Origin: a virus
DNA length: 64,000 nucleotides
Virus record (IMG/VR): IMGVR_UViG_3300032323_001070
Span: 1 to 64,000 of that record
Strand: one strand, 5' to 3'
Positions 1-64,000 of this stretch are shown in pieces; the stretch's first letter is position 1; each line of letters begins with the position of its first letter. Both the position numbers and the translations under genes were made by a program. The notes below the pieces were generated by a model, which was not told where the DNA came from, searched no databases, and saw only the letters and a list, made by a program, of their open reading frames with translations.

Positions 1-123
1 AGAGAGCAGTTTGAACGCCGAGTTTTAGAAACAGATGACTATTATAATGGCATTATAAACGTCAGAGTAGGCGGATCAAACATACTTAGACAGCGTCTAG
101 AAGAACATAAAAAGGCAAAATAA
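1..123 (+). CDS. C-terminal fragment of a probable GIY-YIG (Seg-like) endonuclease-family protein
   Basis: Frame 1 reads REQFERRVLETDDYYNGIINVRVGGSNILRQRLEEHKKAK* (TAA 121-123). The E..F...VLE...YYN tail resembles Seg-like GIY-YIG proteins of T4-like phages. The N-terminus is outside the window. Confidence 0.55.
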   Translation, partial: REQFERRVLETDDYYNGIINVRVGGSNILRQRLEEHKKAK

Positions 124-134
124 CAGCGGTTTTT

Positions 135-597
135 GGCTAGCGCAGGCCTAACTTCATGCGCTCTAAACCTGGTCAATCGTGGTCACAGGGACGGAATTCC
201 ATGCCGCAATGGTACTCAACTACTACCCATTTATGGATGAAGATCGCTTAAAACCTGCGATTTAGTTGTTTGAAAAGGATAAGCAAAGGTAAAAAGAAGG
301 GAGAAAAACCCTACGTTTGCTAGTATGTTAGCGTATATTAGTAAACCACCGTCATATGAAGACGCAACTCGAGGTACCGGATGACCGCCTCTGTAATGTT
401 GCAACGCTAAGTGGTATTGTTCAACTCGGATAATATTTTTTTCGCCCGGCAACGGGTGAAGTGTGGCTGAACAATCTGGATAATGCTTAAATTGCGCTTC
501 GCGCAAAAAACATGTTAGCACATCTAGCTAAACATCAAAGAAGGAAAAATAGCGTTGAGCGTAAGCGAAAACGCAAATGAGCGTTAGCTCATTTTTT
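135..597 (+). ncRNA. Candidate large structured noncoding RNA (no family recognised)
   Basis: ~500-nt gene-free gap with many hand-identified helices: 139-144/157-162, 217-222/263-268, 242-247/257-262, 280-285/484-489, 315-327/334-346, 364-368/398-402, 416-423/468-475, 441-448/453-460 (GCAA tetraloop). The loop 328-334 is complementary to 404-410. Confidence 0.6.
575..597 (+). terminator. Intrinsic terminator-like hairpin at the 3' end of the structured region
   Basis: aaatgagc-gtta-gctcattt followed by T-tract. Confidence 0.6.
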
Positions 598-601
598 AAA
601 A

Positions 602-607
602 TAAATA
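602..607 (+). promoter_or_regulatory. T4-type late promoter core TAAATA
   Basis: aaaaTAAATA 25 nt upstream of the ATG at 633; the same motif precedes most structural genes here. Confidence 0.55.
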
Positions 608-632
608 AACAATAATTCTTTGGAATCATCAC

Positions 633-2399
633 ATGCGATTAGAACAATTAAAGACCAGCTACCTTACTGAGGGTTTAGATTATGAACAGATACGTTCAGT
701 TCGACTATGGGAAAGCACAGGTCTAAAACTAAAAGAAGCAGCATTAACAGCAGATCAAATTCAGAACTTATTTGCTGAGATCGAAAAAGGAGCTACTGCC
801 GCAGGTGGCAATAGAACCATGCTAGGCAAGGGCAAAGATGCTGTCACAGCAGTAAACAAAGCGTGGGAAGATCTCAAAACAAAGATTCAAGATTCAGGTC
901 CTGTTAAAGGATTTGATCAAAAGGTCAGCGATGCACTCAGTAAAATTGGCTTGGGCACAGCTGATCCTCAATTCAACGGCGAAGTTAACAAATGGGTACA
1001 GAAGTATCGTGACTTTGCTAAAAAACATCCCATAGCACAAGGTGCTATCTATGCCACACTGATCGCTCTAGCTGGTATTTCAGGAGCAGGCGTTGGCGGC
1101 GCTGCTGCACTAGGTCTACTAAAGATGGCAGACAAACTATTACAAGGTGAACGTTTCAGTTCTGCTGCCTACTCTGGTGCGAAAACAGGCGCAATGGCCT
1201 ACGGTGCTAGCAAGATTGGCGACATGATCAAAGGCAAGCCCGAAGGTGGCGTAGGCGGCGGTGAAATGTCGCCAGATATGCAACAGGGTCTAGCTTCTGA
1301 TCAAGCATTCCAAGACCGTCTTCTTAATAAGTTTCCGCCTGATAAAGGATTTACTGTTGCCTCAGACGGCAAAGGTCTACAGGTATTAGATTCTGCAGGA
1401 AATAAAGTTTGGCAAGGTGATATTCCATTAAAAACCATGGATCCAAAGACCTTTGCCGATTTGACCAATGCTGGAAAAATGGCAACTCCTGGTATCAGCA
1501 GCGGATCAATTTCCAGTGATGCTATGGCGGGCGTTTCGGGTGATGACGCAGCATTCGATGCCATGGCCAAGGCACGTGATCTAAGAAATCAACTAGGCGG
1601 CGCAGCTGACGTTGGTGGCGCAGCAGGTGAAGTGGTCAAAGGGTCTGGTCAAGAAATGTTTAAGAGTTTGGCCACAGATCCCGCAGCCAATCCTACACTC
1701 AAAGCGTTAGCAGATAAGATCGCCAGTGGATCTTTCACTGACAAAGACTACGATGTACTAAGAGGTCAACTGGACAATGCTATTAGAATGGCAGACAACG
1801 CTGACGTTCCGGGATCATTAAAGATCGGTTCAGAAGTGTTCACTGGTGCAGACAAGGCTCGTATTGCCAAAGCTCACTATAACGTTGTTGATGCTATGAT
1901 GAATAAAGCAGTGCAGATACAGAATTCCAGCATTGAAAGAACTGGTCGCGCTCTCAGTGAAGGTCAGGTCTACATGATTTTCAATCGTGTCTGTGCTAGA
2001 AATGATCAACTGCTGTCTGAAGGAAAGCTAATTGAAGGTCCATTAGATGCGATCAAAGGTATGGCAGGCAAGGCTGCAGGAGCAGTAGCTGGCAAGGCCA
2101 AACAGATTGGCGCTAATCTTACAACTAAAGTTACCGCAGACAAATTAAATTCTGCTTGGCAAAAGGCAGGATCGCCAACAGACTCTGAACAACTAAAAGC
2201 ATTCTTAGGCAAACAGGGCGTAAGTCCAGAAGTCATTGACGGTGTTTACAAATCTTTGAAGATTCCAGCAGCAGCCGCAGCCGGCGCTGTGGATATCGAA
2301 CAGGTCAAAAAAATGATTACCGCTTTGCCCACTGATAGAAAAGCAAGACTGCTAAAATACTTAACCAAACAAGCTGGTGCACAACCTGTGGCAGCGTAA
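633..2399 (+). CDS. Hypothetical virion (probable head-internal) protein with a hydrophobic Gly/Ala segment
   Basis: 588-aa ORF; possible prohead-protease sites (YLTE-G, LSE-G, LIE-G); hydrophobic stretch AIYATLIALAGISGAGVGGAAALGLL. Confidence 0.55.
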   Translation: MRLEQLKTSYLTEGLDYEQIRSVRLWESTGLKLKEAALTADQIQNLFAEIEKGATAAGGNRTMLGKGKDAVTAVNKAWEDLKTKIQDSGPVKGFDQKVSDALSKIGLGTADPQFNGEVNKWVQKYRDFAKKHPIAQGAIYATLIALAGISGAGVGGAAALGLLKMADKLLQGERFSSAAYSGAKTGAMAYGASKIGDMIKGKPEGGVGGGEMSPDMQQGLASDQAFQDRLLNKFPPDKGFTVASDGKGLQVLDSAGNKVWQGDIPLKTMDPKTFADLTNAGKMATPGISSGSISSDAMAGVSGDDAAFDAMAKARDLRNQLGGAADVGGAAGEVVKGSGQEMFKSLATDPAANPTLKALADKIASGSFTDKDYDVLRGQLDNAIRMADNADVPGSLKIGSEVFTGADKARIAKAHYNVVDAMMNKAVQIQNSSIERTGRALSEGQVYMIFNRVCARNDQLLSEGKLIEGPLDAIKGMAGKAAGAVAGKAKQIGANLTTKVTADKLNSAWQKAGSPTDSEQLKAFLGKQGVSPEVIDGVYKSLKIPAAAAAGAVDIEQVKKMITALPTDRKARLLKYLTKQAGAQPVAA

Positions 2400-2408
2400 G
2401 GAACCAAT

Positions 2409-3611
2409 ATGAAAATCAATGAAATATTAATCGAAAGCCAACTACAAGAAGGTCCTTTGATGAATAAGATAGGATCAGCTGTGGGCAAGGGTGTAGGCAC
2501 ACTGGCTAAAGGTGTAGGAGCAGTCGCAGGTGGAGTTGCAGGATTAGGTCGTGCAATCAAGAAAGGATATCAAGCAGGTAAAGCCACAGTTGGTGGCGCA
2601 GGTGACGATACAGCAGCAGCACCTGCAAGCGGTGGTGGCCAAGGTGCAGCCCCAGCAGGTGGTGGCGGTGCAGCAGCATCAGCAGGTGGTGGCGATCAAG
2701 GCGGTGCAGCAGGAGCACAAGGAGCACCCGGCGCACCTGGCGCAGCAGGAGCGGCTGGTAAAGATGGAGCACCTGGCGCACAAGGAGCACCTGGCGCAGC
2801 AGGTAAAGATGGAGCAGCTGGAAAAGCTGGAGCACCCGGAGCAGCTGGCGCGGCAGGTAAAGCTGGAGCAGCAGGAAAATCAGGTGCAGCAGGAGATGCA
2901 GGGGCAGCAGGCAAAGATGGAGCCGCAGGTGCAGCTGGAGATGCCGGCGCAGCAGGAACGGCTGGTAAAGATGGAGCCGCAGGTGCAGCTGGAGACGCCG
3001 GCGCAACAGGAGCAGCCCCAGCAGCTAAAGCTAATCCGGCTGCAAGCGGACAGAGAATTGAACCTACATTAGACGAACCAGCAGCAGCAAATCCAAAAGC
3101 AGACTCTGCATATGCACAGGCACAAAAAGCAATTGCTGGTCTTGCACCCGAACAGAAAAAAGAAATCGTAACTATGCTTCAGTCTGATCCTAAAGTTAAG
3201 GCAGCTATGGCTAAACCCGCAGCCAAGAAACCTGCTGCTAAGAAACCAGGAGCAGCACCAGCAGGCGGCGCAATGGGTGCAATGGTTCAACAACTAGGCG
3301 GAGATAAACCAGCAAACACAATGGCAAATGCTCCAGTGAGTAAGACTAATACTGCTAAACCAGGCAACCCTAACGCAGCGCCAGCAGCAGAACCAGCAGC
3401 AGCGCCAGCGGCAGCACCCGCAGCAGCGCCAGCGGCAGGCGAACAACCTGCACCAGCACCTAAAAAGAGAGCAGCACCTAAAAAGAAAGCAGCACCAAGT
3501 CAAGCAGAAATTGATGCCGATCGCGAACGTCTAATGGGACCAACTAGCGACAGCATTATTAGAAAAGGAAATCTTGTTGCAGAAAGTTTTAGTTTTTTTA
3601 GGAAAAAATAA
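2409..3611 (+). CDS. Collagen-like, Ala/Pro/Lys-rich protein with capsid-targeting-like N-terminus
   Basis: 400 aa; SD AAGGA; N-terminus MKINEILIE-S; 35 contiguous Gly-X-Y triplets. Confidence 0.75.
   Translation: MKINEILIESQLQEGPLMNKIGSAVGKGVGTLAKGVGAVAGGVAGLGRAIKKGYQAGKATVGGAGDDTAAAPASGGGQGAAPAGGGGAAASAGGGDQGGAAGAQGAPGAPGAAGAAGKDGAPGAQGAPGAAGKDGAAGKAGAPGAAGAAGKAGAAGKSGAAGDAGAAGKDGAAGAAGDAGAAGTAGKDGAAGAAGDAGATGAAPAAKANPAASGQRIEPTLDEPAAANPKADSAYAQAQKAIAGLAPEQKKEIVTMLQSDPKVKAAMAKPAAKKPAAKKPGAAPAGGAMGAMVQQLGGDKPANTMANAPVSKTNTAKPGNPNAAPAAEPAAAPAAAPAAAPAAGEQPAPAPKKRAAPKKKAAPSQAEIDADRERLMGPTSDSIIRKGNLVAESFSFFRKK
2703..3017 (+). repeat. 9-nt-period coding repeat encoding (Gly-X-Y)35
   Basis: GAA GAQ GAP GAP GAA GAA GKD ... 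GDA GAT GAA, uninterrupted. Confidence 0.9.
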
Positions 3612-3612
3612 A

Positions 3613-3954
3613 ATGAGATTTCAAGAAATAGTTGAAGCCGGTTTAGTAGGAAAATTAGGAAACGCTGCAGGGGCAGGACTAGGAGCGGCCGTTAAAGGCA
3701 TCGGTGGTGTAGTCAAGGCTGCAACAAAGGCAGGTCAACAATTTGCTCAAGGTGCTGACAACTGGAAAGGAACTGGAATGTTCGGTGGTCCAAACAAAGG
3801 TGGTGGTGATCAACCAACATCGGACACAACTAATCCTGCGTTAAAAGATGTAGATACTAATGACTTAAAACAAATATTAGCAGCAGCATTACAAGGTCAA
3901 AAATTAGACGGCAAACTTCTTCAGGTTGCTCAGAGTTTAGAACAGAAACTTTAA
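3613..3954 (+). CDS. Small Gly-rich hypothetical (probable head-internal) protein
   Basis: Start better placed at ATG 3613 (MRFQEIVE-A), just after the upstream stop, than at TTG 3574. Confidence 0.65.
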   Translation: MRFQEIVEAGLVGKLGNAAGAGLGAAVKGIGGVVKAATKAGQQFAQGADNWKGTGMFGGPNKGGGDQPTSDTTNPALKDVDTNDLKQILAAALQGQKLDGKLLQVAQSLEQKL

Positions 3955-4154
3955 AAGAAAGGTAATCCTGATTTTTTAGTAGTTTCGAGATTTTCTTTAA
4001 TAATCTCTCCTACAATATCTCTTTCTTCCCAACTTAAGGTCATGCCTTCGGCATAAGAAAGACCCCTCATAAACCAACACATCTTAAGGACGTCTTTCTT
4101 TATATCTCGGGCCTCTTTGTCTAAGTCTCTGGATAATTGTAAGATCTCGGGCAC
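3951..4154 (-). CDS. Small tail/baseplate assembly ORF; probably the C-terminal part of a -1 frameshift fusion with 4163..5026
   Basis: Weak GTG start with no SD; its frame stays open upstream to the TTTTTTC slippery site at 4178-4184. Confidence 0.7.
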   Translation of the reverse strand: MPEILQLSRDLDKEARDIKKDVLKMCWFMRGLSYAEGMTLSWEERDIVGEIIKENLETTKKSGLPFF

Positions 4155-4184
4155 CGAGAGTTTTAAGATCTTACTTCGAAAAAA
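4139..4184 (-). other. Putative programmed -1 ribosomal frameshift signal (U UUU UUC plus downstream hairpin)
   Basis: Minus strand AAT TTT TTC GAA GTA AGA TCT TAA; the -1 frame reads F F R S K I L K L S V P E I L Q. Inverted repeat GTAAGATCT/AGATCTTAC (4174-4166/4147-4139). Confidence 0.7.
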
Positions 4185-5026
4185 TTTGATTGATCCATCG
4201 ACACAGTCATATCAAATTCGTGTCCGCAACTAGAACATTTAACATGAACGTCTGGCATGTCTGCATCTTTTTTAAGCTGTTGTACATGAGCAGAAATTTT
4301 ATCAAATACGTCTTTTTGAGCATTATCAATGAATTCTCTGATAAACTGTCTATCAGTAACTTCGCTGTCCGGAGTTTCGATCTTGCTAATACATCCAGCG
4401 ATAACTTCAACAGTAAGCTCAGTTAACTTGATAAAACTTTCACCAAATTTTTTCATTTTTTCTTCATCGCTCATCTGATCATCATTAACAATGTTAAAAA
4501 TTCTCTGCTGTTCGAATGTTTTAATATTTGTTTTGGTTAGTTCGCTATAGGTATAAGGTCTAATGTGTACAATTAACGGAGAACAATCAACTACTGATTG
4601 ATATTTAAAATTTGATAATTCTTCTAATCTTCGAACTAAATCAACATCATATGAATTATCTTCTCCGCAGGCAACACACTCAGTAGAGACATCCATCTTT
4701 TCACCATAGGTAGCTACTCTAATAGCAATTAATACAGCATCTACATCAATACTGGGCATCTTCCACGGATCTAAAATAGCAGGAATACAGCTTTTTATAA
4801 CTTCGACAGTACTCTGTCCGCTGAGCAAAGCGTCCGGAGTTTTAAACATCAGTTCGTCTTTAGCAGTCATAGCAAAAACAGGATAATCGCCATTGGCACT
4901 AACATCAAGAGACCCAGGGGGATAGAACTCGCCGCCAGACGGTAGCCTAATATAAATTTTAGGTTGTCTGAACCAATGTGTTAACGGATTCTGTCCTTTT
5001 TTCTGCATCTGTTCAATTTCTGCCAT
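4163..5026 (-). CDS. T4 gp26-like baseplate hub / tail assembly chaperone
   Basis: 287 aa; LPSGG..Y, MTAKDEL, D.D.VLIAIR.ATYG and two CxxC pairs; divergent from the tape measure gene; SD GGAG. Confidence 0.7.
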   Translation of the reverse strand: MAEIEQMQKKGQNPLTHWFRQPKIYIRLPSGGEFYPPGSLDVSANGDYPVFAMTAKDELMFKTPDALLSGQSTVEVIKSCIPAILDPWKMPSIDVDAVLIAIRVATYGEKMDVSTECVACGEDNSYDVDLVRRLEELSNFKYQSVVDCSPLIVHIRPYTYSELTKTNIKTFEQQRIFNIVNDDQMSDEEKMKKFGESFIKLTELTVEVIAGCISKIETPDSEVTDRQFIREFIDNAQKDVFDKISAHVQQLKKDADMPDVHVKCSSCGHEFDMTVSMDQSNFFEVRS

Positions 5027-5039
5027 ATTTTATCTCCAA

Positions 5040-5067
5040 TAAATACAAATAGCGAAAAGTATTTATA
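5040..5067. promoter_or_regulatory. Overlapping face-to-face late promoters
   Basis: TAAATA at 5040-5045 (+) and perfect TATAAATA on the minus strand (5067-5060). Confidence 0.65.
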
Positions 5068-5096
5068 TGCGCAGATTTCTTGGAAAAAAATAATAT

Positions 5097-8000
5097 ATGG
5101 CAACTCCTGTTTCAATTGATATTCCCGGTATTGGTTTAATCGAAGCCAAAAACGCTGCCACGGAAGAAACCTTACGAGAAATTCTAAAGGTCATGCAGGG
5201 TGTTCAAAAGAATACTGCGGGCGGTAGAAGAGCAGGTGGTTCTGCCGGTCGTGCCGGTGGTCCCGGAGCTGATCCAGGCGGAACGACGAATAAAGCCGCC
5301 GATACTGCTGCAAAAGGCCTAGGAGCATTTGCAAAAGGCCTAGGCGGCGTGAGCATGAAGTTTTTAGAAATAGGAGCCGCTTCTGCAAATCTAATTAAGA
5401 CCCTAGGCGGAGTCGGTGACAGTTTAGCAGGTGCAGCACAAGTATTTCAAGCAATACCGAAAATAGGCGGCCCTCTAGCTGCGGTATTCGGGGCAGTTGC
5501 TCATGCTGCTGAAACCTCTGCTAAAGCATATCAAAGCGCAGCAGCAGCCGGCGCATCTTTTGGCGGTAGCATGAATAGTTTCATTAAAACTGCCAGCCAA
5601 GCTGGCATGACTATGGAACAATTTGGTGCACTAGTCAAAAGCAACGGTTCAGGAATGTTAGGTTTTGGCGGAACCGTTGAAGAAGGTGCTAAACGATTTG
5701 GAGCAGTTTCGAAAGCATTGAGATCGTCTAGTAGTAGTCTATATGCTCTAGGATATTCAACTCAAGAAATAAATCAAGGTTTGGCTAGTTATGGTGATCT
5801 ATTGAGGAAACAAGGTCTCCAGGGAACTAAAACTAATGCAGAACTAGCAGCTGGCGCAAAAAATTACATGAAAGAATTAGATGCGTTGGCAAAAATCAGC
5901 GGAGAAGATCGAGCTACCAAAGAAGCACAGATGAAAGCATTAGCTACCGATGTTCAGGTGCAGATGTCAATGGCAGGAAAAAGTGCAGAAACTAGAGAAA
6001 GTTTTATGAAACTTGTAGGAGGTTTTGGTCCTACTCTAGGAAATTTTGTTAAAGATTTTGTAGCGAACGGCACAGTGACTTCTGAAGCGAATGCAAAAAT
6101 AGCAGCGGCTTTGGGTGGTCCAACTATGGACGAACTTCAAAAACTAAGAGCAAAATTAAATGCTAATCAACAATTAACTGCTGAGGAACAAGATAGATTA
6201 AGAGCTATTATTAAAAAATCAGCAGACGAAGGAGCAAAAAAATTAGGTACATCAATTGCTGCCAGTGGCGGAGCACTTGATGATATGGGTAAGGCTTTTA
6301 TTGAAGGTTCTCAGATACAGATAGGGGCAGTGAAAAAAAGCGCAGAGGAACAAGCGAAAGCAGCTAAAGGTCAAGACGGATTAAATCAAAAAGTTGAAGA
6401 ATCAAAAGCTAGATTGGCCGAAATGTCGAATGCTTTTAACCAGATATTATTAAACAGCGGTCTACTAGACACCATGATGAAAGCATTTGGATGGTTCGCT
6501 GATTTTGTTATGACTGTGGTTGTTCCGATATTTCAGGTATTTGGTTCAATAATCACCGCAGCCGTTGATATTCTAGACGTTGTGTTTATTCCGGCATTGG
6601 CAGGGGTAGCGGCTGGCTTATTAACTTACGGAGCAGCACTAGCGGCCAGTTCTGCAGCAAAAGCATATAATACCTTAACTACAATTTCAGAATCAGGTGC
6701 CAGAACCGGATTACTAACAGGATTAGCGGCACAAATTAAAGCTACTTGGGGAGCAGCAGCGGCAGCATTAGGGATAAGTGCTCCTATGCTCGCACTGGTA
6801 GTTGGAGTTACCGCAGTAGTAGCATTGTTTGTTGGATTGTATAGAAGCGGTTGGACATTTAGTTCAGCACTTGAAGCTATCGGTGATAATTTAAAAAGAT
6901 TTGGTTTGAATATCATGGAGCTTATAGATGATATTAAATCAAAATTTTCTTTTATGGGCGATGCTGAAAGAGATCAAAGAAAATTAGAAAGAGACAAAGT
7001 ACGAGCTGAATTAGATGCTAGAGAAGCTGCTAGAGATACTAAGCGAGAAGACGTTAAAAGAGATCGTGGCATAGACGATGATAGGAAAAAAAGAGATAAA
7101 TCATACTTTGATACTAGGGATGAACGTCAAAATGCAGCCGATGCAAAAGCAGAAGCTGCTGCTACTGCCAATGCACCAGGTGGCAAAGATTACAATGCAA
7201 ATGCTATAGACACCCTGAAACAATTTAAAGGTGGATTATCTCAGCCTGGCGCACAGACACAGACTCCGGGTGGCAGCACGGTCCCTGGTGCAGCACCTCC
7301 TGCTGTCAAGCAAGATGTTAAACAGAATATGGAGTTGATTAAAGCAGCTCTTGTTAAACAAGGTATCACAGATCCAAAAATGATTGCCGCAACCATGGGC
7401 AACGTTATGAAGGAAACAGGTGGTAAGAATATTTCTGAAAATCTAAATTACGGCACAACTAAAAATGATAGGATCCGAGATATTTTTGGTTCAAGAGCCG
7501 CAGGAAAGACAGATGCAGAATTAGATGCAATTAAAAAAGATCCGAAACAAATGGGCGAAATGATGTACGGATCAGGTACCAAGATGGGTCAACAGATGGG
7601 TAATACAGAGCCCGGTGACGGTTGGAAATATCGCGGTCGCGGATTTATACAACTTACCGGCAAGTCAAATTATGCCGCAGCATCTAAAGCAATTTTTGGT
7701 GACGATAGATTAGTTAAAAATCCAGATTTATTAGATAATCCACAGGTAGCAGCTGAAGTCAGTGCTTGGTATATGAAGAAAGGTCAGGCAGGTATGGCTA
7801 AGAAACTAGGCCTTGACACTGCGAACCTAACACAAGATCAAGCCAATCTGTTAGCAACAAGTCAAATTGCTGGTGGAGACATCCGTAAGAAAGGTAAAAT
7901 TGGTCAAGAGATTTCTGCCAAAGTAGACAAGTATTCTGCTCAAATGGCCGGACTCGCAGGTGCTCCGGTGACTGCGATGCCAGCAAGTTCTACAGTAAAC

Positions 8001-8249
8001 ACTACTCTAGCATCAAATACAGAAGTAAACAATGCCGGCAATGCAAAACAAGGCAGCAGAGCTCAGCAACAAGCAGGTGGAACTTCGCGTCCTATGGCCC
8101 CTGCTCAAGAATCCGCTGAAACATTACTAGCTAGCTTAAATAGTAAGATGGATCAATTAATTACTATAAACCGAAATCTCAGCGACGTCAATGAGAAACA
8201 GTTAAGAGTGCAGAAATCTCTTAGCTCAGACGGATATGCCGCTGCCTAA
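5097..8249 (+). CDS. Tape measure protein with C-terminal GH19 (chitinase/lysozyme-like) domain
   Basis: 1050 aa, Ala/Gly-rich helical with hydrophobic central segments; motif GDGWKYRGRGFIQLTGKSNY is the GH19 signature. Confidence 0.8.
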   Translation: MATPVSIDIPGIGLIEAKNAATEETLREILKVMQGVQKNTAGGRRAGGSAGRAGGPGADPGGTTNKAADTAAKGLGAFAKGLGGVSMKFLEIGAASANLIKTLGGVGDSLAGAAQVFQAIPKIGGPLAAVFGAVAHAAETSAKAYQSAAAAGASFGGSMNSFIKTASQAGMTMEQFGALVKSNGSGMLGFGGTVEEGAKRFGAVSKALRSSSSSLYALGYSTQEINQGLASYGDLLRKQGLQGTKTNAELAAGAKNYMKELDALAKISGEDRATKEAQMKALATDVQVQMSMAGKSAETRESFMKLVGGFGPTLGNFVKDFVANGTVTSEANAKIAAALGGPTMDELQKLRAKLNANQQLTAEEQDRLRAIIKKSADEGAKKLGTSIAASGGALDDMGKAFIEGSQIQIGAVKKSAEEQAKAAKGQDGLNQKVEESKARLAEMSNAFNQILLNSGLLDTMMKAFGWFADFVMTVVVPIFQVFGSIITAAVDILDVVFIPALAGVAAGLLTYGAALAASSAAKAYNTLTTISESGARTGLLTGLAAQIKATWGAAAAALGISAPMLALVVGVTAVVALFVGLYRSGWTFSSALEAIGDNLKRFGLNIMELIDDIKSKFSFMGDAERDQRKLERDKVRAELDAREAARDTKREDVKRDRGIDDDRKKRDKSYFDTRDERQNAADAKAEAAATANAPGGKDYNANAIDTLKQFKGGLSQPGAQTQTPGGSTVPGAAPPAVKQDVKQNMELIKAALVKQGITDPKMIAATMGNVMKETGGKNISENLNYGTTKNDRIRDIFGSRAAGKTDAELDAIKKDPKQMGEMMYGSGTKMGQQMGNTEPGDGWKYRGRGFIQLTGKSNYAAASKAIFGDDRLVKNPDLLDNPQVAAEVSAWYMKKGQAGMAKKLGLDTANLTQDQANLLATSQIAGGDIRKKGKIGQEISAKVDKYSAQMAGLAGAPVTAMPASSTVNTTLASNTEVNNAGNAKQGSRAQQQAGGTSRPMAPAQESAETLLASLNSKMDQLITINRNLSDVNEKQLRVQKSLSSDGYAAA

Positions 8250-8262
8250 CTAAGAGAATACA

Positions 8263-9954
8263 ATGTCCTGGAAGAAATATTTTACACCGGTAAAAATCGA
8301 TAATCAAGGCGGAGGTATGAGTCCAATTTCGGGCAGAGGTCGTCCCGGCCCTGCGCGAGCAAATTATAGTAGTTTCCTACCAGATGTCTATGCAGGTGCT
8401 CCAAATCGTGTTGAGCGTTATATGCAGTATGACACTATGGATATGGACTCCGAAGTTAATGCAGCTTTGGATATCCTTGTAGAATTTTGTACTCAGAAAG
8501 ATAAAGAAAATACCACACCATTCCACGTACAGTTTCGTGGACAACCAACTTCAACTGAAGTAAAGTTAATTAAAGAAAGTCTACAGAAGTGGAGCAAGAT
8601 ACAGCAGTTTGAAACTAGAATTTTCCGTATAGTTCGTAATGCGTTCAAATATGGAGACTGTTTCTTTGTAAGAGATCCGCAGACTAAAAAATGGTTATTT
8701 GTTGACGCTGCTAAAGTTTCAAAAATCATCGTTAATGAATCTGAAGGAAAAATTCCAGAACAATATGTAATCCGTGACATTAACTTTAACTTCAAAGAGA
8801 TGGTAGCGGTTACTCCTCATGGTACAACTAACACAGCACCTAGCGGAACAAGTTCATATACCAGTGGTGGATCGTTTGGACGAGGAATGGTAGGCTCTGC
8901 TGCACAACCTCCAGGCACTAGATTCCATAATCAAACAAACGAAGTTACCATCGATGCTAAAAATGTTATTCACATTTCGATGTCAGAAGGACTAGACAAT
9001 AACTATCCTTTTGGCAACAGTCTATTAGAATCAGTATTCAAAGTCTACAAGCAGAAAGAACTGCTTGAAGATGCTATCATTATCTATCGCATACAACGTG
9101 CTCCAGAACGTAGAATTTTCTATGTTGACGTAGGTAACATGCCGGCACACATGGCTATGAGCTTTGTAGAACGTGTTAAAAACGAAATCCAACAAAGACG
9201 TATTCCTAGCTCAACAGGTGGCGGACAAAGCATGGTTGATGCTAGTTATAATCCGTTAAGCTCATCTGAAGATTACTTCTTCCCGCAGACAGCAGAAGGT
9301 CGTGGAAGTAAAGTTGAAACACTGCCAGGCGGTACTAACCTAGGCGAAATCACAGACCTACGTTATTTTACTAACAAATTATTCCGTGCCCTACGTATTC
9401 CAAGTAGTTACTTGCCTACTGCTATTGACGAGCAGGCAAACAATTTTGCTGACGGTAAAGTAGGTACAGCGTATATCCAAGAATTACGCTTCAATGAATA
9501 CTGCAAACGTCTACAATCTATGATTGTAGAAACATTTGATCAAGAATTTAAACTTTGGCTGTACAGCAACGGTATTAACATTGACAGCAGTATTTTTGAA
9601 CTTAAATTTAATCCACCGCAAAACTTTGCTGCTTACCGTCAATCAGAACTTGACACAGCTAGAGCAGCTACTTTTGCACAGTTACAAGAGATTCCACATC
9701 TCAGCAAGAGATTTGCATTGAAACGTTTCTTAGGATTAACGCAAGAAGAGATCACAGAAAATGAACGTATGTGGAAAGAAGAGAATGGCGGAACACTAAA
9801 ACCTGCCACTGACTCTGGTGCTCAAATGAGATCTGCAGGAATTACTCCTGGAGGCATAGCCGATGATGCTGCTAGCCAAGATGCAGAAGCTCCAATGGAA
9901 GCACCGCCACCTGATGCTGCCGCTGGAGGCGAGCCGGCAGCTCCTGCAGCCTAA
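8263..9954 (+). CDS. gp20: Portal protein (T4 gp20-like)
   Basis: LLEDAIIIYRIQRAPERRIFYVDVGNMP, EDYFFP...GRGSKVETLPGG motifs. Confidence 0.95.
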   Translation: MSWKKYFTPVKIDNQGGGMSPISGRGRPGPARANYSSFLPDVYAGAPNRVERYMQYDTMDMDSEVNAALDILVEFCTQKDKENTTPFHVQFRGQPTSTEVKLIKESLQKWSKIQQFETRIFRIVRNAFKYGDCFFVRDPQTKKWLFVDAAKVSKIIVNESEGKIPEQYVIRDINFNFKEMVAVTPHGTTNTAPSGTSSYTSGGSFGRGMVGSAAQPPGTRFHNQTNEVTIDAKNVIHISMSEGLDNNYPFGNSLLESVFKVYKQKELLEDAIIIYRIQRAPERRIFYVDVGNMPAHMAMSFVERVKNEIQQRRIPSSTGGGQSMVDASYNPLSSSEDYFFPQTAEGRGSKVETLPGGTNLGEITDLRYFTNKLFRALRIPSSYLPTAIDEQANNFADGKVGTAYIQELRFNEYCKRLQSMIVETFDQEFKLWLYSNGINIDSSIFELKFNPPQNFAAYRQSELDTARAATFAQLQEIPHLSKRFALKRFLGLTQEEITENERMWKEENGGTLKPATDSGAQMRSAGITPGGIADDAASQDAEAPMEAPPPDAAAGGEPAAPAA

Positions 9955-9968
9955 ACGCTAAATACACT

Positions 9969-10214
9969 ATGCTTCTAAGAGAATTCATTTATTTTAAAGA
10001 TTCCACTAACGATTTTGCTGTAGATCGAAGATACAGCAACGATCGCGATTCCTCTGTGGTTGAAAAAGACGATACTCGTAAAATTAGATTGACGTTAAAG
10101 CAGATCAATATGCTAAGAACTCAAAGCGAAGCTCACGAGTTTGAAGAAGAATCAGAACTAGAATTCGTAAGACAAATGTATGGTCAACCACCCGCAGAAG
10201 CAGCAGCTGAATAA
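9969..10214 (+). CDS. Small head-module hypothetical protein
   Basis: 81 aa; TAAATA 9959-9964 lies 4 nt before the ATG. Confidence 0.7.
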   Translation: MLLREFIYFKDSTNDFAVDRRYSNDRDSSVVEKDDTRKIRLTLKQINMLRTQSEAHEFEEESELEFVRQMYGQPPAEAAAE

Positions 10215-10833
10215 CGTAGCTTTTGTACTAGGAAACGGAACCAGTAGATTATCAGTAGACGTAAACACACTGATAGAACGAGGTAAAGTTTTCGGTTGTA
10301 ACGCTATCTACAGAGAATTCCAACCCCACTATCTTGTAGCTGTTGACGTAAAAATGGTCAACGAAATCATTGCCAGCGGGTATCATAAGACCAATGAAGT
10401 CTGGACAAATCCTAACAAAGGTATACTTGATAAGGATTATGTTAAATTTTTTAATCCGCATAAAGGCTGGTCTAGTGGCCCTACAGCACTGTGGTTTGCA
10501 GCAAATCAAGGACACAGAAACATTTTTATTCTAGGATTTGATTACCAAGGAACGCAGGGCAGATTTAATAATGTGTATGCAGATACATACAATTATAAAA
10601 AGAGCTCGGATGCTGCTACATTCCACGGAAACTGGTTAAGTCAAACTGATAGAACTATAAGAGAATATAGAAATACTAATTTTTACAGAGTAATTGAACC
10701 CGGATCCTATATACCGGATAAACTAGCACCGCCGCATCATACGAACCTTCGACATATTAATTTCGAAGAATTTGAAAATTTTTTTCCCGGAACTATATAT
10801 TCCGATCAAAATCATCAAAAAAGTACCATTTAA
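10180..10833 (+). CDS. DUF115/Maf-like (sialyltransferase-related fold) putative glycosyltransferase
   Basis: Motifs AFVLGNGTS, GCNAIY, PHYLVAVD, SSGPTA, IFILGFD; start uncertain (overlaps upstream ORF). Confidence 0.6.
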   Translation: MVNHPQKQQLNNVAFVLGNGTSRLSVDVNTLIERGKVFGCNAIYREFQPHYLVAVDVKMVNEIIASGYHKTNEVWTNPNKGILDKDYVKFFNPHKGWSSGPTALWFAANQGHRNIFILGFDYQGTQGRFNNVYADTYNYKKSSDAATFHGNWLSQTDRTIREYRNTNFYRVIEPGSYIPDKLAPPHHTNLRHINFEEFENFFPGTIYSDQNHQKSTI

Positions 10834-10897
10834 CACCCTTTTGTAATCTTAGTGTTAAATAAAACGACAGCCTAACCATCTTGAAGGAGAATTAAAC

Positions 10898-11734
10898 ATG
10901 GCAGATAAAAGTAAATTAGAGCAGATGCTCGAAAGCTTGGTCAATGACGATCAAGCTAAAGCCGAAGAATTATTCCACGAGTATGTTGTAGAAAAATCTC
11001 GTGAAATCTACGAAACACTAATCGAAGCAGAAATCGAAGACGAAGAAGACGAAGAAGAAGTTGAAGAAGCTGCTGACGACGAAGATGCAGAAGAAGATAA
11101 AGTAGATGAAGAATTTGAAGATATCGCCGTTGAAGCAGACGACGAAATGGATATGGGCGGTGACCCAACTGACGATCTAGAAGCAGAACTAGACGCAGAA
11201 CAAGAAGATAACGAAGAAGGTGAAAAGTCTGAAGAAGAACTTTTCCAAGACCTAGACGCTATCGTTGACGAACTACAAGCTAAGTTCGACGAACTAAAAG
11301 GTGGCGACGAAGGCGACATGGACATGGACATGGGCGGTGACGACGAAAAAATGAAAGATGATTTCGATCTAGCAACTGTTCGTGAATATGTAGAAAAAGT
11401 TCCAGCCGGTCACGGTGCTGAAAAGAAAGGCGCTGCTGAAAAAGCTGACAACACCAAGTCAACAATTGACAACATGAAAAATGACATGGGCGGTACAACT
11501 GCTAACATTCTAAGCAGCAAAGAAGATGCAGCTACTCATGCAGGTCAAGGACAGTTAAAAGGTTCAGGTTTATTGAAAGGAACTGCAAAAGAAGACAACG
11601 CTGGTAATATCAACGTTCCAGGCGGCAAAGCCGGCAGCGCATTTAGCACAAAAGAACCAGGTCATGGTGCTGAAAAGAAAGGCGCAGCAGAAAACGCTGA
11701 TAACAAGCAAAGCCTTTTCCGTGGTCGTAGATAA
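10898..11734 (+). CDS. Highly acidic prohead core/scaffold-associated protein
   Basis: Long D/E tracts; SD AAGGAG; TAAATA 10856-10861; lies between portal and protease. Confidence 0.7.
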   Translation: MADKSKLEQMLESLVNDDQAKAEELFHEYVVEKSREIYETLIEAEIEDEEDEEEVEEAADDEDAEEDKVDEEFEDIAVEADDEMDMGGDPTDDLEAELDAEQEDNEEGEKSEEELFQDLDAIVDELQAKFDELKGGDEGDMDMDMGGDDEKMKDDFDLATVREYVEKVPAGHGAEKKGAAEKADNTKSTIDNMKNDMGGTTANILSSKEDAATHAGQGQLKGSGLLKGTAKEDNAGNINVPGGKAGSAFSTKEPGHGAEKKGAAENADNKQSLFRGRR

Positions 11735-11740
11735 TAGGAC

Positions 11741-12379
11741 TTGACAAAGGTGAAAACTACTCTATCAGAACACTTGAGTTTTGACCAGGCTAAGATTGTC
11801 TTGGAGCGAGATGAAGGCAGCGATGGTAAAAAGTCGCTGCATTTAAACGGCATTTGCATTCAAGGAGATATCCGAAATGCAAACCAGCGTGTTTATTCTT
11901 CTCATGAAATTGGCAGGGCTGTCAAGACGCTCAACGAACAGATCTCTGGTGGTTACTCCGTTCTTGGAGAAGTTGATCATCCTCAAGATTTGAAAATCAA
12001 TCTTGATCGTGTTTCACACATGATCACTAAGATGTGGATGGACGGTCCTAACGGCTACGGAAAACTAAAATTACTCCCAACTCCAATGGGTCAATTAATA
12101 CAGACTATGTTGGAGTCAGGAGTCAAACTAGGAGTTTCAAGCAGGGGCAGTGGTGAAGTTGATTCGCAAGGTAATGTCCAAGGTTTTGAAATTATTACAG
12201 TGGACGTTGTAGCACAACCAAGCGCCCCGGGAGCTTATCCTACACCAGTTTATGAACACTTGATGAACAACACAGGTGGATATCAGGCATTTAGAATAGC
12301 ACAAGAAGTCAAAGGCGACACAAAGGCACAAAGATACATAGCAGAGAGTCTAAAGAGAATTATCTCTGGACTCAAATAA
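11741..12379 (+). CDS. gp21: Prohead core protease (T4 gp21-like)
   Basis: NANQRVY, LGEVDHP, GVSSRGSG, DVVAQPSAPGAY motifs; start may be GTG 11750. Confidence 0.92.
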   Translation: MTKVKTTLSEHLSFDQAKIVLERDEGSDGKKSLHLNGICIQGDIRNANQRVYSSHEIGRAVKTLNEQISGGYSVLGEVDHPQDLKINLDRVSHMITKMWMDGPNGYGKLKLLPTPMGQLIQTMLESGVKLGVSSRGSGEVDSQGNVQGFEIITVDVVAQPSAPGAYPTPVYEHLMNNTGGYQAFRIAQEVKGDTKAQRYIAESLKRIISGLK

Positions 12380-12392
12380 TAAGGAGAATCAC

Positions 12393-13487
12393 ATGCTAGA
12401 TTTCGTTAAACAATTGTTTGAAAACAATGTGATTTCCGAGGACATCAAATCGGAGATTGAAGCTGCCTGGCAAGGCCAGATTCAAGAAAACCGTGATCAA
12501 GTTACTGCACAATTGCGTGAAGAATTCGCACAAAAGTACGAACATGATAAATCCGCAATGGTAGAAGCTGTTGAATCCATGCTAGCTGATCGCTTACAAG
12601 CAGAGCTAGGTGAATTTGCAGAAGACCGCCAAGGACTAATCGAAGCTCGTGCAAAATATGCCAAGAAAATGAAAGATGATTCCAAAGCAATGGAATCATT
12701 TGTTCTTAATAACCTTAAGAAAGAACTTTCTGAACTACACGAAGATCGCAAACAAGTTGCAGCTAATGTTGCAAAATTAGAATCTTTCATCGTGGACGCA
12801 CTAGCGAAAGAAATCGCAGAATTCCACACAGATAAGAAAGACCTAGCCGAAACTAAAGTTAAATTAGTTCGCGAAAGCAAGGCTAAGTTTGAAGCTATCA
12901 AGAAAGAATTCATTTCCCGTTCAGCTAAGATCATCGAAGAAACTGTGTCGAAAGGCCTGCGTTCTGAGATTACTCAGCTCAAGGAAGATATTGAAGCAGC
13001 ACGTAGAAACGACTTTGGTCGCAGAATTTTTGAATCATTCGCTAGCGAATATTCAGCAAGCTATCTAAATGAGAAGAGTGAAACATCTAAGCTCATGCAG
13101 ACAGTTGCACAAAAAGAAGCAGAGCTAGCAGAAGCAGCAAAAATTGTTGCAGACGCACAAAAATTAGCAGAAAGCCGTGAAACTGAAATTAGAATTATCA
13201 AAGAATCGGCACAACGCAAAGATATCATGAACGAATTACTTGGACCATTAACTGGTGACAAGAAAGAAGTTATGAAGGAACTGCTTGAATCTGTTCAGAC
13301 ACAAAAACTACACAGTGCATTTGACAAGTACTTGCCGGCCGTTATGGAAGGTCAAGCACCAGCGAGAAAAGCACTCACAGAGGCTAAAGCAATTACAGGC
13401 AATAAAGAACAGGCACCTACTTTCGGCGGCGAGGAAAAGACCGCTGAAATATTTGACATCCGCAGGCTTGCGGGACTAAAAGTTTAA
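12393..13487 (+). CDS. gp22: Prohead core scaffolding protein (T4 gp22-like)
   Basis: Coiled-coil E/K/A-rich, between protease and capsid; SD AAGGAG. Confidence 0.8.
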   Translation: MLDFVKQLFENNVISEDIKSEIEAAWQGQIQENRDQVTAQLREEFAQKYEHDKSAMVEAVESMLADRLQAELGEFAEDRQGLIEARAKYAKKMKDDSKAMESFVLNNLKKELSELHEDRKQVAANVAKLESFIVDALAKEIAEFHTDKKDLAETKVKLVRESKAKFEAIKKEFISRSAKIIEETVSKGLRSEITQLKEDIEAARRNDFGRRIFESFASEYSASYLNEKSETSKLMQTVAQKEAELAEAAKIVADAQKLAESRETEIRIIKESAQRKDIMNELLGPLTGDKKEVMKELLESVQTQKLHSAFDKYLPAVMEGQAPARKALTEAKAITGNKEQAPTFGGEEKTAEIFDIRRLAGLKV

Positions 13488-13498
13488 GGAGAACTATA

Positions 13499-14659
13499 AT
13501 GTCACAACTACTCGAGTCACGCTGGTCGGAAACCAAGGACGCTCTATTAGAGGGTCTTCAAGGTAACAAGCGTTCAGTTATGGCAACTACTCTAGAAAAT
13601 ACTCGCAAGTATCTGTCTGAGAGTGCCACTGCTGGTGCTACATCCGCTGGCAACGTTGCAACCCTAAATCGTGTGATCCTACCAGTGATCAGACGTGTTA
13701 TGCCAACCGTTATCGCTAACGAGTTGGTAGGCGTACAGCCTATGACTGGCCCAGTTGGTCAGATCCACACACTAAGAGTTCGTTACTCTGAAGCTGGTGA
13801 ATTTGATGCTGGTACAGAAGCATTGAGCCCATTCCAAATTGCTCAAGGTTATTCTGCTTTCAGTAACTCCAGCACAGCTAAAGCTGCTTCTACAGCAACT
13901 TTAGAAGGCGTAGCCGGTAAGAAACTAAGCATTCAAATCTTGAAGCAAACAGTTGAAGCTAAGACACGTAAATTGTCTGCTCGCTGGACATTTGAAGCTG
14001 CACAAGATGCACAAGCCCAACAAGGTATTGACATCGAAGCAGAAATCATGGCTGCTCTTGCACAAGAAATTACAGCTGAAATCGACCAAGAAGTTATTGG
14101 TAGCTTAAATGCATTAGCTGGTACAGTATTAACATACGACCAAGCTGCCGTATCTGGTACAGCTACATTCGTTGGTGACGAGCATGCCGCATTGGCAGTT
14201 CAAATCAACCGTGTTGCTAACTTGATCGCTCAGCGTACACGTCGTGGTGCTGGTAACTGGGCAGTTGTATCCCCAACTACCTTGACACTACTACAAAGCG
14301 CGACAACTTCTGCATTCGCAAGAACAACAGAAGGCACATTCGAAGCTCCAACAAACACCAAGTTCGTTGGTACATTGAACAGCGCAATGAAAGTGTACGT
14401 AAACGGCTATGCATCATCTGATGATGTTCTAGTTGGTTACAAAGGTTCTAGCGAAAGCGATGCAGCAGCATTCTATTGCCCATACATTCCATTGATGAGC
14501 AGTGGTGTTGTTCTAGATCCAGCAACTTTCGAACCAGTCGTATCATTCATGACACGTTATGGTTATGTTGAGTTGACAAACACAGCGTCATCTTTAGGTA
14601 ACGCTGCTGACTATCTAGGCAAAGTTGCTGTTACAACAGCTAACTTGAAGTTTGCTTAA
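13499..14659 (+). CDS. gp23: Major capsid protein (T4 gp23-like)
   Basis: GVQPMTGPVGQI, EAKTRKLSARWTFEAAQD, AAFYCPYIPL, FMTRYG motifs. Confidence 0.97.
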   Translation: MSQLLESRWSETKDALLEGLQGNKRSVMATTLENTRKYLSESATAGATSAGNVATLNRVILPVIRRVMPTVIANELVGVQPMTGPVGQIHTLRVRYSEAGEFDAGTEALSPFQIAQGYSAFSNSSTAKAASTATLEGVAGKKLSIQILKQTVEAKTRKLSARWTFEAAQDAQAQQGIDIEAEIMAALAQEITAEIDQEVIGSLNALAGTVLTYDQAAVSGTATFVGDEHAALAVQINRVANLIAQRTRRGAGNWAVVSPTTLTLLQSATTSAFARTTEGTFEAPTNTKFVGTLNSAMKVYVNGYASSDDVLVGYKGSSESDAAAFYCPYIPLMSSGVVLDPATFEPVVSFMTRYGYVELTNTASSLGNAADYLGKVAVTTANLKFA

Positions 14660-14686
14660 TTAGTAACTTTCATTTTAATGAAATTC

Positions 14687-14710
14687 AAAAAGGCTCTTCG
14701 GAGCCTTTTT
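14687..14710 (+). terminator. Rho-independent terminator after the major capsid gene
   Basis: aaaaaggctc-ttcg-gagccttttt. Confidence 0.9.
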
Positions 14711-14728
14711 GTTTGACTTAAATATCAG

Positions 14729-14998
14729 GTGCAGATAGAATCAGATAAAGAATTTCCAGAATTACGAAAACGCATCGATGTATGGCGTAAACAATTTCCC
14801 ATGTTCAAACATGATGTACATCAAATAGAACATATCATAGAAAAACACATTCAAAATCACAGCATTATAATGGTGCAGTTTAGACAGACTAAGAGCAAAT
14901 ATCTGTTGGAAAAAGCTCAAAAAGAAATTGACGAAATTAACAGAGTTCTTTCAACTGTAGAAAAAATTCAGTTAATGTCGATACTATCACAAGACTAA
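14729..14998 (+). CDS. Hypothetical protein
   Basis: 89 aa; GTG start 4 nt after TAAATA 14719-14724. Confidence 0.65.
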   Translation: MQIESDKEFPELRKRIDVWRKQFPMFKHDVHQIEHIIEKHIQNHSIIMVQFRQTKSKYLLEKAQKEIDEINRVLSTVEKIQLMSILSQD

Positions 14999-15086
14999 AT
15001 ACTATGTCTATCATTGGGCCGCAACTTTGCGGACTTATGCTGTAACCCGCAGCGTAGACCTAAAACGTCAACATAAGGAGAAACAA
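14996..15086 (+). promoter_or_regulatory. Late promoter and structured 5' leader
   Basis: TAAATA 14996-15001; hairpins ccgca/tgcgg and tatgctg/cagcgta; SD AAGGAG before ATG 15087. Confidence 0.55.
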
Positions 15087-15551
15087 ATGGGACGTCCATT
15101 ATATAAAGATGTAAACGGTGACGTTGTCATCGGCACAGGCGCAGGCGCCACAACAGGTATTAGAGTAGATTTCCATGACGGAACTACATTAAGAACTGAC
15201 GGTATCATTATCAAGCAGCGTGGAGCGAAAACATTCGTAGTAGCTAGAGTAGGCACACCTGCTACTAGATTTGTTTGCAGATTGGTTGACACAACACCAA
15301 ATGCAGCTGGCGAGATGAGAATGGTTGGCTATCCAGGCGGCAACGGTAATGTAGAAGTACCAATCTCAAAAATCACTCGTAGAGTTGCTACAGGATTTCC
15401 AACAGTTCCAGTGATCAATTCCGAAGGACTATGGGACGGCGAAGATTCAGATGCTGCTACTAACCACAATCAAAAAAGATATACTTGGTTTATACAGAAC
15501 GACTCATCTGCCGATGTATTAGTCTTAACAGAAATCACAGCACAGCTATAA
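15087..15551 (+). CDS. Putative virion structural (decoration) protein
   Basis: Start reassigned to ATG 15087 (MGRPL) from the SD; first gene of the structural cluster. Confidence 0.65.
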   Translation: MGRPLYKDVNGDVVIGTGAGATTGIRVDFHDGTTLRTDGIIIKQRGAKTFVVARVGTPATRFVCRLVDTTPNAAGEMRMVGYPGGNGNVEVPISKITRRVATGFPTVPVINSEGLWDGEDSDAATNHNQKRYTWFIQNDSSADVLVLTEITAQL

Positions 15552-15564
15552 TTTAGGATAATAA

Positions 15565-16515
15565 ATGGGACACGTAGTTAAAACTAACGGCGACTATTCG
15601 ATTAAAACCGGAGAAGGCGCCACTATTGTTTTAGATACCGGACAAGGTGTCGGTACAACTAGAGTTACTGGAAATTTAGTTGTCGATGGCGACACTGTAA
15701 CCGTATCTGCAGAAAACTTAAATGTCCAAGATAATATTATCATAGTAAACTATGGTGAAACTGGTGCTGGCGTTACTTTACAATATTCTGGTTTAGAAGT
15801 TGATAGAGGAACGCTGGCCCGCTCTGCTTTTGTTTTCAATGAAGCAGACGATACATGGAACATTGCTATTGTAGGTGGTCCAACCTCTTATAGTTTTACT
15901 AACAGTAATTTAAGAGTAAGAACTATCTTAACTAACTCCGATACTGACAACGGAGATCTTACTTTAATCGGCACAGGAACAGGTGTTGTAAAAGTAACAG
16001 GAACATCAAATTACGAAAATCAAGTCACAGATGACGACGATATTCCAAATAAAAAATATGTAGACGATGCGATTCTTTTTAATCCATCGAGATCTATTAA
16101 CCAATTAGATACATCGGTGTTTATTGCGGACGCTGATCAACCTGGAACCACAACATGGATCGGAGCGACTCCTTTTGAAAGTGAAGTTGCAGTGATAGTT
16201 GATGGAATTCCAAATTCATTCTTCTACCCTAACAGGGCAAAGATTCAAGACCTTGAAATACAACGCAGCGAAATTAGCAACGTTGATACTAACTCAAATT
16301 TATTTTTGAGAACAAACGGTACTGGTAAAGTTCAAACAAATTATGCTATGCAGTTTGATCGAATCGCAGTAACACCGGCAGTTGTATCAAATTCTTCGTT
16401 GATATATGCAACCACTCCAGGTCCAGGAACCACAGGTTTAAAATTTATTAATTCATCTTACAACGATGAAATAGTTAGCAAGAACAGAGCATTATTATTC
16501 AGTATGTTATTTTAA
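15565..16515 (+). CDS. Putative virion structural/fibre protein
   Basis: 316 aa, beta-rich T/G/N composition. Confidence 0.65.
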   Translation: MGHVVKTNGDYSIKTGEGATIVLDTGQGVGTTRVTGNLVVDGDTVTVSAENLNVQDNIIIVNYGETGAGVTLQYSGLEVDRGTLARSAFVFNEADDTWNIAIVGGPTSYSFTNSNLRVRTILTNSDTDNGDLTLIGTGTGVVKVTGTSNYENQVTDDDDIPNKKYVDDAILFNPSRSINQLDTSVFIADADQPGTTTWIGATPFESEVAVIVDGIPNSFFYPNRAKIQDLEIQRSEISNVDTNSNLFLRTNGTGKVQTNYAMQFDRIAVTPAVVSNSSLIYATTPGPGTTGLKFINSSYNDEIVSKNRALLFSMLF

Positions 16516-16524
16516 GGATTCAAT

Positions 16525-16866
16525 ATGGCGATTAACAGCACACAATTAACAACAAACGGTGACTCAGCGGTTTATACTAGTTCTGGTACGAATGCTATCG
16601 TTACTCTAATAATTTGTAACACTGGAAATCCGGATCCTGCAGGTGTAGACGAAACGATTAATTCTTGTACTATAACTATCAATTTTGTAAGATTAGGTGA
16701 TGTTTCAAATGTAACTAACACTGTGGTAAAAAATCTAATAGTTCCAGCAGGAGAAACTATATTTTTCTCAGATGAAAAAGTCGTATTAGACAACGGCGAT
16801 CAGGTTCGTGCCACTGCCAGTGTGGCTAACCTATTAAGCATAACTGTGAGTACCTTACCAGTATGA
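16525..16866 (+). CDS. Small beta-sandwich virion protein (paralog-like to 19650..19979)
   Basis: 113 aa; shares the CN ... (L/I)P ... EK(V/L)(V/I)L ... S pattern with 19650..19979. Confidence 0.6.
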   Translation: MAINSTQLTTNGDSAVYTSSGTNAIVTLIICNTGNPDPAGVDETINSCTITINFVRLGDVSNVTNTVVKNLIVPAGETIFFSDEKVVLDNGDQVRATASVANLLSITVSTLPV

Positions 16867-17366
16867 GATATCTTAAAAATAAAACTCTATCTAAGTATAG
16901 TGCTAGTGACGATTCTCTATTCGTTAATCAATATGGTAGAGCGGTAATGGATCTCACAGGCGGTCTTAGAATACCAAAAGGTACTACAGCCCAACGTCCC
17001 TTGCTCACAGGTGTAGATATGTCAGGTGGTGCCAACGGAATGATACGTTACAACACTACAACTAATTCTATAGAAGCATACGTAGCAGGAGTATGGGAAA
17101 TTGTTAGAGCTCCGGGAGCTACAGCTATCACAAAACAAACACTAGGCCCTGGCAACGATTTACAAACCACATTTGGTCCGTTGGTACAAGAACCAAGTTC
17201 AGAAAATAACATAATAGTTTTAGTTGAAAACGTTATGCAGATATCTGATACCAACTATAATTTGGCCTACAACTATCTAGGTGTACAAGGTGACACACGC
17301 ATAGTGTTTACCAGTCCTGTACCAACAGACAAGTATATCACAATATTTTACGGATATTCTAACTAA
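16863..17366 (+). CDS. Putative virion structural protein
   Basis: 167 aa; IPKGTTAQRP...GMIRYNTT...EAY...W motif typical of phage fibre proteins. Confidence 0.65.
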   Translation: MRYLKNKTLSKYSASDDSLFVNQYGRAVMDLTGGLRIPKGTTAQRPLLTGVDMSGGANGMIRYNTTTNSIEAYVAGVWEIVRAPGATAITKQTLGPGNDLQTTFGPLVQEPSSENNIIVLVENVMQISDTNYNLAYNYLGVQGDTRIVFTSPVPTDKYITIFYGYSN

Positions 17367-17368
17367 TC

Positions 17369-18454
17369 ATGTCACAACTGGGGCGAATTTCAGGACCGTT
17401 ACTACTCAACAATCTGTTGAGAGATGGTACCGATTTATCTTTTAGAAATTTAGCGGTCAGCCCTGACTTACTTAAATTAAAAGTCAACAACAACAGAGTT
17501 GGTATTAATACTGACAATCCGTCATTCGATCTTGATGTAGTCGGAACCACAAACCTCAGCGCAGATCTGACGGCTACTGGAACTACAGCTAGATTTGAAA
17601 ATATTATTTTTAACTCTAACGGTAGCGTTACAACAGTAACAGGACCTATTATCATCAACCCTGCTGGTGGTGCAAATTCCTACATGGAATATCGTGGAAA
17701 GTCTAGAAGTGCGCAATTGGAATTTTTTGATAACAGAATTTCAAACACTATTTTAAATCAAAATATCGAAGTACGTCCTAGCGGCACAGGCGACCTCGAA
17801 GTATATGCAAACACAAATGTCTATGGAAATTTAAACACCAGTGTTGACATTAGACTAGACGGAAATGTTAGAATTGACGGATCAGCGATTGTTATTGGTA
17901 ATAATCCCTTAGACACTGTCGCATTTGTTCCTGATTTTACGCAAGACATCAATCCCGGAGTAACCGGAACTTATAAACTAGGTGATACTGGGCTACGTTG
18001 GAAAGAAACTCACATCAACACAGCCAGCGGTTTTGTTAATACCAGCACAACTACCGCTATTATCAGTGAACAGCTAAGAGCTACATCAAACATTATTTCT
18101 ACAGATCAGTCAAACGATAACATCGTTCTAGCGGCAGATTCTGGAAATGTTACTATTGAAAGTTTTACGTTCAACGGCAACAGCATTTCTGCTCCTTTAA
18201 ATACCATTTTAAACTTCACAGGCACTGGAAGAGGATATGTAAGATTTGAAGGTACGAACGGATTTAGAGTTCCCTACGGTACCAGAGATCAACGTACTCC
18301 TTACGAAGCTGGAGCTACCCGTTGGAATTCTGACGATGATTGGTTAGAGTGTTTTGACGGCACAGTTTGGCAAGTGTCCACAGGTGGCGGTAAAACTATT
18401 TCTGTAGCGGAAATGGAAGAGACTGTTAACATATTCAACCTCATCCTGGCATAA
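17369..18454 (+). CDS. Putative tail fibre/virion structural protein (paralog A)
   Basis: GRISGPLL N-terminus, RVGINT..P..LDVVGT, C-terminal VP.GT..QR..RWN. Confidence 0.7.
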   Translation: MSQLGRISGPLLLNNLLRDGTDLSFRNLAVSPDLLKLKVNNNRVGINTDNPSFDLDVVGTTNLSADLTATGTTARFENIIFNSNGSVTTVTGPIIINPAGGANSYMEYRGKSRSAQLEFFDNRISNTILNQNIEVRPSGTGDLEVYANTNVYGNLNTSVDIRLDGNVRIDGSAIVIGNNPLDTVAFVPDFTQDINPGVTGTYKLGDTGLRWKETHINTASGFVNTSTTTAIISEQLRATSNIISTDQSNDNIVLAADSGNVTIESFTFNGNSISAPLNTILNFTGTGRGYVRFEGTNGFRVPYGTRDQRTPYEAGATRWNSDDDWLECFDGTVWQVSTGGGKTISVAEMEETVNIFNLILA

Positions 18455-18468
18455 AATCCAAAAAAAGA

Positions 18469-18584
18469 TAAATATCATTAACAGAGGCAGATCAACCTTT
18501 GTTCTATTCCTGTGGTAAACCAGCATAGAGCCCCTGGGCTGAAAATTCGGTTAACGGTGAAACACCGGGTATTAAGGAGAGCTC
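18469..18584 (+). promoter_or_regulatory. Late promoter and multi-hairpin 5' leader
   Basis: TAAATA 18469-18474; stems 18480-87/18496-503, 18503-07/18525-29, agcc/ggct, cggtg/caccg; SD AAGGAG. Confidence 0.6.
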
Positions 18585-19637
18585 ATGGCTATTGGTCGCA
18601 TTTCGGGGCCGCTCTTAAAGGCGAATCTCGTCCGTGACGGGGTAGATCTGGCCTTTGAGACCGACCTACTATACTTAGATGTCAATAACTCCAGAATAGG
18701 AATTAATTCTGCTGCTCCTCAATACGCACTAGATGTAGTTGGTACTACAAGAACCACAGACCTTAGAGTCGACAATCAATTTGATATCGGTAATTTCACG
18801 ATTACTGGTAACACAATCAGCAGTGATCTAAACACAATAAATTTACAACCTTCCGGCGACGAGCCTGTAATCTATCATTCTAGATTACAGATCGACGATA
18901 TTAATTTCCAAGCCAATGTAATTTCTACACTATCTTCTAACGTAGATTTAGAAATTAGAACCAGTGGAACTGGAGACTTGGATGTATATGCTGATACTAA
19001 CATCTACGGCAGTTTATATGTAACTGGCAACATACAAGCCGGCGGCAACTTAACTATCGGCGGGGACATTACCATTGGTGATTCACCAACAGACAGCGTA
19101 GTGATCAATGCTAGGATTAACAGTGACCTAATACCCGAAACAGACAATACCTATAGTTTAGGTAATTCATCTTTCCGTTGGGCTAGCCTAACAACTAACA
19201 ATTTATTTGCCACTACTTTAAATTTACAAACATTAACAGTAGGTAACATTTCGTTATCTAACTCAACTATTACTACTACAAGTAATACAGATTTAATTTT
19301 AGATCCAAACGGCACAGGGGTTGTTAGAACAGGCAATTTCACTATCGGAACCAACACAATTAGAAATACAGTGTCGGGTGCTATCACTTTGTTCGAAGCA
19401 AGTGGTACAGGCTATTTTAAAATCACAGGAACTAATGCCTTTGTTCCTCCGAAGGGTGGTAGCGGTACTCGTCCTACTCTATACGCAGAAGAAGGCATGA
19501 CAAGATACAATACAGATTCTAAGGCATTAGAAATCTGGAACGGAACACAATGGGCTAGCCCTGCTGGTACTTCTGGAGCGGTCAGTGAAACACAAGCAGA
19601 AGATATCGCGGCAAGATTCTCATTAATATTAGGATAA
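18585..19637 (+). CDS. Putative tail fibre/virion structural protein (paralog B)
   Basis: MAIGRISGPLLKANL; colinear similarity to 17369..18454. Confidence 0.7.
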   Translation: MAIGRISGPLLKANLVRDGVDLAFETDLLYLDVNNSRIGINSAAPQYALDVVGTTRTTDLRVDNQFDIGNFTITGNTISSDLNTINLQPSGDEPVIYHSRLQIDDINFQANVISTLSSNVDLEIRTSGTGDLDVYADTNIYGSLYVTGNIQAGGNLTIGGDITIGDSPTDSVVINARINSDLIPETDNTYSLGNSSFRWASLTTNNLFATTLNLQTLTVGNISLSNSTITTTSNTDLILDPNGTGVVRTGNFTIGTNTIRNTVSGAITLFEASGTGYFKITGTNAFVPPKGGSGTRPTLYAEEGMTRYNTDSKALEIWNGTQWASPAGTSGAVSETQAEDIAARFSLILG

Positions 19638-19649
19638 GGGGTATAGAAA

Positions 19650-19979
19650 ATGCCAACCGTATTTAAACATGCAGTAACTACAGACATTGGAACAGTTCCT
19701 ATCGATGTATTGCAGATCGATGAAGGAGTCAAGTCCACAGTGATTGGATGTAACTTAGCCAACACCACAGACGATGACGTGATCGTAGATGTATTTGTAG
19801 TTGATGAAAATTCAACACAGGCATATTACGTTAGAGGTTTAATGATTCCTCCGTATAATGCTGCTAAGATCATTACAAACAGTGAAAAACTAATATTACC
19901 AGCAACTGCGGGTTTAAGAATAGTCAGCGATACCGAAAACAGTGTTGACGCTACCATAAGTTATGTTGAGATATCATAA
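19650..19979 (+). CDS. Small virion structural protein
   Basis: 109 aa, beta-rich. Confidence 0.6.
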   Translation: MPTVFKHAVTTDIGTVPIDVLQIDEGVKSTVIGCNLANTTDDDVIVDVFVVDENSTQAYYVRGLMIPPYNAAKIITNSEKLILPATAGLRIVSDTENSVDATISYVEIS

Positions 19980-19990
19980 GGAGACGTGCT

Positions 19991-20350
19991 ATGAGTAACT
20001 ATTTTTTAGGAAGATCTCCAGAAGAATTAATCGGTAATAATTTCAAATATTTCTACGCTCTAAGAAGAAATGACGAAGGCGATATTTGGTTTGCTAGAGT
20101 TAACATGTTGAGCAGAGAGGATTCTGTAACTATCAATAATCCCGGAACTGCTGAAGATAATTTTGATGGTTTCGAAGCTGGAGTGGATTTCTTTGACGGA
20201 AGAGATGCAGATACCAGAGAATTAGAATATCCAAATTTGAAGTACGAACAGTATAGATGGGATGATACCAGCATCTATTACTATATCGATGATGACGGTC
20301 AGCTGGTAGCAAGAACGCATACAAAGTACGCTTATCCGAGCGGACTATAA
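19991..20350 (+). CDS. Hypothetical virion protein
   Basis: 119 aa, aromatic/acidic; SD AAGGAG. Confidence 0.65.
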   Translation: MSNYFLGRSPEELIGNNFKYFYALRRNDEGDIWFARVNMLSREDSVTINNPGTAEDNFDGFEAGVDFFDGRDADTRELEYPNLKYEQYRWDDTSIYYYIDDDGQLVARTHTKYAYPSGL

Positions 20351-20395
20351 CTGTAAGATGTAATAAATACATATAATTGATATTTGGAGCTATAA

Positions 20396-23300
20396 ATGGC
20401 TGAGTTTAAACTAGGTAGAATTAAATTTGTATGGAAAGGTGCATGGGCAGCGAGTACAACATTCGTCAAAGATGACGTCGTAAGATATGGCGGTAAGTCA
20501 TATGTTTGCGTAGAGGGACACACCTCAGGAATCGCCGCTGGCGGCTTCGAAACTGCTCTAACAGCAGGAAGATGGAGCTTAATGACCGACGGTCAAGCAT
20601 GGAATAGTAATTGGGCCACTGGCACATACTACAAAGTCAATGACGTTGTGAGATATGGCGGACGATCATATATTGCTAACACATCGCACACATCTGCTGC
20701 TACATCAACACTGGGTCTTGAAAACGACCAATCTAAATGGGACATTTTCAATGACGGTATTGCATACGCTGGTACTTGGTCATTCCCAACACGATTTAAA
20801 GTAAACGATGTTGTGGCCTACGGTGGACAGCTTTACATTTGTACTACACATCATACCAGTTCTTCAGTATTCGCAACTGGGAATTTCGCAGTGTTTGCAA
20901 CTGGTTTACAATTTGAAGGCATATATGACAACGCAACAAGCTATCAGCCAGGCGATGTTGTTGTCTACGGCGCAAACAGCTATGTAGCGATCCAAACAAC
21001 TGTAGGTAATTTACCAACCAATCCTAGTTTTTGGTCAGCAGTAACACAGGGTGTACAATATAGATCAACTTACAGCGGTGCAACAGCCTATAGAAAAGGC
21101 GATATTGTAGCCTATGGTGGATATACCTATGCAGCCAAACAAGACACCACTGGCAATGCTCCTACCGACGCTGCAAATTGGGATCTATTAAACAAAGGTT
21201 ATACATTAATCGGTGCTTACAGCGGCGCCACAGCATACAAGCCAGGTGAATTAGTCACTTATGGTGGTAATGTCTACGCTGCAAAAACAGACACTACAGG
21301 AAATTTACCAACCAGCACAGCACAATGGGATGTATTCACCAAAGGCCTTAACTGGTTAGGAACATACAGTGCAGGTACAGCATATGCCCCAGGCGATGTT
21401 GTAAAATACGGAGCAAGAATATTCGTTAATATCCAAGCTGGCACAGGAAATCTTCCAACTAACGTCAGCTTCTGGAACGTGCTTAACGACGGTGTTCGCT
21501 CTGCAGGTACTTACGCAGACGCCACAGAATATCTAGTAGGCGATATCGTACGCTATGGCGGTAGAAGTTATATCTGTATTCTAGGCCATACATCAAACAA
21601 TGCAACTAACATAGAACCTCCAAATGCCACATACTGGCAGCTACTAGCAGCAGGTATGAATTGGAGAGGCAACTACAGTGCTGTTACAGAATATGAATTA
21701 GATGATGTTGTTAACTATGCAGGTAGTTCTTGGATCAGTATCGACAACGATAACACAGGAAATCAACCAGATGCTTCACCTTTAAGATGGGCATTGGTAG
21801 CACAGACTGGTAACTTATCACCAATCCTAACTACCACAGGTGATACTTTCCGTTACGGTGCATCAGCAGTTGAAAGATTGCCGGTTGGACAAGAAGGACA
21901 AATTCTTGTTGTAAACAACAATTTACCTCGTTGGGAAGATAACAACGAAACTAGAAACGTTTATTATGTTACACCAGAAGGCAGCAACTCTAATGATGGT
22001 TTATCATATAACAGAGCATTTGCTTCAGTTAGATATGCCTGCACACAGGTAAGAGGTGCTAACTTTACCGGCTCTATCAGCGGCACTACTTTAACTGTAA
22101 CACTGGTAACATTAGGAACATTATCAGTAGGACAGGTAGTCTACGGTACAGGTATAGCACCTGTGAGAATTGCTTCTTTTGCTAGTGGTTCTGGTTTGAC
22201 AGGAACATACAATTTAGATTCTGCAAGAACATTTTCAAGCGGCTCACTAAGATCAGCAAGACCTGCTACAATCTATATCAAGGCAGGAACATACACCGAA
22301 ACATTGCCTATCGTTGTACCAGAAAGCGTACATATCATTGGTGACGGACAGAGGAATACCACAGTCCAACCAGCCAGCGGTGTTAGTGCTGACGGTTCAA
22401 CTTTAAATACTCGTTCAACAATGTTCTTGATGAGTGATGCCAGCATGTTATCAGGTATATGCATGATAGGCATGACTGGTTTTGCGATCGGTGCAAGCCC
22501 AAGCAATATCACAACATCAACTGTTGGTGGAGTATTTGTGGCATTTAACCCTGACAGTCCAATATTAACTAAGAGCCCTTACATTACAGATTGTTCAGCT
22601 TTCTCATCAGGCGGCACTGGTGCTGTAGTTGATGGTTCATTACACTCAACTGGAAATAAATCAATGCTGTTCCATGCATTTACAAACATCAACGACAACG
22701 GTGTAGGTTTCTGGGTATCAAATGCAGGTAGAGCAGAAATTGTTTCTTGCTTTACATACTACTGCGCATTTGGTTATGCAGCATCAGAAGGCGGTCAGAT
22801 CCGTGCGTTGAATGGTAACTGCTCATACGGGGAGTATGGTGCAGCCAGCGTGGGTTTTGATCCTTCAGAAACCCCAGTAACTGCGGCGTTGTATGGTCAA
22901 GAACTTAACTATCTAATTGAAAATGGCGAGTTCGTTAGCAGCGAGATTATCACTGGACAAAGCTCAGGTGCAACAGCACGAGTATTAATCAATCAACCTT
23001 CTGCTAATAAACTGTACTTTAAACAAGTTACTGGGTCGTTTACATCTGGTGAAGTTATTACCGGCGGCAGCGGAGCAAGAGCTACGGTTAATGCGGGCAT
23101 TGGAGTAGCTGGACAGAAAGGATTTATTTTAGTAGTTGACGGACTAACAGAGGAACCAAGAGCAGGTGGATCTATCACTATCGCAGGTGATGCAGTGTCA
23201 TACGTTATCCAATCTGTGTCTGAGTATACTGCTGTTCCTGCAACTTATAAACCAGCAGGTTTCGCGATCATTGTGTTAACTAACGAAAAAGGAACTAGTT

Positions 23301-23779
23301 CGGCAGAAGACGCAGCAACTACTATCAGATACAAATATAGTAAAGTACGCTTAACAGGACACGATTTCTTAAGTATCGGAACCGGAGGCATAGCTACAAC
23401 TAATCATCCAAACGATCCGATCCAAGCTCCGTCGCAGGCTGACGAGGTTATTGAATTGTTCCCCGGACGTGTATTCTATGTATCAACAGACCAAGACGGT
23501 AACTTCCGTGTTGGCGAATATTTCCGAGTTGACCAAGCAACAGGTACTGCTACTTTGAATGCTAATGCGTTTAACTTGGCAGGTTTGAGTTCGTTACGAT
23601 TGGGTTCGATCGGTGCTCAATTAGGAGCAACGATTAACGAATTCTCAACAGATGAAACATTAAGCGGAGCGTCTAACACCGCAGTTCCGACAGAATTTGC
23701 AGTTAAGACATATGTAGACAACAAGAGTAGTGAAACATACTTGCTGAATCTTGCAACGTCAGTGGCATTCGGCGCATAA
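20396..23779 (+). CDS. Large virion adhesin: 9 CBM5/12-like repeats plus a pectin-lyase-like beta-helix
   Basis: Nine ~47-aa G.(W/Y)...T.Y..(G/N)D(V/I)V.YGG..Y repeats, then VYYVTPEGSNSNDG...AFAS...TIYIKAGTYTE.LPI.VP..V.IIGDG. Confidence 0.75.
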   Translation: MAEFKLGRIKFVWKGAWAASTTFVKDDVVRYGGKSYVCVEGHTSGIAAGGFETALTAGRWSLMTDGQAWNSNWATGTYYKVNDVVRYGGRSYIANTSHTSAATSTLGLENDQSKWDIFNDGIAYAGTWSFPTRFKVNDVVAYGGQLYICTTHHTSSSVFATGNFAVFATGLQFEGIYDNATSYQPGDVVVYGANSYVAIQTTVGNLPTNPSFWSAVTQGVQYRSTYSGATAYRKGDIVAYGGYTYAAKQDTTGNAPTDAANWDLLNKGYTLIGAYSGATAYKPGELVTYGGNVYAAKTDTTGNLPTSTAQWDVFTKGLNWLGTYSAGTAYAPGDVVKYGARIFVNIQAGTGNLPTNVSFWNVLNDGVRSAGTYADATEYLVGDIVRYGGRSYICILGHTSNNATNIEPPNATYWQLLAAGMNWRGNYSAVTEYELDDVVNYAGSSWISIDNDNTGNQPDASPLRWALVAQTGNLSPILTTTGDTFRYGASAVERLPVGQEGQILVVNNNLPRWEDNNETRNVYYVTPEGSNSNDGLSYNRAFASVRYACTQVRGANFTGSISGTTLTVTLVTLGTLSVGQVVYGTGIAPVRIASFASGSGLTGTYNLDSARTFSSGSLRSARPATIYIKAGTYTETLPIVVPESVHIIGDGQRNTTVQPASGVSADGSTLNTRSTMFLMSDASMLSGICMIGMTGFAIGASPSNITTSTVGGVFVAFNPDSPILTKSPYITDCSAFSSGGTGAVVDGSLHSTGNKSMLFHAFTNINDNGVGFWVSNAGRAEIVSCFTYYCAFGYAASEGGQIRALNGNCSYGEYGAASVGFDPSETPVTAALYGQELNYLIENGEFVSSEIITGQSSGATARVLINQPSANKLYFKQVTGSFTSGEVITGGSGARATVNAGIGVAGQKGFILVVDGLTEEPRAGGSITIAGDAVSYVIQSVSEYTAVPATYKPAGFAIIVLTNEKGTSSAEDAATTIRYKYSKVRLTGHDFLSIGTGGIATTNHPNDPIQAPSQADEVIELFPGRVFYVSTDQDGNFRVGEYFRVDQATGTATLNANAFNLAGLSSLRLGSIGAQLGATINEFSTDETLSGASNTAVPTEFAVKTYVDNKSSETYLLNLATSVAFGA

Positions 23780-23804
23780 ATAAGGACTATAGAGGAAAAA
23801 TAAG

Positions 23805-26800
23805 ATGGCAAAAGCACTCGCATTTAATTACACATTCAATCCAGCAGCCGATTCGGTGACGATTGATGGCAACATATCGATCAAACGTGTGTTGCTGATA
23901 ACCAATGTTACAGATAACATTGTTATCCAAAATTTTGCAGATCCTGCAAAGAAAATTTTAAGTCGCAGCTATGATCAGGATGCCGACGAAACTACATTCG
24001 TATTACAATACGACTGTGCTTCGATGAGCGCCAGCGACAACTTACAAATTTTCTACGAAACTGATACGATCAGATTCCAACCAGACGAAACATTTATTGA
24101 CCCTGTGTCAAAAATGCGTGTATCTCAGCCAAATACGTTGATTGATACAGACTTTGAATATGGTCTACAAGCTACTAAATGGGAAACTTTAGAGCGTTTA
24201 AATCAAGTGCCAGCTTTCCACTCTGTAACAGGCGATACTCCTCTAACAAACATTTTAGATGTTACAGTCAGTGGTACTAACATTGTATCTGTAACAACTT
24301 CTAGTCCCCATGGTTTAACTGTAGGATTTCCGATTGACGTGCGAGGCGTTGACAGTCCTACAGCCGAAGGTACATTTATCGTTAAAAGAACTGGCGATAC
24401 TACATTTACCTACGAAGCAAGAGCAGTTCAAGCAGGTACAGCAACAGCCCCAGTGAGTATTTTAACTTCATATGTGAATATTACTCCTGGTCGATTCTAT
24501 GTAGGTTCTCAAATTCCTCTAGATGACAGTGTTTCAAATACCACAGGACCGATCGTAACTAACGCAGCTAGCCCAAGTACGCTAACTGTTAAGACCAACT
24601 ATACTCACGGTATGGCTGTAAGTTCTACTTACTATCTAGTCAATACCCTAAGTAACTCAAATACAAGCTTCAGTGCTCTCAGCGTTAGTGCTGGCGGTGA
24701 CGTTGAAGATCGTTCAGCGATCAGCTTATCGACTGGTAACTTCAGCATGTACGAACCATTCCACGATGGTACTAGACGTTTTGATATTTCAGACTCTGCT
24801 GTTGACACTATCAACGAAACACTGACAATTCCAAATCACGGTATGCTCACAGGCGATATGATCGCATATGTAGGCGTTAGTTCTGGCGGCGCATCACCTC
24901 AGGTAGCTTCAGTGGTTGGCGGTAGTTATCCGATTTCAGCAGGTAACTTGCCTGCATGGGCAGCAGGCACAGGTGCAGACGGCAAAATGCTATATGTGGT
25001 AAAAATCAACAACAACACCATTAGACTAGCTACCAACCCAAGAGATGCATATAATCAAACCAACTTAATTGGATTCACTGGAACAGGTTCTGGCACATTA
25101 ACATTTGCACACTTTATACGTGGAACCGATGTTGAAGAATATATCAGCACTATCACAGCCGCATCAGGTAGTTCTGAATTAGTGGTTACACTAGTATCTG
25201 GGTTTACCAATGACATGTTAAAGATTGTTCCAGAACAACAGTTTACAATCGCTGAATCAGCAGTATCAGGATTGAACGGTGTTTATTATGTTAAAACCTC
25301 AGGTTGGGATAAAGATGCTTCGACATTTACTATAATTGGCCCAACAAATTCCTCGGCTGCGCTAGCAGCTCAGGGCGCATCACAGACCTATACCATGGTC
25401 GACACTGGCGGAAACAACACAACATCGTTTGATAGATACAATTTTTTATTAAACACAGGCATGAGAATCATCGTACACAATGGTCCAACGATAAACCACA
25501 TGCGAGTATCGATGCACGATTGGAAATCTACCACAGCTAAGTTCTTTACTAGAGAAGCTATCCAGTCTGACCAGATCTTCATTAAAAATCACGGTTTAAC
25601 TGTAGGACAACCGCTGATGTTGATTCTAGGTGGTAATACATTGTCCGGCGGCACGGCCACAGACACTACAGTTTATTTCACGAATGTGATCAACAACGAC
25701 ACAATCCAGATAATGACCACAGAAACCGGCTCAGCAGGTGCAACTGGTCCTTATTCTCCAACTGTCGGTGTTACCGCAGCAACATTTGGTACACTAACTG
25801 CTGCTACATCTTTAGCGGGCGGTATTTATTCGTTACACCCAGGATTCCAAATCGCTAACTTCACTGCGCAAGGTACATCGGGTGGTAACGGTACTGGCCG
25901 TGACAGAGCTATTGGTAAGTTTACCACTGGCCCAGGATACTTATACGAAGGTGTTCCTATAGTTATCAAGACTGCCGCTGGCGCTACACAACCAGCACCG
26001 CTCACAGCCACAGTTGATACATATACCGCATATCAAAAATACTATGTAAGAACTGTTCTTTCTGCAGATAACAGATTAGAATTTTCATTGGGGTTACAAG
26101 AAAGTGCTGGTCCACTGATTGATTTTTCCGGCGCAACCACTGTGGGCTCAGGTTTCTTTGGATTTAGAATCGATGAAAACATATACGCGAACTCGTTCTA
26201 TCTAAAAAATCACGGCGGTCTTACTACAACGCAGACAGTCGGAACCACAGGTAGTCAGGGTACATATCCGGCAGGTATCGGATTCCCAGGACCATTGTTT
26301 GATAGAATTGTTGATCCGGGTACAGGCTACGATGGATTACCAAGAGTTAGAACTACACTAACCCAGGCGACTCCTATCGCTGGTCTAACAACTGCAACAG
26401 TTTATAACATGGTGCCAATCACCAACGATATCTGGAAGGTTATGGCTTGGTCAGATACAGCTCTACCAACTGGACAACCTACAGTACAATTTACCAACAT
26501 AGCCAGCAGAACATCGACTGTGGTTTTTGCTAACTCTGCTGTGGTTAATTTGAATGCTAACAGAATTGTTATTCCGTCACAGAGACTAGGCCAACTTACA
26601 GAAAATTCTGTTGTTCGATACAGAGCACAAGGTAACTTAAACATTCCTAGTTCATACACAGGATGGCCTGGCTTGATCGACAACAATCAATATATCGTAA
26701 GAAACGTTGTATCTAGTGCGTTCTTTGAAGTAGGTTTATTTACAACTCAGTCTTATGCAGCCAACGCAACAACTATCGTTCTAAACGATGCTACAGGACT

Positions 26801-29800
26801 TGCCACTGGCGACACGCTGAGAATCACCACTTTCGGAACTACTAACCCTGTTAGAGGTGTTAATGGTCCAATCCAATGGAATGACACCAGTGGTTCATGG
26901 GGTACTAAGACTGTTGAAAACAACGAACTGTTGTTGATCACTAACTTAGTTGGTGCAACACTAACAGTTACACGTGGACACAGAAATACCACTGCGCTTC
27001 CAATCTTAGCCAACACCTATATACAGAAAGAATTTGCTTCTTTCCAATTGTTTGCCACAGAGCAGACATTGCCAAGAGCATTGAACAGCGTAGTAGGTAC
27101 TACATCAACCAACTTATACCTAGCTACTGCACACGGTCTAAGAACAGGCGATACATTGTACTGGCAGTCAGGGGCATCAGGTAACCCAGCATATGTAACT
27201 AACTTCCCTTACTATGCAGTGGTCGCAGATGCCAACAACTTCGGTGTTGCTGATACACTAACACTGTCTCAAGCTGCTGTGTTACACGACGTAAACGCAA
27301 CCACTGCCACTAGCTGGACACAATTTTACAGTTCGATTCCATTAACAGGCCTAGGTTCAAGTCCTTTGGGCAGTCATGTGCTTGAAGACACTTCTGCAAC
27401 TGGAACTATCGACGGTGGCTATACCGCAACAGCAGTATCAGCAAATACTCTACAGTTCCAAACTGCATCACAGATTCCTAATAGAACTTTCACATTCTAT
27501 CCTGAAGATTCGTTGGATCTATTAACAGGCGAATTCTTTATTAGAAATCACGGATTTACCACAGGAACCAAAGTTACCTACTCAAGAAATGCACTGACAT
27601 TTGCGATAGGTGATGGATCAGGCAATCCTGTAGCTGGATATAACAGATTAGTCAATAACACAGAATATTTTGTTATTAGAACTAGTTTAAATAGCTTCAA
27701 ATTAGCAACTTCTAGAGCTAACGCATTTGCTGGTACAGCTATTCTGCGTTATTCAAGTGCTGGTACTAGCGGTGGACACACTCTGTCAACAGCACAGGTC
27801 AGTGGTGAAAGTTTACAAGCTGGTCTAGCAACTATTATTGCACGTGATATCGTGTTTAACGGTTCTGACAATAACATAGTTGTTGCAGGTGCAGATAGAA
27901 TTATCGCAACTGGACATGGTTTTAGATCAGGCGACCGAGTAATTTATCAAGTATGGGGTGGTGGCAGACAGGTTAACGGTCTAGTTAACGGACGTCAGTA
28001 CTTTATTTCTAACTCTGTGTTTACTGGTGCACCATCAGGTGGTGCTGCCGCAGGTCAAACTGCTAACCAGTTCTCGCTACACAACACATGGGTGGGTGCT
28101 TATACTAACACTGACCGTGCTGACATTTTAGGTGTTGGTACTGGTCGAGTTCACCAGTTCAAAGTTACTAACCCAACAATGTTCGGAACAACATTCAGAG
28201 GCGAATGGTCCACAGCTGACAGCTACAGAGCGGGTGATGTTGTACTGTTTAGAAACAGCTATTACATGTCCTTAACTGGTTCAGACTTTGCCACAGGTAC
28301 TTTGGTTTTCAACTCAGGAAGACAGCCAGCAGCAGAAAGCGGAGCGATCGAAACAAACTGGATGCCTTGCCCAGTGTTACCAGCATACGGCACAACATTC
28401 TTGACACAGTATAGAGGTGGTTCAAGAGTACGTCTAAGCAACACTGTAACTAGAGTAACTAGATTCTTTGATGCAGGTTCTGCTTCGCGTGTTATTGTAG
28501 CTGACGATAGAATTAGCTTTGCACAGGCTCACGGTTTATTCAGTGGTCAAGCAGTGATCTACAGAATGGATGCTAGGGGCGGATTCCACGGAGGTACTGG
28601 TGGTACTGCATCACCTTATAGAGGAACAGGCGGCTGGGCTCCACAGACAGCTATCGGCGGCCTAACTGTTAATAGAATCTATTATGTAAACTTCTTAAGC
28701 ACTACTGATATCACATTACATACAAGTCCTCCACTAGCTGTTCGCGGTGGATCTGGCGACTCTGGTAGCTTTGACTTTGCAGTTGAATTGTCTGCTGTAG
28801 GCCAAGGCGAATTCCATAGATTTGAAGTAGTTAACAACGTTGTCTATGACCTGGAAGTATTGGCAGTTACTAACAATGCTGAAATGATTGTTACAGACCC
28901 ATATCCATCACGTTCGATCACATTCAATCCGCAAGAAACCAACGTTCACGTAAGTGGTCTAGGTATGCAGGTTGTTGATATTGTTAACAACGTGATCTAT
29001 ATTCCAAATCACGGATTAGACACTGGTGTTAAGGTTTACTACTCTGCAGGCGTTATTGGTTCAGGTACAGCGATAGGCGGTCTAACAGACGGTACTGCTT
29101 ATTTCATAATTAACTTAACTCCTGATCATATTAGATTAGCTTCTAACATCGTTAACGCTTATACAGGAGTAGAGATTGACCTTACTAACACAGGTACTGG
29201 TATTCTGCACTATCTAATCGCAGCTACAACATCTGGTTCTTCATGGATCAGATACAACGGTACAGGTGATATCAACACTGATACAACTGGTTTGATCACA
29301 AACTCTAGCCCATATTCATCACAGGTTGTTGGTAATATCAGAGACGGTGTATTGATTGGTCTGCCAATGATTGGGGTAACAGAAGTATATCCAAGACCAG
29401 ATTGTACAAACGTACACAGACCATTCGATGGCGGTGTTGAAATCAACGCAAGTCGTACACCTGGTGTAAGTATTGTTCGTCAAACACGTAAGTACTTCCG
29501 TTATCAATCTGGTAAGGGTCTACAGTACTCAACTGGTATTAACTTCAGTCCAAGCATTGAAGTCAGCAGAATCGTACACGACGGTACAGCATGGGCAACA
29601 GTAACTACACGTAAGCCACATAAACTAGTGGCCGGCAATAAGATTTTTGTTCGTGATGTTGGATTTACCACAGAGTACGAAGCTGACAAGTGTGAAAGAG
29701 ATCTAGCTTATATCATTGAAGGCGGTGCATATGACGTTGCTCTAGGCACAAACTATAATGCGATATTCTTAGGAATCGCTGAAGTTAACTCTTTAGAAAT

Positions 29801-31901
29801 TTCTCAGCGTGTGATCAACAACATCACTCTAAGCAAGCAAGAAGTATCACAAATTACTGCGGTTTCCAGCGATGGCACAGCACTAAGCAGATCTAACGCA
29901 TTCTACGATGAAGTGTTAGATATTGTACAGAATGGTAGAGCTGCTGCAAATGCAGTTAGCTATACCAACCCAAGTACAGCAACAGTGAGCCAGATCGCTG
30001 CCAAAGACAAACTAGTAGCCAACAAGGCATTTATTGCTGCTGAAGTTAATGCTTGGGTAGCTGTTAACTATCCAAACTCACAGCACGATGTGGCAAAATG
30101 TACTCGTGACGTAGGTTACCTAATCGATGCAGTGGGCTACGACGTATTATACGGTGGTAACTCTGCAACTTATGATGTAGCAAGATTCTTCTTCTACGTA
30201 TATGAAAGCAAGAAACCAGGTACCAGTGCTCTACACAGAGCGCAGACAGTGGCAGCATATCAAAGAATTTCTGCTATTATCGATGATATCGTTCAAGGCA
30301 ATTCGATCGTTAAATCTGTAGGTAACGCATTATTCCAGACAACTTCTGGTAACAATGCAAACTCAGGAGACGCTGCGGTTGTTGTTAGTTTAGTTGACAT
30401 CGTTGTTAACTCTATCGACGAAGTATCACAAGAAGCTGGTCAAGCTGCGCTACCTGCTAAGGTTTATCCTTCGATTACATGGGCCGCAGCAGGTATACAG
30501 GCTGCTAAGAATGCGATCGATTCTGCCAGAAATACTATCATCCAGGATATTGTACGTGGTCTATACTACACAACACCTGAAAGCGGAAACTACTTCTTAG
30601 TAGATGCTACAAACTTAACTGATTTTAGCTTCCGCTACAGAACTACAGCAGTTCCTGCAGACCTAACACCAACAGGATATATCAGCCTTTTCGTTGAGTC
30701 TTGGACAGATGCTGCGGTACGTGCTGGTATGTTCGATGATCAAAACGGTCTATTCTACGAATATGATGGTTCAACATTGTTTGCGGTAAGAAGAAATTCT
30801 ACCAAACAGCTTGGTGGTACAGTTACAGTTACTAAAAACTCTAACACAGTTACTGGTTTGAATACTAACTTCCAGAAACAATTAGACCAAAATGACTTTA
30901 TCGTTATCCGCGGTCAAAGCTATAAAGTTACAAAGATTACTAGCGATACTGTTATCGAAATTACTCCTTCATATCGCGGCACAACAAGATCTAAGGTTAT
31001 TGTTACTAAGACTGAAGAAGTTCGTTATGCACAGCACGAATGGAGTATTGATGTCTGCGACGGAACAGGCCCAACAGGCTTTAATCTAGATATCAATAAG
31101 ATGCAGATGGCCTACATCGACTTTAGCTGGTACGGTGCTGGTAAAGTACGCTACGGCTTCAAAGGTACAGATGGTAAAGTTATCTATGTACACGAAATTA
31201 GACATAATAACAGAGAGATCGAAGCTTACATGAGATCTGGTAACTTGCCAGCAAGATACGAGGTTGTAAACGGTACAGCTCCGAGTTACGCTCCTAGCTT
31301 GTACCACTGGGGTGCTTCTGTGATCATGGACGGTGTGTTTGAAGATGACAAAGCATACTTGTTCACAGTTGCGTCTGGTTCTGGTGGTTCAGACACTATT
31401 ACTATTCCAACAGCACTAGCAGGTATTCCTGTACCAGTTCTGTCTATTAGACTAGCACCTTCCGTTGACAGCAGTATTGTTGGCGCACTAGGTGAACGTG
31501 ATTTGATCAACAGAATGAGTATTACATTGAAACAGGTTGGATTGGTTGTTACACAGACCACCAGACCAGCTTCTGTAAGATTGATTCTAAACGGAAACTT
31601 AGCGCAGGCTGCATACTTCAGTAATTATGGTGCTCCTTCGTTAACACAGCTGATCAAGCATACAGGTCAATCAACTGATAGTATCACAGGCGGCACTACA
31701 ATTTATGAATTCCGTGCTGCGGCTAACAGTCCAGTTACAGCTGAACTAGAAGCATTGGCTGAAATTGGTAATTCGATCTTAGGCGGTGACTATGTATTCC
31801 CGAATGGTCCAGATATCTTAACAGTGGCTGTGGTAACAACTGATACTACAACTGCTTCACAGATTACTGCACGTATTACATGGTCTGAATCACAGGCTTA
31901 A
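23805..31901 (+). CDS. Giant (2698 aa) virion fibre/structural protein with repeated HG(L/F/M)xTG modules
   Basis: About ten HGxxxG..(V/I).Y modules, IDTDFEYGLQ.TKWE N-terminal motif, QTRKYFRYQSGKG and SWYGAG C-terminal motifs; TAAATA 23777-23782. Confidence 0.8.
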   Translation: MAKALAFNYTFNPAADSVTIDGNISIKRVLLITNVTDNIVIQNFADPAKKILSRSYDQDADETTFVLQYDCASMSASDNLQIFYETDTIRFQPDETFIDPVSKMRVSQPNTLIDTDFEYGLQATKWETLERLNQVPAFHSVTGDTPLTNILDVTVSGTNIVSVTTSSPHGLTVGFPIDVRGVDSPTAEGTFIVKRTGDTTFTYEARAVQAGTATAPVSILTSYVNITPGRFYVGSQIPLDDSVSNTTGPIVTNAASPSTLTVKTNYTHGMAVSSTYYLVNTLSNSNTSFSALSVSAGGDVEDRSAISLSTGNFSMYEPFHDGTRRFDISDSAVDTINETLTIPNHGMLTGDMIAYVGVSSGGASPQVASVVGGSYPISAGNLPAWAAGTGADGKMLYVVKINNNTIRLATNPRDAYNQTNLIGFTGTGSGTLTFAHFIRGTDVEEYISTITAASGSSELVVTLVSGFTNDMLKIVPEQQFTIAESAVSGLNGVYYVKTSGWDKDASTFTIIGPTNSSAALAAQGASQTYTMVDTGGNNTTSFDRYNFLLNTGMRIIVHNGPTINHMRVSMHDWKSTTAKFFTREAIQSDQIFIKNHGLTVGQPLMLILGGNTLSGGTATDTTVYFTNVINNDTIQIMTTETGSAGATGPYSPTVGVTAATFGTLTAATSLAGGIYSLHPGFQIANFTAQGTSGGNGTGRDRAIGKFTTGPGYLYEGVPIVIKTAAGATQPAPLTATVDTYTAYQKYYVRTVLSADNRLEFSLGLQESAGPLIDFSGATTVGSGFFGFRIDENIYANSFYLKNHGGLTTTQTVGTTGSQGTYPAGIGFPGPLFDRIVDPGTGYDGLPRVRTTLTQATPIAGLTTATVYNMVPITNDIWKVMAWSDTALPTGQPTVQFTNIASRTSTVVFANSAVVNLNANRIVIPSQRLGQLTENSVVRYRAQGNLNIPSSYTGWPGLIDNNQYIVRNVVSSAFFEVGLFTTQSYAANATTIVLNDATGLATGDTLRITTFGTTNPVRGVNGPIQWNDTSGSWGTKTVENNELLLITNLVGATLTVTRGHRNTTALPILANTYIQKEFASFQLFATEQTLPRALNSVVGTTSTNLYLATAHGLRTGDTLYWQSGASGNPAYVTNFPYYAVVADANNFGVADTLTLSQAAVLHDVNATTATSWTQFYSSIPLTGLGSSPLGSHVLEDTSATGTIDGGYTATAVSANTLQFQTASQIPNRTFTFYPEDSLDLLTGEFFIRNHGFTTGTKVTYSRNALTFAIGDGSGNPVAGYNRLVNNTEYFVIRTSLNSFKLATSRANAFAGTAILRYSSAGTSGGHTLSTAQVSGESLQAGLATIIARDIVFNGSDNNIVVAGADRIIATGHGFRSGDRVIYQVWGGGRQVNGLVNGRQYFISNSVFTGAPSGGAAAGQTANQFSLHNTWVGAYTNTDRADILGVGTGRVHQFKVTNPTMFGTTFRGEWSTADSYRAGDVVLFRNSYYMSLTGSDFATGTLVFNSGRQPAAESGAIETNWMPCPVLPAYGTTFLTQYRGGSRVRLSNTVTRVTRFFDAGSASRVIVADDRISFAQAHGLFSGQAVIYRMDARGGFHGGTGGTASPYRGTGGWAPQTAIGGLTVNRIYYVNFLSTTDITLHTSPPLAVRGGSGDSGSFDFAVELSAVGQGEFHRFEVVNNVVYDLEVLAVTNNAEMIVTDPYPSRSITFNPQETNVHVSGLGMQVVDIVNNVIYIPNHGLDTGVKVYYSAGVIGSGTAIGGLTDGTAYFIINLTPDHIRLASNIVNAYTGVEIDLTNTGTGILHYLIAATTSGSSWIRYNGTGDINTDTTGLITNSSPYSSQVVGNIRDGVLIGLPMIGVTEVYPRPDCTNVHRPFDGGVEINASRTPGVSIVRQTRKYFRYQSGKGLQYSTGINFSPSIEVSRIVHDGTAWATVTTRKPHKLVAGNKIFVRDVGFTTEYEADKCERDLAYIIEGGAYDVALGTNYNAIFLGIAEVNSLEISQRVINNITLSKQEVSQITAVSSDGTALSRSNAFYDEVLDIVQNGRAAANAVSYTNPSTATVSQIAAKDKLVANKAFIAAEVNAWVAVNYPNSQHDVAKCTRDVGYLIDAVGYDVLYGGNSATYDVARFFFYVYESKKPGTSALHRAQTVAAYQRISAIIDDIVQGNSIVKSVGNALFQTTSGNNANSGDAAVVVSLVDIVVNSIDEVSQEAGQAALPAKVYPSITWAAAGIQAAKNAIDSARNTIIQDIVRGLYYTTPESGNYFLVDATNLTDFSFRYRTTAVPADLTPTGYISLFVESWTDAAVRAGMFDDQNGLFYEYDGSTLFAVRRNSTKQLGGTVTVTKNSNTVTGLNTNFQKQLDQNDFIVIRGQSYKVTKITSDTVIEITPSYRGTTRSKVIVTKTEEVRYAQHEWSIDVCDGTGPTGFNLDINKMQMAYIDFSWYGAGKVRYGFKGTDGKVIYVHEIRHNNREIEAYMRSGNLPARYEVVNGTAPSYAPSLYHWGASVIMDGVFEDDKAYLFTVASGSGGSDTITIPTALAGIPVPVLSIRLAPSVDSSIVGALGERDLINRMSITLKQVGLVVTQTTRPASVRLILNGNLAQAAYFSNYGAPSLTQLIKHTGQSTDSITGGTTIYEFRAAANSPVTAELEALAEIGNSILGGDYVFPNGPDILTVAVVTTDTTTASQITARITWSESQA

Positions 31902-31916
31902 TGTGAAAAGGAAAGG

Positions 31917-31956
31917 AAGCAGTAGGACAATTAACTTTGTTCTACTGCTTTTTTTT
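31917..31956 (+). terminator. Long-stem intrinsic terminator
   Basis: aagcagtaggacaa / ttgttctactgctt followed by T-tract. Confidence 0.75.
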
Positions 31957-31970
31957 AAAGGATTTAATAG

Positions 31971-32939
31971 ATGGCAAAGCCAACCTCAACTACTTTAACT
32001 AGAAATCTTCGTATTCTCCCTACTGCTGGTGTAGATACGAGAACTGGTCAATTTGGAGAAATTGGCTACGATAGAACAACCAGTACATTGGTAGTATACG
32101 ATGGTCAAACTCCTGGAGGATTTCCATTACTTAAAGCTGACCTAAGTAATCTCGAAGGTTCAGTCATCGATGTTAAAGGTTCAATATTCGGAGACGATTC
32201 TACTTTATTGGTAGATGCTGTAAGAAGTAAAATAGTTGGCCCAGTTGAAACTACTACAGTTTTAGCTAGCAGCGGCTTTACCGGTAACCTAACAGGTAAT
32301 GTTCTTGGTAATGTCACGGGTAATGTTCTCGGTAATGTCACAGGTAATGTAAGCGGCAATGCTGGAACTATAACAAGTCAGGCTAATTCAGCAACTATTA
32401 CAGCTTCGAGCACAAACACTGCTAACCAGATAGTGTTGCGTGACAGCAGTGGAAATTTCAGTGCCGGTACTATTACAGCCAACATATCAGGAAATGTTAC
32501 CGGTAATGTCACAGGTAATGTAAGCGGCAATGCTGGAACAGTGACAAATGGAATTTATACTAATCAGACGTATACTGATCCTTCATGGTTAACTATAAAT
32601 CTCAGCAAGATCACTTTTACAACAGGTCCAAGCATAACATATCAAGGAACTGGAACAAATCTAGGAGTTAGATCAACAACAACTAATCTAAATTTTGGAT
32701 CAGCACCAATATCATCAAAAACATTTACAGTAGCAGATGTCAACGCTACTACCACTAGCAAAATTGCAGTATACGCACACCCTACTACAGACAACGGAGC
32801 TCTAGGAGGAGATGAATTTGAAATGGATCCTATACATATCAGCGCAGTATGTCTGACAAATGGATCTATAACATTTTATGCGAATGCTGGTCAAGGTCCA
32901 GTGAAAGGATCGAGAAATTTTCATTACGTAGTAATATAA
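31971..32939 (+). CDS. Short tail fibre-like protein with GNVT repeats
   Basis: N-terminal GEIGYD...VVYDGQTPGGFPL fibre-attachment-like motif; GNV(T/L/S) tetrapeptide repeats. Confidence 0.7.
   Translation: MAKPTSTTLTRNLRILPTAGVDTRTGQFGEIGYDRTTSTLVVYDGQTPGGFPLLKADLSNLEGSVIDVKGSIFGDDSTLLVDAVRSKIVGPVETTTVLASSGFTGNLTGNVLGNVTGNVLGNVTGNVSGNAGTITSQANSATITASSTNTANQIVLRDSSGNFSAGTITANISGNVTGNVTGNVSGNAGTVTNGIYTNQTYTDPSWLTINLSKITFTTGPSITYQGTGTNLGVRSTTTNLNFGSAPISSKTFTVADVNATTTSKIAVYAHPTTDNGALGGDEFEMDPIHISAVCLTNGSITFYANAGQGPVKGSRNFHYVVI
32330..32539 (+). repeat. Exact 39-nt direct repeat within 12-nt-period GNVT repeats
   Basis: cggtaatgtcacaggtaatgtaagcggcaatgctggaac at 32330-32368 and 32501-32539. Confidence 0.85.
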
Positions 32940-32962
32940 ATATAGTATAGAGGAATTAAAAA

Positions 32963-33634
32963 ATGGCAATCATTCAATCAGGTGCATCAAGCGATTTATT
33001 AACAGTTGACTCCGGCTTCAAGGCTGCAAGAGTCAGTGTTCTTCCGCCGAACGCTACAGGATATTTTCAACTAGGTGCATTCACAGGCTCACTTTCCGGA
33101 ACCGGCGTGGCTGCAAACTCACCAGTATTCAGTATGCGATGGGCACCAGCAACTGGCAGGATCGCAGTTATTAGACGTATAGGTATAGGCTTTGTTCAAA
33201 CCGTAGGTTGGACTGCAGGTGCAGCACACGAATATTCATTGTTCGTTGCTAGAGGTTGGACAGCTAGTGATTCAGGCGGTACAGCGGTTACTGTAGCGGC
33301 TAACTCTAATAAAATGAGAACCAGTGGAGATCCTAGCGGTTTCAATACTCCGTCAGATATTAGGGTGGCAACAACTTCAACATATACTGCCGGTACAAGA
33401 ACATTAGATACCAATCCTGTCGCAACTACTATATTTTCCGCAAGCCAGGTAGCTGTGGCTTCTGCAATATATCCTCAACAGTATAATTTAATACATGATG
33501 TTAACACTGGTGATCATCCTATCATTTTAGATAATAATGAAGGACTTGTGATCAATAATGTAACAGTATTTCCTGCAGCAGGAAATGCAAGAATGTTTTT
33601 CAACATCGAATGGTTTGAAACAACAGCATATTGA
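32963..33634 (+). CDS. Hypothetical virion protein
   Basis: 223 aa; perfect TATAAATA 32935-32942 and SD GAGGA upstream. Confidence 0.7.
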   Translation: MAIIQSGASSDLLTVDSGFKAARVSVLPPNATGYFQLGAFTGSLSGTGVAANSPVFSMRWAPATGRIAVIRRIGIGFVQTVGWTAGAAHEYSLFVARGWTASDSGGTAVTVAANSNKMRTSGDPSGFNTPSDIRVATTSTYTAGTRTLDTNPVATTIFSASQVAVASAIYPQQYNLIHDVNTGDHPIILDNNEGLVINNVTVFPAAGNARMFFNIEWFETTAY

Positions 33635-33651
33635 TACTGTTAACATTCAAC

Positions 33652-33679
33652 AAAAAGCCGACTCTAAGTCGGCTTTTTT
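33652..33679. terminator. Bidirectional intrinsic terminator
   Basis: aaaaagccgact-cta-agtcggcttttt between convergent genes. Confidence 0.9.
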
Positions 33680-33680
33680 A

Positions 33681-33932
33681 TTACACTAAGTTTGAATGTA
33701 GATATTTTCTATAAGAAGCTATATTGGATCTAACAGTGGCAACTTGATCTGGAATATGTCTATTGAAAATAACTTCTTCGTGCAGATTTTCAATCTTATA
33801 AACTTCGTTGGTCAGCTTTAACAGAACATCTGTCATATCCTGTTTGAGTTTCCCCTCGGGAAGATTATTGATTTTTTCTAAGAACATATTTCGTTCTCTT
33901 AGAAAATTTTCGTTACTGGGCAGATCTCTCAT
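33681..33932 (-). CDS. Hypothetical protein
   Basis: 83-aa helical ORF overlapping the end of the upstream gene. Confidence 0.6.
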   Translation of the reverse strand: MRDLPSNENFLRERNMFLEKINNLPEGKLKQDMTDVLLKLTNEVYKIENLHEEVIFNRHIPDQVATVRSNIASYRKYLHSNLV

Positions 33933-34302
33933 TTTCTAATAGTAGTATTGTATTGATTTTTGTCTGTATGATCTGATTATTTAAAGTATTCTTTAAACCA
34001 GTGTGCATACTCTTAGGCAAGTTTTCAAAAGTACACCATGCTAGAGTTTCGACCGCAGTGGTTAAAAACTCATCGTTAACTAAACAAACATATGTGCCGT
34101 ATTCAAAACCTCGGTCTTCGGAAAGATACAGCTCAATAGGGATAATTTTTCCCCTACTGAAATCATCTAACAAAGGAGCAGCATCGTCCAACAATGACGA
34201 TTTTCTTGGAAAAGTGGGAACAGTCCATTTTTGATCTTCGAGGACCAAAAGTATACGTTCTGTTTTTTTAGATAAGAATAATAATCCTGCTCGCTGTTGC
34301 AT
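33913..34302 (-). CDS. NUDIX-fold-like protein, apparently lacking the Nudix box
   Basis: AGLLF..K..RILL, W..P, FEYGTYVCLV, W..F..LP...H.GL pattern; start at ATG 34302, 5 nt after TAAGTA. Confidence 0.5.
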   Translation of the reverse strand: MQQRAGLLFLSKKTERILLVLEDQKWTVPTFPRKSSLLDDAAPLLDDFSRGKIIPIELYLSEDRGFEYGTYVCLVNDEFLTTAVETLAWCTFENLPKSMHTGLKNTLNNQIIQTKINTILLLENERSAQ

Positions 34303-34313
34303 GAAAATACTTA

Positions 34314-35834
34314 TCAAGCATTCAGATCAAAGGTCCAATAACCTGGAGCATATTCTCCTTCAAAGGACTTGAGCCATTGCTCTCCGTCCCATTTATATTG
34401 GATGCCTGTTCTTAAGTTAGTAAAGTACTGAGGCGCTTCTGCGGCATATGGATCGAAAGACGTTATCCAAGTAGAGCCAGTCCATTCAACAATGGTATTG
34501 GCTTTGATAACAGGATCGTCACCGTTGAGATTTTTCCAAGCATCGGGTCCATCATAGGCATTAGCTGACGAATCGTTGGAAACCCACTTTCTAGAATCTA
34601 AAAATTGACCAACATTCTTGCTGTTATTAACGTCGTCTAACATCAAATAGCGTGTGCCTACAGGAATATTAGCGAAACTACCAAAGTTTCTAATAGGATT
34701 AAATTTATAAGGATCTATGATAGCAGTGACCGCAGGAATAGTATTTGATGGAATAGTGTCCGGATCGATATTGACTGTTATATATGTAGGATCTATTTCA
34801 TTGATTTCAAAGCTTCCTATAACCTCATACCCGTTAGGCTGTTTAAACCTAACTAAACTAGTAGAAGAATAGTTTCCTATCTTTTCAAAAACGATATTCC
34901 AATCTATTCTCGGACCAGTTTTCAATGGAGGATCTAATTTCAGTGCTTTAACAACTTCGGTGGTATCTACTATTGATAGGTCGTAACCTTGTCCCGAAGG
35001 ATTCTTTAATAATAGAACACCATAACCTGTGCTCCAAATACCAAGATTTACTTTACCGCCAATTTTATTTGGCACGGGCGAATTAAATTGACTTCCTACA
35101 TTGCCCATGTCATTGTAAATTAGATCATCTAAGGATTTTACTGTTCCCTGATCTGTAAAGATATTCATAACCAATGATTTTACAATACCAAGTCGTTTAA
35201 CCTTAGCAGGAGGAGTGATCCATATAGGAGTTTCAAATTCTATAGAACAGATATCTATATCAGATTCGGGACCTGCAGGAATAGTTCTTGAACTGAACTG
35301 TATATTTTTAATATCTAGAACGCTAAGACTGGTCCAATCAATATAGTTGTCTGTGGTCTGTATTTCTAAACTAGGATTAAACAGAACTAATATCTGTTCT
35401 AATAATTGTAATTTTTGATCAGTATTTGAAGTCCATATATCTGCTTTCATGCTGAGCTTATAAGGCGTAGGCATTAATCTTTCAACAGTATATGTTCCGC
35501 CTTGATTTTGTTGATACACAGGATTTCCCTGAGCATCAAATTCGGAATAGTCTCTTTCGAACACATTGACCTTGCTGATAAATTGAGCATCGCTGAGTCT
35601 ACTGGTATCCATCTCTAAGCCTGTGATATAGCAGGCAATGCGAGGTACAGTAGGCATTTTGTTTTCGCTGTTCTCTTTGATTAACGCAGCAACCTGTCTG
35701 GTTAGATCTCCGTACATCACGGGTACATGTCGCTCTTCGGGAGTCTCACCGCCTGTTTTATATTTGAAGCCTATGAATACACGCATGAATTGTGTAACAT
35801 ATCTTCTTACCTGCCCGTCATAAAAATGATCCAT
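34314..35834 (-). CDS. gp15: Tail sheath stabiliser/terminator (T4 gp15-like), C-terminally extended
   Basis: HFYDGQVRRY..QF, VPVMYG, P.PY.L, QLLEQILVLFNP motifs; follows the neck gene. Confidence 0.75.
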   Translation of the reverse strand: MDHFYDGQVRRYVTQFMRVFIGFKYKTGGETPEERHVPVMYGDLTRQVAALIKENSENKMPTVPRIACYITGLEMDTSRLSDAQFISKVNVFERDYSEFDAQGNPVYQQNQGGTYTVERLMPTPYKLSMKADIWTSNTDQKLQLLEQILVLFNPSLEIQTTDNYIDWTSLSVLDIKNIQFSSRTIPAGPESDIDICSIEFETPIWITPPAKVKRLGIVKSLVMNIFTDQGTVKSLDDLIYNDMGNVGSQFNSPVPNKIGGKVNLGIWSTGYGVLLLKNPSGQGYDLSIVDTTEVVKALKLDPPLKTGPRIDWNIVFEKIGNYSSTSLVRFKQPNGYEVIGSFEINEIDPTYITVNIDPDTIPSNTIPAVTAIIDPYKFNPIRNFGSFANIPVGTRYLMLDDVNNSKNVGQFLDSRKWVSNDSSANAYDGPDAWKNLNGDDPVIKANTIVEWTGSTWITSFDPYAAEAPQYFTNLRTGIQYKWDGEQWLKSFEGEYAPGYWTFDLNA

Positions 35835-37225
35835 TATTCATCCGCCTTTGGTCTAAGTGCTTTAGATAGACTTTGTTTTTCAGCGACCTGTTTGTCGTTA
35901 ATTTTGTTAACTTTATCATTGTTGATAAAGCTGGTTTTAAGAGTATCTCTGGCATCTTTGCCTTCGAATGTTTCGCCTGGCGCAACGTCTGAAGGACCTA
36001 AATTACTCATAGTCATTCTTACATTATCTTCAATCTTAATCCATCTAGTTCCACTAAATCTAAACAATCTCTTAGGCATGTAATCTGTTCTTAAACAATA
36101 TTGACCCATAATTGGATTCAATGGGAAAGCAATACCAGCAGTAAAGGCAGTACCATTAGGCGGTTCGCCATCGCCAAGTAAGTATCCTTCATATCCGGTG
36201 GTCCTTGGAGTTTCCATAACCGAGGCAGCAGTTGGATTGATGTATATAGGATTGCCGTTGCCGTCTGTTAATAAATTGCCTTCCGGATCTGTGGCCTGCA
36301 ATTGAGATGATGCATCAATAGTTGAATTGTCAACAGTAAGTAGTTCGCTGTTGCCATTTTCATAATTTTTCTGTACAGTATAATATTGAGTAGTATCGTA
36401 ACCACTCTTAGGAGAATCTGATTCAGCTTGATCAAGAACTGCCTGCGTGATCTGCATTTCTCTTTCGTAAGTTGACATAATATCACGTAGACTGTCGGCT
36501 AGTTTATAGTAGCTAGGGTTTGGAGGTGCTATTCCGGTAACTTCTCTAAGCACTTCATATTTCTTACCATCTGATCCGGTTACAATATCACCTGGATAAT
36601 ATGTAACGTCAGTACTCCAAGTTCCGACAAATCCTTCTGTGTTTGCTATGCCGTCTAGGATATCTTTAAATTCTTGACTATCTACTAGGGGTTTACATTT
36701 TGCACGATATAAATGTGGATACCAAGTTACAGAAAATCCCTCTGCTGCTCTAGTCACTTCTTCGATAACATAAAAACGTTTGAGTGCAAATGTTAGATCG
36801 TTTAGAGCGAACTCATCTTTGAGATGAGGTAATTCTAAAACATCGCCTGCGATTATTTTTCTGCCTAATTTATCAACAGTATCATTGATATGAAACGTAA
36901 TAAAAATCGTATCGTTTTGTAAAAACAATCCAAATTGACTTAGATTAAAATCTGTGTCTTGGATGTTGTAAACACCGCGCATGATAAAAATGTCTGGATC
37001 GTATTTTCTATCTCTATTTTCTAAGAATAGCAGATCTTGGATATTAGTTACGCTGTCGGTAGCATAGGTGGGTGTAGTTGGCGTATTTTCTGCAGATGCG
37101 CCAGGTCCTAGGTATTTGTGAACTAGGACGTCAGTACCGCCCACCTGAAACATTTCCCAGATAGTTTTATCGATAAATTTATAGTCGTTGCCCTTTTCTG
37201 GGCGATAAAGCGAAAGTCTTGGCAT
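35834..37225 (-). CDS. gp14: Neck/head-closure protein (T4 gp14-like)
   Basis: MPRLSLY start; LLFLENRDRKYD, FNLSQFGLFL, GDVLELPH; divergent from gp13. Confidence 0.7.
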   Translation of the reverse strand: MPRLSLYRPEKGNDYKFIDKTIWEMFQVGGTDVLVHKYLGPGASAENTPTTPTYATDSVTNIQDLLFLENRDRKYDPDIFIMRGVYNIQDTDFNLSQFGLFLQNDTIFITFHINDTVDKLGRKIIAGDVLELPHLKDEFALNDLTFALKRFYVIEEVTRAAEGFSVTWYPHLYRAKCKPLVDSQEFKDILDGIANTEGFVGTWSTDVTYYPGDIVTGSDGKKYEVLREVTGIAPPNPSYYKLADSLRDIMSTYEREMQITQAVLDQAESDSPKSGYDTTQYYTVQKNYENGNSELLTVDNSTIDASSQLQATDPEGNLLTDGNGNPIYINPTAASVMETPRTTGYEGYLLGDGEPPNGTAFTAGIAFPLNPIMGQYCLRTDYMPKRLFRFSGTRWIKIEDNVRMTMSNLGPSDVAPGETFEGKDARDTLKTSFINNDKVNKINDKQVAEKQSLSKALRPKADE

Positions 37226-37258
37226 AGTCATATATTTACCGCTACGATAAATACTTGT

Positions 37259-38017
37259 ATGAGCCAAATTGACCAATCAAAACAAGCTGTATACGACTAC
37301 TGTAAAGCCATGCTAGGCGATGGCATGATCGATATAGAACTAGATCCTATACACTACGAAACAGCACTAAATCGCTCTCTAGCGGTTTTCCGTCAACGCA
37401 GCGATAATGCTGTAGAAGAAAGCTATGCTTTTTTAACTTTGAATAAAGATCAAAACGAGTATATTCTGCCAAAAGAAATACAGCAGGTTCGTCAGATCTT
37501 TAGACGCAGCATCGGATCAAGATCCGGTGGTGGCGGTGGCGGTACAGTGTTTGAGCCGTTCAATTTAGCCTATACAAATACCTATTTGCTAAGTTCAACA
37601 AATATGGGCGGACTGTTAACCTATGAATTGTTTAGCAGTTATCAAGAACTTGTGGGTAAGATGTTTGGTTCGTTTATTAACTTCACCTGGCATCCACAGA
37701 CTAGAAAATTAGTTATAATGCAAAGACCTCGAGGCGAAGAAGAAGTCATGCTTTGGGTTTACAATACTAAACCTGATTTTTCTATCATAGAAGATACCTA
37801 CGCCGGCCAATGGATCAAAGACTATTCATTAGCTAACTGTAAAATGATGTTAGGACAGGCCCGCGAAAAATTTGCTCAAATAGCAGGACCCACAGGCGGA
37901 TCGAGCCTCAACGGAGCAGCACTGAAAACCGAAGCCCAACAAGAAATTGAAAAGCTCACTGACGATTTGATGAAGTTAGTTCCGGGCGGCAGCGGTTATA
38001 CTTGGATTATCGGTTGA
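37259..38017 (+). CDS. gp13: Neck protein (T4 gp13-like)
   Basis: LGDGMIDIELD, WIKDY.LA.CK..LG.AR.KF...GP.G...LNG motifs. Confidence 0.85.
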   Translation: MSQIDQSKQAVYDYCKAMLGDGMIDIELDPIHYETALNRSLAVFRQRSDNAVEESYAFLTLNKDQNEYILPKEIQQVRQIFRRSIGSRSGGGGGGTVFEPFNLAYTNTYLLSSTNMGGLLTYELFSSYQELVGKMFGSFINFTWHPQTRKLVIMQRPRGEEEVMLWVYNTKPDFSIIEDTYAGQWIKDYSLANCKMMLGQAREKFAQIAGPTGGSSLNGAALKTEAQQEIEKLTDDLMKLVPGGSGYTWIIG

Positions 38018-38043
38018 CACTATAAAAATGCGTATGCTATAAT
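38014..38043 (+). promoter_or_regulatory. Consensus sigma70 promoter (early/middle) with extended -10
   Basis: TTGACA-N18-TATAAT with TG at 38035-38036. Confidence 0.85.
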
Positions 38044-38063
38044 ATTCTTAATTGGAGGATATT

Positions 38064-38750
38064 ATGATCATAGGTATTTGCGGGTTTATTGGCAGCGGTA
38101 AAGATACAGTCGCTGACTATCTAGTTAATTTTCACGAATTTAGAAGAGAGAGTTTTGCGTCAACTCTTAAAGATGCAGTAGCGGCAGTGTTTGGCTGGGA
38201 CCGGATGCTGTTAGAAGGACGCACCAAAGAAGCCAGAGAGTGGCGAGAGCAAGTAGATCCTTGGTGGGCACAACGTCTAGACATGCCCACACTTACTCCT
38301 AGATGGGTCCTACAATATTGGGGTACAGAAGTCTGCCGTAAATCCTTCCATGACGATATCTGGATCGCTAGCTTAGAAAACAAACTCCGCAACTCCAAAG
38401 ACCATGTAGTAATCTCCGATTGTCGTTTCCCTAATGAAATAGCCAGCATTAAAAATGCAGGAGGCAAGATTATTTGGGTACAGCGAGGAGAACTACCCGA
38501 CTGGTACGAAATAGCTGTAGAATCTAACAAAGGTCATAATTGGGCATTTCAAGAACTTAAAATGCGTAAAATCCATGCATCAGAAACTGCCTGGGTCGGA
38601 ACCGACTTTGATTCGATAGTTGATAACAATGGAACTATTGAAGATCTTTACAATCAGGCAAAATTAATAATCAGCAACGAGGTCGCCCTGTCTCCAAGTA
38701 ATGCCCAGTTTAGACAGCACTCGAGCACAATTGTAACAGATTGTTTTTAA
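38064..38750 (+). CDS. gp1: Deoxynucleoside monophosphate kinase (T4 gp1-like)
   Basis: IIGICGFIGSGKDT P-loop, TPRWVLQYWGTE, ISDCRFPNE, HASE; SD GGAGG. Confidence 0.9.
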   Translation: MIIGICGFIGSGKDTVADYLVNFHEFRRESFASTLKDAVAAVFGWDRMLLEGRTKEAREWREQVDPWWAQRLDMPTLTPRWVLQYWGTEVCRKSFHDDIWIASLENKLRNSKDHVVISDCRFPNEIASIKNAGGKIIWVQRGELPDWYEIAVESNKGHNWAFQELKMRKIHASETAWVGTDFDSIVDNNGTIEDLYNQAKLIISNEVALSPSNAQFRQHSSTIVTDCF

Positions 38751-38999
38751 ATTGCTGTGACGGCAGTTATCTAAATTGCCGTCAATATGAAATACACTAA
38801 AAACTTCAGAGTGCGGTGATTTGAAACCGCACTTTTCGCACTGATTTTTTACTCGATATCCTGCACGTTTCCATCTTGGAATACCATGATGCAGTCCGTT
38901 AGTCATACAGATTTCACACAGGCTTCTATAATAAGTCTTTCCATTCTTTTTATAGTTAACGGCTCTAGGTCTTTCCCCGCATTTACATAGTGGTCTCAT
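38664..38999 (-). CDS. HNH-like zinc-binding protein
   Basis: CxC, CxxC, CEKCG, HIDGNLDN..SNL..IC.NC; TAAATA 5 nt before the ATG. Confidence 0.75.
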   Translation of the reverse strand: MRPLCKCGERPRAVNYKKNGKTYYRSLCEICMTNGLHHGIPRWKRAGYRVKNQCEKCGFKSPHSEVFSVFHIDGNLDNCRHSNLKTICYNCARVLSKLGITWRQGDLVADY

Positions 39000-39116
39000 A
39001 ACAGTATTTAAAAGATCTGGACCTTTTTGTCCCCTTTTTCTGCTAGTATAACAGGCCGTTTTTCCGATTTACCGCTAAATATTGTTACGAGAGATTTAAC
39101 CTCAGGAGAATACAAC

Positions 39117-42100
39117 ATGGCACTAGTTTCCCCAGGCATTCAGGTTACCGTAATTGATGAGAGTTTTTATACACCAGCTGAACCTGGTACAACTCCGTTA
39201 ATTGTTGTAGCTACAGCCGAGAACAAACTTAATGGAGCGGGAACCGCAACTGCGGCAGGTACTCTAAAAGCAAACGCAGGTAAAGCGTTTAGAATGACAA
39301 GTCAGAAAGATCTTGTTGATACATTTGGTGTACCTTTCTTTGAAAAGACACCTAGCGCATCACCAATTCACGGTGGCGAAAGAAACGAATATGGTACCTT
39401 AGCAGCATACAGCTACTTAGGTGTTTCTAACTCTGCATTTATTGTACGTGCAGACGTTGATCTAAATCAATTAGAAGGCAGAACCGCTGTACCAGGCGCA
39501 GAGCCAAGAGACGGAACTTGGTGGGTTGATACCCGTAACACAGCTTGGGGTATCCAAGAGTGGAACGGTGCAGCAGGTAGCACCACAGGCGGTCAAAAGT
39601 TCGCAGCTAAAACTCCTATCGTTTTAACTGATGACGATGCAGCTAAAATTGATCAAAATACATATGCACCTTTAGAATCAGTTGGTTCTGTTGGTGATTA
39701 TTGCGTAGTAGCACTAACTGTTGGTAACGCAGCAGATGCTGATTTTAGCTTGTTCAAAGAAAACTTTAAGATCTACTACAAGAGAGATAAAAAATTATTA
39801 GGCGGTGACGCTTGGGTTCTAGTTGGCAGCAACGACTGGAAAGCTAGTCATCCAACAGTGTCAAGCGGAACTGTTTCTAACCTAACAGCTGGACACAGTT
39901 TCACAATTAACGGAACAACTGTAGCAGTACCAAGCGGCTCAACTGTAGCTGCTAGACTAACAGCATTAGTTTCAACAATTAATGGTTTGTCTATCACAGG
40001 TATTACTGCAAGAGAAAACGGCGGAAGATTGTTCATATTCACCGACGGTGCTAACGATGGCGGATTCCCAGGTAGTCCACAAGGTGCCCCTGGCGATTCA
40101 TCTTTATCCAATGCTATCGTTATTGGTGCAGGAACAGGCACAGCAGTTGGAACTTCAACAGCAAACGCAGGTGATCTTGGCATTATCGTTGGAACCTACT
40201 ATGGTCCAGAATTAGCACAGGCACCGCACACACAAGTTCCATTGTTTAAGACTTTCGATCCAACTCCACGTCCTACAGGTTCTGTATGGATTAAGACAAC
40301 TGAGCCAAACAACGGCGCTCGTTGGAGAGTTAAGCGTTGGAACTCAGCAACACAAACATGGATTCCTTATTCATCACCATTATATGAAAGCGGACACGCA
40401 GCACTGTATTTCTTAGATCGCAGTGGCGGTGGTGTTAATATTCCAACAGACGAACTGTTTGCTCAATTCAATGCTGACGAAGAGTCTGGCTACGATACAA
40501 GCCCAGCTACAGCAGCATTTAGAGTGTGGAGACGTGCAAATACTGAAAGAACTATTATTAGATCTTCAGAAATCACAGTCGGAACATTTTCGTCTGGTTC
40601 GAAAACATTTACAATTTCTGAATCTGTAAAAGGCGAACTAGCATTGAGTTCACCATTTAGCGTTACATTTACCGCAGCAGGTACAGCAGCAGATGCACAA
40701 ACTATCGCAGCAGCGATCAACGCAGCAGGTTTCACACACGTTGAAGCTGATGTTGAAGTAATTTCTGCAACACCAGCAGTTTATCAACTAGTTGTTTACC
40801 ACAAGGTCGGCGGTGATTTTAGATTAAAAGACACATCCGGAACAACATTATCATCATTGTTCACAGGATTTAACATTGATTCTGGAGCAGGCACATTAAA
40901 TTGCTACACAGCTCCAGCAGCTAGCGGTGTTGATTTTATTGCTTCTAACTGGCAACCATTTGCATCAAGAGACTTCTTTGCACAAGCAGGCGCACCATTA
41001 GACGAACCATTTGATGGTCAACTATGGTACAACCCAAGCTTCAGCGAAGTTGATATCATGATCCACAACGGTACAACCTGGGTTGGCTACAGACAAGCAA
41101 CAAGCCCATACTGGGCAGGGGCAGATGCAGATCGTACAGATCCAAATGGTCCTATCGTAAGTGCTACACAACCAGAAACACAAAGCGATGGTACTGTTCT
41201 AAAGAATGGTGATCTATGGATCAGCACAGCTGACATTGAAAACTTCCCAACTATCTACAGATACAATGGTTTATCTCTAGAGTGGGATTTAATTGACAAG
41301 ACAGACCAAACTACTGAAGACGGTGTTCTATTTGCTGATGCACGTTTTGGTTCTTCAGGAGCAACAGGCCACGTAGCAGCTACCATCAAAGATCTACTAG
41401 CTTCTAACTATCTAGATCCAGACACTCCAGATCCTGCACTATATCCAAAAGGTATGATGCTGTGGAATCTACGTAGAAGTGGCGGCAACGTTAAGAAATA
41501 CAATAACAACTATATCAATACAGCAGAAGACAATCCACGTTTAGGTAATGTAAGTATGGCAGCATACTCAACTGATCGTTGGACCACAGCTTCTCCAAAC
41601 AACGAAGACGGTTCTGGCGCATTTGGTCGCAAGGCACAGCGTAAAGTTGTTGTAATGGCAATGAAGAGTGTTATTGATACCAGTGAAGAAATTCGTGATG
41701 AAGAGCGTAGAAACTTCAATATCATCGCTGCACCAGGATATCCTGAAGTGTTAAGCAACTTGATCAACTTAAACATTGATCGTGGCGTAACAGCGTTTGT
41801 TGTTGGCGACACACCATTGAGATTGAAGAACAACGCTACAGAACTAATCAACTGGGGTACTAACGCAAGACTAGTAACAGACAACGGCGACGACGGTATT
41901 GTTAGCTTTGACGAGTATTCAGCAGTTTACTATCCAAACGGATTTACAACTGACCTAGGCGGTGCTAACGCAGTTGTTCCAGCAAGTCACATGATGCTAA
42001 GAACAATCGCCCTAAGCGATCAAGTTAGCTATCCATGGTTTGCACCAGCAGGTACAAGACGTGGTGGTATTACTAATGCAACAGCAGTTGGCTTTATCGA

Positions 42101-42560
42101 TGCAGCAACTGGTGAATTCCAGACAGTGGCATTGAACGAAGGTACACGTGATGTTCTTTATGATCTAAAAGTTAATCCGATCCCATTCTTTGTTGGAGTT
42201 GGTCTAGTTGCATACGGTCAAAAGACTCGTGCAAGAAACGCAAGTGCGTTGGATAGAATTAACGTAGCTCGTTTGATTGTTTACTTACGTAGCCAATTGA
42301 ATAAGTTAGCTCGTCCATATGTGTTTGAACCAAACGACAAGATCACCAGAGACGAAATCAAAGGCGCTGTAGAGAGCTTATTACTAGAACTAGTAGGCCT
42401 AAGAGCACTTTATGACTTTGCTGTGGTTTGCGACGAATCTAACAACACACCAAGTAGAATTGACCGCAACGAATTGTGGGTAGATATTGCTATCGAACCT
42501 GTTAAGGCCGTTGAGTTTATCTACATTCCACTACGTGTCAAGAACACAGGAGAAATCTAA
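39117..42560 (+). CDS. gp18: Tail sheath protein (T4 gp18-like) with large internal insertion
   Basis: MALVSPGIQVTVIDES start after SD AGGAG; PWFAPAGTRRG, SALDRINVARL, FEPND, CDESNNTP..IDRNEL. Confidence 0.93.
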   Translation: MALVSPGIQVTVIDESFYTPAEPGTTPLIVVATAENKLNGAGTATAAGTLKANAGKAFRMTSQKDLVDTFGVPFFEKTPSASPIHGGERNEYGTLAAYSYLGVSNSAFIVRADVDLNQLEGRTAVPGAEPRDGTWWVDTRNTAWGIQEWNGAAGSTTGGQKFAAKTPIVLTDDDAAKIDQNTYAPLESVGSVGDYCVVALTVGNAADADFSLFKENFKIYYKRDKKLLGGDAWVLVGSNDWKASHPTVSSGTVSNLTAGHSFTINGTTVAVPSGSTVAARLTALVSTINGLSITGITARENGGRLFIFTDGANDGGFPGSPQGAPGDSSLSNAIVIGAGTGTAVGTSTANAGDLGIIVGTYYGPELAQAPHTQVPLFKTFDPTPRPTGSVWIKTTEPNNGARWRVKRWNSATQTWIPYSSPLYESGHAALYFLDRSGGGVNIPTDELFAQFNADEESGYDTSPATAAFRVWRRANTERTIIRSSEITVGTFSSGSKTFTISESVKGELALSSPFSVTFTAAGTAADAQTIAAAINAAGFTHVEADVEVISATPAVYQLVVYHKVGGDFRLKDTSGTTLSSLFTGFNIDSGAGTLNCYTAPAASGVDFIASNWQPFASRDFFAQAGAPLDEPFDGQLWYNPSFSEVDIMIHNGTTWVGYRQATSPYWAGADADRTDPNGPIVSATQPETQSDGTVLKNGDLWISTADIENFPTIYRYNGLSLEWDLIDKTDQTTEDGVLFADARFGSSGATGHVAATIKDLLASNYLDPDTPDPALYPKGMMLWNLRRSGGNVKKYNNNYINTAEDNPRLGNVSMAAYSTDRWTTASPNNEDGSGAFGRKAQRKVVVMAMKSVIDTSEEIRDEERRNFNIIAAPGYPEVLSNLINLNIDRGVTAFVVGDTPLRLKNNATELINWGTNARLVTDNGDDGIVSFDEYSAVYYPNGFTTDLGGANAVVPASHMMLRTIALSDQVSYPWFAPAGTRRGGITNATAVGFIDAATGEFQTVALNEGTRDVLYDLKVNPIPFFVGVGLVAYGQKTRARNASALDRINVARLIVYLRSQLNKLARPYVFEPNDKITRDEIKGAVESLLLELVGLRALYDFAVVCDESNNTPSRIDRNELWVDIAIEPVKAVEFIYIPLRVKNTGEI

Positions 42561-42562
42561 AA

Positions 42563-43192
42563 ATGGCAATTACATCATTAAATAACTACTCCGTACAGAC
42601 AGCAGGCCCTGGTAGTAACCAGAGCTTGTTGATGCCAAAGCTAAAGTATCGCTTTAGAGTGATTCTTTTAGGTTTCGGTGTTGAGCCAAGTACAGAGTTA
42701 ACAAAACAGGTCATGGATGTTACAAGACCTAAAGTTTCTTTCGAAGAAATGGACATCCCTGTGTACAACTCACGTGTTTACCTAGCTGGCAAATATAGCT
42801 GGGAAACAATGACATTGACACTACGTGATGACGCAAGCGGCCAAGTTACTAAGTTAGTTGGTCAACAGATCCAGAAACAATTCGACTTCATGGAACAGGC
42901 ATCTGCACGTTCAGGCGTTGACTACAAGTTTACGACTAAGATCGAAGTGTTAGACGGCGGTAACGGTGGCACAGGCGCTGCAAGTGTGTTAGAAACATTT
43001 GAGTGCTACGGTTGCTTCGTACAGAACGCAGACTACGGTGATTTGAACTACGGTACTAACGAACCAGCAACAGTAGCATTAACAATTAGATTTGATAATG
43101 CTATCCAATCAGCAGGTACTGTTGGTATTGGAACCATTGTTGGAAGAACCATTGGTTCAGCTATCACTGGTCAGGGCGCATTCAACGGCTAA
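42563..43192 (+). CDS. gp19: Tail tube protein (T4 gp19-like)
   Basis: Follows the sheath gene; PKLKYRFRV, YLAGK..W..TL.LRDD. Confidence 0.85.
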   Translation: MAITSLNNYSVQTAGPGSNQSLLMPKLKYRFRVILLGFGVEPSTELTKQVMDVTRPKVSFEEMDIPVYNSRVYLAGKYSWETMTLTLRDDASGQVTKLVGQQIQKQFDFMEQASARSGVDYKFTTKIEVLDGGNGGTGAASVLETFECYGCFVQNADYGDLNYGTNEPATVALTIRFDNAIQSAGTVGIGTIVGRTIGSAITGQGAFNG

Positions 43193-43211
43193 ACCATCCA
43201 GTAAATCAAAG

Positions 43212-43235
43212 AAACCCGCAGAAGCGGGTTTTTTT
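43212..43235 (+). terminator. Intrinsic terminator
   Basis: aaacccgc-agaa-gcgggttt followed by T-tract. Confidence 0.9.
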
Positions 43236-43252
43236 GTGGCATAAATATTATT

Positions 43253-44353
43253 ATGAATAAATTCGTGAGATATCTAACCCAAGGATTCGTCGGCGGCCTT
43301 CTAAATCCTAAAGGCAACATGGCTAACTGGCAACATGCCACGAGGCTATTTGTTGACGACAATTATAGATTAGCTCCTAGAACAAAGTTTATGTTCTATG
43401 CTCAATTTGAGCTAGATAGAACTGCGGTTAAATCAAACGTCTTTACAGAAAAACATTCAAATGAAATTGGTTTTTTGATCAAAGGAACTGATCTTCCTAA
43501 GTTTACTATTGACACAGTAACTAAAAATCAATACAACAGAAAAAAATTAGTTTATAAAAATATAACCTACGATCCGATCTCAATGACATTCCACGATGAC
43601 AATGCTGGAATCATTAACGCTTTGTGGGCGATATACTACGGATATTATTTCCAAGATCGTGCATTACCGGATGCTGCTTTTTCAGATACAAAATACAGAC
43701 CGCAATACGGACCATTAGATACATTTCGTTACGGTCTTGATAATGATAAGAGCGTTGATATTTTTAAAAGTATCAGTATCTATACACTAAGTAGAAAGCG
43801 TTTTAACGGATATACCCTGATTAATCCTAGAATACAAAACTGGGCACACGGATCCGTGGCCTATGGCGATAACGATGTTTTAGAAAGCACGATGACTGTT
43901 CAATACGAATCTGTAAGATACTCATCAGGAAACGTTAGTGTAAACAATCCTAAAGGTTTTGCTACTCTACACTATGATGTATCGCCTAGTCCTCTCAGTG
44001 TTGCTGGTGGCGGCGTTGCTAGACTTACTGGCACAGGCGGTGTCTTAGATGGTATCAGTCAGGTGTTTGGTGCAGTAGGTAGCGGTTCAGCTTTTGGTTC
44101 TGTAGGCGGATTTTTAGGCACAGCTATTGCTGCTGCTAACACTTATAATAATGCAGGACGTCTTTCTAAAGAAGGTCTTAAAGCTGAAGCGATTAACATT
44201 TTATCTAGCCCGTCGAATATCAGAGGGGCAGTTAATACAGTCAGTGGGGTTATAGGTTCAGCGTTTCCTTCAAACACCCAAGGTAGTGGCGGAACTACCG
44301 CTACTCAGAAAAATCTAACCAATAACAATCCTAGCGCAGGAACAACAATATGA
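43253..44353 (+). CDS. Tail-tube-like baseplate/tube initiator (gp54/gp48-like)
   Basis: DLPKF...TKNQYNRK...I.YDPI..TFHDD tube-fold pattern. Confidence 0.65.
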   Translation: MNKFVRYLTQGFVGGLLNPKGNMANWQHATRLFVDDNYRLAPRTKFMFYAQFELDRTAVKSNVFTEKHSNEIGFLIKGTDLPKFTIDTVTKNQYNRKKLVYKNITYDPISMTFHDDNAGIINALWAIYYGYYFQDRALPDAAFSDTKYRPQYGPLDTFRYGLDNDKSVDIFKSISIYTLSRKRFNGYTLINPRIQNWAHGSVAYGDNDVLESTMTVQYESVRYSSGNVSVNNPKGFATLHYDVSPSPLSVAGGGVARLTGTGGVLDGISQVFGAVGSGSAFGSVGGFLGTAIAAANTYNNAGRLSKEGLKAEAINILSSPSNIRGAVNTVSGVIGSAFPSNTQGSGGTTATQKNLTNNNPSAGTTI

Positions 44354-44721
44354 GTATTACTAATTTACCGGTTCAAGGAACCGAAGACAGCGCAGACGGA
44401 ACAAAACTATTCTTCAGTCAATACGGAAGACAACCTTTAGAATTTTCCGCCAACGAAGTTTCAGCCGCAGTAGGATTTTTTGAGTCAAACGGATTTGCAA
44501 AAGAAGCAGCCCAGGTCACAGCTTCTGTGATATTGACACAGGCCAAACTCGACGGAGTTCCGGTATTCAAACTGATCGATTCATTAAAAGTTCTTAACGG
44601 TCTACAGTTAAGTTCTTTGATAGGTGAAATATTAAACAACAATAGAAATCCTTCCTCTACTCTAGGATTTAAAACTAATAGTGTGTCAAAAAGCGATCAA
44701 GTAAGAAATATCGCTGCCTAA
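44350..44721 (+). CDS. Hypothetical protein
   Basis: 123 aa; ATGA-coupled to the upstream gene. Confidence 0.7.
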   Translation: MSITNLPVQGTEDSADGTKLFFSQYGRQPLEFSANEVSAAVGFFESNGFAKEAAQVTASVILTQAKLDGVPVFKLIDSLKVLNGLQLSSLIGEILNNNRNPSSTLGFKTNSVSKSDQVRNIAA

Positions 44722-44725
44722 CATC

Positions 44726-45166
44726 ATGGTCAAGTTTGCCCAAGGACGTTTTGAAATGAAAAACCCCAACAAGTATGTTGGGAAGAAAATGCCTTTAGCC
44801 CGCAGCAGTTGGGAATTTGTCTTTATGCGAATGCTAGACGAACATCAAGGTGTTGAAAAATGGGCTAGCGAAAGCATACAGATACCTTATAGAGATCCGT
44901 TAACTGGCAAGTACACAGTCTATGTTCCGGATTTTTTTATCGTCTACAATGATAAAACTGGTAAGAAACATGCAGAAGTTGTAGAAGTAAAACCACAAAG
45001 TCAAACTCTAAGAGAGCACGTAGGTAAAAGCGCCTATAATCAAGAACAATATATTAAAAATCTAGCAAAGTGGGAAGCTGCTACTGCATGGTGTAAGCAA
45101 CAGGGCATCAAATTTAGAGTGGTAAACGAAGGCGATATTTTCCATCAAGGCGGCAAACGTCGATAA
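44726..45166 (+). CDS. gp4: Head completion nuclease (T4 gp4-like, TnsA-type PD-(D/E)xK)
   Basis: KNP.KY.G, RSSWE..FM, WASE...IPY, Y.PDF, EVKP, N.AKWEAA. Confidence 0.9.
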   Translation: MVKFAQGRFEMKNPNKYVGKKMPLARSSWEFVFMRMLDEHQGVEKWASESIQIPYRDPLTGKYTVYVPDFFIVYNDKTGKKHAEVVEVKPQSQTLREHVGKSAYNQEQYIKNLAKWEAATAWCKQQGIKFRVVNEGDIFHQGGKRR

Positions 45167-45173
45167 GTACAAT

Positions 45174-45656
45174 ATGACCAAAAAATTAGAAGAACTTTTT
45201 AATCTTGAGGAATCTAATCCAAAGCCAGTGGAAACTGTCGAAGAGGAAAAGCCATCTCACCAAGAAGTAAAATCACTAGATGACAGCTATAAAGCAGTCG
45301 CTGAAATTACCAGAGGTCTTCCGCAGATCAAAGAGCTAGATGATCTAGACGAAAAAGAGCTAGATTCTCTAGCCAGTAAAGCAGAAGCTGCCTATGACGA
45401 TCTAATGGATCTAGGCATGAACGTAGAAGTACGTTATTCGGGACGTATTTTTGAAGTGGCTGCAAGCATGATGGGCAATGCTATCAATGCTAAAAACGCT
45501 AAAATCGAGAAGAAACTTAAAGCTATCGATCTACAATTGAAAAAATATAAAATCGATAAAGATAACAATGAAGATCCAAATGATGTGATTAACGGCCAGG
45601 GTTACATTATCACTGACCGTAACGAGCTCCTTAAGAAATTGGGTCAAAAGAGCTAA
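45174..45656 (+). CDS. Probable small terminase subunit (gp16-like)
   Basis: Helical; R.FEVA..M motif; two genes upstream of the large terminase. Confidence 0.55.
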   Translation: MTKKLEELFNLEESNPKPVETVEEEKPSHQEVKSLDDSYKAVAEITRGLPQIKELDDLDEKELDSLASKAEAAYDDLMDLGMNVEVRYSGRIFEVAASMMGNAINAKNAKIEKKLKAIDLQLKKYKIDKDNNEDPNDVINGQGYIITDRNELLKKLGQKS

Positions 45657-45664
45657 ATACTACT

Positions 45665-46216
45665 ATGAAAACTTTTAAAGAATATCTTACCGAAAGCAAA
45701 AAGACCTACCCGTTCCGTATCAAGGTAGCAGGCGAACTGCCTGAAGGTTTTGCTAAAAAAGTCAAAGAATATCTAGGATATTGCAGAGCTAATTTGATTG
45801 AAAAATCAAAAACTCCGATACAGGCACAACCTCTGGATTTTCCAGAATTAAGTAATATGGAAGTGCATGTGTTTGAAGTAGTATGCGAGTATCCAACTAC
45901 TGCTCCTCAGATACTTGAAAGAATTAAATGCCTAGTTCCTGAAAGTCATTTACGAGTAAGAAACGGCGGTGATCCAGGCGAAGCAGAACACGCAGGATTT
46001 AATCTAGAAGGTTCGGGTGAATCTATTCTAGAAGAGCCAGAGTATAATGATAAAGTCAAAGCCAAAGATTATTTCGGCGATGATTTTAATAAAGGTTTCT
46101 TAAAAGACCTTTCCAAGTCGTCTAAAGAACGCAAAAAGGAAGGCGTTAATACAGAATACAAATTACCAAAATCAAAAGAAGATAAAACTGGCGTTAAGAG
46201 CGCCATAGGGAGTTAA
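45665..46216 (+). CDS. Probable head-internal protein
   Basis: N-terminus MKTFKEYLTE-S resembles the T4 internal-protein capsid-targeting sequence. Confidence 0.6.
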   Translation: MKTFKEYLTESKKTYPFRIKVAGELPEGFAKKVKEYLGYCRANLIEKSKTPIQAQPLDFPELSNMEVHVFEVVCEYPTTAPQILERIKCLVPESHLRVRNGGDPGEAEHAGFNLEGSGESILEEPEYNDKVKAKDYFGDDFNKGFLKDLSKSSKERKKEGVNTEYKLPKSKEDKTGVKSAIGS

Positions 46217-46219
46217 TAA

Positions 46220-46927
46220 ATGGATTTCAATCAATTACTAGCAAGAATGCAGGAACTAGATCGTCCTGTGGCCGAGACAGTACCTGCTGCTGAGAATTGC
46301 GGCGGGCCAATGAGCATGCCACCGAGTCCATCTACTCCACCGGTTACACCACCAAGCATGAGTGTTAACTTAAATGCTCAAGGTATGGACAACATCGAAG
46401 ATTTACTAAAGTTAATTACTAAAGTTAATCCAGATATGGGCAAACCTGAATTACCACCTTTGCCTAGTTTAAGTATGCCACCTAGCATCACTTCAATCAA
46501 ACCTGCAATGCCACCATTGAAAATGTTACCCGACATGGACGGAGACAACGACGATAAGCCAGGTGGTGAAATGGATGCTGACTACAACGACGACGGCAAG
46601 TTAGATCGACATGAGAAAGATCATGCTGACGAAAAACCTTTATTAAAAACTCTAGATAAAGATAAAGATGGCGATCATGATATGGACGATCATGATCTAG
46701 AAAAGAAGAAAGAAGGGTTCCAGGACGCTACTACAGAACCTAATCCTGAATACCAAGACACTGACTATATGGTGAACAAATTGGCAGGCGGAATGAACGG
46801 TCCTAAAAAAATGTACAAACACAGCTATAAGCAAGGTGATAATCCAATGGCAATGGAAGGTGAAGAACTACGTGCTTGGGTTAAATCTGAACTAAAACAA
46901 CGGCTAGAAGAAGTCAAATCTAGGTAA
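46220..46927 (+). CDS. Pro/Met-rich, Asp-rich protein with EF-hand-like loops
   Basis: DYNDDGKLDRHE and DKDKDGDHDMDD motifs. Confidence 0.65.
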   Translation: MDFNQLLARMQELDRPVAETVPAAENCGGPMSMPPSPSTPPVTPPSMSVNLNAQGMDNIEDLLKLITKVNPDMGKPELPPLPSLSMPPSITSIKPAMPPLKMLPDMDGDNDDKPGGEMDADYNDDGKLDRHEKDHADEKPLLKTLDKDKDGDHDMDDHDLEKKKEGFQDATTEPNPEYQDTDYMVNKLAGGMNGPKKMYKHSYKQGDNPMAMEGEELRAWVKSELKQRLEEVKSR

Positions 46928-46942
46928 ATCAATTTAGCAATC

Positions 46943-46970
46943 AAATAGGCTCTACGGAGCCTATTTTTTT
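46943..46970 (+). terminator. Intrinsic terminator
   Basis: aaataggctc-tacg-gagcctattt followed by T-tract. Confidence 0.9.
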
Positions 46971-46984
46971 CAGTAAATACTCGT

Positions 46985-48571
46985 ATGGCAAAATCACTAG
47001 ACGGTAACCTAATCAAGAAGGCACACAAGCCTGAACGATACACATTAGAAGAAGTTAAGCATCTCGAAGCATGTATGGATCCAGTTACGGGTCCTTTATA
47101 TTTCTGCAAAAACTTTTTAAAGATTCAGCACCCTGTTCGCGGTGCTATTAAGTTTGAGCCTTATGAATATCAAGAACGACTAATAGATGCATATCACAAT
47201 AACAAACAATGTATTGCTATGCTACCCCGTCAGATGGGTAAAACGACCTGTGCCACAGGTTATCTATTATGGTACACGATGTTTGTACCAGAAGCACAGG
47301 TCCTGATCGCTGCTCACAAAATGGAAGGTGCACAGGATATCATGAATCGTTATCGATTCGGTTACGAAAACCTTCCAGACTTTATACGTGCTGGTGTATA
47401 TTCATATAACAGAAATACAATTGAATACGATAACGGAGCACGTATCCAAGCAGTGACAACTACGGAAAATACAGGTCGTGGTAAATCTCTTTCTCTAATT
47501 TATTGTGATGAGTTTGCATTCGTACAACCACCAGAGAAAGCCAAAGAGTTCTGGACTGCACTATCGCCAACATTGTCAACAGGCGGTAAGTGTATTATTA
47601 CATCAACACCAAACTCGGACGAAGACCAGTTCGCTTTGATATGGACTGAAGCTAATAAAAAGTTTGATGAATACGGCAACGAAAGCAAGTTAGGAACCAA
47701 CGGATTCTATAGCTACTTCGCACACTGGAGTGAACATCCAGATCGTGACGAAACATGGGCTAAGATTGAACGTGCAAAAATTGGTGAAGAACGTTTCCGC
47801 AGAGAATTCGATTGCGAATTCTTAATCTTCGACGAAACTCTAATCAACGCAGTAAAGTTAACAGAACTTGCAGGAATTGATCCAATAATGACTATGGGTC
47901 AAACTCGTTGGTACAAAGATATAGACCCTAAGGCTACATATCTAGTATCACTTGATCCTAGCCTAGGTACAGGTGGCGACTACGGTGCTATTCAAGTGTT
48001 CGAAATGCCCACTATGGAACAGGTCGCAGAATGGCGTCATAATCTAACACCTATTCAGCAGCAGGTTAAACACATGCGAGAAATACTGCGATACATTAAC
48101 GATCGTGGCCAGGAAAAAGGCGGAACTCCTCAGATATACTATTCAGTAGAAAATAACACCCTAGGTGAAGCTGCATTGATTGTTATCAGTGATATCGGCG
48201 AAGAAAACTTCCACGGACTGTTCTTAAGCGAACCTATACGTAAAGGGCATGTTCGTAAGTTCCGCAAAGGATTTAATACCACACACCGTACTAAGATCAC
48301 AGCCTGTAGTCAACTAAAAAACATGATCGAAACCCACAAAATGGTATTGAAATCAAAGCCCTTGATTTCTGAGCTCAAGACCTTTGTAGCGCACGGTGTA
48401 GGGTTTGGAGCTAAAACAGGCGAGCATGATGACCTAGTAAGTGCAACTCTATTGATCATACGTATGGCAGATGTTTTGGCAGATTGGGATCCTAAGATTT
48501 ACGAAAAAATGACGGAAAAAATCACGGAAGAACAAATGCCAATGCCAATATTCATTAGTACAGGTTTTTGA
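46985..48571 (+). CDS. gp17: Terminase large subunit (T4 gp17-like)
   Basis: PRQMGKTT Walker A, IYCDEFAF Walker B, TSTPN, RNase H DPSLGTGGD, HDDLV. Confidence 0.96.
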   Translation: MAKSLDGNLIKKAHKPERYTLEEVKHLEACMDPVTGPLYFCKNFLKIQHPVRGAIKFEPYEYQERLIDAYHNNKQCIAMLPRQMGKTTCATGYLLWYTMFVPEAQVLIAAHKMEGAQDIMNRYRFGYENLPDFIRAGVYSYNRNTIEYDNGARIQAVTTTENTGRGKSLSLIYCDEFAFVQPPEKAKEFWTALSPTLSTGGKCIITSTPNSDEDQFALIWTEANKKFDEYGNESKLGTNGFYSYFAHWSEHPDRDETWAKIERAKIGEERFRREFDCEFLIFDETLINAVKLTELAGIDPIMTMGQTRWYKDIDPKATYLVSLDPSLGTGGDYGAIQVFEMPTMEQVAEWRHNLTPIQQQVKHMREILRYINDRGQEKGGTPQIYYSVENNTLGEAALIVISDIGEENFHGLFLSEPIRKGHVRKFRKGFNTTHRTKITACSQLKNMIETHKMVLKSKPLISELKTFVAHGVGFGAKTGEHDDLVSATLLIIRMADVLADWDPKIYEKMTEKITEEQMPMPIFISTGF

Positions 48572-48582
48572 TAAATATAACT

Positions 48583-50667
48583 ATGGACGCAAGAAATAAC
48601 ATTTCAACTGATTTATTCTACAAAATTCGTAGCCGCTTCTCTGGCCTTAAATTAGGGGGAGAAGACGGTGCTATTACTATCAATCCAGAAGACGCTAGAT
48701 TCTTCGACTTTGATTATATGGAGGGAGAAACTCCGTTAGGACATGTCAGCATTAGTTTAGCTGAACCCAATTCTATGAAAGTTTATTTCAGTACAGGAAT
48801 CACTGAATCAATGGAAGAGTCTCAAAAAGACAATTGGTACGGTTTCCTTAGAGAACTGAGACAGTTTGCTAAAAAGCGTCTAATGGCGTTCGATACCCGA
48901 GACATTACTAAAGACAATCTTGATAAAAGAGATTATCAATTTTTAAGTCAAAATGCTCAACCTAAACCAGAAACGTCAGCGAATATTATACAAAAACCAG
49001 TCGGAGAAAGTGTTATGAGTGAAAGCGCAATGTACGGTACAAAGACCGTCAGCTATCAAAAATTAATGGATACACGTTTGATTATTAAGCATAGTCAAGC
49101 ACTAGTAGACGATACACAGCCAGGTGCAAGAACTCGTCATATCTCTGCATTATTTGTAGAAAACCAAGACGGTGAAAGATTTAAATATCCATTCATCCAT
49201 TTAGCAGGTGCTCGTGCTATGCAACGACATGTGGCCAATGGCGGATTACCGTATGATGATCTCGGTAAGAGTATTATCACTATGAGCGAAGAAATCGCTC
49301 AACTAAAAAGTTTTTCAAACTATGTTGTTCGTAACGATCTAATGAACTCAGATACTAACGGCATCGTTGAAAGAAGCTCACAGGCATTAAACAGTTTACG
49401 TGAACAAATCAAAGCATTGGCAAAACAAGGTCATTATGAGGCTTACAAAGAAAGTTTCCAGGCACGTGAACAGGTAGAAATTCCACAAGACGTAGTAGAA
49501 GATTTTAAAGAAAAATTCACTGTAAGAAATTTTAAAGAAGATATTAAATCTGTTTTCCCTGTACTGTACAGATTAATGCAAGAAGAAAATACCTTAGGCT
49601 ATGACGACATAGTCGCAATGACTTCACATCAGGACGAAGAGCAATTTAATGACGATGTAGAAGTTTCTGAACAAATAGATGATTTTGAAAAATTTGAATC
49701 ATGGGTAATGGGACTAGGTGAAGAAAGTGCTATTGCCAGCCAAGATCAAGAAGAACAAGCAGAGGCTATCAAACAATTACAGGAATTAGTCGGCGAACAT
49801 TTCCCAGCAGGTGTAGACGGCAGCAATGCTATTGAAAGCCTTAAAGGTCTTATTGACGATCCAGAATTGTTTAAACAAATCAAAGATCAAGCCAAAGAAG
49901 ATCCAGACAGTTGTGTTCGACCACTAGTAAAACAATGGCTAGAAGATAATGCTCCAGACGTAGTAAGCAAGTTAGATTTTGGAGATATGACAGAGCCAGG
50001 TCAAGAAGAACCAGAAGCAGGTGCAGAAGAAGTTCCTGCAGATCAAGCTGCTGCAGAAGTTCCTGCAGAAGAACCAGTAACACAAGGTGACGACAACGAA
50101 GAAGGCAGAGAAGGCCGAGGTAGAATGAATGTTAAAGAACTTGCTGAATTTATTACCTCGTTCTATGACAAAGATTCAGGCACATTCCCTAAAGGACCAG
50201 AAGGCGTTTGCACTATGGTAGGCAAGAAGTTTGGTGAACAGGCAGAACAAGTTGCTCGTAAATTTGTAGAAAGAATGGCACCACAACAAACATCTGAAAA
50301 TAATCCAGAATTAGCAGAATTGGCTCGTATCGGAGAACTAGCAGGTGTTAGCGAAGGCCCGATGTGGGACAAAGTGAAAGCATTTGGAAAGGCAGCAGGT
50401 GACAAAGTCATGCGCCACGCAGACATAACTGGATATACAAAGGCCAAACAAAATTTTGAAAAATGGATCGATTCTCATCCAGAACTAGAACCAGAAAAAG
50501 AAAATCTTCTTTCTAAATTTGATGCAGAAGCAGAAGAAGATCCACATACTCCGTGGAACTGGGGTAAGTATGCACTAGAAAAATGGAAGGAAGAGAAAAA
50601 GTCCGGAGCAGTTAATCAAGAATCTAATGACGAATTATCAAGAGTAAAAGCGTTAGCAGGCATGTAA
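48583..50667 (+). CDS. Large acidic hypothetical (probable head-associated) protein
   Basis: Start at ATG 48583, 5 nt after TAAATA; twin EL.R...LAG motifs near the C-terminus. Confidence 0.7.
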   Translation: MDARNNISTDLFYKIRSRFSGLKLGGEDGAITINPEDARFFDFDYMEGETPLGHVSISLAEPNSMKVYFSTGITESMEESQKDNWYGFLRELRQFAKKRLMAFDTRDITKDNLDKRDYQFLSQNAQPKPETSANIIQKPVGESVMSESAMYGTKTVSYQKLMDTRLIIKHSQALVDDTQPGARTRHISALFVENQDGERFKYPFIHLAGARAMQRHVANGGLPYDDLGKSIITMSEEIAQLKSFSNYVVRNDLMNSDTNGIVERSSQALNSLREQIKALAKQGHYEAYKESFQAREQVEIPQDVVEDFKEKFTVRNFKEDIKSVFPVLYRLMQEENTLGYDDIVAMTSHQDEEQFNDDVEVSEQIDDFEKFESWVMGLGEESAIASQDQEEQAEAIKQLQELVGEHFPAGVDGSNAIESLKGLIDDPELFKQIKDQAKEDPDSCVRPLVKQWLEDNAPDVVSKLDFGDMTEPGQEEPEAGAEEVPADQAAAEVPAEEPVTQGDDNEEGREGRGRMNVKELAEFITSFYDKDSGTFPKGPEGVCTMVGKKFGEQAEQVARKFVERMAPQQTSENNPELAELARIGELAGVSEGPMWDKVKAFGKAAGDKVMRHADITGYTKAKQNFEKWIDSHPELEPEKENLLSKFDAEAEEDPHTPWNWGKYALEKWKEEKKSGAVNQESNDELSRVKALAGM

Positions 50668-50690
50668 AAATTAATTACATATTAAAGATT

Positions 50691-50714
50691 GGGCACTTCG
50701 GTGCCCTTTCTTTT
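50691..50714 (+). terminator. Intrinsic terminator
   Basis: gggcac-ttcg-gtgccc followed by tttctttt. Confidence 0.85.
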
Positions 50715-50734
50715 GTCAGTTTTACCAAATCATG

Positions 50735-50790
50735 TTAACCACTATCTGTTCCTTTGCGTTATATATATAGTTGTCGAATTTCTCGACAAC
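50735..50790 (+). promoter_or_regulatory. ECF-sigma-like promoter followed by an inverted repeat
   Basis: TAACC-N16-CGTT (50736-50760); gttgtcga-atttc-tcgacaac (50770-50790). Confidence 0.5.
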
Positions 50791-50813
50791 AATAACAAAA
50801 TGGAGATTTTCAT

Positions 50814-51005
50814 ATGAAATCAATCGTTGCATTAACCGCTGCTCTTTTCGCAGCCACAACAGCATTTGCACAAGCACCTGCTAAGAAAGAAGAAGCCAAA
50901 CCAGCTGCACCTGCTGCCGCTGCACCGGCTAAGGATGCTAAGGCTGCTCCAGCACCTGCTGCTCCTGCTAAGAAAGAAGAAAAGAAAGACGCAGCTAAGA
51001 AGTAA
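50814..51005 (+). CDS. Small secreted Ala/Pro/Lys-rich protein
   Basis: Sec signal peptide MKSIVALTAALFAATTAFA-Q, then PAKKEE repeats; SD GGAG; own terminator. Confidence 0.85.
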   Translation: MKSIVALTAALFAATTAFAQAPAKKEEAKPAAPAAAAPAKDAKAAPAPAAPAKKEEKKDAAKK

Positions 51006-51015
51006 TGAGCGATTG

Positions 51016-51044
51016 AAAGGGCTCTTTTTAGAGCCTTTTCTTTT
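51016..51044 (+). terminator. Intrinsic terminator
   Basis: aaagggctct-tttt-agagcctttt followed by ctttt. Confidence 0.8.
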
Positions 51045-51164
51045 GGCAAAATAATCTATCACGTTTGAAAGAAAATAGTTTGCTTTTACTAAATAAAAAG
51101 CGCATAATATGTTTATGCGAAAGGCATATAAGTCATTTACACTAAGGCATAAGGAGGCTATAAA

Positions 51165-52139
51165 ATGGCAACATTAGCAGAAATTCGTGCTAAACTTCAA
51201 GAAGCACAAAATAAGAGCACAGGCTCTACATCAAGCGGCGGCGACAACGCAATTTACCCACACTGGAATATGCAAGAAGGCAAAGAAGCCGTAGTACGGT
51301 TCTTACCTGACGGCAATGCCAATAACACTTTCTTCTGGGTTGAACGAGCAATGATTAAATTGCCGTTTGCAGGAATCAAAGGCGAAACAGATTCACGTCA
51401 AGTACAAGTTCAAGTACCTTGCGTTGAAATGTACAACGATGGTTCAGTATGTCCTATCTTGTCAGAAGTTCGTGGTTGGTTCAAAGACAAGAGTCTAGAA
51501 GACATGGGTCGTAAGTATTGGAAGAAGCGTTCATATATTTTCCAAGGTTTTGTCGTTGAAGATCCAATCAAAGAAGATAAGACACCAGAAAATCCTATCC
51601 GTAGATTTATCATTGGTCCTCAAATCTATCAATTGATCCGCGGTGCATTAATGGATCCAGAGTTGGATGAGTTGCCAACTGACTACCTTAAAGGTGTTGA
51701 CTTTAAGATTGCTAAGACTAGCAAAGGTGGTTTCGCAGACTACTCTACATCAAAGTGGAGCCGTAGAGAACGTGCTCTAGCAGATGCTGAGCAGGCAGCG
51801 ATCAATCAATATGGTCTTTTTGATCTGTCTGCATTCTTACCTAAGAAACCTTCAGATATTGAACTCAAGGTCATGAAAGAAATGTTCGAAGCGTCTGTTG
51901 ACGGTGAGGCATATGACATGGATCGCTGGGGTCAATACTTCAAACCCGCAGGTATGGGCTCAGCCACAGGTGATCCTGTAGCAAAAGCCAAAGCGGTGCC
52001 ATCATCCGAAGAATACGATGACGAACCTGTAGCAGCACCTGCTCCTGCTCCTAAAGCAGAAGCTCCGGCAGCAACAGCAGATGGTGCTAGTCGTGCGCAA
52101 GACATTCTTGCCAAGATTCGCGCTCGTCAGAGTCAATAA
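51165..52139 (+). CDS. gp32: Single-stranded DNA-binding protein (T4 gp32-like)
   Basis: AVVRFLP, CVEMY..CPI, YWKKRSY, DFKI.KT..G.FADYSTSKW; SD AAGGAGG; TATAAT 51105-51110. Confidence 0.9.
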   Translation: MATLAEIRAKLQEAQNKSTGSTSSGGDNAIYPHWNMQEGKEAVVRFLPDGNANNTFFWVERAMIKLPFAGIKGETDSRQVQVQVPCVEMYNDGSVCPILSEVRGWFKDKSLEDMGRKYWKKRSYIFQGFVVEDPIKEDKTPENPIRRFIIGPQIYQLIRGALMDPELDELPTDYLKGVDFKIAKTSKGGFADYSTSKWSRRERALADAEQAAINQYGLFDLSAFLPKKPSDIELKVMKEMFEASVDGEAYDMDRWGQYFKPAGMGSATGDPVAKAKAVPSSEEYDDEPVAAPAPAPKAEAPAATADGASRAQDILAKIRARQSQ

Positions 52140-52198
52140 TAATAAACAGAAGAGTATGGGGTAATGCCCATACTCTCTTACCATAATAGGAGATTAAG

Positions 52199-52390
52199 AT
52201 GGCAAAATTAAGTAAACTAGCAAAGGTAAACGAATCGATTACTATCAATCGCTACGACAATGGTTGGATGATTGAAATTGGCGGTCGTGACAAAAAAGAA
52301 GAATGGAAAACCACTAAGACCATGTGTAACACAGAAGATGAATTAATTGCTGTGATCAAAGAGTGGAACTCAATGGACCTGGATAACTAA
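52199..52390 (+). CDS. Hypothetical protein
   Basis: 63 aa with SD AGGAG. Confidence 0.7.
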   Translation: MAKLSKLAKVNESITINRYDNGWMIEIGGRDKKEEWKTTKTMCNTEDELIAVIKEWNSMDLDN

Positions 52391-52391
52391 T

Positions 52392-53474
52392 ATGGCTAAA
52401 GCATTTGATATTTCTAAATTTAGAAAGTCAATTACAAAGTCTATTGAAGGCTTGTCAATTGGCTTTAACGATCCAACTGATTGGGTGTCAACAGGTAACT
52501 ACGCACTGAACTATCTTATCAGCGGAGACTTTCATAGGGGAGTTCCTCTGGGCAAAGTCACTGTATTTGCTGGCGAGAGCGGTGCAGGTAAATCTTATAT
52601 TTGTTCTGGTAACCTTATCAAGGCAGCACAAGCACAAGGCATTTATCCTATCCTAATTGATACAGAAAATGCACTTGATGAAGATTGGCTTAAGGCACTA
52701 GGCGTAGACACAGCCGAAGATAAGTTGTTGAAACTTAACATGGCTATGATTGACGATGTAGCAAAAACTATTACAGAATTTGTTGCAGAATATAAACAGA
52801 TGCCAGAAGACAGTCGTCCTAAAGTGTTGTTTGTTCTTGACTCACTAGGTATGTTGTTAACTCCAACAGACGTTAATCAGTTCGAAGCAGGCGATTTAAA
52901 AGGTGATATGGGCCGTAAGCCTAAAGCACTAACAGCACTGGTTCGTAACTGTGTGAACATGTTTGGTTCATTAAACATTGGTCTAGTAGCTACTAATCAC
53001 ACATACGCTTCACAAGATATGTTTGATCCAGATGACAAGATCTCTGGTGGTCAAGGCTTTATCTATGCGTCAAGTATCGTGGTAGCGATGAAGAAACTCA
53101 AGCTCAAAGAAGACGATGACGGTAACAAGATCACAGAAGTTCGCGGTATCCGTGCGGCTTGTAAGATCATGAAAACTCGTTATGCTAAACCGTTTGAATC
53201 AGTACAAGTGAAGATTCCTTACGAAACAGGTATGAATCCGTATAGCGGACTGGTAGACCTGGCTGAAGCTAAAGGTATGCTCAAGAAAGAAGGTAACAGT
53301 CTTGTATATGTAACTAAAGACGGTGAAATCATCAAGCAGTTCCGCAAGGCTTGGGAGAGAAACGAGAATGATGGTTTAGATGCTATCATGAACGATATTT
53401 CTAAATATGGCGAAAAAGTCAATTCTGAGATAACTAATAATGATGTTGTATCTGAACCGGAGAGCGCAGAATGA
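52392..53474 (+). CDS. uvsX: RecA-like recombinase
   Basis: AGESGAGKS Walker A, IDTENALD, VLDSLGML, TNHTY, ISGG. Confidence 0.93.
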   Translation: MAKAFDISKFRKSITKSIEGLSIGFNDPTDWVSTGNYALNYLISGDFHRGVPLGKVTVFAGESGAGKSYICSGNLIKAAQAQGIYPILIDTENALDEDWLKALGVDTAEDKLLKLNMAMIDDVAKTITEFVAEYKQMPEDSRPKVLFVLDSLGMLLTPTDVNQFEAGDLKGDMGRKPKALTALVRNCVNMFGSLNIGLVATNHTYASQDMFDPDDKISGGQGFIYASSIVVAMKKLKLKEDDDGNKITEVRGIRAACKIMKTRYAKPFESVQVKIPYETGMNPYSGLVDLAEAKGMLKKEGNSLVYVTKDGEIIKQFRKAWERNENDGLDAIMNDISKYGEKVNSEITNNDVVSEPESAE

Positions 53475-53704
53475 AAGAAGATTTAATTGCCGACTTGTGG
53501 AATGTAGTAGTAGAACATATTCCTGAAAAACAAAAGAAAGATGTAGCACATGATTTTGTTAACACACTCATGGACTACGGAATCAAAGAGTCGACCGTTG
53601 AAAGCCTATTAGGTGTCGATCCTTACCTCGATGAAGCTATTGAATACGTCATTGACGGTGAGGAAATCCAAGAAGATGAAGATTACTACGAAGACGAAGA
53701 CTAA
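53471..53704 (+). CDS. Small acidic hypothetical protein
   Basis: 77 aa, coupled to uvsX and uvsY. Confidence 0.7.
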   Translation: MKEDLIADLWNVVVEHIPEKQKKDVAHDFVNTLMDYGIKESTVESLLGVDPYLDEAIEYVIDGEEIQEDEDYYEDED

Positions 53705-54159
53705 TGAATTGGTATGATAAAGTTTCGAGGGATATTAGTAACATCCCCGATGCCGTGGCCTATTATGAAGCCGAACTGTTAGCGGCAAAACAAGATGTCC
53801 GCGTAGCTGGTAACATCGAGAAAGCCTCAGCGCAGATGCCCGGCATCGTTGAAACTAGATTTAATCAACTTCAGGAAATTGAGGGTATCTTAGAATATCT
53901 CAATATCGAACTTCGTCGACTACGTAGTCAGCATTTTCGCAAGTATCTTGAAAACTATCAACGCAGCTTGTCCTCTAGAGACTGTGAAAAGTTTGTAGAG
54001 GGCGAAGCTGATGTTGTAGACTTTGAAAAGATCATCAACGATTTTGCACTGTTAAGAAACAAGTGGTTAGGCATTATCAAAGCCTTAGATATCAAACAGT
54101 GGCAGTTATCAAATATCGTTAAATTAAGAACTGCTGGCTTAGAAGACGCCACTCTTTAA
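53704..54159 (+). CDS. uvsY: Recombination mediator UvsY-like
   Basis: Helical; KYLE.Y...LSSRD.EK, K.LD.K.WQL.NIVKLRTAG; adjacent to uvsX. Confidence 0.8.
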   Translation: MNWYDKVSRDISNIPDAVAYYEAELLAAKQDVRVAGNIEKASAQMPGIVETRFNQLQEIEGILEYLNIELRRLRSQHFRKYLENYQRSLSSRDCEKFVEGEADVVDFEKIINDFALLRNKWLGIIKALDIKQWQLSNIVKLRTAGLEDATL

Positions 54160-54179
54160 TTATACCAGTAAACTGCCCA

Positions 54180-54187
54180 TATAAATA
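54180..54187 (+). promoter_or_regulatory. Perfect T4 late promoter TATAAATA heading the glycan cluster
   Basis: TATAAATA-agact-ATG(54193). Confidence 0.8.
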
Positions 54188-54192
54188 AGACT

Positions 54193-54960
54193 ATGAAAAT
54201 AGTCTTAGTTACAGGTGGGTTTGATCCCATACATTCCGGGCACATTGCCTATTTCAAAGCAGCACGTTCACTAGGTGATATGCTCCTAGTTGGAATCAAT
54301 TCTGACGAATGGCTTGTTCGTAAAAAGGGTCGTGCGTTTATGCCCTGGAACGAACGCCTTTGTATAATCAATAATCTATCAATGGTTGACGAAGTTTATA
54401 CCTTCGATGACGAAGACGGTTCTGCTAAAGAATTTATTAAACAGGTTCGAGCGCATTATCCAGATGCAGAATTGATATTTGCCAACGGCGGCGATCGCAC
54501 TGCAAAAAATATTCCAGAAATGGACGTTGAAGATTCTAATTTAAAATTTGAATTTGGAGTCGGAGGCGAAGATAAAAAGAATTCTAGCTCATGGATTCTA
54601 ACTGAATGGAAATCGCCCAAGACTGAAAGAACCTGGGGCTACTATCGTGTATTACACGAAATACCAGGATGTAAAGTCAAAGAACTAACTGTAGATCCTG
54701 GTAAGAGCCTAAGCCTGCAACGACATCGAGATAGAACTGAAATATGGTTAGTATCTGAAGGTCAGTGTATGGTAGAACATCACGGGCATGCCATAGAGAC
54801 TGACGAATATCTAATACACACCCCTTTAAAGGAACATACTGAGTTTCATATTCCTAGAACTAAATGGCATAGACTTTTTAATCCGTATGAAACTCCATGC
54901 CGGATCGTGGAAATACAATACGGCGATAGATGCGATGAAGAGGATATAGAAAGAAGATGA
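54193..54960 (+). CDS. Cytidylyltransferase-like (HIGH) domain fused to a mannose-6-P-isomerase-type cupin
   Basis: VTGGFDPIHSGH, GINSDEWL.RKKG, FANGGDR; C-terminal ERTWGYY..., V.PGKSLSLQRH..R.E.W, IVEIQYG..C.EEDIER. Confidence 0.85.
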   Translation: MKIVLVTGGFDPIHSGHIAYFKAARSLGDMLLVGINSDEWLVRKKGRAFMPWNERLCIINNLSMVDEVYTFDDEDGSAKEFIKQVRAHYPDAELIFANGGDRTAKNIPEMDVEDSNLKFEFGVGGEDKKNSSSWILTEWKSPKTERTWGYYRVLHEIPGCKVKELTVDPGKSLSLQRHRDRTEIWLVSEGQCMVEHHGHAIETDEYLIHTPLKEHTEFHIPRTKWHRLFNPYETPCRIVEIQYGDRCDEEDIERR

Positions 54961-55634
54961 TTCCAATTTTTATAGGTTATGATCCTAGAGAAGCAGTAGC
55001 ATTTCACGTTTGTACAAATAGTATAATCCGTCAATCAAGTCAGCCGGTGAGTATTAATCCGCTGGCATTAAACATTCTTAAAGATTATAAAGAAACACAC
55101 ACTGACGGTAGTAATCATTTCATCTACAGCAGATTCCTTGTACCACATTTAATGAATTATCAAGGGTGGGCTATATTCATGGATGGTGATATGTTACTGC
55201 GAGATGATATAGCTAAATTATGGGAGCTTCGAGATGAATCAAAAGCAGTTCAAGTCGTCAAACATGATTATAAAACCAGACTTACTGAAAAGTATCTTGG
55301 AGCGAAGAACGAGAACTATCCTCGTAAAAATTGGAGTTCTGTTATTCTTTGGAATTGTCATCATCCTGCAAATGCTACAGTAACTCCTGACTTTGTACAG
55401 AATGCCACTGGGGCACAGGTACACAGATTTACGTGGTTATCTGATGACCTCATAGGAGAGTTACCCATCGAATGGAATTGGTTGCCGGATGAGTTTGGAG
55501 CCAACCCCGATGCTAAATTATTACATTATACATTGGGTACTCCTAGTTTCCACGAATTCGCCACAACTCCTATGGGAGATGAATGGCACAGAGAACGGAT
55601 CTATACTGAGTACTGTCTACAGCATAATCTATGA
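54957..55634 (+). CDS. GT-A glycosyltransferase (GT8-like)
   Basis: IFIGYDPRE, F.YSRFLVP, FMDGDM (DxD), YPRKNWSSV, LP.EWNWL, LHYTLGTP. Confidence 0.8.
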   Translation: MIPIFIGYDPREAVAFHVCTNSIIRQSSQPVSINPLALNILKDYKETHTDGSNHFIYSRFLVPHLMNYQGWAIFMDGDMLLRDDIAKLWELRDESKAVQVVKHDYKTRLTEKYLGAKNENYPRKNWSSVILWNCHHPANATVTPDFVQNATGAQVHRFTWLSDDLIGELPIEWNWLPDEFGANPDAKLLHYTLGTPSFHEFATTPMGDEWHRERIYTEYCLQHNL

Positions 55635-56401
55635 TTTCTTACATTAAGAAAGATCTCTCCCAACAGTATAATATCGGAGATGATCTTTGCACTCCGGACA
55701 AATATTTTAAAATAGAATCTGAAAATAATCTTTTTATAATCGGCGGCGGTGCATACGTAGACCACGGATTAAAAAGATTAAAAAAATTAAATATTGATCC
55801 TAAAAAAGTAGTAGCATGGGGTCTTGGAACATCTGATAAAAAATTAACAGATAGTAAATTAAAATCTTTGCCTTATTTAGATTGGGGTGTAAGAGATCTT
55901 GATACAGTTTCAGCAGACAAATTCCTTCCTTGTGTTAGTTGTTTTAATCGACAGATAACATCAGCACCTAAAGACGATAATACCTTGATATTTTTAAATG
56001 CCAATGACAAAGTTTCTGGCGATATCGATATTGATCAACCTTATCTAACAAATGCAGTATCAATGGATGAATTTATACGACACTGGAGTATTTCAGATAA
56101 AGTTATTACAAATTCATATCATGGAATTTATTGGTCATTATTAACTGGAAGATCTGTAATGCCGTTCGGATACTCTTCTAAGTTTTTCAGCGTGTTAAAG
56201 ATGTTTGAAAAAGAATTACCACAAGAAAACTTTTATAAAATAAAAAGCAAAACTGAGCTAACTGAATTATTATCAACAGCTATTAAAGATCCTAAATTTA
56301 TATCTGTGAAAGATTCTAATCTCTTTTTAGATAGATTTAGAAGTTTAAATTATCAGTTTGCTGCGGGTCTATCTCGATTTGGTATTAGGTGCAGTCTATG
56401 A
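55631..56401 (+). CDS. Polysaccharide pyruvyltransferase-like protein
   Basis: NIGDD, IIGGG, AWGLG, GVRD, ITNSYHGIYWSLL.GR motifs. Confidence 0.65.
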   Translation: MISYIKKDLSQQYNIGDDLCTPDKYFKIESENNLFIIGGGAYVDHGLKRLKKLNIDPKKVVAWGLGTSDKKLTDSKLKSLPYLDWGVRDLDTVSADKFLPCVSCFNRQITSAPKDDNTLIFLNANDKVSGDIDIDQPYLTNAVSMDEFIRHWSISDKVITNSYHGIYWSLLTGRSVMPFGYSSKFFSVLKMFEKELPQENFYKIKSKTELTELLSTAIKDPKFISVKDSNLFLDRFRSLNYQFAAGLSRFGIRCSL

Positions 56402-57207
56402 GTGAATGGATTTTTCTAAGCAAAGACGGCGAAGACGAATATATCAATATGTTCGCTAAAGGATGTAAATCTCCTATAGTCAGCACAGAACATTTTGTAT
56501 ACGAATCTAGTAATGCTCCTATAGTGCTTAGGGGAATAATGAAGCACAAGATCATGAAACAATGCTGGAATGACGGCAGAACTTTTTATTATGTAGACAG
56601 TGGATACTTTGGTAATCAACCAAATCCTCTCAATCCGCAAGGTTGGAAAGTTTGGCACCGTATCGTTAAAAACGATCTTCAGCACGACAAAATCGTTGAG
56701 CGACCCAATGATAGATGGCTGCGACTTAAACAGAATTTAGAACCTTGGAAAAAGTCTGGAAGAAAAATATTGATAGCGGCGCCCGACGAAAAACCCTGTA
56801 AGTTTTACGGAATAGATTTAGAAACGTGGATCAATGAAACTATGGAGACTATTAAAAAGTATACTGATAGGCCCATAGAAGTAAGATCTCGAGCACCTAA
56901 TAGGATTGACAGGATACAGAATTCTACATTAAAACAGGCGTTAGATAACGATGTGTTTGCATTGGTCACTTACAACTCAAACGCTGCCACGGAAGCAGTG
57001 ATGTACGGTTATCCTGCATTTACCCTAGCTCCAACAAATGCTGCTGGACCAGTTAGTTCTCAAGATCTTTCCAAAATCAACGAGCCTTACTATCCTAACA
57101 GAGATAAATTATATGCCTGGGCCTGTCATTTAGCCTATGGACAATTTCACAACGACGAATTAAAAAACGGAACTGCAAAAAAAATATTGGAAGAACAGCA
57201 TGGATGA
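56398..57207 (+). CDS. Capsule-synthesis (KpsC/KpsS-like) GT-B transferase, paralog 1
   Basis: YYVDSGYFG, VTYNSNAATEA...GYP, LAYGQF...EL..G. Confidence 0.65.
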   Translation: MSEWIFLSKDGEDEYINMFAKGCKSPIVSTEHFVYESSNAPIVLRGIMKHKIMKQCWNDGRTFYYVDSGYFGNQPNPLNPQGWKVWHRIVKNDLQHDKIVERPNDRWLRLKQNLEPWKKSGRKILIAAPDEKPCKFYGIDLETWINETMETIKKYTDRPIEVRSRAPNRIDRIQNSTLKQALDNDVFALVTYNSNAATEAVMYGYPAFTLAPTNAAGPVSSQDLSKINEPYYPNRDKLYAWACHLAYGQFHNDELKNGTAKKILEEQHG

Positions 57208-57970
57208 AATACTTTATAACTACATCAAGAAAGGTTGCAATAACGCAATAGAAAGCGATCCTAATTTAGAATCTACAAAGCCTTTGTTGATTCGGGGTAT
57301 TGCTTCTAAAAAACATATCTATAAATGTCAGAATACCGGAAGAGATTTTTATTATCTAGACACAGGATATTTTGGCAACTATCCATCAAAACATAATCCA
57401 ATAGGAAAAAAATTATTTCATAGACTTGTAAAAAATGAATTGCAGTTATCAAAGATTTTAGACGTACCCGGTGATCGTTGGGAAGCAGTGGCTAAAACTG
57501 ATCCTAGATTACAATTTAAAGGTTGGAAGAAAAACGGATCCCATATATTGGTATTATTACCGACGCCTAAAGCATGTAAGTTCTATGGCTTCGAATATGA
57601 GCAATGGGTCAGTACTACTATCGAAACATTAAAAGCGAATACTGATAGAAAAATCGTATTAAGAGAAAAACCCGGTAGAAAAGACAGGAAAGTAATATCC
57701 AGTGTCTATGATCAGATGGACGGCGCCTTTGCCACAATATCTCTTAACAGTATCGCAGCTATCGAATCAATATTATACGGAGTTCCTCATTTTGCCGCAG
57801 TTTCGTGTTGCGGAACTCCTTTGGTATCAACTGACTTTTCTAAAATAGAAACTCCTTATTTTCCCGACGAGCGCCAGATACAATTAAAATGTAATAGTCT
57901 AGCTTATAATCAATTCACTACCGAAGAAATGAAAGACGGTACTGCTTGGAAAATACTCCAACAATATTAA
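57200..57970 (+). CDS. Capsule-synthesis-like GT-B transferase, paralog 2
   Basis: YYLDTGYFG, SLNSIAAIES...GVP, LAYNQFT.EE..G.AW. Confidence 0.65.
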   Translation: MDEILYNYIKKGCNNAIESDPNLESTKPLLIRGIASKKHIYKCQNTGRDFYYLDTGYFGNYPSKHNPIGKKLFHRLVKNELQLSKILDVPGDRWEAVAKTDPRLQFKGWKKNGSHILVLLPTPKACKFYGFEYEQWVSTTIETLKANTDRKIVLREKPGRKDRKVISSVYDQMDGAFATISLNSIAAIESILYGVPHFAAVSCCGTPLVSTDFSKIETPYFPDERQIQLKCNSLAYNQFTTEEMKDGTAWKILQQY

Positions 57971-57971
57971 A

Positions 57972-59063
57972 ATGAAATTATTATTAAACAATAAAGAAAT
58001 CGCTGCCTTTTTAGTAACACAACTAGATGTGTATAGTTGCTGTGAAAAAATAGAGTTCGAAGAAATAGACATGACTAATGTTAGGGTATTCATAGAACAT
58101 GAAACTGCTAGAATAACCTATAACATCGACGATATGCGAGAATCTTTTAAAAAGAAAATAGGCAAGGCTGTGAGAAAAGATTTGAATCGATGGGTAAATG
58201 CTGTCAAAAATCAAATAGAAACCGTTAGAAAAGATTATAGATTATTAATTAACAGTCACACTGATTACTTTATAGAAAAGTTAGGTGAGAAGAATATATT
58301 AGAAGCCTACAGAAACAGCGAAGTTCACAATTTCGTTAAGAGTGTAGGTCTGCATATTGATCCTTCTGCAGAATTAATAAGAAGAAACGATTTCACCTCA
58401 GTCTCAGAAGATTGTGTCTTTCGCAATACCATAGGAAACGAACAGTTAATCATATCTAAGATCGATAACAATTATCCTTTCTGGTTTATAGATAGTGGAT
58501 ATACTAATTTTATAGAAAATAATAAAAAATGGCATAGGTTAGTTCGCAACCATATCCATTTTCATAAAGACTTTGAAGCCCCTGTTGATCGTTTAGGCGT
58601 TTTTACAGAATTTCCTAAACAGTGGCGCACTGACGGTGATAAAATTCTAATAATCGAGCCTGGTCCGTTTGCAGCAGGTATAAGTCGCATAGATTTAAAG
58701 ACTTGGAAGTATCATATAGAAGCAGAGCTAAGAAAATTTACAGATAAAAAAATCGTGTTCAGAGAAAAGGCTCCTAAAAAACAAAGAGATCCGTTATATA
58801 AACATCTACTAGATGAAGATTACTATTGTCTGGTTAATATTAATTCAAATGCTGCTACAGAAGCAGTATGGGCCGGTGTTCCTGTGATAACATTAGACAA
58901 GCATGTGACAAATAGTATAGCCAGAAGTAAATTGTCGGATATAAATGATCTGTTAAGACCTAATTTAGCCAATTGGCTTTGTATGCTGAGCTACAGTCAA
59001 TTTACCTACGACGAATTAATCAACGGAACTGCTGTAAAACTCGTTAATCAATACCATGTCTAA
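57972..59063 (+). CDS. Capsule-synthesis-like GT-B transferase, paralog 3 (N-terminal extension)
   Basis: FIDSGY, NINSNAATEA..AGVP, LSYSQFT.DEL.NG.A. Confidence 0.65.
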   Translation: MKLLLNNKEIAAFLVTQLDVYSCCEKIEFEEIDMTNVRVFIEHETARITYNIDDMRESFKKKIGKAVRKDLNRWVNAVKNQIETVRKDYRLLINSHTDYFIEKLGEKNILEAYRNSEVHNFVKSVGLHIDPSAELIRRNDFTSVSEDCVFRNTIGNEQLIISKIDNNYPFWFIDSGYTNFIENNKKWHRLVRNHIHFHKDFEAPVDRLGVFTEFPKQWRTDGDKILIIEPGPFAAGISRIDLKTWKYHIEAELRKFTDKKIVFREKAPKKQRDPLYKHLLDEDYYCLVNINSNAATEAVWAGVPVITLDKHVTNSIARSKLSDINDLLRPNLANWLCMLSYSQFTYDELINGTAVKLVNQYHV

Positions 59064-59982
59064 GTTAACCGCAGTCGCATATTTCAAAGGTATTCCTCCT
59101 AATAACAAAAATATGGAGAAACCTATGATACTGAATAATTTCTTACAGGGAGTAAGGCAGCTAGGCGACATTGCTATCAATAATCAAGAAATGAAGGTTA
59201 TCCCCTGCGATGTTGCTCTGATACAGGGGTTTGTACACGACGACGGAAAACAATTACCTCATCTAGAGTTAAGAAAACAGGCAATAACTCAACAAAGAAA
59301 CAGTGGCAAGAGAAGTTTAATCGTTGACAGTAATTTGTTTTTATATGCTGATCCAGGAAATACAAAAACATACCTTCGATACAGTTTTGACGGAGTATTT
59401 CCTACTACAGGATTTTATTTTGATACAGATGTTGATCCTAATCGATGGAAAAAAATCAGTAAGGACCTAGGATTAACCTTGAAGCCTTATCGATCAGATG
59501 GAGATCACATTTTAATCTGCTTACAAAGACACGGCGGCTGGAGTATGGGTGGTCTTAGTACTTTAGAATGGTTAGATCATACTATCAATAAGATAAGAGA
59601 ACAAACTTTAAAGAGACCAATCATAGTTAGAGCACATCCCGGCGATCGCAGAATAAAATCAATGCTAAGTTTAAATTATAAAAATGTTTTTCTCAGCGAA
59701 AAAGAAAAATTAGTAGATGATCTCAAAGGAGCATGGGCCAGTGTGGTCTATAATAGCAGTCCTAGTGTGGCTAGTCTTATCGAAGGTATACCTACGTTCG
59801 TAACAGACCCAACACCCCAACACAGTCAAAGTTTTGGAGTCGCTAACACTGACCTTTCTCAGATAACTCAACCTCAACTACCTGATAGACAACAGTGGAT
59901 TGAAAAAGTTTCGATGTGTCACTGGAATTTTGATGAGCTTAAATCTGGTGAGGCCTGGCAGTTTTTTAAAAAATATGTTTAA
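59056..59982 (+). CDS. Capsule-synthesis-like GT-B transferase, paralog 4
   Basis: ICLQ, IVRAHPG, YNSSPSVAS.IEGIP, DRQQW...W..DELKSG.AW. Confidence 0.65.
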   Translation: MSKLTAVAYFKGIPPNNKNMEKPMILNNFLQGVRQLGDIAINNQEMKVIPCDVALIQGFVHDDGKQLPHLELRKQAITQQRNSGKRSLIVDSNLFLYADPGNTKTYLRYSFDGVFPTTGFYFDTDVDPNRWKKISKDLGLTLKPYRSDGDHILICLQRHGGWSMGGLSTLEWLDHTINKIREQTLKRPIIVRAHPGDRRIKSMLSLNYKNVFLSEKEKLVDDLKGAWASVVYNSSPSVASLIEGIPTFVTDPTPQHSQSFGVANTDLSQITQPQLPDRQQWIEKVSMCHWNFDELKSGEAWQFFKKYV

Positions 59983-60824
59983 GCAAACTGCTGCCAGTAC
60001 GGTTCTGTTCTAACTACCTTAAGATCTTCTCGTTTACTTCTACCGGCAAATTTTCTGTCACCTTTTAAGTGATCTAACCATGCTCCCCATTCGCTATTAA
60101 TCAATGGATGGCCTTCTCCTACACTGTTTCCGACTCCGGGTCGTAGATCCCCGAGAGTTTCACTCCAACTCAGCTGATTAAGAAATGGCATCTTGACTCT
60201 GACAGCATCAAATACGAAGCTATCGTGCCACTCGTCTAATAAAAATATGCCACCTTCGGCTTTATCGTACATTCTTTGGAATTCCATCAAGAACATCTTG
60301 GTCTGCTCAGTTCTTAAATTCATAGAATAGAGGCCACACTCTGAAAATTTACCTTTCCTGCCGAGGTAGCAGAGATCTTTTTCACCGGGTATCATCCTTT
60401 GAAGGTCTGTCAACGTAATAGGGCTGTGGCAAATGGTGTCAGCGTCCATCCATAACAAAATATCGGCATCACAGTTCTTGGCACAATGAAAAATTGAGTA
60501 AACTTTATGACTAAATCTCACGGCATCCCACTTGAAGCCCTTGCCAGCATCTCTTCTACGGCTGCGTATCGGATCGCTTCTAACATCTCCGTTGGCCTTA
60601 GGAACACCCTTCCACTTATTTTTAAAATTTACCAAATCTTGACTGACTGCGTGGAGGTCTAGTACTACAAGATTGTCGCCTTTTTCTGAAACAGTAACAT
60701 CTTCACCGTAGACATACAGTGTTACTTCTTTAGGCCATGTTTTTAGAAAGGTTTCTATCATCCTTTTTCCATACATCTCATAGCCCTTCTTGTGAAATGT
60801 CGTAACCACTGAATATTTTGTCAT
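59979..60824 (-). CDS. GT-A glycosyltransferase-like protein
   Basis: WDAVRFSHKV, WMDAD (DxD), SECG, EWHDSFVFD, DHLKG; ATGA-coupled start at 60824. Confidence 0.7.
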   Translation of the reverse strand: MTKYSVVTTFHKKGYEMYGKRMIETFLKTWPKEVTLYVYGEDVTVSEKGDNLVVLDLHAVSQDLVNFKNKWKGVPKANGDVRSDPIRSRRRDAGKGFKWDAVRFSHKVYSIFHCAKNCDADILLWMDADTICHSPITLTDLQRMIPGEKDLCYLGRKGKFSECGLYSMNLRTEQTKMFLMEFQRMYDKAEGGIFLLDEWHDSFVFDAVRVKMPFLNQLSWSETLGDLRPGVGNSVGEGHPLINSEWGAWLDHLKGDRKFAGRSKREDLKVVRTEPYWQQFA

Positions 60825-61216
60825 TTTTTCTTCCATATTTGATAACCTTTAGAGATGTCAGTTATAACATACTGACAACTTTTTAAGAAATCTGAAAATT
60901 CTTTATCAATATAATTTTCAGTATAAATCATAAGTGTTGGTTTTTGTTTAATTAACAATCTTTCCACTAATCTTAGATTTTTAATGCCGTCGACGTCAGT
61001 AAATATTAGATTAAACTTTGGCAAGTTTATTAATTCATCAAAAAACTCCTGATAGACGATATTTTTTCTTTTTACAATAACGTTATGTTCCTTGTAGACA
61101 AAAACTGTGCCAAAAATATTGGAAAAATCTTCGAGAAGATCCGCTGCTGAGTTTAAAACTAAGCAGGAGTCTACACCGTCGGCAGTTTTTGTAATTCTTT
61201 TATAGAACTTGTTCAT
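60821..61216 (-). CDS. Hypothetical protein (possibly a degenerate methyltransferase fold)
   Basis: 131 aa, AT-rich; minus-strand TAAATA at 61241-61236. Confidence 0.55.
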   Translation of the reverse strand: MNKFYKRITKTADGVDSCLVLNSAADLLEDFSNIFGTVFVYKEHNVIVKRKNIVYQEFFDELINLPKFNLIFTDVDGIKNLRLVERLLIKQKPTLMIYTENYIDKEFSDFLKSCQYVITDISKGYQIWKKK

Positions 61217-61252
61217 TTTAGATTAAATACTATGATATTTATTGAGTAAAAT

Positions 61253-62113
61253 ATGAGATACAAACTTTATAGGTCCAACGGCGCACTAAACAGTGGCCCA
61301 GTCTTTGACGCATTTGAACAGGGTATCCGTAGCATCAAAGAATACCCAGTGTCCGATAGCGAGGATGTGGCAGTTATTTGGTCAGTGCTATGGAACGGCC
61401 GGATGCAGGCCAATCAACATATCTTTTATTCTTTCCAGAATAAGAAAAAACCTGTGGTAATCATAGAGGTTGGTAATCTCATCAGAAACAAGACCTGGAG
61501 GATATCACTTGACAATATCAATAGTCTTGGATATTTTGCCAATGACAGCGATCTGGATAAAAGCAGACCAAAACAACTAGGTATCAAGCTCAAAGATACT
61601 AACCCCAACAGACGTCCGGAGATATTGATAGCTGCTCAACATCAGAATAGTTTACAGTGGCAAGGTATGCCTCCTATGGTAGACTGGGTTAAGCAAACCA
61701 TCGATAAAATAAGGCAGTACACTGACAGAGGAATAGTGGTTCGACCACATCCTCGTTCACCATTTACTCTAAACATACCCGGAGTTAGTGTAGAAACTCC
61801 TCAAAAAATCAGAGACAGCTACGATGATTTTGACATAGATTATAACTACCATTGTGTTGTTAATCACAACAGCGGTCCTGCTGTTCAAGCAGCCATTCAA
61901 GGCGTTCCTGTGATCTGTGACTCGTCTAGCCTTGCTGGAGAATTAAGTGGAACCTTTGAAAATATTGAAAACATTCAATTGCCTGATAGAAAAGATTGGT
62001 TGATTAAACTAGCCCATACTGAATGGACTGTAGAAGAAATAGCCCAGGGTATTCCACTCAAGAGATTGAAACCTAAACTTAACCAACTTGTAGCAAATTC
62101 CTTGCTTTCTTAA
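61253..62113 (+). CDS. Capsule-synthesis-like GT-B transferase, paralog 5
   Basis: IAAQ, VVRPHPR, NHNSGPAVQAAIQGVP, DR..W...LAHTEWT.EEI..G. Confidence 0.65.
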   Translation: MRYKLYRSNGALNSGPVFDAFEQGIRSIKEYPVSDSEDVAVIWSVLWNGRMQANQHIFYSFQNKKKPVVIIEVGNLIRNKTWRISLDNINSLGYFANDSDLDKSRPKQLGIKLKDTNPNRRPEILIAAQHQNSLQWQGMPPMVDWVKQTIDKIRQYTDRGIVVRPHPRSPFTLNIPGVSVETPQKIRDSYDDFDIDYNYHCVVNHNSGPAVQAAIQGVPVICDSSSLAGELSGTFENIENIQLPDRKDWLIKLAHTEWTVEEIAQGIPLKRLKPKLNQLVANSLLS

Positions 62114-62139
62114 GTATGAATGTGTTAAAATTAACACAT
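62102..62139 (+). promoter_or_regulatory. Sigma70-like promoter overlapped by a perfect inverted repeat
   Basis: TTGCTT-N18-TAAAAT with extended TG; atgtgttaa-aa-ttaacacat at 62120-62139. Confidence 0.55.
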
Positions 62140-63331
62140 GCCGAACCATCTTTATTTCGAAGACGCCTTTGTGGAATTTTATTCACATGTAATGTATGGA
62201 AAAATTCCACTGCAATATCAGGATCAGCATCCCTGTGATAATTTTTACAATTTAATCACTGACAAAAAACAGTTGACCGAAAATCAAGGTCGGTTCATCG
62301 TCAAGATTTTAGAAAAATATAAGAAATTTTCTTCGAACCTCGGTCTTCGGTATCAACACCTACTAGACAACCCCAAGTGGAAAAATACGTTCCGGATCAT
62401 TGATACTTCTAAAAAGATTTTCATCGAAAACGATGATCAAAATAACCTCTGGATCAACGCAAAATTTCCGTATGCTTTGAAAGATATCTTTCAAAAAGAA
62501 ATTGTTGATCCTAGTGGATTAACTGGTAGTCATTGGGATCCTGAATCTAAAGTAAGAAGGATTCCTTTCAGAAATTGCAACATTATACACATTTATGAAT
62601 TTGCTATAAAACATGGTTTTGAGGTGGATGATTCGGTATTAACTGCCATGAGCGAGGTGGAAGAGATTTGGAACAATGCACATGATGTTGTTCCATATTC
62701 AAAAATAATCGATGACAAAGTCTATCTCATAAACGCCAACGAAGATGTAGAAGCATGGTGGTCTGAGAATTCAACAGGCACTATTCAACAAGACATGTTT
62801 TTGGCAAAAACTGCTGGATTTCCTCTACAAATTGAAGAACAGGATCACAGCGACATTCTGGAACGCATTTCAACTTCAGAAGAAACTCATTTCTGGATCA
62901 AAGACAACGATCAGTTTTTTAATCTGTACAATACCCTAGGTGGAAAGTGTGCTGTGGTATTAGATAGAAACTGTGATGTCAAAGAATGGATCGGCGATTT
63001 TGTAAATTCTGCTGAAAAAAACCAGATCAATCGAAACCTTATAAAAGTCTGTTTTAGAGAATCTCAAGAAGATAAATCAGGTTTCAATGATTGGATCAAA
63101 CAAAACAATTTGGGCGGTACGTTAGAAAATGCTGATATCTTTATTTTTCAACATAAGCCTCCCAAGTGGTTGTTCAAAGATAATATTTCTGTTAAAATAG
63201 TAGTTACGAATGGTTTATATCCTTCTACGAGTAATTTAACACAGGCATTAACAGAGTCACATCCCTGTGTGATACACCTTGGAAATATAAAGCCATCGGC
63301 ACAAAGGAAAATAACAATTGTCGACTTGTAA
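62138..63331 (+). CDS. Hypothetical protein upstream of the helicase
   Basis: 397-aa ORF. Confidence 0.75.
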   Translation: MPNHLYFEDAFVEFYSHVMYGKIPLQYQDQHPCDNFYNLITDKKQLTENQGRFIVKILEKYKKFSSNLGLRYQHLLDNPKWKNTFRIIDTSKKIFIENDDQNNLWINAKFPYALKDIFQKEIVDPSGLTGSHWDPESKVRRIPFRNCNIIHIYEFAIKHGFEVDDSVLTAMSEVEEIWNNAHDVVPYSKIIDDKVYLINANEDVEAWWSENSTGTIQQDMFLAKTAGFPLQIEEQDHSDILERISTSEETHFWIKDNDQFFNLYNTLGGKCAVVLDRNCDVKEWIGDFVNSAEKNQINRNLIKVCFRESQEDKSGFNDWIKQNNLGGTLENADIFIFQHKPPKWLFKDNISVKIVVTNGLYPSTSNLTQALTESHPCVIHLGNIKPSAQRKITIVDL

Positions 63332-64000
63332 ATTAACAATCAAGGATGAAGTTAATATAAAATTTGATGGATTGGCTGTTGAAACTAGAAGAAAAATAGT
63401 CAACAAATTAAAATACGATCTTCCCTATGCACGACATATGCCTGCTTACAAATTAGGCAGATGGGACGGAACAAAAACTTTCTTCGGCATCGGCGGCACT
63501 GGATATCTAGCACATCTCGATGTGATTCTTCCTATAGTTGAAGAATCAGGATATGAAATAGAAGTTGAAGATCTTCGACAATTCCGTGATTTTAAATTTT
63601 CTCCAGTAACTGAAAACTATTGGGCTGATCAAGGCAAGACATGGCCCAAGGGTCATCCGGCCGCAGGGCAACCTATCGTACTTCGAGATTATCAGTACGA
63701 TGTGATCAATAAGTTTTTAGAAAATCCACAGAGCCTACAAGAAGTGGCCACAGGCGCAGGTAAAACGATTACTACCGCTACATTAAGTCATCTCTGCGAA
63801 CCTTATGGTCGCACTATGGTTGTTGTTCCAAACAAATCTTTAGTGGTGCAAACTGAAGAAGATTATAAAAACTTAGGCTTGGATGTTGGCGTATACTTCG
63901 GTGATCGTAAAGAACTAAATCGCACACATACTATCTGCACTTGGCAGAGTCTTAACGTCTTAGATAAGAAAAGTTATGATGATGATACGTTGACACTGGC
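63318..64000 (+). CDS. uvsW: SF2 DNA helicase UvsW (5' part, runs off the window; absent from the ORF track)
   Basis: TTG start after AAGGA; MSTCKLTIKDEVN...PAYKLGRWDG...LRDYQ...ATGAGKT...VPNKSLV.QT...CTWQSL. Confidence 0.9.
   Translation, partial: MSTCKLTIKDEVNIKFDGLAVETRRKIVNKLKYDLPYARHMPAYKLGRWDGTKTFFGIGGTGYLAHLDVILPIVEESGYEIEVEDLRQFRDFKFSPVTENYWADQGKTWPKGHPAAGQPIVLRDYQYDVINKFLENPQSLQEVATGAGKTITTATLSHLCEPYGRTMVVVPNKSLVVQTEEDYKNLGLDVGVYFGDRKELNRTHTICTWQSLNVLDKKSYDDDTLTL

What the first reader, a model, noticed from the sequence alone, without database searches (positions are those of the whole stretch)
124..600. Large, pseudoknotted candidate ncRNA directly downstream of a probable GIY-YIG-type nuclease gene
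Seen: the longest gene-free stretch in a tightly packed window is almost fully tiled by complementary segments. A three-way junction closed by 217-222/263-268 has arms 227-236 and 242-262. A long-range helix 280-285/484-489 encloses a 13-bp hairpin (315-346) whose loop TTAGCGT pairs perfectly with ACGCTAA (404-410), forming a pseudoknot. It also encloses nested 364-402 and 416-475 domains, a GCAA tetraloop and a duplicated GGATAAT (428, 478). The region ends in a terminator-like hairpin. I could not match it to tRNA, tmRNA, RNase P or intron cores. Inference: a functional structured RNA co-transcribed with the upstream nuclease-like ORF (no promoter or terminator seen between them). It could be an RNA partner or guide of that protein, a ribozyme, or a replication/packaging RNA.
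Basis: partly seen in the sequence, partly recalled or inferred. Interest (0 to 1): 0.85.

Follow-up and report, generated by a model that had tools for sequence, protein, structure and literature searches.

The report
Extended Polynucleobacter-1 twin-box phage RNA
The gene-free stretch behind a small nuclease gene of this uncultured freshwater T4-like phage encodes a real, roughly 460-base, doubly knotted non-coding RNA. Its first third is the catalogued but unexplained Polynucleobacter-1 motif; the rest is uncatalogued and nothing shows that it guides the nuclease.

Summary
Window 135-271 is a full-length match to Rfam RF01718 (Polynucleobacter-1, 102 bits; cut-off 37).

Homologues in about 188 IMG/VR phage contigs show that the conserved, covarying RNA runs on to about 597. 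It contains:
- a second pseudoknot, 351-355/381-385;
- several further helices;
- a tandem-GA/GNRA hairpin and a terminator hairpin.

Helix 416-423/468-475 exists only in the window's subclade.

The duplicated GGATAAT is the oddest feature. The two 7-mers are identical in 149 of 150 distinct homologues although 13 variants exist, and I found no partner for them.

The RNA is not tied to the GIY-YIG protein:
- Close protein homologues in Melnitz, P-SSM2 and phiM19 have no RNA.
- Ten loci have genes inserted between the two.
- Six loci carry an unrelated PD-(D/E)XK nuclease in the same slot.
- Four loci have neither nuclease.

Some relatives keep only the 3' two-thirds, joined to a different 5' part. 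The function is unknown.

This scan had already reached much the same reading on other genomes.

The parts
1..123 (+). 3' end (last 40 codons) of a small SegE-type GIY-YIG nuclease gene, cut off by the start of the record
   Evidence: The C-terminus matches the 144-aa L007 protein (PF19835, 124.7 bits). The GIY, YIG, R, E and N residues are conserved in 79 distinct homologues.
135..271 (+). 5' domain, equal to the Polynucleobacter-1 RNA motif (Rfam RF01718). Hairpins: 140-144/157-161, 169-175/180-188, 199-202/209-212. Three-way junction: 217-222/263-268 with arms 227-228/235-236 and 242-247/257-262.
   Evidence: 102.1 bits, model positions 1-141; 96-100% paired, with compensatory changes.
272..314 (+). 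Purine-rich linker with the conserved words UUUGAA, GGC and AAAAGA, plus small hairpin 298-301/309-312
   Evidence: The hairpin is 69% paired in the tool alignment; by eye it covaries but its length varies.
315..346 (+). Hairpin 315-326/335-346, whose loop 328-334 is the 5' strand of pseudoknot 1
   Evidence: 12 of 12 pairs change on both sides.
328..410 (+). Pseudoknot 1: 328-334 (UUAGCGU) pairs with 404-410 (ACGCUAA)
   Evidence: 99.4% paired, 7 of 7 pairs compensatory; for example AUUGUAU/AUACAAU, CUGAUAU/AUAUCAG.
349..403 (+). Highly conserved core: helices 364-368/398-402 and 371-374/388-391, and pseudoknot 2 (351-355 with 381-385). Conserved words: GCCGU, AAGAC, GGUACCGG, ACCGCC.
   Evidence: (96-97% paired; 353/383, 354/382 and 355/381 compensatory).
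423..434 (+). Twin box 1 (A-ACUC-GGAUAAU)
439..462 (+). Hairpin 440-447/454-461. Its 5' base 439-444 can alternatively pair with 357-362; columns 358, 443 and 458 covary three ways.
473..484 (+). Twin box 2 (A-AUCU-GGAUAAU); the 7-mer is identical to that of box 1
   Evidence: 149 of 150 distinct homologues identical, 13 variants, spacing 47-63 nt.
494..504 (+). Small G+C hairpin GCGC-UUC-GCGC. Present in most homologues with other stems, absent in some.
551..575 (+). Irregular hairpin: stem 552-556/570-574 around UGAGCG-UA-AGCGAAA (tandem G.A pairs, two G-C pairs, GNRA loop)
   Evidence: stem of 4 bp or more in 35 of 36 sequences, 25 distinct stem sequences.
577..597 (+). Terminator hairpin 577-582/587-592 followed by six U; the likely 3' end of the RNA
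   Evidence: 97.2% paired, 6 of 7 pairs compensatory. Many homologues have only 2-3 U.

Best explanation
Window 135 to about 597 (+) encodes one long, stably folded non-coding RNA of a family carried by uncultured freshwater T4-like and jumbo phages.

Its 5' third is the Polynucleobacter-1 motif (RF01718). The uncatalogued 3' two-thirds hold a doubly pseudoknotted, highly conserved core, two identical single-stranded 'twin boxes' on either side of a hairpin, an irregular GNRA hairpin and a terminator hairpin.

It is most likely made as the last part of the + strand recombination-gene transcript (gp46/SbcC-like gene, small ORF, small nuclease gene, RNA, terminator). It most likely acts as a free-standing folded RNA, not as a guide of the nuclease.

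Shown: the fold, its conservation, its extent and its independence from the GIY-YIG protein.

Inferred:
- Transcription by read-through from the upstream genes.
- That the twin boxes are two equivalent docking words for one shared partner, either a nucleic acid or a two-fold symmetric factor.
- That the competing helices 357-362/439-444 and 439-444/457-462 let the 3' domain switch shape.

The biological role is not known.
For: - Rfam match of 102 bits over the whole model.
- Homology to the window runs from 125 to about 490-620 in about 80 of the first 119 pattern hits. No conserved ORF lies in the gap, and the next gene differs in family and strand.
- On 50 sequences, 88.5% of cells are paired against 36-42% when the partners are slid. 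The covariation score is 0.385 against about 0.07, and 64 of 87 pairs change on both sides.
- The tail helices covary.
- Twin boxes are identical in 149 of 150 distinct homologues, with 13 variants and all eight combinations of three variable sites.
- Columns 358, 443 and 458 covary three ways.
- Independence from the nuclease. The complete Melnitz genome has the protein (125 bits) but no RNA even at E up to 1. P-SSM2 and phiM19 have no gap behind the gene. L040 and L346 have the RNA without the gene. Ten loci have genes inserted in between. Six loci carry a PF24608 PD-(D/E)XK nuclease instead.
- One complete 354,680-bp phage genome has exactly one copy of the RNA.
- Contigs of four freshwater and river metatranscriptome studies cover 1 to about 480 and bridge the gene/RNA junction.
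Against: - Transcription is not demonstrated. The RNA-library data are contigs from relatives, and DNA carry-over cannot be excluded.
- No partner for the twin boxes was found, either in the RNA and its flanks or enriched in the 80-kb record.
- The three-way covariation could reflect a base triple rather than a switch.
- The near-constant adjacency to a nuclease gene (166 of 170 loci) remains unexplained if the two are functionally unrelated.
- The terminator's U-run is short in many homologues.
Confidence: 0.7

Rival explanations
1. The RNA is the partner or guide of the upstream small nuclease, forming a nuclease-RNA system analogous to IscB or TnpB with their omega RNAs. The catalytic-domain-only GIY-YIG protein would gain target recognition from the RNA, perhaps through the twin boxes.
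For: - Adjacent and co-oriented in 150 of 170 loci.
- The protein is almost only the 123-residue catalytic domain, with no DNA-binding domain, and its catalytic residues are intact.
- A second, unrelated small nuclease sits in the same place in 6 loci.
- Two identical words could address both strands of an inverted-repeat target.
Against: - A 66%-identical protein in the complete Melnitz genome has no RNA. Homologues in P-SSM2 and phiM19 are followed directly by genes.
- The RNA occurs without the protein (L040, L346). One or two genes are inserted between the two in 10 loci.
- The variable words take only 13 forms within NNAURAN, so they are not free-form guides.
- Non-homologous replacement of the protein argues against a specific RNA-protein fit.
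Confidence: 0.1
2. The nuclease genes are selfish or exchangeable neighbours. Small nuclease cassettes (GIY-YIG or PD-(D/E)XK) home to, or are swapped at, the conserved junction between gp46 and the RNA gene, as T4 SegB sits in the tRNA gene cluster. The RNA would be the conserved landing pad and has its own, unrelated function. Alternatively, the slot holds the phage's structure-specific resolvase, replaced non-orthologously. This reading can hold together with the best explanation.
For: - Two unrelated nuclease families sit in one slot.
- There are loci with neither nuclease and loci with extra genes in the slot.
- At least 12 upstream and 13 downstream gene families flank the pair.
- Contigs in RNA libraries carry a GIY gene that continues into other sequence at position 123 (table 7).
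Against: - The GIY protein lacks the DNA-binding domain of the known Seg homing enzymes.
- It is strongly conserved and near-universal in T4-like cyanophages (487 phage records). That fits a domesticated enzyme better than a decaying selfish gene.
- No cleavage site is known.
Confidence: 0.25
3. The locus is a replication origin. The folded transcript would be a pre-primer that forms a persistent RNA-DNA hybrid, like ColE1 RNA II or the T4 oriF/oriG R-loops.
For: - The locus sits at the end of the recombination and replication gene block.
- Iteron-like tandem repeats lie directly upstream of the RNA in four variant loci: L332 (38 bp x3.1), L294, L368 and L292.
- In the complete genome G002 the RNA lies about 6 kb after a strand switch.
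Against: - There is no GC-skew extremum at the RNA; the skew follows gene direction.
- The main type, including this window, has no iterons.
- Compensatory maintenance of two pseudoknots and of the 3' hairpins points to a released, folded RNA.
- Nothing here maps a DNA start site.
Confidence: 0.1
4. It is a cis-acting regulatory RNA: a riboswitch-like 3' or 5' untranslated region that controls the neighbouring genes through the alternative helices.
For: - Alternative pairing of 439-444 with 357-362 or 457-462, with three-way covariation.
- A terminator at the 3' end, followed in many homologues by a T4-late-promoter-like TATAAATA.
Against: - Downstream genes belong to at least 13 families and lie on the opposite strand in about 40% of loci.
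- The RNA is far larger than any known expression platform.
- It persists when the upstream gene changes.
Confidence: 0.08
5. It is a ribozyme. The two identical boxes would be two cleavage or ligation sites recognised by one catalytic core.
For: - Its size, its double pseudoknot and many invariant unpaired nucleotides.
- Two identical sites flank a segment of about 50 nt.
Against: - No Rfam ribozyme family matches, even at E up to 10.
- No internal guide complementary to the boxes was found.
- The contigs show no joints or coincident ends.
Confidence: 0.05

Closest known systems
Polynucleobacter-1 RNA motif (Rfam RF01718; Weinberg et al. 2010, Genome Biol 11:R31, PMC2864571)
   Same: Window 135-271 matches the whole 141-position model at 102 bits. 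The gene context is the same: downstream of a small gene related to a P-SSM2 protein. The freshwater origin is the same, and the function is unknown in both.
   Different: - The catalogued motif is only the 5' third of the conserved RNA.
- The 3' two-thirds (two pseudoknots, twin boxes, tail hairpins) are in no family, and no paper I could search describes them.
- The 3' part also occurs with other 5' parts that Rfam does not recognise.
- The motif is now seen on many phage contigs. In 2010 it had been found in no purified phage.
Large 'ornate' bacterial and phage RNAs of unknown function (GOLLD, ROOL, HEARO, OLE; named from my own knowledge, not tested)
   Same: Several hundred nucleotides long, with many helices and pseudoknots; carried by phages or mobile DNA; found by comparative genomics; no known role.
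   Different: No sequence or model match to any of them. This RNA is smaller than GOLLD and ROOL. Twin boxes are not described for those RNAs.
Omega and HEARO-type nuclease guide RNAs (IscB, TnpB)
   Same: A structured RNA encoded next to a small nuclease gene.
   Different: There is no hypervariable guide at either end, and no obligate co-occurrence. The nuclease family is common without the RNA and can be replaced by an unrelated one.
T4 SegB homing endonuclease in the tRNA gene cluster (from my own knowledge, not checked against a paper)
   Same: A GIY-YIG (Seg-type) gene sits directly beside structured RNA genes of a T4-like phage.
   Different: The protein here is 143 aa and lacks the Seg DNA-binding half. 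Homing has not been tested.

Membership tests
Polynucleobacter-1 RNA (RF01718) | Covariance-model score at or above the curated gathering score of 37 bits | tested here: met
   102.1 bits, E 8e-23.
Polynucleobacter-1 RNA (RF01718) | All model helices present over positions 1-141 and supported by covariation | tested here: met
   Model positions 1-141 aligned. Helices 1-7 are 96-100% paired with changes on both sides.
Polynucleobacter-1 RNA (RF01718) | Lies downstream of the GOS11034 / P-SSM2-related small gene | tested here: met
   The upstream gene is a SegE-type GIY-YIG gene. tblastn finds its homologue in P-SSM2 (H19). The context is as described in PMC2864571.
Nuclease guide RNA (omega-RNA-like) | Obligate co-occurrence of RNA and nuclease | tested here: not met
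   protein without RNA; RNA without it, or with another nuclease.
Nuclease guide RNA (omega-RNA-like) | A hypervariable guide segment at one end of a conserved scaffold | tested here: not met
   The ends are conserved or are structural hairpins. The only concerted variable words take 13 forms of NNAURAN.
tmRNA (one-piece or permuted) | tRNA-like domain and tag reading frame | tested here: not met
   ARAGORN finds none. No Rfam tmRNA family matches at E up to 10. The L346 phage carries a separate permuted tmRNA beside this RNA.
Group I / group II intron | Match to the intron core, and a host gene split by the element | tested here: not met
   No Rfam match. The flanking genes are complete and vary between loci.
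Hammerhead ribozyme | CUGAUGA...GAAA core between three stems that are not paired to each other | tested here: not met
   The tail word UGAUGAGCG..AGCGAAA resembles the core. However, its flanks pair with each other, UGA lies inside that stem, and the word is absent from the AAU-type homologues. No Rfam match.
Programmed translational bypass (T4 gene 60 type) | Matched take-off and landing codons about 50 nt apart, within a conserved reading frame | tested here: not met
   The boxes read as NNA plus UAA or UGA and are 50 nt apart in the window. But no conserved frame enters them (2-97 codons), and the spacing is 47-63 nt in any phase.
Type III toxin-antitoxin RNA (ToxI-like) | Tandem full-length identical repeats next to an endoribonuclease gene | tested here: not met
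   Only about 11 nt are repeated, and Tandem Repeats Finder finds no array in the window region. The neighbour is a GIY-YIG or PD-(D/E)XK DNA-nuclease family.
Primer/origin RNA (ColE1 RNA II-like) | RNA-DNA hybrid and a DNA start at the 3' end of the transcript | not testable with these tools
   Indirect evidence only: iterons in four variant loci and no skew extremum.

The most novel reading that the evidence does not exclude
The uncatalogued 3' domain (double-pseudoknot core plus twin boxes) is the working part of a new class of phage RNA. It would present two identical, co-evolving recognition words and so hold or sense two copies, or both strands, of one nucleic-acid target for the phage's recombination and nuclease machinery. 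The exchangeable small nuclease encoded in front of it would be the effector. That would make it a bivalent RNA-directed nuclease or recombination system, unlike any known guide RNA.
Probability: 0.1. Interest if true: 0.85.

Novelty: new variant of a known kind. Interest (0 to 1): 0.55.

Why it matters
- An orphan Rfam motif turns out to be only the front third of one of the larger and more intricate phage-encoded RNAs, carried by hundreds of uncultured freshwater T4-like and jumbo phages.
- The full extent, the two pseudoknots and the modular 3' domain give a concrete target for structure determination and for updating Rfam.
- The twin boxes, two words kept identical through repeated changes, are a rare kind of covariation. 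They imply an unseen shared partner, and finding it would probably reveal the function.
- The alternation of two unrelated small nucleases in front of the RNA bears on how nuclease cassettes move, or are replaced, in T4-like genomes.

Tried and rejected
- Partner of the twin boxes inside the RNA or its flanks (-500 to +1000). The only complement is the GU-rich stretch 265-271, which is already used in helix 217-222/263-268.
- Loop 203-208 as the partner: no covariation.
- Complement of the boxes elsewhere in the phage. ATTATCC occurs 9 times against 8.6 expected. ATTATCCRRRT with one mismatch is no more frequent than its control. No inverted-repeat target was found.
- Coding or bypass reading of the boxes: rejected.
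- DNA similarity to 50,697 deposited phage genomes: none.
- Scan of cellular genomes with the 5' pattern: all 120 listed hits were chance matches by nhmmer.
- RNA-library contigs show no cover beyond about 600. That region is not conserved among relatives, so the absence carries no weight.
- GC skew of a complete relative genome: no signal at the locus.
- A sigma-70-like promoter 90 nt upstream of the RNA in L040 is a single consensus match, fewer than expected by chance.
- The phrog_447 label 'NAD synthetase' for the upstream protein conflicts with the Pfam GIY-YIG assignment and the conserved catalytic residues, so I disregarded it.

Full report
**What is there.** The window is the first 64 kb of an 80,762-bp IMG/VR virus record. 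The gene upstream of the finding is therefore cut: only its last 40 codons (1-123) are present. No + strand ORF of 90 aa or more lies between 123 and 633.

A scan of the whole window against Rfam 15 gives one hit. Positions 135-271 (+) match RF01718, Polynucleobacter-1 RNA, at 102.1 bits (gathering score 37) over model positions 1-141. ARAGORN finds no tRNA or tmRNA. At E up to 10, no other family gives more than noise in 1-900.

Weinberg et al. 2010 (PMC2864571, Additional file 1) describe the motif from freshwater and estuary samples. They place it downstream of a small gene family with possible homology to a P-SSM2 gene, and they found it in no purified phage. No other paper in the searchable library mentions it.

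**How far the RNA really goes.** I scanned IMG/VR for a conserved word of the motif. This gave 119 loci, of which 99 carry the RNA by an nhmmer profile. A blastn search with window 1-700 matched over window positions 125 to about 490-620 at 67-84% identity, far beyond the Rfam model. Column conservation stays at the level of the Rfam part up to about 495 and resumes at 544-590. The next ORF of 90 aa or more always begins 343 nt or more after the start of the RNA. It belongs to at least 13 families and lies on the opposite strand in about 40% of loci. No conserved reading frame crosses the region.

The region folds better than dinucleotide shuffles: z = -2.1 for 124-600 and -3.2 for 272-600.

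**Structure.** I counted pairs on a tool alignment of 50 sequences, each less than 88% identical to the others (A1). My model of 87 pairs gives these figures:

| measure | model | partners slid by 1-3 columns |
|---|---|---|
| cells paired | 88.5% | 36-42% |
| covariation score | 0.385 | 0.06-0.08 |

Sixty-four of the 87 pairs change on both sides.

Examples are UUAGCGU/ACGCUAA, AUUGUAU/AUACAAU and CUGAUAU/AUAUCAG.
- Hairpin 315-346, helices 364-368/398-402 and 371-374/388-391, and hairpin 440-447/454-461 are confirmed.
Helix 416-423/468-475 holds only in the window's subclade.
- Downstream lie a small G+C hairpin (494-504) and an irregular hairpin, 552-556/570-574, around UGAGCG-NN-AGCGAAA. 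The stem of the irregular hairpin is at least 4 bp in 35 of 36 sequences, with 25 different stem sequences.
- Last comes the terminator hairpin 577-582/587-592. It is 97.2% paired, with 6 of 7 pairs compensatory, and six U follow it in the window.
- Many homologues then carry TATAAATA-like words in front of the next gene.

The RNA is therefore about 460 nt long, from 135 to about 597.

**Twin boxes and a three-way covariation.** The duplicated GGATAAT (428 and 478) is not a chance repeat. An APC-corrected mutual-information scan puts five column pairs among the strongest signals: 423/473, 428/478, 429/479, 432/482 and 434/484. In each, the two columns carry identical letters, not complementary ones.

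Over both IMG/VR scans, 149 of 150 distinct regions have the same 7-mer in both boxes. Thirteen variants exist, and all eight combinations of (A/G)GAU(A/G)A(U/A) occur, so the concerted changes happened repeatedly. The fixed flanks ACUC and AUCU stay different, which argues against simple sequence homogenisation. The spacing is 47-63 nt.

I found no complementary partner:
- none in the RNA or 500-1000 nt around it, apart from a GU-rich stretch already used in a helix;
- none enriched in the record.

The boxes read as a sense codon plus UAA or UGA, and they lie 50 nt apart in the window, which recalls T4 gene 60 bypassing. But no conserved frame leads into them and the spacing varies in any phase, so I reject a coding explanation.

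A second signal of the same kind is this. Columns 358 and 458 carry identical letters (A/A 48, U/U 13, G/G 7), and both are complementary to column 443. So 439-444 can pair either with 457-462, the base of the hairpin, or with 357-362 in the conserved core; the six pairs of this second helix are 78-99% formed. That indicates a helix exchange or a base triple.

**Relation to the nuclease.** The full-length upstream protein of the closest relative (L007, 144 aa) shares its C-terminus with the window's fragment. It is a SegE-type GIY-YIG domain (PF19835, 124.7 bits, covering residues 3-123) with no further domain. The GIY, YIG, Arg, Glu and Asn residues are conserved in 79 distinct homologues.

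A second scan, using a word from the 3' core, added 89 RNA loci. The 170 loci with enough upstream sequence divide as follows:

| upstream of the RNA | loci |
|---|---|
| GIY-YIG gene ending 0-80 nt upstream | 150 |
| GIY-YIG gene with one or two other genes inserted | 10 |
| about 170-aa PD-(D/E)XK nuclease instead (PF24608, 94-103 bits; phrog_244) | 6 |
| neither | 4 |

The usual order is gp46/SbcC-like gene, small ORF, small nuclease gene, RNA.

Conversely, the protein occurs without the RNA:
- The complete genome of Methylophilales phage Melnitz has a 66%-identical protein but no RNA, even at E up to 1.
- In P-SSM2 and Sinorhizobium phage phiM19 the homologous gene is followed directly by coding genes.
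- The protein family is found in 487 deposited phage genomes, none of which has DNA similar to the RNA.

A complete 354,680-bp relative has exactly one RNA and one SegE gene, side by side. The RNA is therefore not an obligate partner of this protein. The adjacency is better read as position in an operon, or as a slot for exchangeable nuclease cassettes.

**Modularity.** About a third of the loci from the second scan match only the 3' two-thirds of my profile. Seven that I tested have no RF01718 hit at the gathering score. L332 has none even at E up to 5, yet it keeps the GGUACCGG...ACCGCC core, the hairpin and identical twin boxes. The uncatalogued 3' domain thus occurs with other 5' parts.

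In four of these variant loci, iteron-like tandem repeats lie directly upstream of the RNA. In L332 they are 38 bp x3.1 with repeated TAGGCAC words. The window and the main type have none.

**Expression.** Contigs from four RNA libraries (river and freshwater metatranscriptomes, four separate studies) lie on 1 to about 480, and several bridge the gene/RNA junction. These are contigs from relatives, and DNA carry-over cannot be excluded, so this is only weak support for co-transcription.

**Rivals.** A replication-origin or primer role cannot be tested here. In the complete relative the RNA lies about 6 kb after a strand switch, but the GC skew simply follows gene direction. The guide-RNA, cis-regulator and ribozyme readings are each contradicted or unsupported, as set out in the Rival explanations section.

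**Earlier notes of this scan.** One search shows that other agents, working on other genomes, reached the same core reading: an extended Polynucleobacter-1 RNA of about 460 nt, doubly knotted, with twin boxes, and not a guide. Here I re-derived that reading independently. What this report adds:
- the PD-(D/E)XK replacement in the nuclease slot;
- the 3'-domain-only variants and their iterons;
- the 358/443/458 covariation;
- the eight-combination test on the twin boxes.

**Verdict.** This is a real, large, structured phage RNA. Part of it is known (RF01718); most of it is uncatalogued. The function is unknown, and the nuclease-partner idea is unlikely.

Noticed in passing
L332:9860-9995 (also L294, L368, L292): Iteron-like tandem repeats lie between the upstream nuclease gene and the variant form of the RNA. 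In L332 they are 38 bp x3.1 and rich in TAGGCAC words. They occur only in loci whose RNA lacks a recognisable Polynucleobacter-1 5' domain.
   Followed up: partly
L311:3963-4484, L332:9348-9854, L303:3893-4423 (-): A PD-(D/E)XK nuclease of about 170 aa (PF24608; phrog_244 'RusA-like resolvase') occupies the slot that the GIY-YIG gene holds elsewhere, between gp46 plus a small ORF and the RNA.
   Followed up: partly
window 2409-3611: A 400-aa Ala/Gly/Pro-rich protein with collagen triple-helix repeats (PF01391) and tail-fibre PHROG matches. It follows a 588-aa protein (633-2399) that has no family match. The three + strand ORFs 633-3954 (588, 400 and 126 aa) lie between the RNA and the conserved minus-strand genes that directly follow the RNA in many relatives.
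   Followed up: partly
window 50667-51165: A second long stretch (about 500 nt) without an ORF of 90 aa or more. It has no Rfam match at the gathering score. I did not examine it further.
   Followed up: no
window 23805-31901: A single ORF of 2698 aa, preceded by one of 1127 aa (20396-23779). These are unusually large phage proteins, consistent with a jumbo phage (CheckV rates the 80-kb record 22% complete).
   Followed up: no
L346:3911-4304 and 5169-5240: A relative that carries the RNA also encodes a permuted (two-piece) tmRNA (RF04321, 92.5 bits) and a tRNA, as reported for Melnitz-like phages (PMC9004378).
   Followed up: no
window 551-575 and homologues (alignment A2): The conserved tail word UGAGCG-NN-AGCGAAA superficially resembles a hammerhead core. 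It folds instead as tandem G.A pairs, two G-C pairs and a GNRA loop on a covarying stem.
   Followed up: yes

Follow-up and report, generated by a model that had tools for sequence, protein, structure and literature searches.

What does a Rak2/CBB-like freshwater jumbo phage build with the ten tightly packed open reading frames (54193-62113) that separate uvsY from uvsW in its genome, and onto which acceptor? The window analysed here is a stretch of 64,000 nucleotides (positions 1 to 64,000 of IMG/VR record IMGVR_UViG_3300032323_001070), and the ten genes are numbered g1 to g10 by position. The evidence supports a glycan assembly line made up of several soluble enzymes, without an exporter. 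We tentatively read it as a strain-variable, late-transcribed, cytoplasmic glycan island whose acceptor is most likely found among the virion structural proteins, a reading to which we assign a probability of about 0.4.

Gene layout and promoter boxes

The block is bounded by UvsY (53704-54159; 47% identical to a Vibrio phage protein annotated with PF11056) and the UvsW helicase (start at 63318), and most neighbours among g1-g10 overlap by 4-16 nt. A single gene, unrelated to the island, lies between uvsY and uvsW in the cultured relatives Vibrio phage 2.275.O and Pectobacterium phage CBB. The preliminary description had ten genes between uvsY and uvsW; all ten were recovered, but an eleventh, fast-evolving gene of 397 amino acids (62138..63331, plus strand) follows g10 and also precedes uvsW. 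This gene gave no match in family and PDB searches, is not homologous to the gene at the same site in 2.275.O, has a median identity of 43% across related loci versus 83% for uvsW, and probably belongs to the variable block. The glycan gene set runs on past uvsW with more transferases, a methyltransferase, an epimerase and a NodU-type carbamoyltransferase, the last located between primase and helicase.

A late-type promoter box, TATAAATA (54180..54187, plus strand; TAAATA core at 54182-54187), lies 5 nt before the g1 ATG, a spacing at which the mRNA would be leaderless or nearly so, and TAAATA-N5-ATG is conserved upstream of g1 in approximately 45 related loci. The divergent promoter region between g9 and g10 (61224..61241) holds the back-to-back TAAATA boxes reported earlier, one for g10 (61224-61229, plus strand) and one for g9-g8 (61236-61241, minus strand), and the pair is conserved in approximately 25 related loci. 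The box before g1 had been called a perfect late promoter; its position and conservation agree with a late-type promoter, but within the window the 8-mer TATAAATA shows no enrichment (3 sites versus 4.8 expected). The 6-mer TAAATA is enriched intergenically (17 of 50 sites within 3.2% of the contig; P ~1e-13) and also precedes the giant fibre gene, the small ORF that follows portal, and a 528-aa gene at 46985, which by its position corresponds to the terminase of relatives. In the related phages CBB and GAP32, which encode a gp55-like sigma factor, ATAAATA is predicted to serve as the late promoter (PMC5259590), and by likeness to this motif we infer late transcription of the island. Late timing had been held to argue against DNA modification; such timing would still be compatible with it, as most hypermodified pyrimidines are formed late in the lytic cycle, when groups are transferred onto the DNA (PMC13326640).

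Predicted enzymes of the island

The product of g1 (54193..54960, plus strand) combines a HIGH-type nucleotidyltransferase (RfaE domain II/TagD-like, HSGH motif) and a cupin of the type II phosphomannose-isomerase kind, in line with the nucleotidyltransferase-cupin fusion proposed earlier, both domains being matched in Pfam (CTP_transf_like, 48.9 bits; MannoseP_isomer, 71.4 bits). The NCBIfam models rfaE_dom_II (5e-20) and g3p_cytidyltrns (2e-11) were matched below their equivalog cut-offs, the best PDB matches were ethanolamine-phosphate and glycerol-3-phosphate cytidylyltransferases, and g1 presumably activates a sugar or polyol phosphate. The same type of fusion was seen again in many all-viral Atlas clusters. 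Two GT-A enzymes with DxD motifs had been described, of which g2 (54957..55634, plus strand; DGD) exceeded the Pfam GT8 cut-off (33.2 versus 24.3 bits) and matched phrog_28018 (1e-36), whereas g8 (59979..60836, minus strand; DAD), a GT-A-like protein that weakly resembles GT2, stayed below its cut-off (19.6 versus 23.3 bits). The pyruvyltransferase-like gene, g3 (55631..56401, plus strand), was recognised marginally by PS_pyruv_trans (27.9 versus 25.3 bits). No match was found for the 131-aa product of g9 (60821..61216, minus strand) in Pfam, PHROGs or NCBIfam.

The remaining five genes are diverged paralogs sharing the motifs noted previously, with pairwise identities of 24-43%. The P...K subtype comprises g4 (56389..57207), g5 (57200..57970; 43% identical to g4) and g6 (57972..59063; approximately 100 extra N-terminal residues), and the Q...H subtype comprises g7 (59056..59982; RAHP motif) and g10 (61253..62113; RPHP motif), all on the plus strand. 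None of the five matched a Pfam family. Only g10 was modelled (AF2, pLDDT 95.5); Foldseek placed the transferase folds of WbbB, KpsC and KrkA on top (E ~1e-7), and in VIA the Kdo transferases reached Z-scores of 13.8, 12.2, 12.0 and 10.2 versus at most 9.1 for generic GT-B proteins. The model thus supports a KpsC/WbbB-like GT-B fold for the paralogs, its best and clearly separated whole-protein matches being the retaining beta-Kdo transferases KpsC/KpsS (GT107), WbbB (GT99) and KrkA (GT140). Like these enzymes, g7 and g10 carry R-x-H-P, followed approximately 41 residues on by Ser and then by Glu/Gln at the expected spacing (PMC12887879).

The description of the paralogs as KpsC/KpsS-like therefore holds for the fold but not for family membership. 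The phage proteins are short (256-363 aa) and single-module, did not match Pfam Capsule_synth even at E 10, and lack the catalytic aspartate nucleophile of the QxxxD motif, which is absolutely conserved in the Kdo transferases; the Gln of this motif is kept in only about one quarter of the family, and the HP histidine is replaced by lysine in 45 of 70 members. Assignment to KpsC/KpsS proper was accordingly rejected in favour of a distinct phage family, whose transferase activity is suggested by fold and conservation only, since the catalytic aspartate is missing. This family comprises more than 5000 clusters at 50% identity; the Atlas clusters nearest g10 are entirely or almost entirely viral, as far as their few members with a record show, and no close relative of g4 was found among 185,579 bacterial and archaeal species genomes. 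GT8 domains fused to a paralog-type domain occur in metagenomes, which places both activities in one pathway.

A fixed hotspot with variable cargo

The island was found at the same site across related loci, and the interval between uvsY and uvsW is thus a fixed hotspot in a clade of uncultured jumbo phages. The island genes diverge far more rapidly than the flanks (median identity 30-68% versus 83-91%: uvsX 86, uvsY 91, uvsW 83) and exchange cargo between relatives. The core genes include g4 (80 loci; median identity 68%) and g7 (59 loci; 50%), and g1 is present in 79 of 80 loci (median identity 61%), while g5 (16 loci), g6 (12 loci) and g3 (1 of 80 loci) are variable cargo. g8 occurs in 40 loci, median identities are 43% for g2 and 58% for g10, and g9 is conserved in position but very divergent in sequence (30%). 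Relatives carry Gmd, a UDP-sugar dehydrogenase, epimerases, GT17, GT25, methyltransferases and a PseB-like enzyme, and one encodes an NTP-transferase/APH fusion whose domains are arranged as in the arabinose-activating AfhE.

Candidate acceptors of the glycan

One pointer to virion proteins lies in the head operon, where a gene at 10180..10833 (plus strand) encodes a glycosyltransferase-like protein of GT42/Maf fold. The operon runs from portal through a small ORF, this gene, a 278-aa gene, the prohead protease and a 364-aa gene to the major capsid protein, the 278-aa and 364-aa genes being without assigned function. Sequence matches were weak (Pfam CST-I, 18.9 bits, below cut-off; phrog_4603 sialyltransferase, 2e-4), and Foldseek with the AF2 model (pLDDT 78.7) returned GT42 sialyltransferases and the Maf protein 5mu5 as best matches, in agreement with the Maf-like gene claimed in the preliminary description. 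Its proposed link with the island is not strict: copies 67-68% identical occur in three relatives, but no homologue was detected in G001, a 95%-complete relative with the island. The product is possibly the protein-directed member of the glycan system.

In the mechanism proposed here, a gp55-type late sigma factor would fire the box before g1 to give a leaderless, translationally coupled g1-g7 message, and the divergent boxes would drive g9-g8 and g10. The g1 product would isomerise and nucleotide-activate a sugar or polyol phosphate, after which the GT8-like, GT2-like and five KpsC-fold enzymes would each add one residue, the latter retaining a CMP-type nucleotide pocket (R-x-H/K-P, N-S, E) without the Kdo-transferase nucleophile. 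A pyruvate ketal would be added by g3, enzymes encoded past uvsW would extend or decorate the product, and the first sugar may be placed on a virion protein by the head-operon enzyme.

Other phages offer partial parallels. Clusters with the same paralog family occur in Caulobacter phage CcrColossus (gp126-gp131; also Bertelyvirus) and Pelagibacter phage Mosig (genes 183-191), all genes annotated as hypothetical, in which a paralog-type gene lies beside sialyltransferase-like, GT-A, GT9, methyltransferase or sulfotransferase genes. They differ from the island in having one or two family members instead of five, in the absence of a g1-type fusion from the stretch seen, and in position, which is near nrd and RuvC in Mosig. 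In CcrColossus the family member gp128, beside a sialyltransferase-like gene, GT-A and GT9, directly follows the tail genes and precedes the lysis cassette, which argues for a virion acceptor. So does a mycobacteriophage precedent, for which it was suggested that soluble phage glycosyltransferases modify proteins of capsid and tail within the cytoplasm (Freeman et al., 2023, as cited by PMC12619734). Those phages infect Gram-positive-type hosts and carry 1-4 GT-A/GT-B enzymes adjoining structural genes, with virion glycans shown; the system described here has about a dozen transferases from other families, most of them encoded in the replication module.

An acceptor in the host envelope is doubtful, although several lines of evidence favour it. 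The soluble enzymes would use lipid-linked acceptors (lipid A-core/LOS, Und-PP-linked O-antigen or a phosphatidylglycerol-Kdo linker) on the inner side of the host membrane, and the altered glycan would be exported by host MsbA or ABC transporters, changing the surface of the infected cell so as, for example, to block superinfection or progeny adsorption to debris. The structurally nearest KpsC and WbbB use lipid-linked acceptors (PMC9587256, PMC10148158), GT8, GT25 and RfaE-domain-II-like proteins are LPS-core/LOS families to which CcrColossus adds GT9, and the hypervariability resembles that of bacterial O-antigen and outer-core loci. Among the ten proteins no 19-residue window reaches transmembrane hydrophobicity (maximum 1.40) and no flippase, polymerase or priming phosphoglycosyltransferase family was matched; this agrees with the earlier statement that no exporter is evident and points to virion proteins, but peripheral membrane binding is possible and core-type assembly needs no phage-encoded flippase. 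Late-type promoters would leave little time for export to matter, one transferase sits in the head operon, and the Kdo-transferase nucleophile is absent.

Modification of phage DNA is rather improbable. Here an oligosaccharide on a modified base would block host nucleases, and an arms race with modification-dependent restriction would drive the variability, in agreement with the fast diversification. Known DNA glycosylation clusters (T4 alpha/beta-GT; arabinosyl-5hoC in RB69 and DLP3; RL38J1) are likewise multi-transferase, make their own nucleotide sugars, lie near nucleotide or replication genes and vary between relatives, DLP3 having tri-arabinosyl-5hoC and RL38J1 three transferases (PMC13326640), and jumbo phage YerA41 has a thymidine modification of ~1 kDa with, according to its authors, apparent oligosaccharide character (PMC9023294). 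The genes of the island and of its extension lie among uvsY, uvsW, primase and helicase, the NodU-type enzyme has a phage counterpart that carbamoylates 5hmC (PMC8670742), and the AfhE-like plan of the fusion in one relative fits as well. However, such clusters always carry a ThyA-family enzyme for the hydroxylated pyrimidine, and no ThyA-family hydroxymethylase or hydroxylase was found in the 95%-complete relative or four fragments, which favours the virion acceptor; a Tet_JBP search of the relatives gave 0 matches, but as its control matched nowhere either, this result carries no weight. Their transferases are ordinary GT4-type GT-B enzymes, whereas the paralogs have the KpsC fold, and about a dozen transferases with pyruvyl, methyl and carbamoyl tailoring go far beyond any characterised DNA glycan. 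Carbamoyltransferases adjoining GT1 genes lay on unmodified contigs (PMC8670742), and this lineage, in contrast to the heavily modified DNA of YerA41, is readily assembled from many ordinary shotgun metagenomes, which may hint the same way. Slightly less probable still is another target in the cytoplasm (a glycan that stays free or serves as a store, or proteins of phage or host outside the virion, such as a host factor inactivated by glycosylation), or a role of some paralogs as non-catalytic sugar-nucleotide binders. The lost nucleophile, the lack of a family assignment for g9 and the 397-aa gene, and the lack of an assignable acceptor would fit; but 70 diverse members all keep acidic and basic residues as well as Gly217, Pro219 and Glu262, and the paralogs share operons with genuine transferases and enzymes of nucleotide-sugar metabolism.

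Against virion proteins as acceptor stand the location in the replication/recombination module rather than among structural genes, the classic association of KpsC/WbbB, GT8, GT25 and RfaE-like enzymes with lipid-linked LPS, LOS and capsule, the host exporters that could be borrowed, the island of G001 without a detectable head-operon homologue, and the missing catalytic aspartate. Neither a CMP-ulosonate synthetase nor NeuB is encoded as a donor source in five related records, which host CMP-Kdo would explain if the envelope were the target. If virion structural proteins are the acceptor, the particles would carry a variable, acidic oligosaccharide coat.

The glycan gene island and its variation among relatives

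The window makes up the initial 64 kb of a viral contig of 80.8 kb, which according to the CheckV estimate covers only ~22% of a genome, and the phage is therefore regarded as a jumbo phage. The contig encodes a T4-type portal, a prohead protease, a Gp23-type capsid protein, gp32, UvsX, UvsY, and UvsW. UvsX shares 61-70% identity with its counterparts in Vibrio phage 2.275.O, Xanthomonas phage XbC2, Pectobacterium phage CBB, Cronobacter phage GAP32, and Agrobacterium phage Atu_ph07. The gene order in Vibrio phage 2.275.O and CBB is gp32-UvsX-UvsY-one gene-UvsW, whereas here ten ORFs (g1 to g10) occupy positions 54193-62113 between uvsY and uvsW. A megablast search with this island against 50,697 phage records returned no match.

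Seven genes on the plus strand, whose neighbors overlap or are spaced by 1-13 nt, are followed by two on the minus strand and one on the plus strand, and the G+C content inside the island is 0.32-0.39 compared with about 0.41 outside. The g1 product combines a HIGH-type nucleotidyltransferase (Pfam CTP_transf_like, 48.9 bits; cut-off 21), with the H-x-G-H motif as HSGH at residues 14-17, and a type II PMI cupin (71.4 bits; cut-off 23.6). In PHROGs and NCBIfam, the N-terminal half of this protein was similar to RfaE domain II and to glycerol-3-phosphate cytidylyltransferase, in agreement with the PDB search, and no NCBIfam equivalog cut-off was reached. GT8 was assigned to g2 using the curated Pfam cut-off (33.2 bits; cut-off 24.3), with only profile positions 59-134 covered and a DGD sequence as the DxD motif. 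The g3 product matched PS_pyruv_trans (PF04230) marginally over the cut-off (27.9 bits; cut-off 25.3; E 2.7e-6), and g8, which carries a DAD motif, matched GT2 under the cut-off (19.6 bits; cut-off 23.3). No Pfam match was obtained for g9 or for the five paralogs g4, g5, g6, g7, and g10.

These results agree with the preliminary description, made by a model from the sequence alone, in that a ten-gene glycan block separates uvsY from uvsW and that it includes five diverged paralogs (24-43% identity in the alignment) with the motifs quoted for them. The two GT-A (DxD) enzymes it named were recovered in part: g2 is GT8-like, but the family of g8 is only suggested. Its reading that signal peptides, a flippase, and an exporter are absent was likewise upheld for the ten proteins, none of which contains a segment hydrophobic enough for a membrane helix or signal peptide, or a Pfam transporter domain. 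The group 2 (kps) capsule system, in contrast, has the KpsMT ABC exporter and the KpsED envelope proteins beside its transferases; domains of these types were found neither in the ten island proteins nor among the annotated flanking genes of the 80.8-kb contig. The block extends further than described, since an eleventh gene precedes uvsW and the glycan system continues past it. This eleventh gene (62138-63331, plus strand, 397 aa) lies between g10 and uvsW and had no family, PHROG, or PDB match. The DnaQ-like gene of CBB was considered as its counterpart; the comparison, made with the gene that Vibrio phage 2.275.O has at this position, revealed no similarity. It stands where cultured relatives have an exonuclease-like or hypothetical gene and, with a median identity of 43% among related loci, evolves as fast as the island.

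Orthologs of g4 are encoded by 80 IMG/VR loci, and the island sits between uvsY and uvsW in every one of them with enough flanking sequence. Median identities to the window across these loci are 86% for uvsX, 91% for uvsY, and 83% for uvsW, as against 61% for g1, 43% for g2, 68% for g4, 50% for g7, 61% for g8, 30% for g9, and 58% for g10. These seven island genes recur, while g3, g5, and g6 are occasional. Other cargo in the relatives includes a GDP-mannose 4,6-dehydratase (E 5e-116), a UDP-sugar dehydrogenase, several SDR epimerases or dehydratases, a PseB/CapD-like dehydratase, GT17, GT25, and GT2-like enzymes, and methyltransferases. One related locus (L075, 4700-6217) carries in its island an NTP-transferase/APH-kinase fusion with the domain plan of AfhE, the arabinose-activating protein of arabinosylated-DNA phages.

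Beyond uvsW, at 66971-73492 and 75810-77255 of the phage's own contig (G000:C1; L085 3971-10492 and 12810-14255), there are a second glycan block, with two GT25 genes, a methyltransferase, a GT2/GT92-like gene, an SDR epimerase, and a GT4 gene, and a NodU/Nol-type carbamoyltransferase gene between primase and helicase. Counting one gene of the head operon as well, the transferase-like proteins of this phage number about a dozen. Directly after uvsW, at 64769-65260 (L085 1769-2260), lies a poorly conserved gene of 163 aa, found in two loci, whose sole match was to the C-terminal region of a PHROG for DNA methyltransferases (2e-14). Glycan clusters of phages and the glycosylation of virions or of DNA are already known kinds of systems. 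New here is a glycan hotspot that keeps its place between uvsY and uvsW and evolves fast throughout an abundant clade of uncultured jumbo phages.

TAAATA boxes as putative late-type promoters

Of the 50 occurrences of TAAATA on the contig, 17 are in intergenic DNA, which makes up 3.2% of the sequence (P about 1e-13). Boxes stand in front of, among others, the small ORF following the portal gene, the head genes from position 10898 onward, the giant fiber gene, and a 528-aa gene at 46985, which in alignments with relatives takes the position of their terminase. For CBB and GAP32, which have a gene for a gp55-like sigma factor, the late promoter was predicted to be ATAAATA ahead of structural genes (PMC5259590), and on the basis of this correspondence the interpretation of the TAAATA boxes as putative late-type promoters is well supported. 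The perfect late promoter proposed for the main operon is retained as a TAAATA box conserved upstream of g1, but the exact T4 octamer TATAAATA is not enriched, its three sites in the window being not above chance.

For seven genes including g1, only 4-5 nt separate the box from the start codon, and a Shine-Dalgarno sequence is absent (box to start codon at 9959-9968, 14719-14728, 37248-37258, 43242-43252, 45654-45664, 46974-46984, and 54182-54192). With T4-like spacing, transcripts would start on the ATG, and many of the phage's late mRNAs may be leaderless. The TAAATA-N5-ATG arrangement upstream of g1 is retained in about 45 related loci despite diverged surroundings. The boxes noticed earlier at the divergent part of the island were also confirmed: two back-to-back TAAATA boxes in the g9/g10 spacer are kept in about 25 loci. 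Among the public runs listed for the island, none was an RNA run. Conserved late-type, apparently leaderless promoters on a glycan island, as predicted here from sequence, are new.

In most relatives (e.g., L023, L011, L039, and L054) the g1 box is located inside a perfect inverted repeat, GCAGA-TAAATA-TCTGC, with the ATG directly after it; the window's own g1 box is without this repeat. The GCAGA...TCTGC repeat could be an operator or form an RNA hairpin at the 5' end.

The paralog family and retaining Kdo transferases

A profile of the five paralogs, searched against 1.84 billion representatives, matched 5021 clusters (50% identity) at E ≤1e-3 and 3664 at E ≤1e-10, and g4 has thousands of orthologs at about 70% identity. 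The neighboring clusters in a language-model atlas are all or nearly all viral, as far as their few members for which a record exists can show. No relative of g4 was found in 185,579 bacterial and archaeal species genomes, a scan that is uninformative on distant bacterial homologs. Weak matches to DUF6716 ("putative glycosyltransferase") were obtained for 9 of the 70 family members examined (best E 7e-5). Some metagenomic proteins are fusions of GT8 with a paralog-type domain, which argues that both activities belong to one pathway.

Profiles of 5 and of 70 sequences gave spurious matches to designed TIM barrels and a weak match to WbbB (E 0.17) when searched against the PDB, and the fold was resolved only by structure comparison. 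The AlphaFold model of g10 was built on the 70-sequence alignment (pLDDT 95.5). Its first eleven Foldseek matches were WbbB and KpsC, with KrkA among the later Kdo-transferase matches (E about 1e-7 to 1e-5), and an independent exhaustive comparison yielded Z scores of 13.8 for KpsC 2,4, 12.2 for KpsC 2,7, 12.0 for WbbB, and 10.2 for KrkA, followed by generic GT-B enzymes at 9.1 or below. The model has the modified GT-B architecture of KpsC, WbbB, and KrkA, and a KpsC/WbbB-like fold of the paralogs, as predicted by modeling, is thus well supported.

Membership of the paralogs in the retaining beta-Kdo transferase families (GT99/GT107/GT140) was nevertheless rejected on both the PF05159 profile and the QxxxD aspartate. 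The Capsule_synth model PF05159 matched no paralog at E 0.1 and nothing on the whole contig at E 10, and in one neighboring atlas cluster it was found on just 18% of the members. In retaining Kdo transferases the absolutely conserved Asp of QxxxD is the nucleophile forming a covalent Kdo adduct, ~33 residues before HP; further hallmarks are a Glu acting as general base and a CMP-binding (K/R)xHP motif whose His is essential (PMC9587256, PMC12887879). The equivalent site of the family (g10 residues 129-133) follows the first strand of the C-terminal domain and was placed from sequence and secondary-structure topology, not by superposition. There, 44 of the 70 members have P and 18 have Q at the first position, the last position is S in 28, T in 9, P in 6, and A in 6, and no conserved Asp was found; the residues are QHQNS in g10, QRHGG in g7, and PDEKP in g4. 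At the place of the (K/R)xHP motif, Arg is present in 68 and Pro in 52 of the 70 members, and the His position is K in 45, H in 19, and R in 6: g7 (RAHP) and g10 (RPHP) retain the His, g5 reads RxKP, and one more residue is inserted in g4 and g6. Two co-varying subtypes can be distinguished, Q...H (g7 and g10) and P...K (g4, g5, and g6). Position 72 of g10 is acidic in all members of the alignment, and Arg83, Arg105, Arg164, Ser207, Gly217, Pro219, and Glu262 (g10 numbering) are also conserved.

The R-x-(H/K)-P, N-S, and E/Q elements are spaced as the CMP-binding residues of KrkA, and from this spacing we infer a CMP- or CDP-linked donor used with a different catalytic arrangement. CMP-sugar synthetase and NeuB were not found in five related records, and in a lineage without the synthetase a CMP-Kdo donor would have to be supplied by the host. 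The earlier designation of the paralogs as KpsC/KpsS-like capsule transferases therefore holds for the fold but not for family membership. What the modeling places beside the retaining Kdo transferases, yet without their nucleophile, is a new and very large, apparently phage-specific family with a predicted transferase fold and five copies in this island.

Candidate acceptors of the glycan

The gene at 10180-10833 (plus strand) lies in the head operon between the portal (Portal_T4, E 4e-108) and prohead protease genes. Its Pfam match to CST-I (18.9 bits; cut-off 25) and its PHROG match to alpha-2,3-sialyltransferase were both sub-threshold. The top 14 Foldseek matches of its model (pLDDT 78.7) were GT42 enzymes and the Maf structure 5mu5 (E 2e-5 to 6e-4; TM about 0.45), so that the "Maf-like" label given to this gene as a possible priming enzyme may hold at the fold level, where GT42 sialyltransferases and the Maf flagellin glycosyltransferase ranked first. 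Ankyrin-repeat matches of its profile in the PDB were judged spurious. The gene is 67-68% identical in three relatives whose sequence includes the head region; no homolog was found in G001, a more distant relative that is 95% complete and has the island.

Two further proteins of the window were noted. In the 400-aa protein encoded at 2409-3611 (plus strand), which is presumably a fiber, a collagen-like stretch begins at residue 99 and comprises at least 36 G-X-Y triplets, rich in GAA, GAP, and GKD. Given the GT25 genes, the protein is a conceivable glycan acceptor; against collagen-type glycosylation by these genes, its lysines are in the X and not the Y position and there is no 2OG oxygenase on the contig. 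At 5097-8249 (plus strand), with a late-type box 51 nt upstream, a 1050-aa protein is encoded that weakly matches a Glyco_hydro_19 (chitinase/lysozyme-type) segment at residues 840-895, below the cut-off (24.7 bits; cut-off 25.5), and is probably a virion-borne wall hydrolase.

Virion proteins are the leading hypothesis for the acceptor, unproven and based on indirect evidence, and were given a probability of roughly 40%. They are favored by the late-type promoters common to the island and the structural genes, by the predicted protein-glycosyltransferase-like fold encoded within the head operon, and by the cultured Caulobacter phage CcrColossus, in which a sialyltransferase-like gene, the family member gp128, and GT-A and GT9 genes cluster immediately downstream of the tail genes, ahead of the lysis cassette. 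They are also favored by the lack of a lipid-carrier priming enzyme, flippase, polymerase, or exporter. Modification of a host glycolipid, and hence of the host envelope, would need merely peripheral membrane enzymes together with host MsbA or ABC exporters; KpsC and WbbB use lipid-linked acceptors, the GT8, GT25, GT9, and RfaE-like enzymes belong to LPS-core or LOS families, and host CMP-Kdo would account for the lack of CMP-sugar synthetase and NeuB genes in the five related records. We consider this acceptor somewhat unlikely.

The interleaving of the glycan genes with replication and recombination genes would suit phage DNA as the acceptor, and multi-sugar DNA modifications are known (PMC13326640, PMC9023294), as is a phage carbamoyltransferase modifying 5hmC (PMC8670742). 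DNA glycosylation pathways differ in having a pyrimidine-hydroxylating enzyme: the ThyA family (PF00303), with a positive control in 10 of 14 genomes, was found neither in near-complete G001 nor in four fragments, and this lack of a route to a hydroxylated base is a further point for virion proteins. The TET/JBP dioxygenase profile (PF12851) had no match, and its control matched nowhere either, so that this search is uninformative. The tailoring steps also appear too many and too chemically varied for DNA, and carbamoyltransferases occur beside GT1 genes on unmodified contigs (PMC8670742); phage DNA is distinctly improbable, and some other acceptor has a slim chance, with the rest of the probability left unassigned.

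The description of the locus given in the preliminary account was largely right, while its conclusion of a virion "capsule" stands as the leading but unproven hypothesis. We regard as doubtful the fuller proposal that the five copies of a family from the sialyl/Kdo-transferase lineage, its catalytic Asp replaced, would build a late, strain-variable, acidic oligosaccharide coat, with ulosonic or phosphodiester-linked, pyruvylated, and carbamoylated sugars, on the particles of abundant freshwater jumbo phages; the coat would act as a serotype system whose genes occupy the recombination hotspot between uvsY and uvsW. The "moraphage" lineage (PMC12619734), which appears to be another lineage with Bacteroidota hosts, was set aside.

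Glycan clusters of aquatic phages are widely annotated, and to our knowledge no target is known outside mycobacteriophages and DNA-glycosylating phages. The locus offers a handle on this target through its conserved insertion site, its conserved late-type and apparently leaderless promoter, and its core genes (g1, g2, g4, g7, g8, g9, and g10) with swappable cargo, and a hitherto dark family, with over 5000 sequence clusters, is now placed beside the retaining Kdo transferases. Members are carried by the cultured phages CcrColossus, Bertelyvirus, and Pelagibacter phage Mosig, the last with two members alongside methyltransferases, a sulfotransferase, and two glycosyltransferases, and the question of the acceptor is therefore accessible to experiment. 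If DNA or host LPS were modified, the system would be the most elaborate of its kind described; if the virion coat is true, lake phage particles would bear variable glycan serotypes, with a bearing on adsorption, decay, grazing, and host range.
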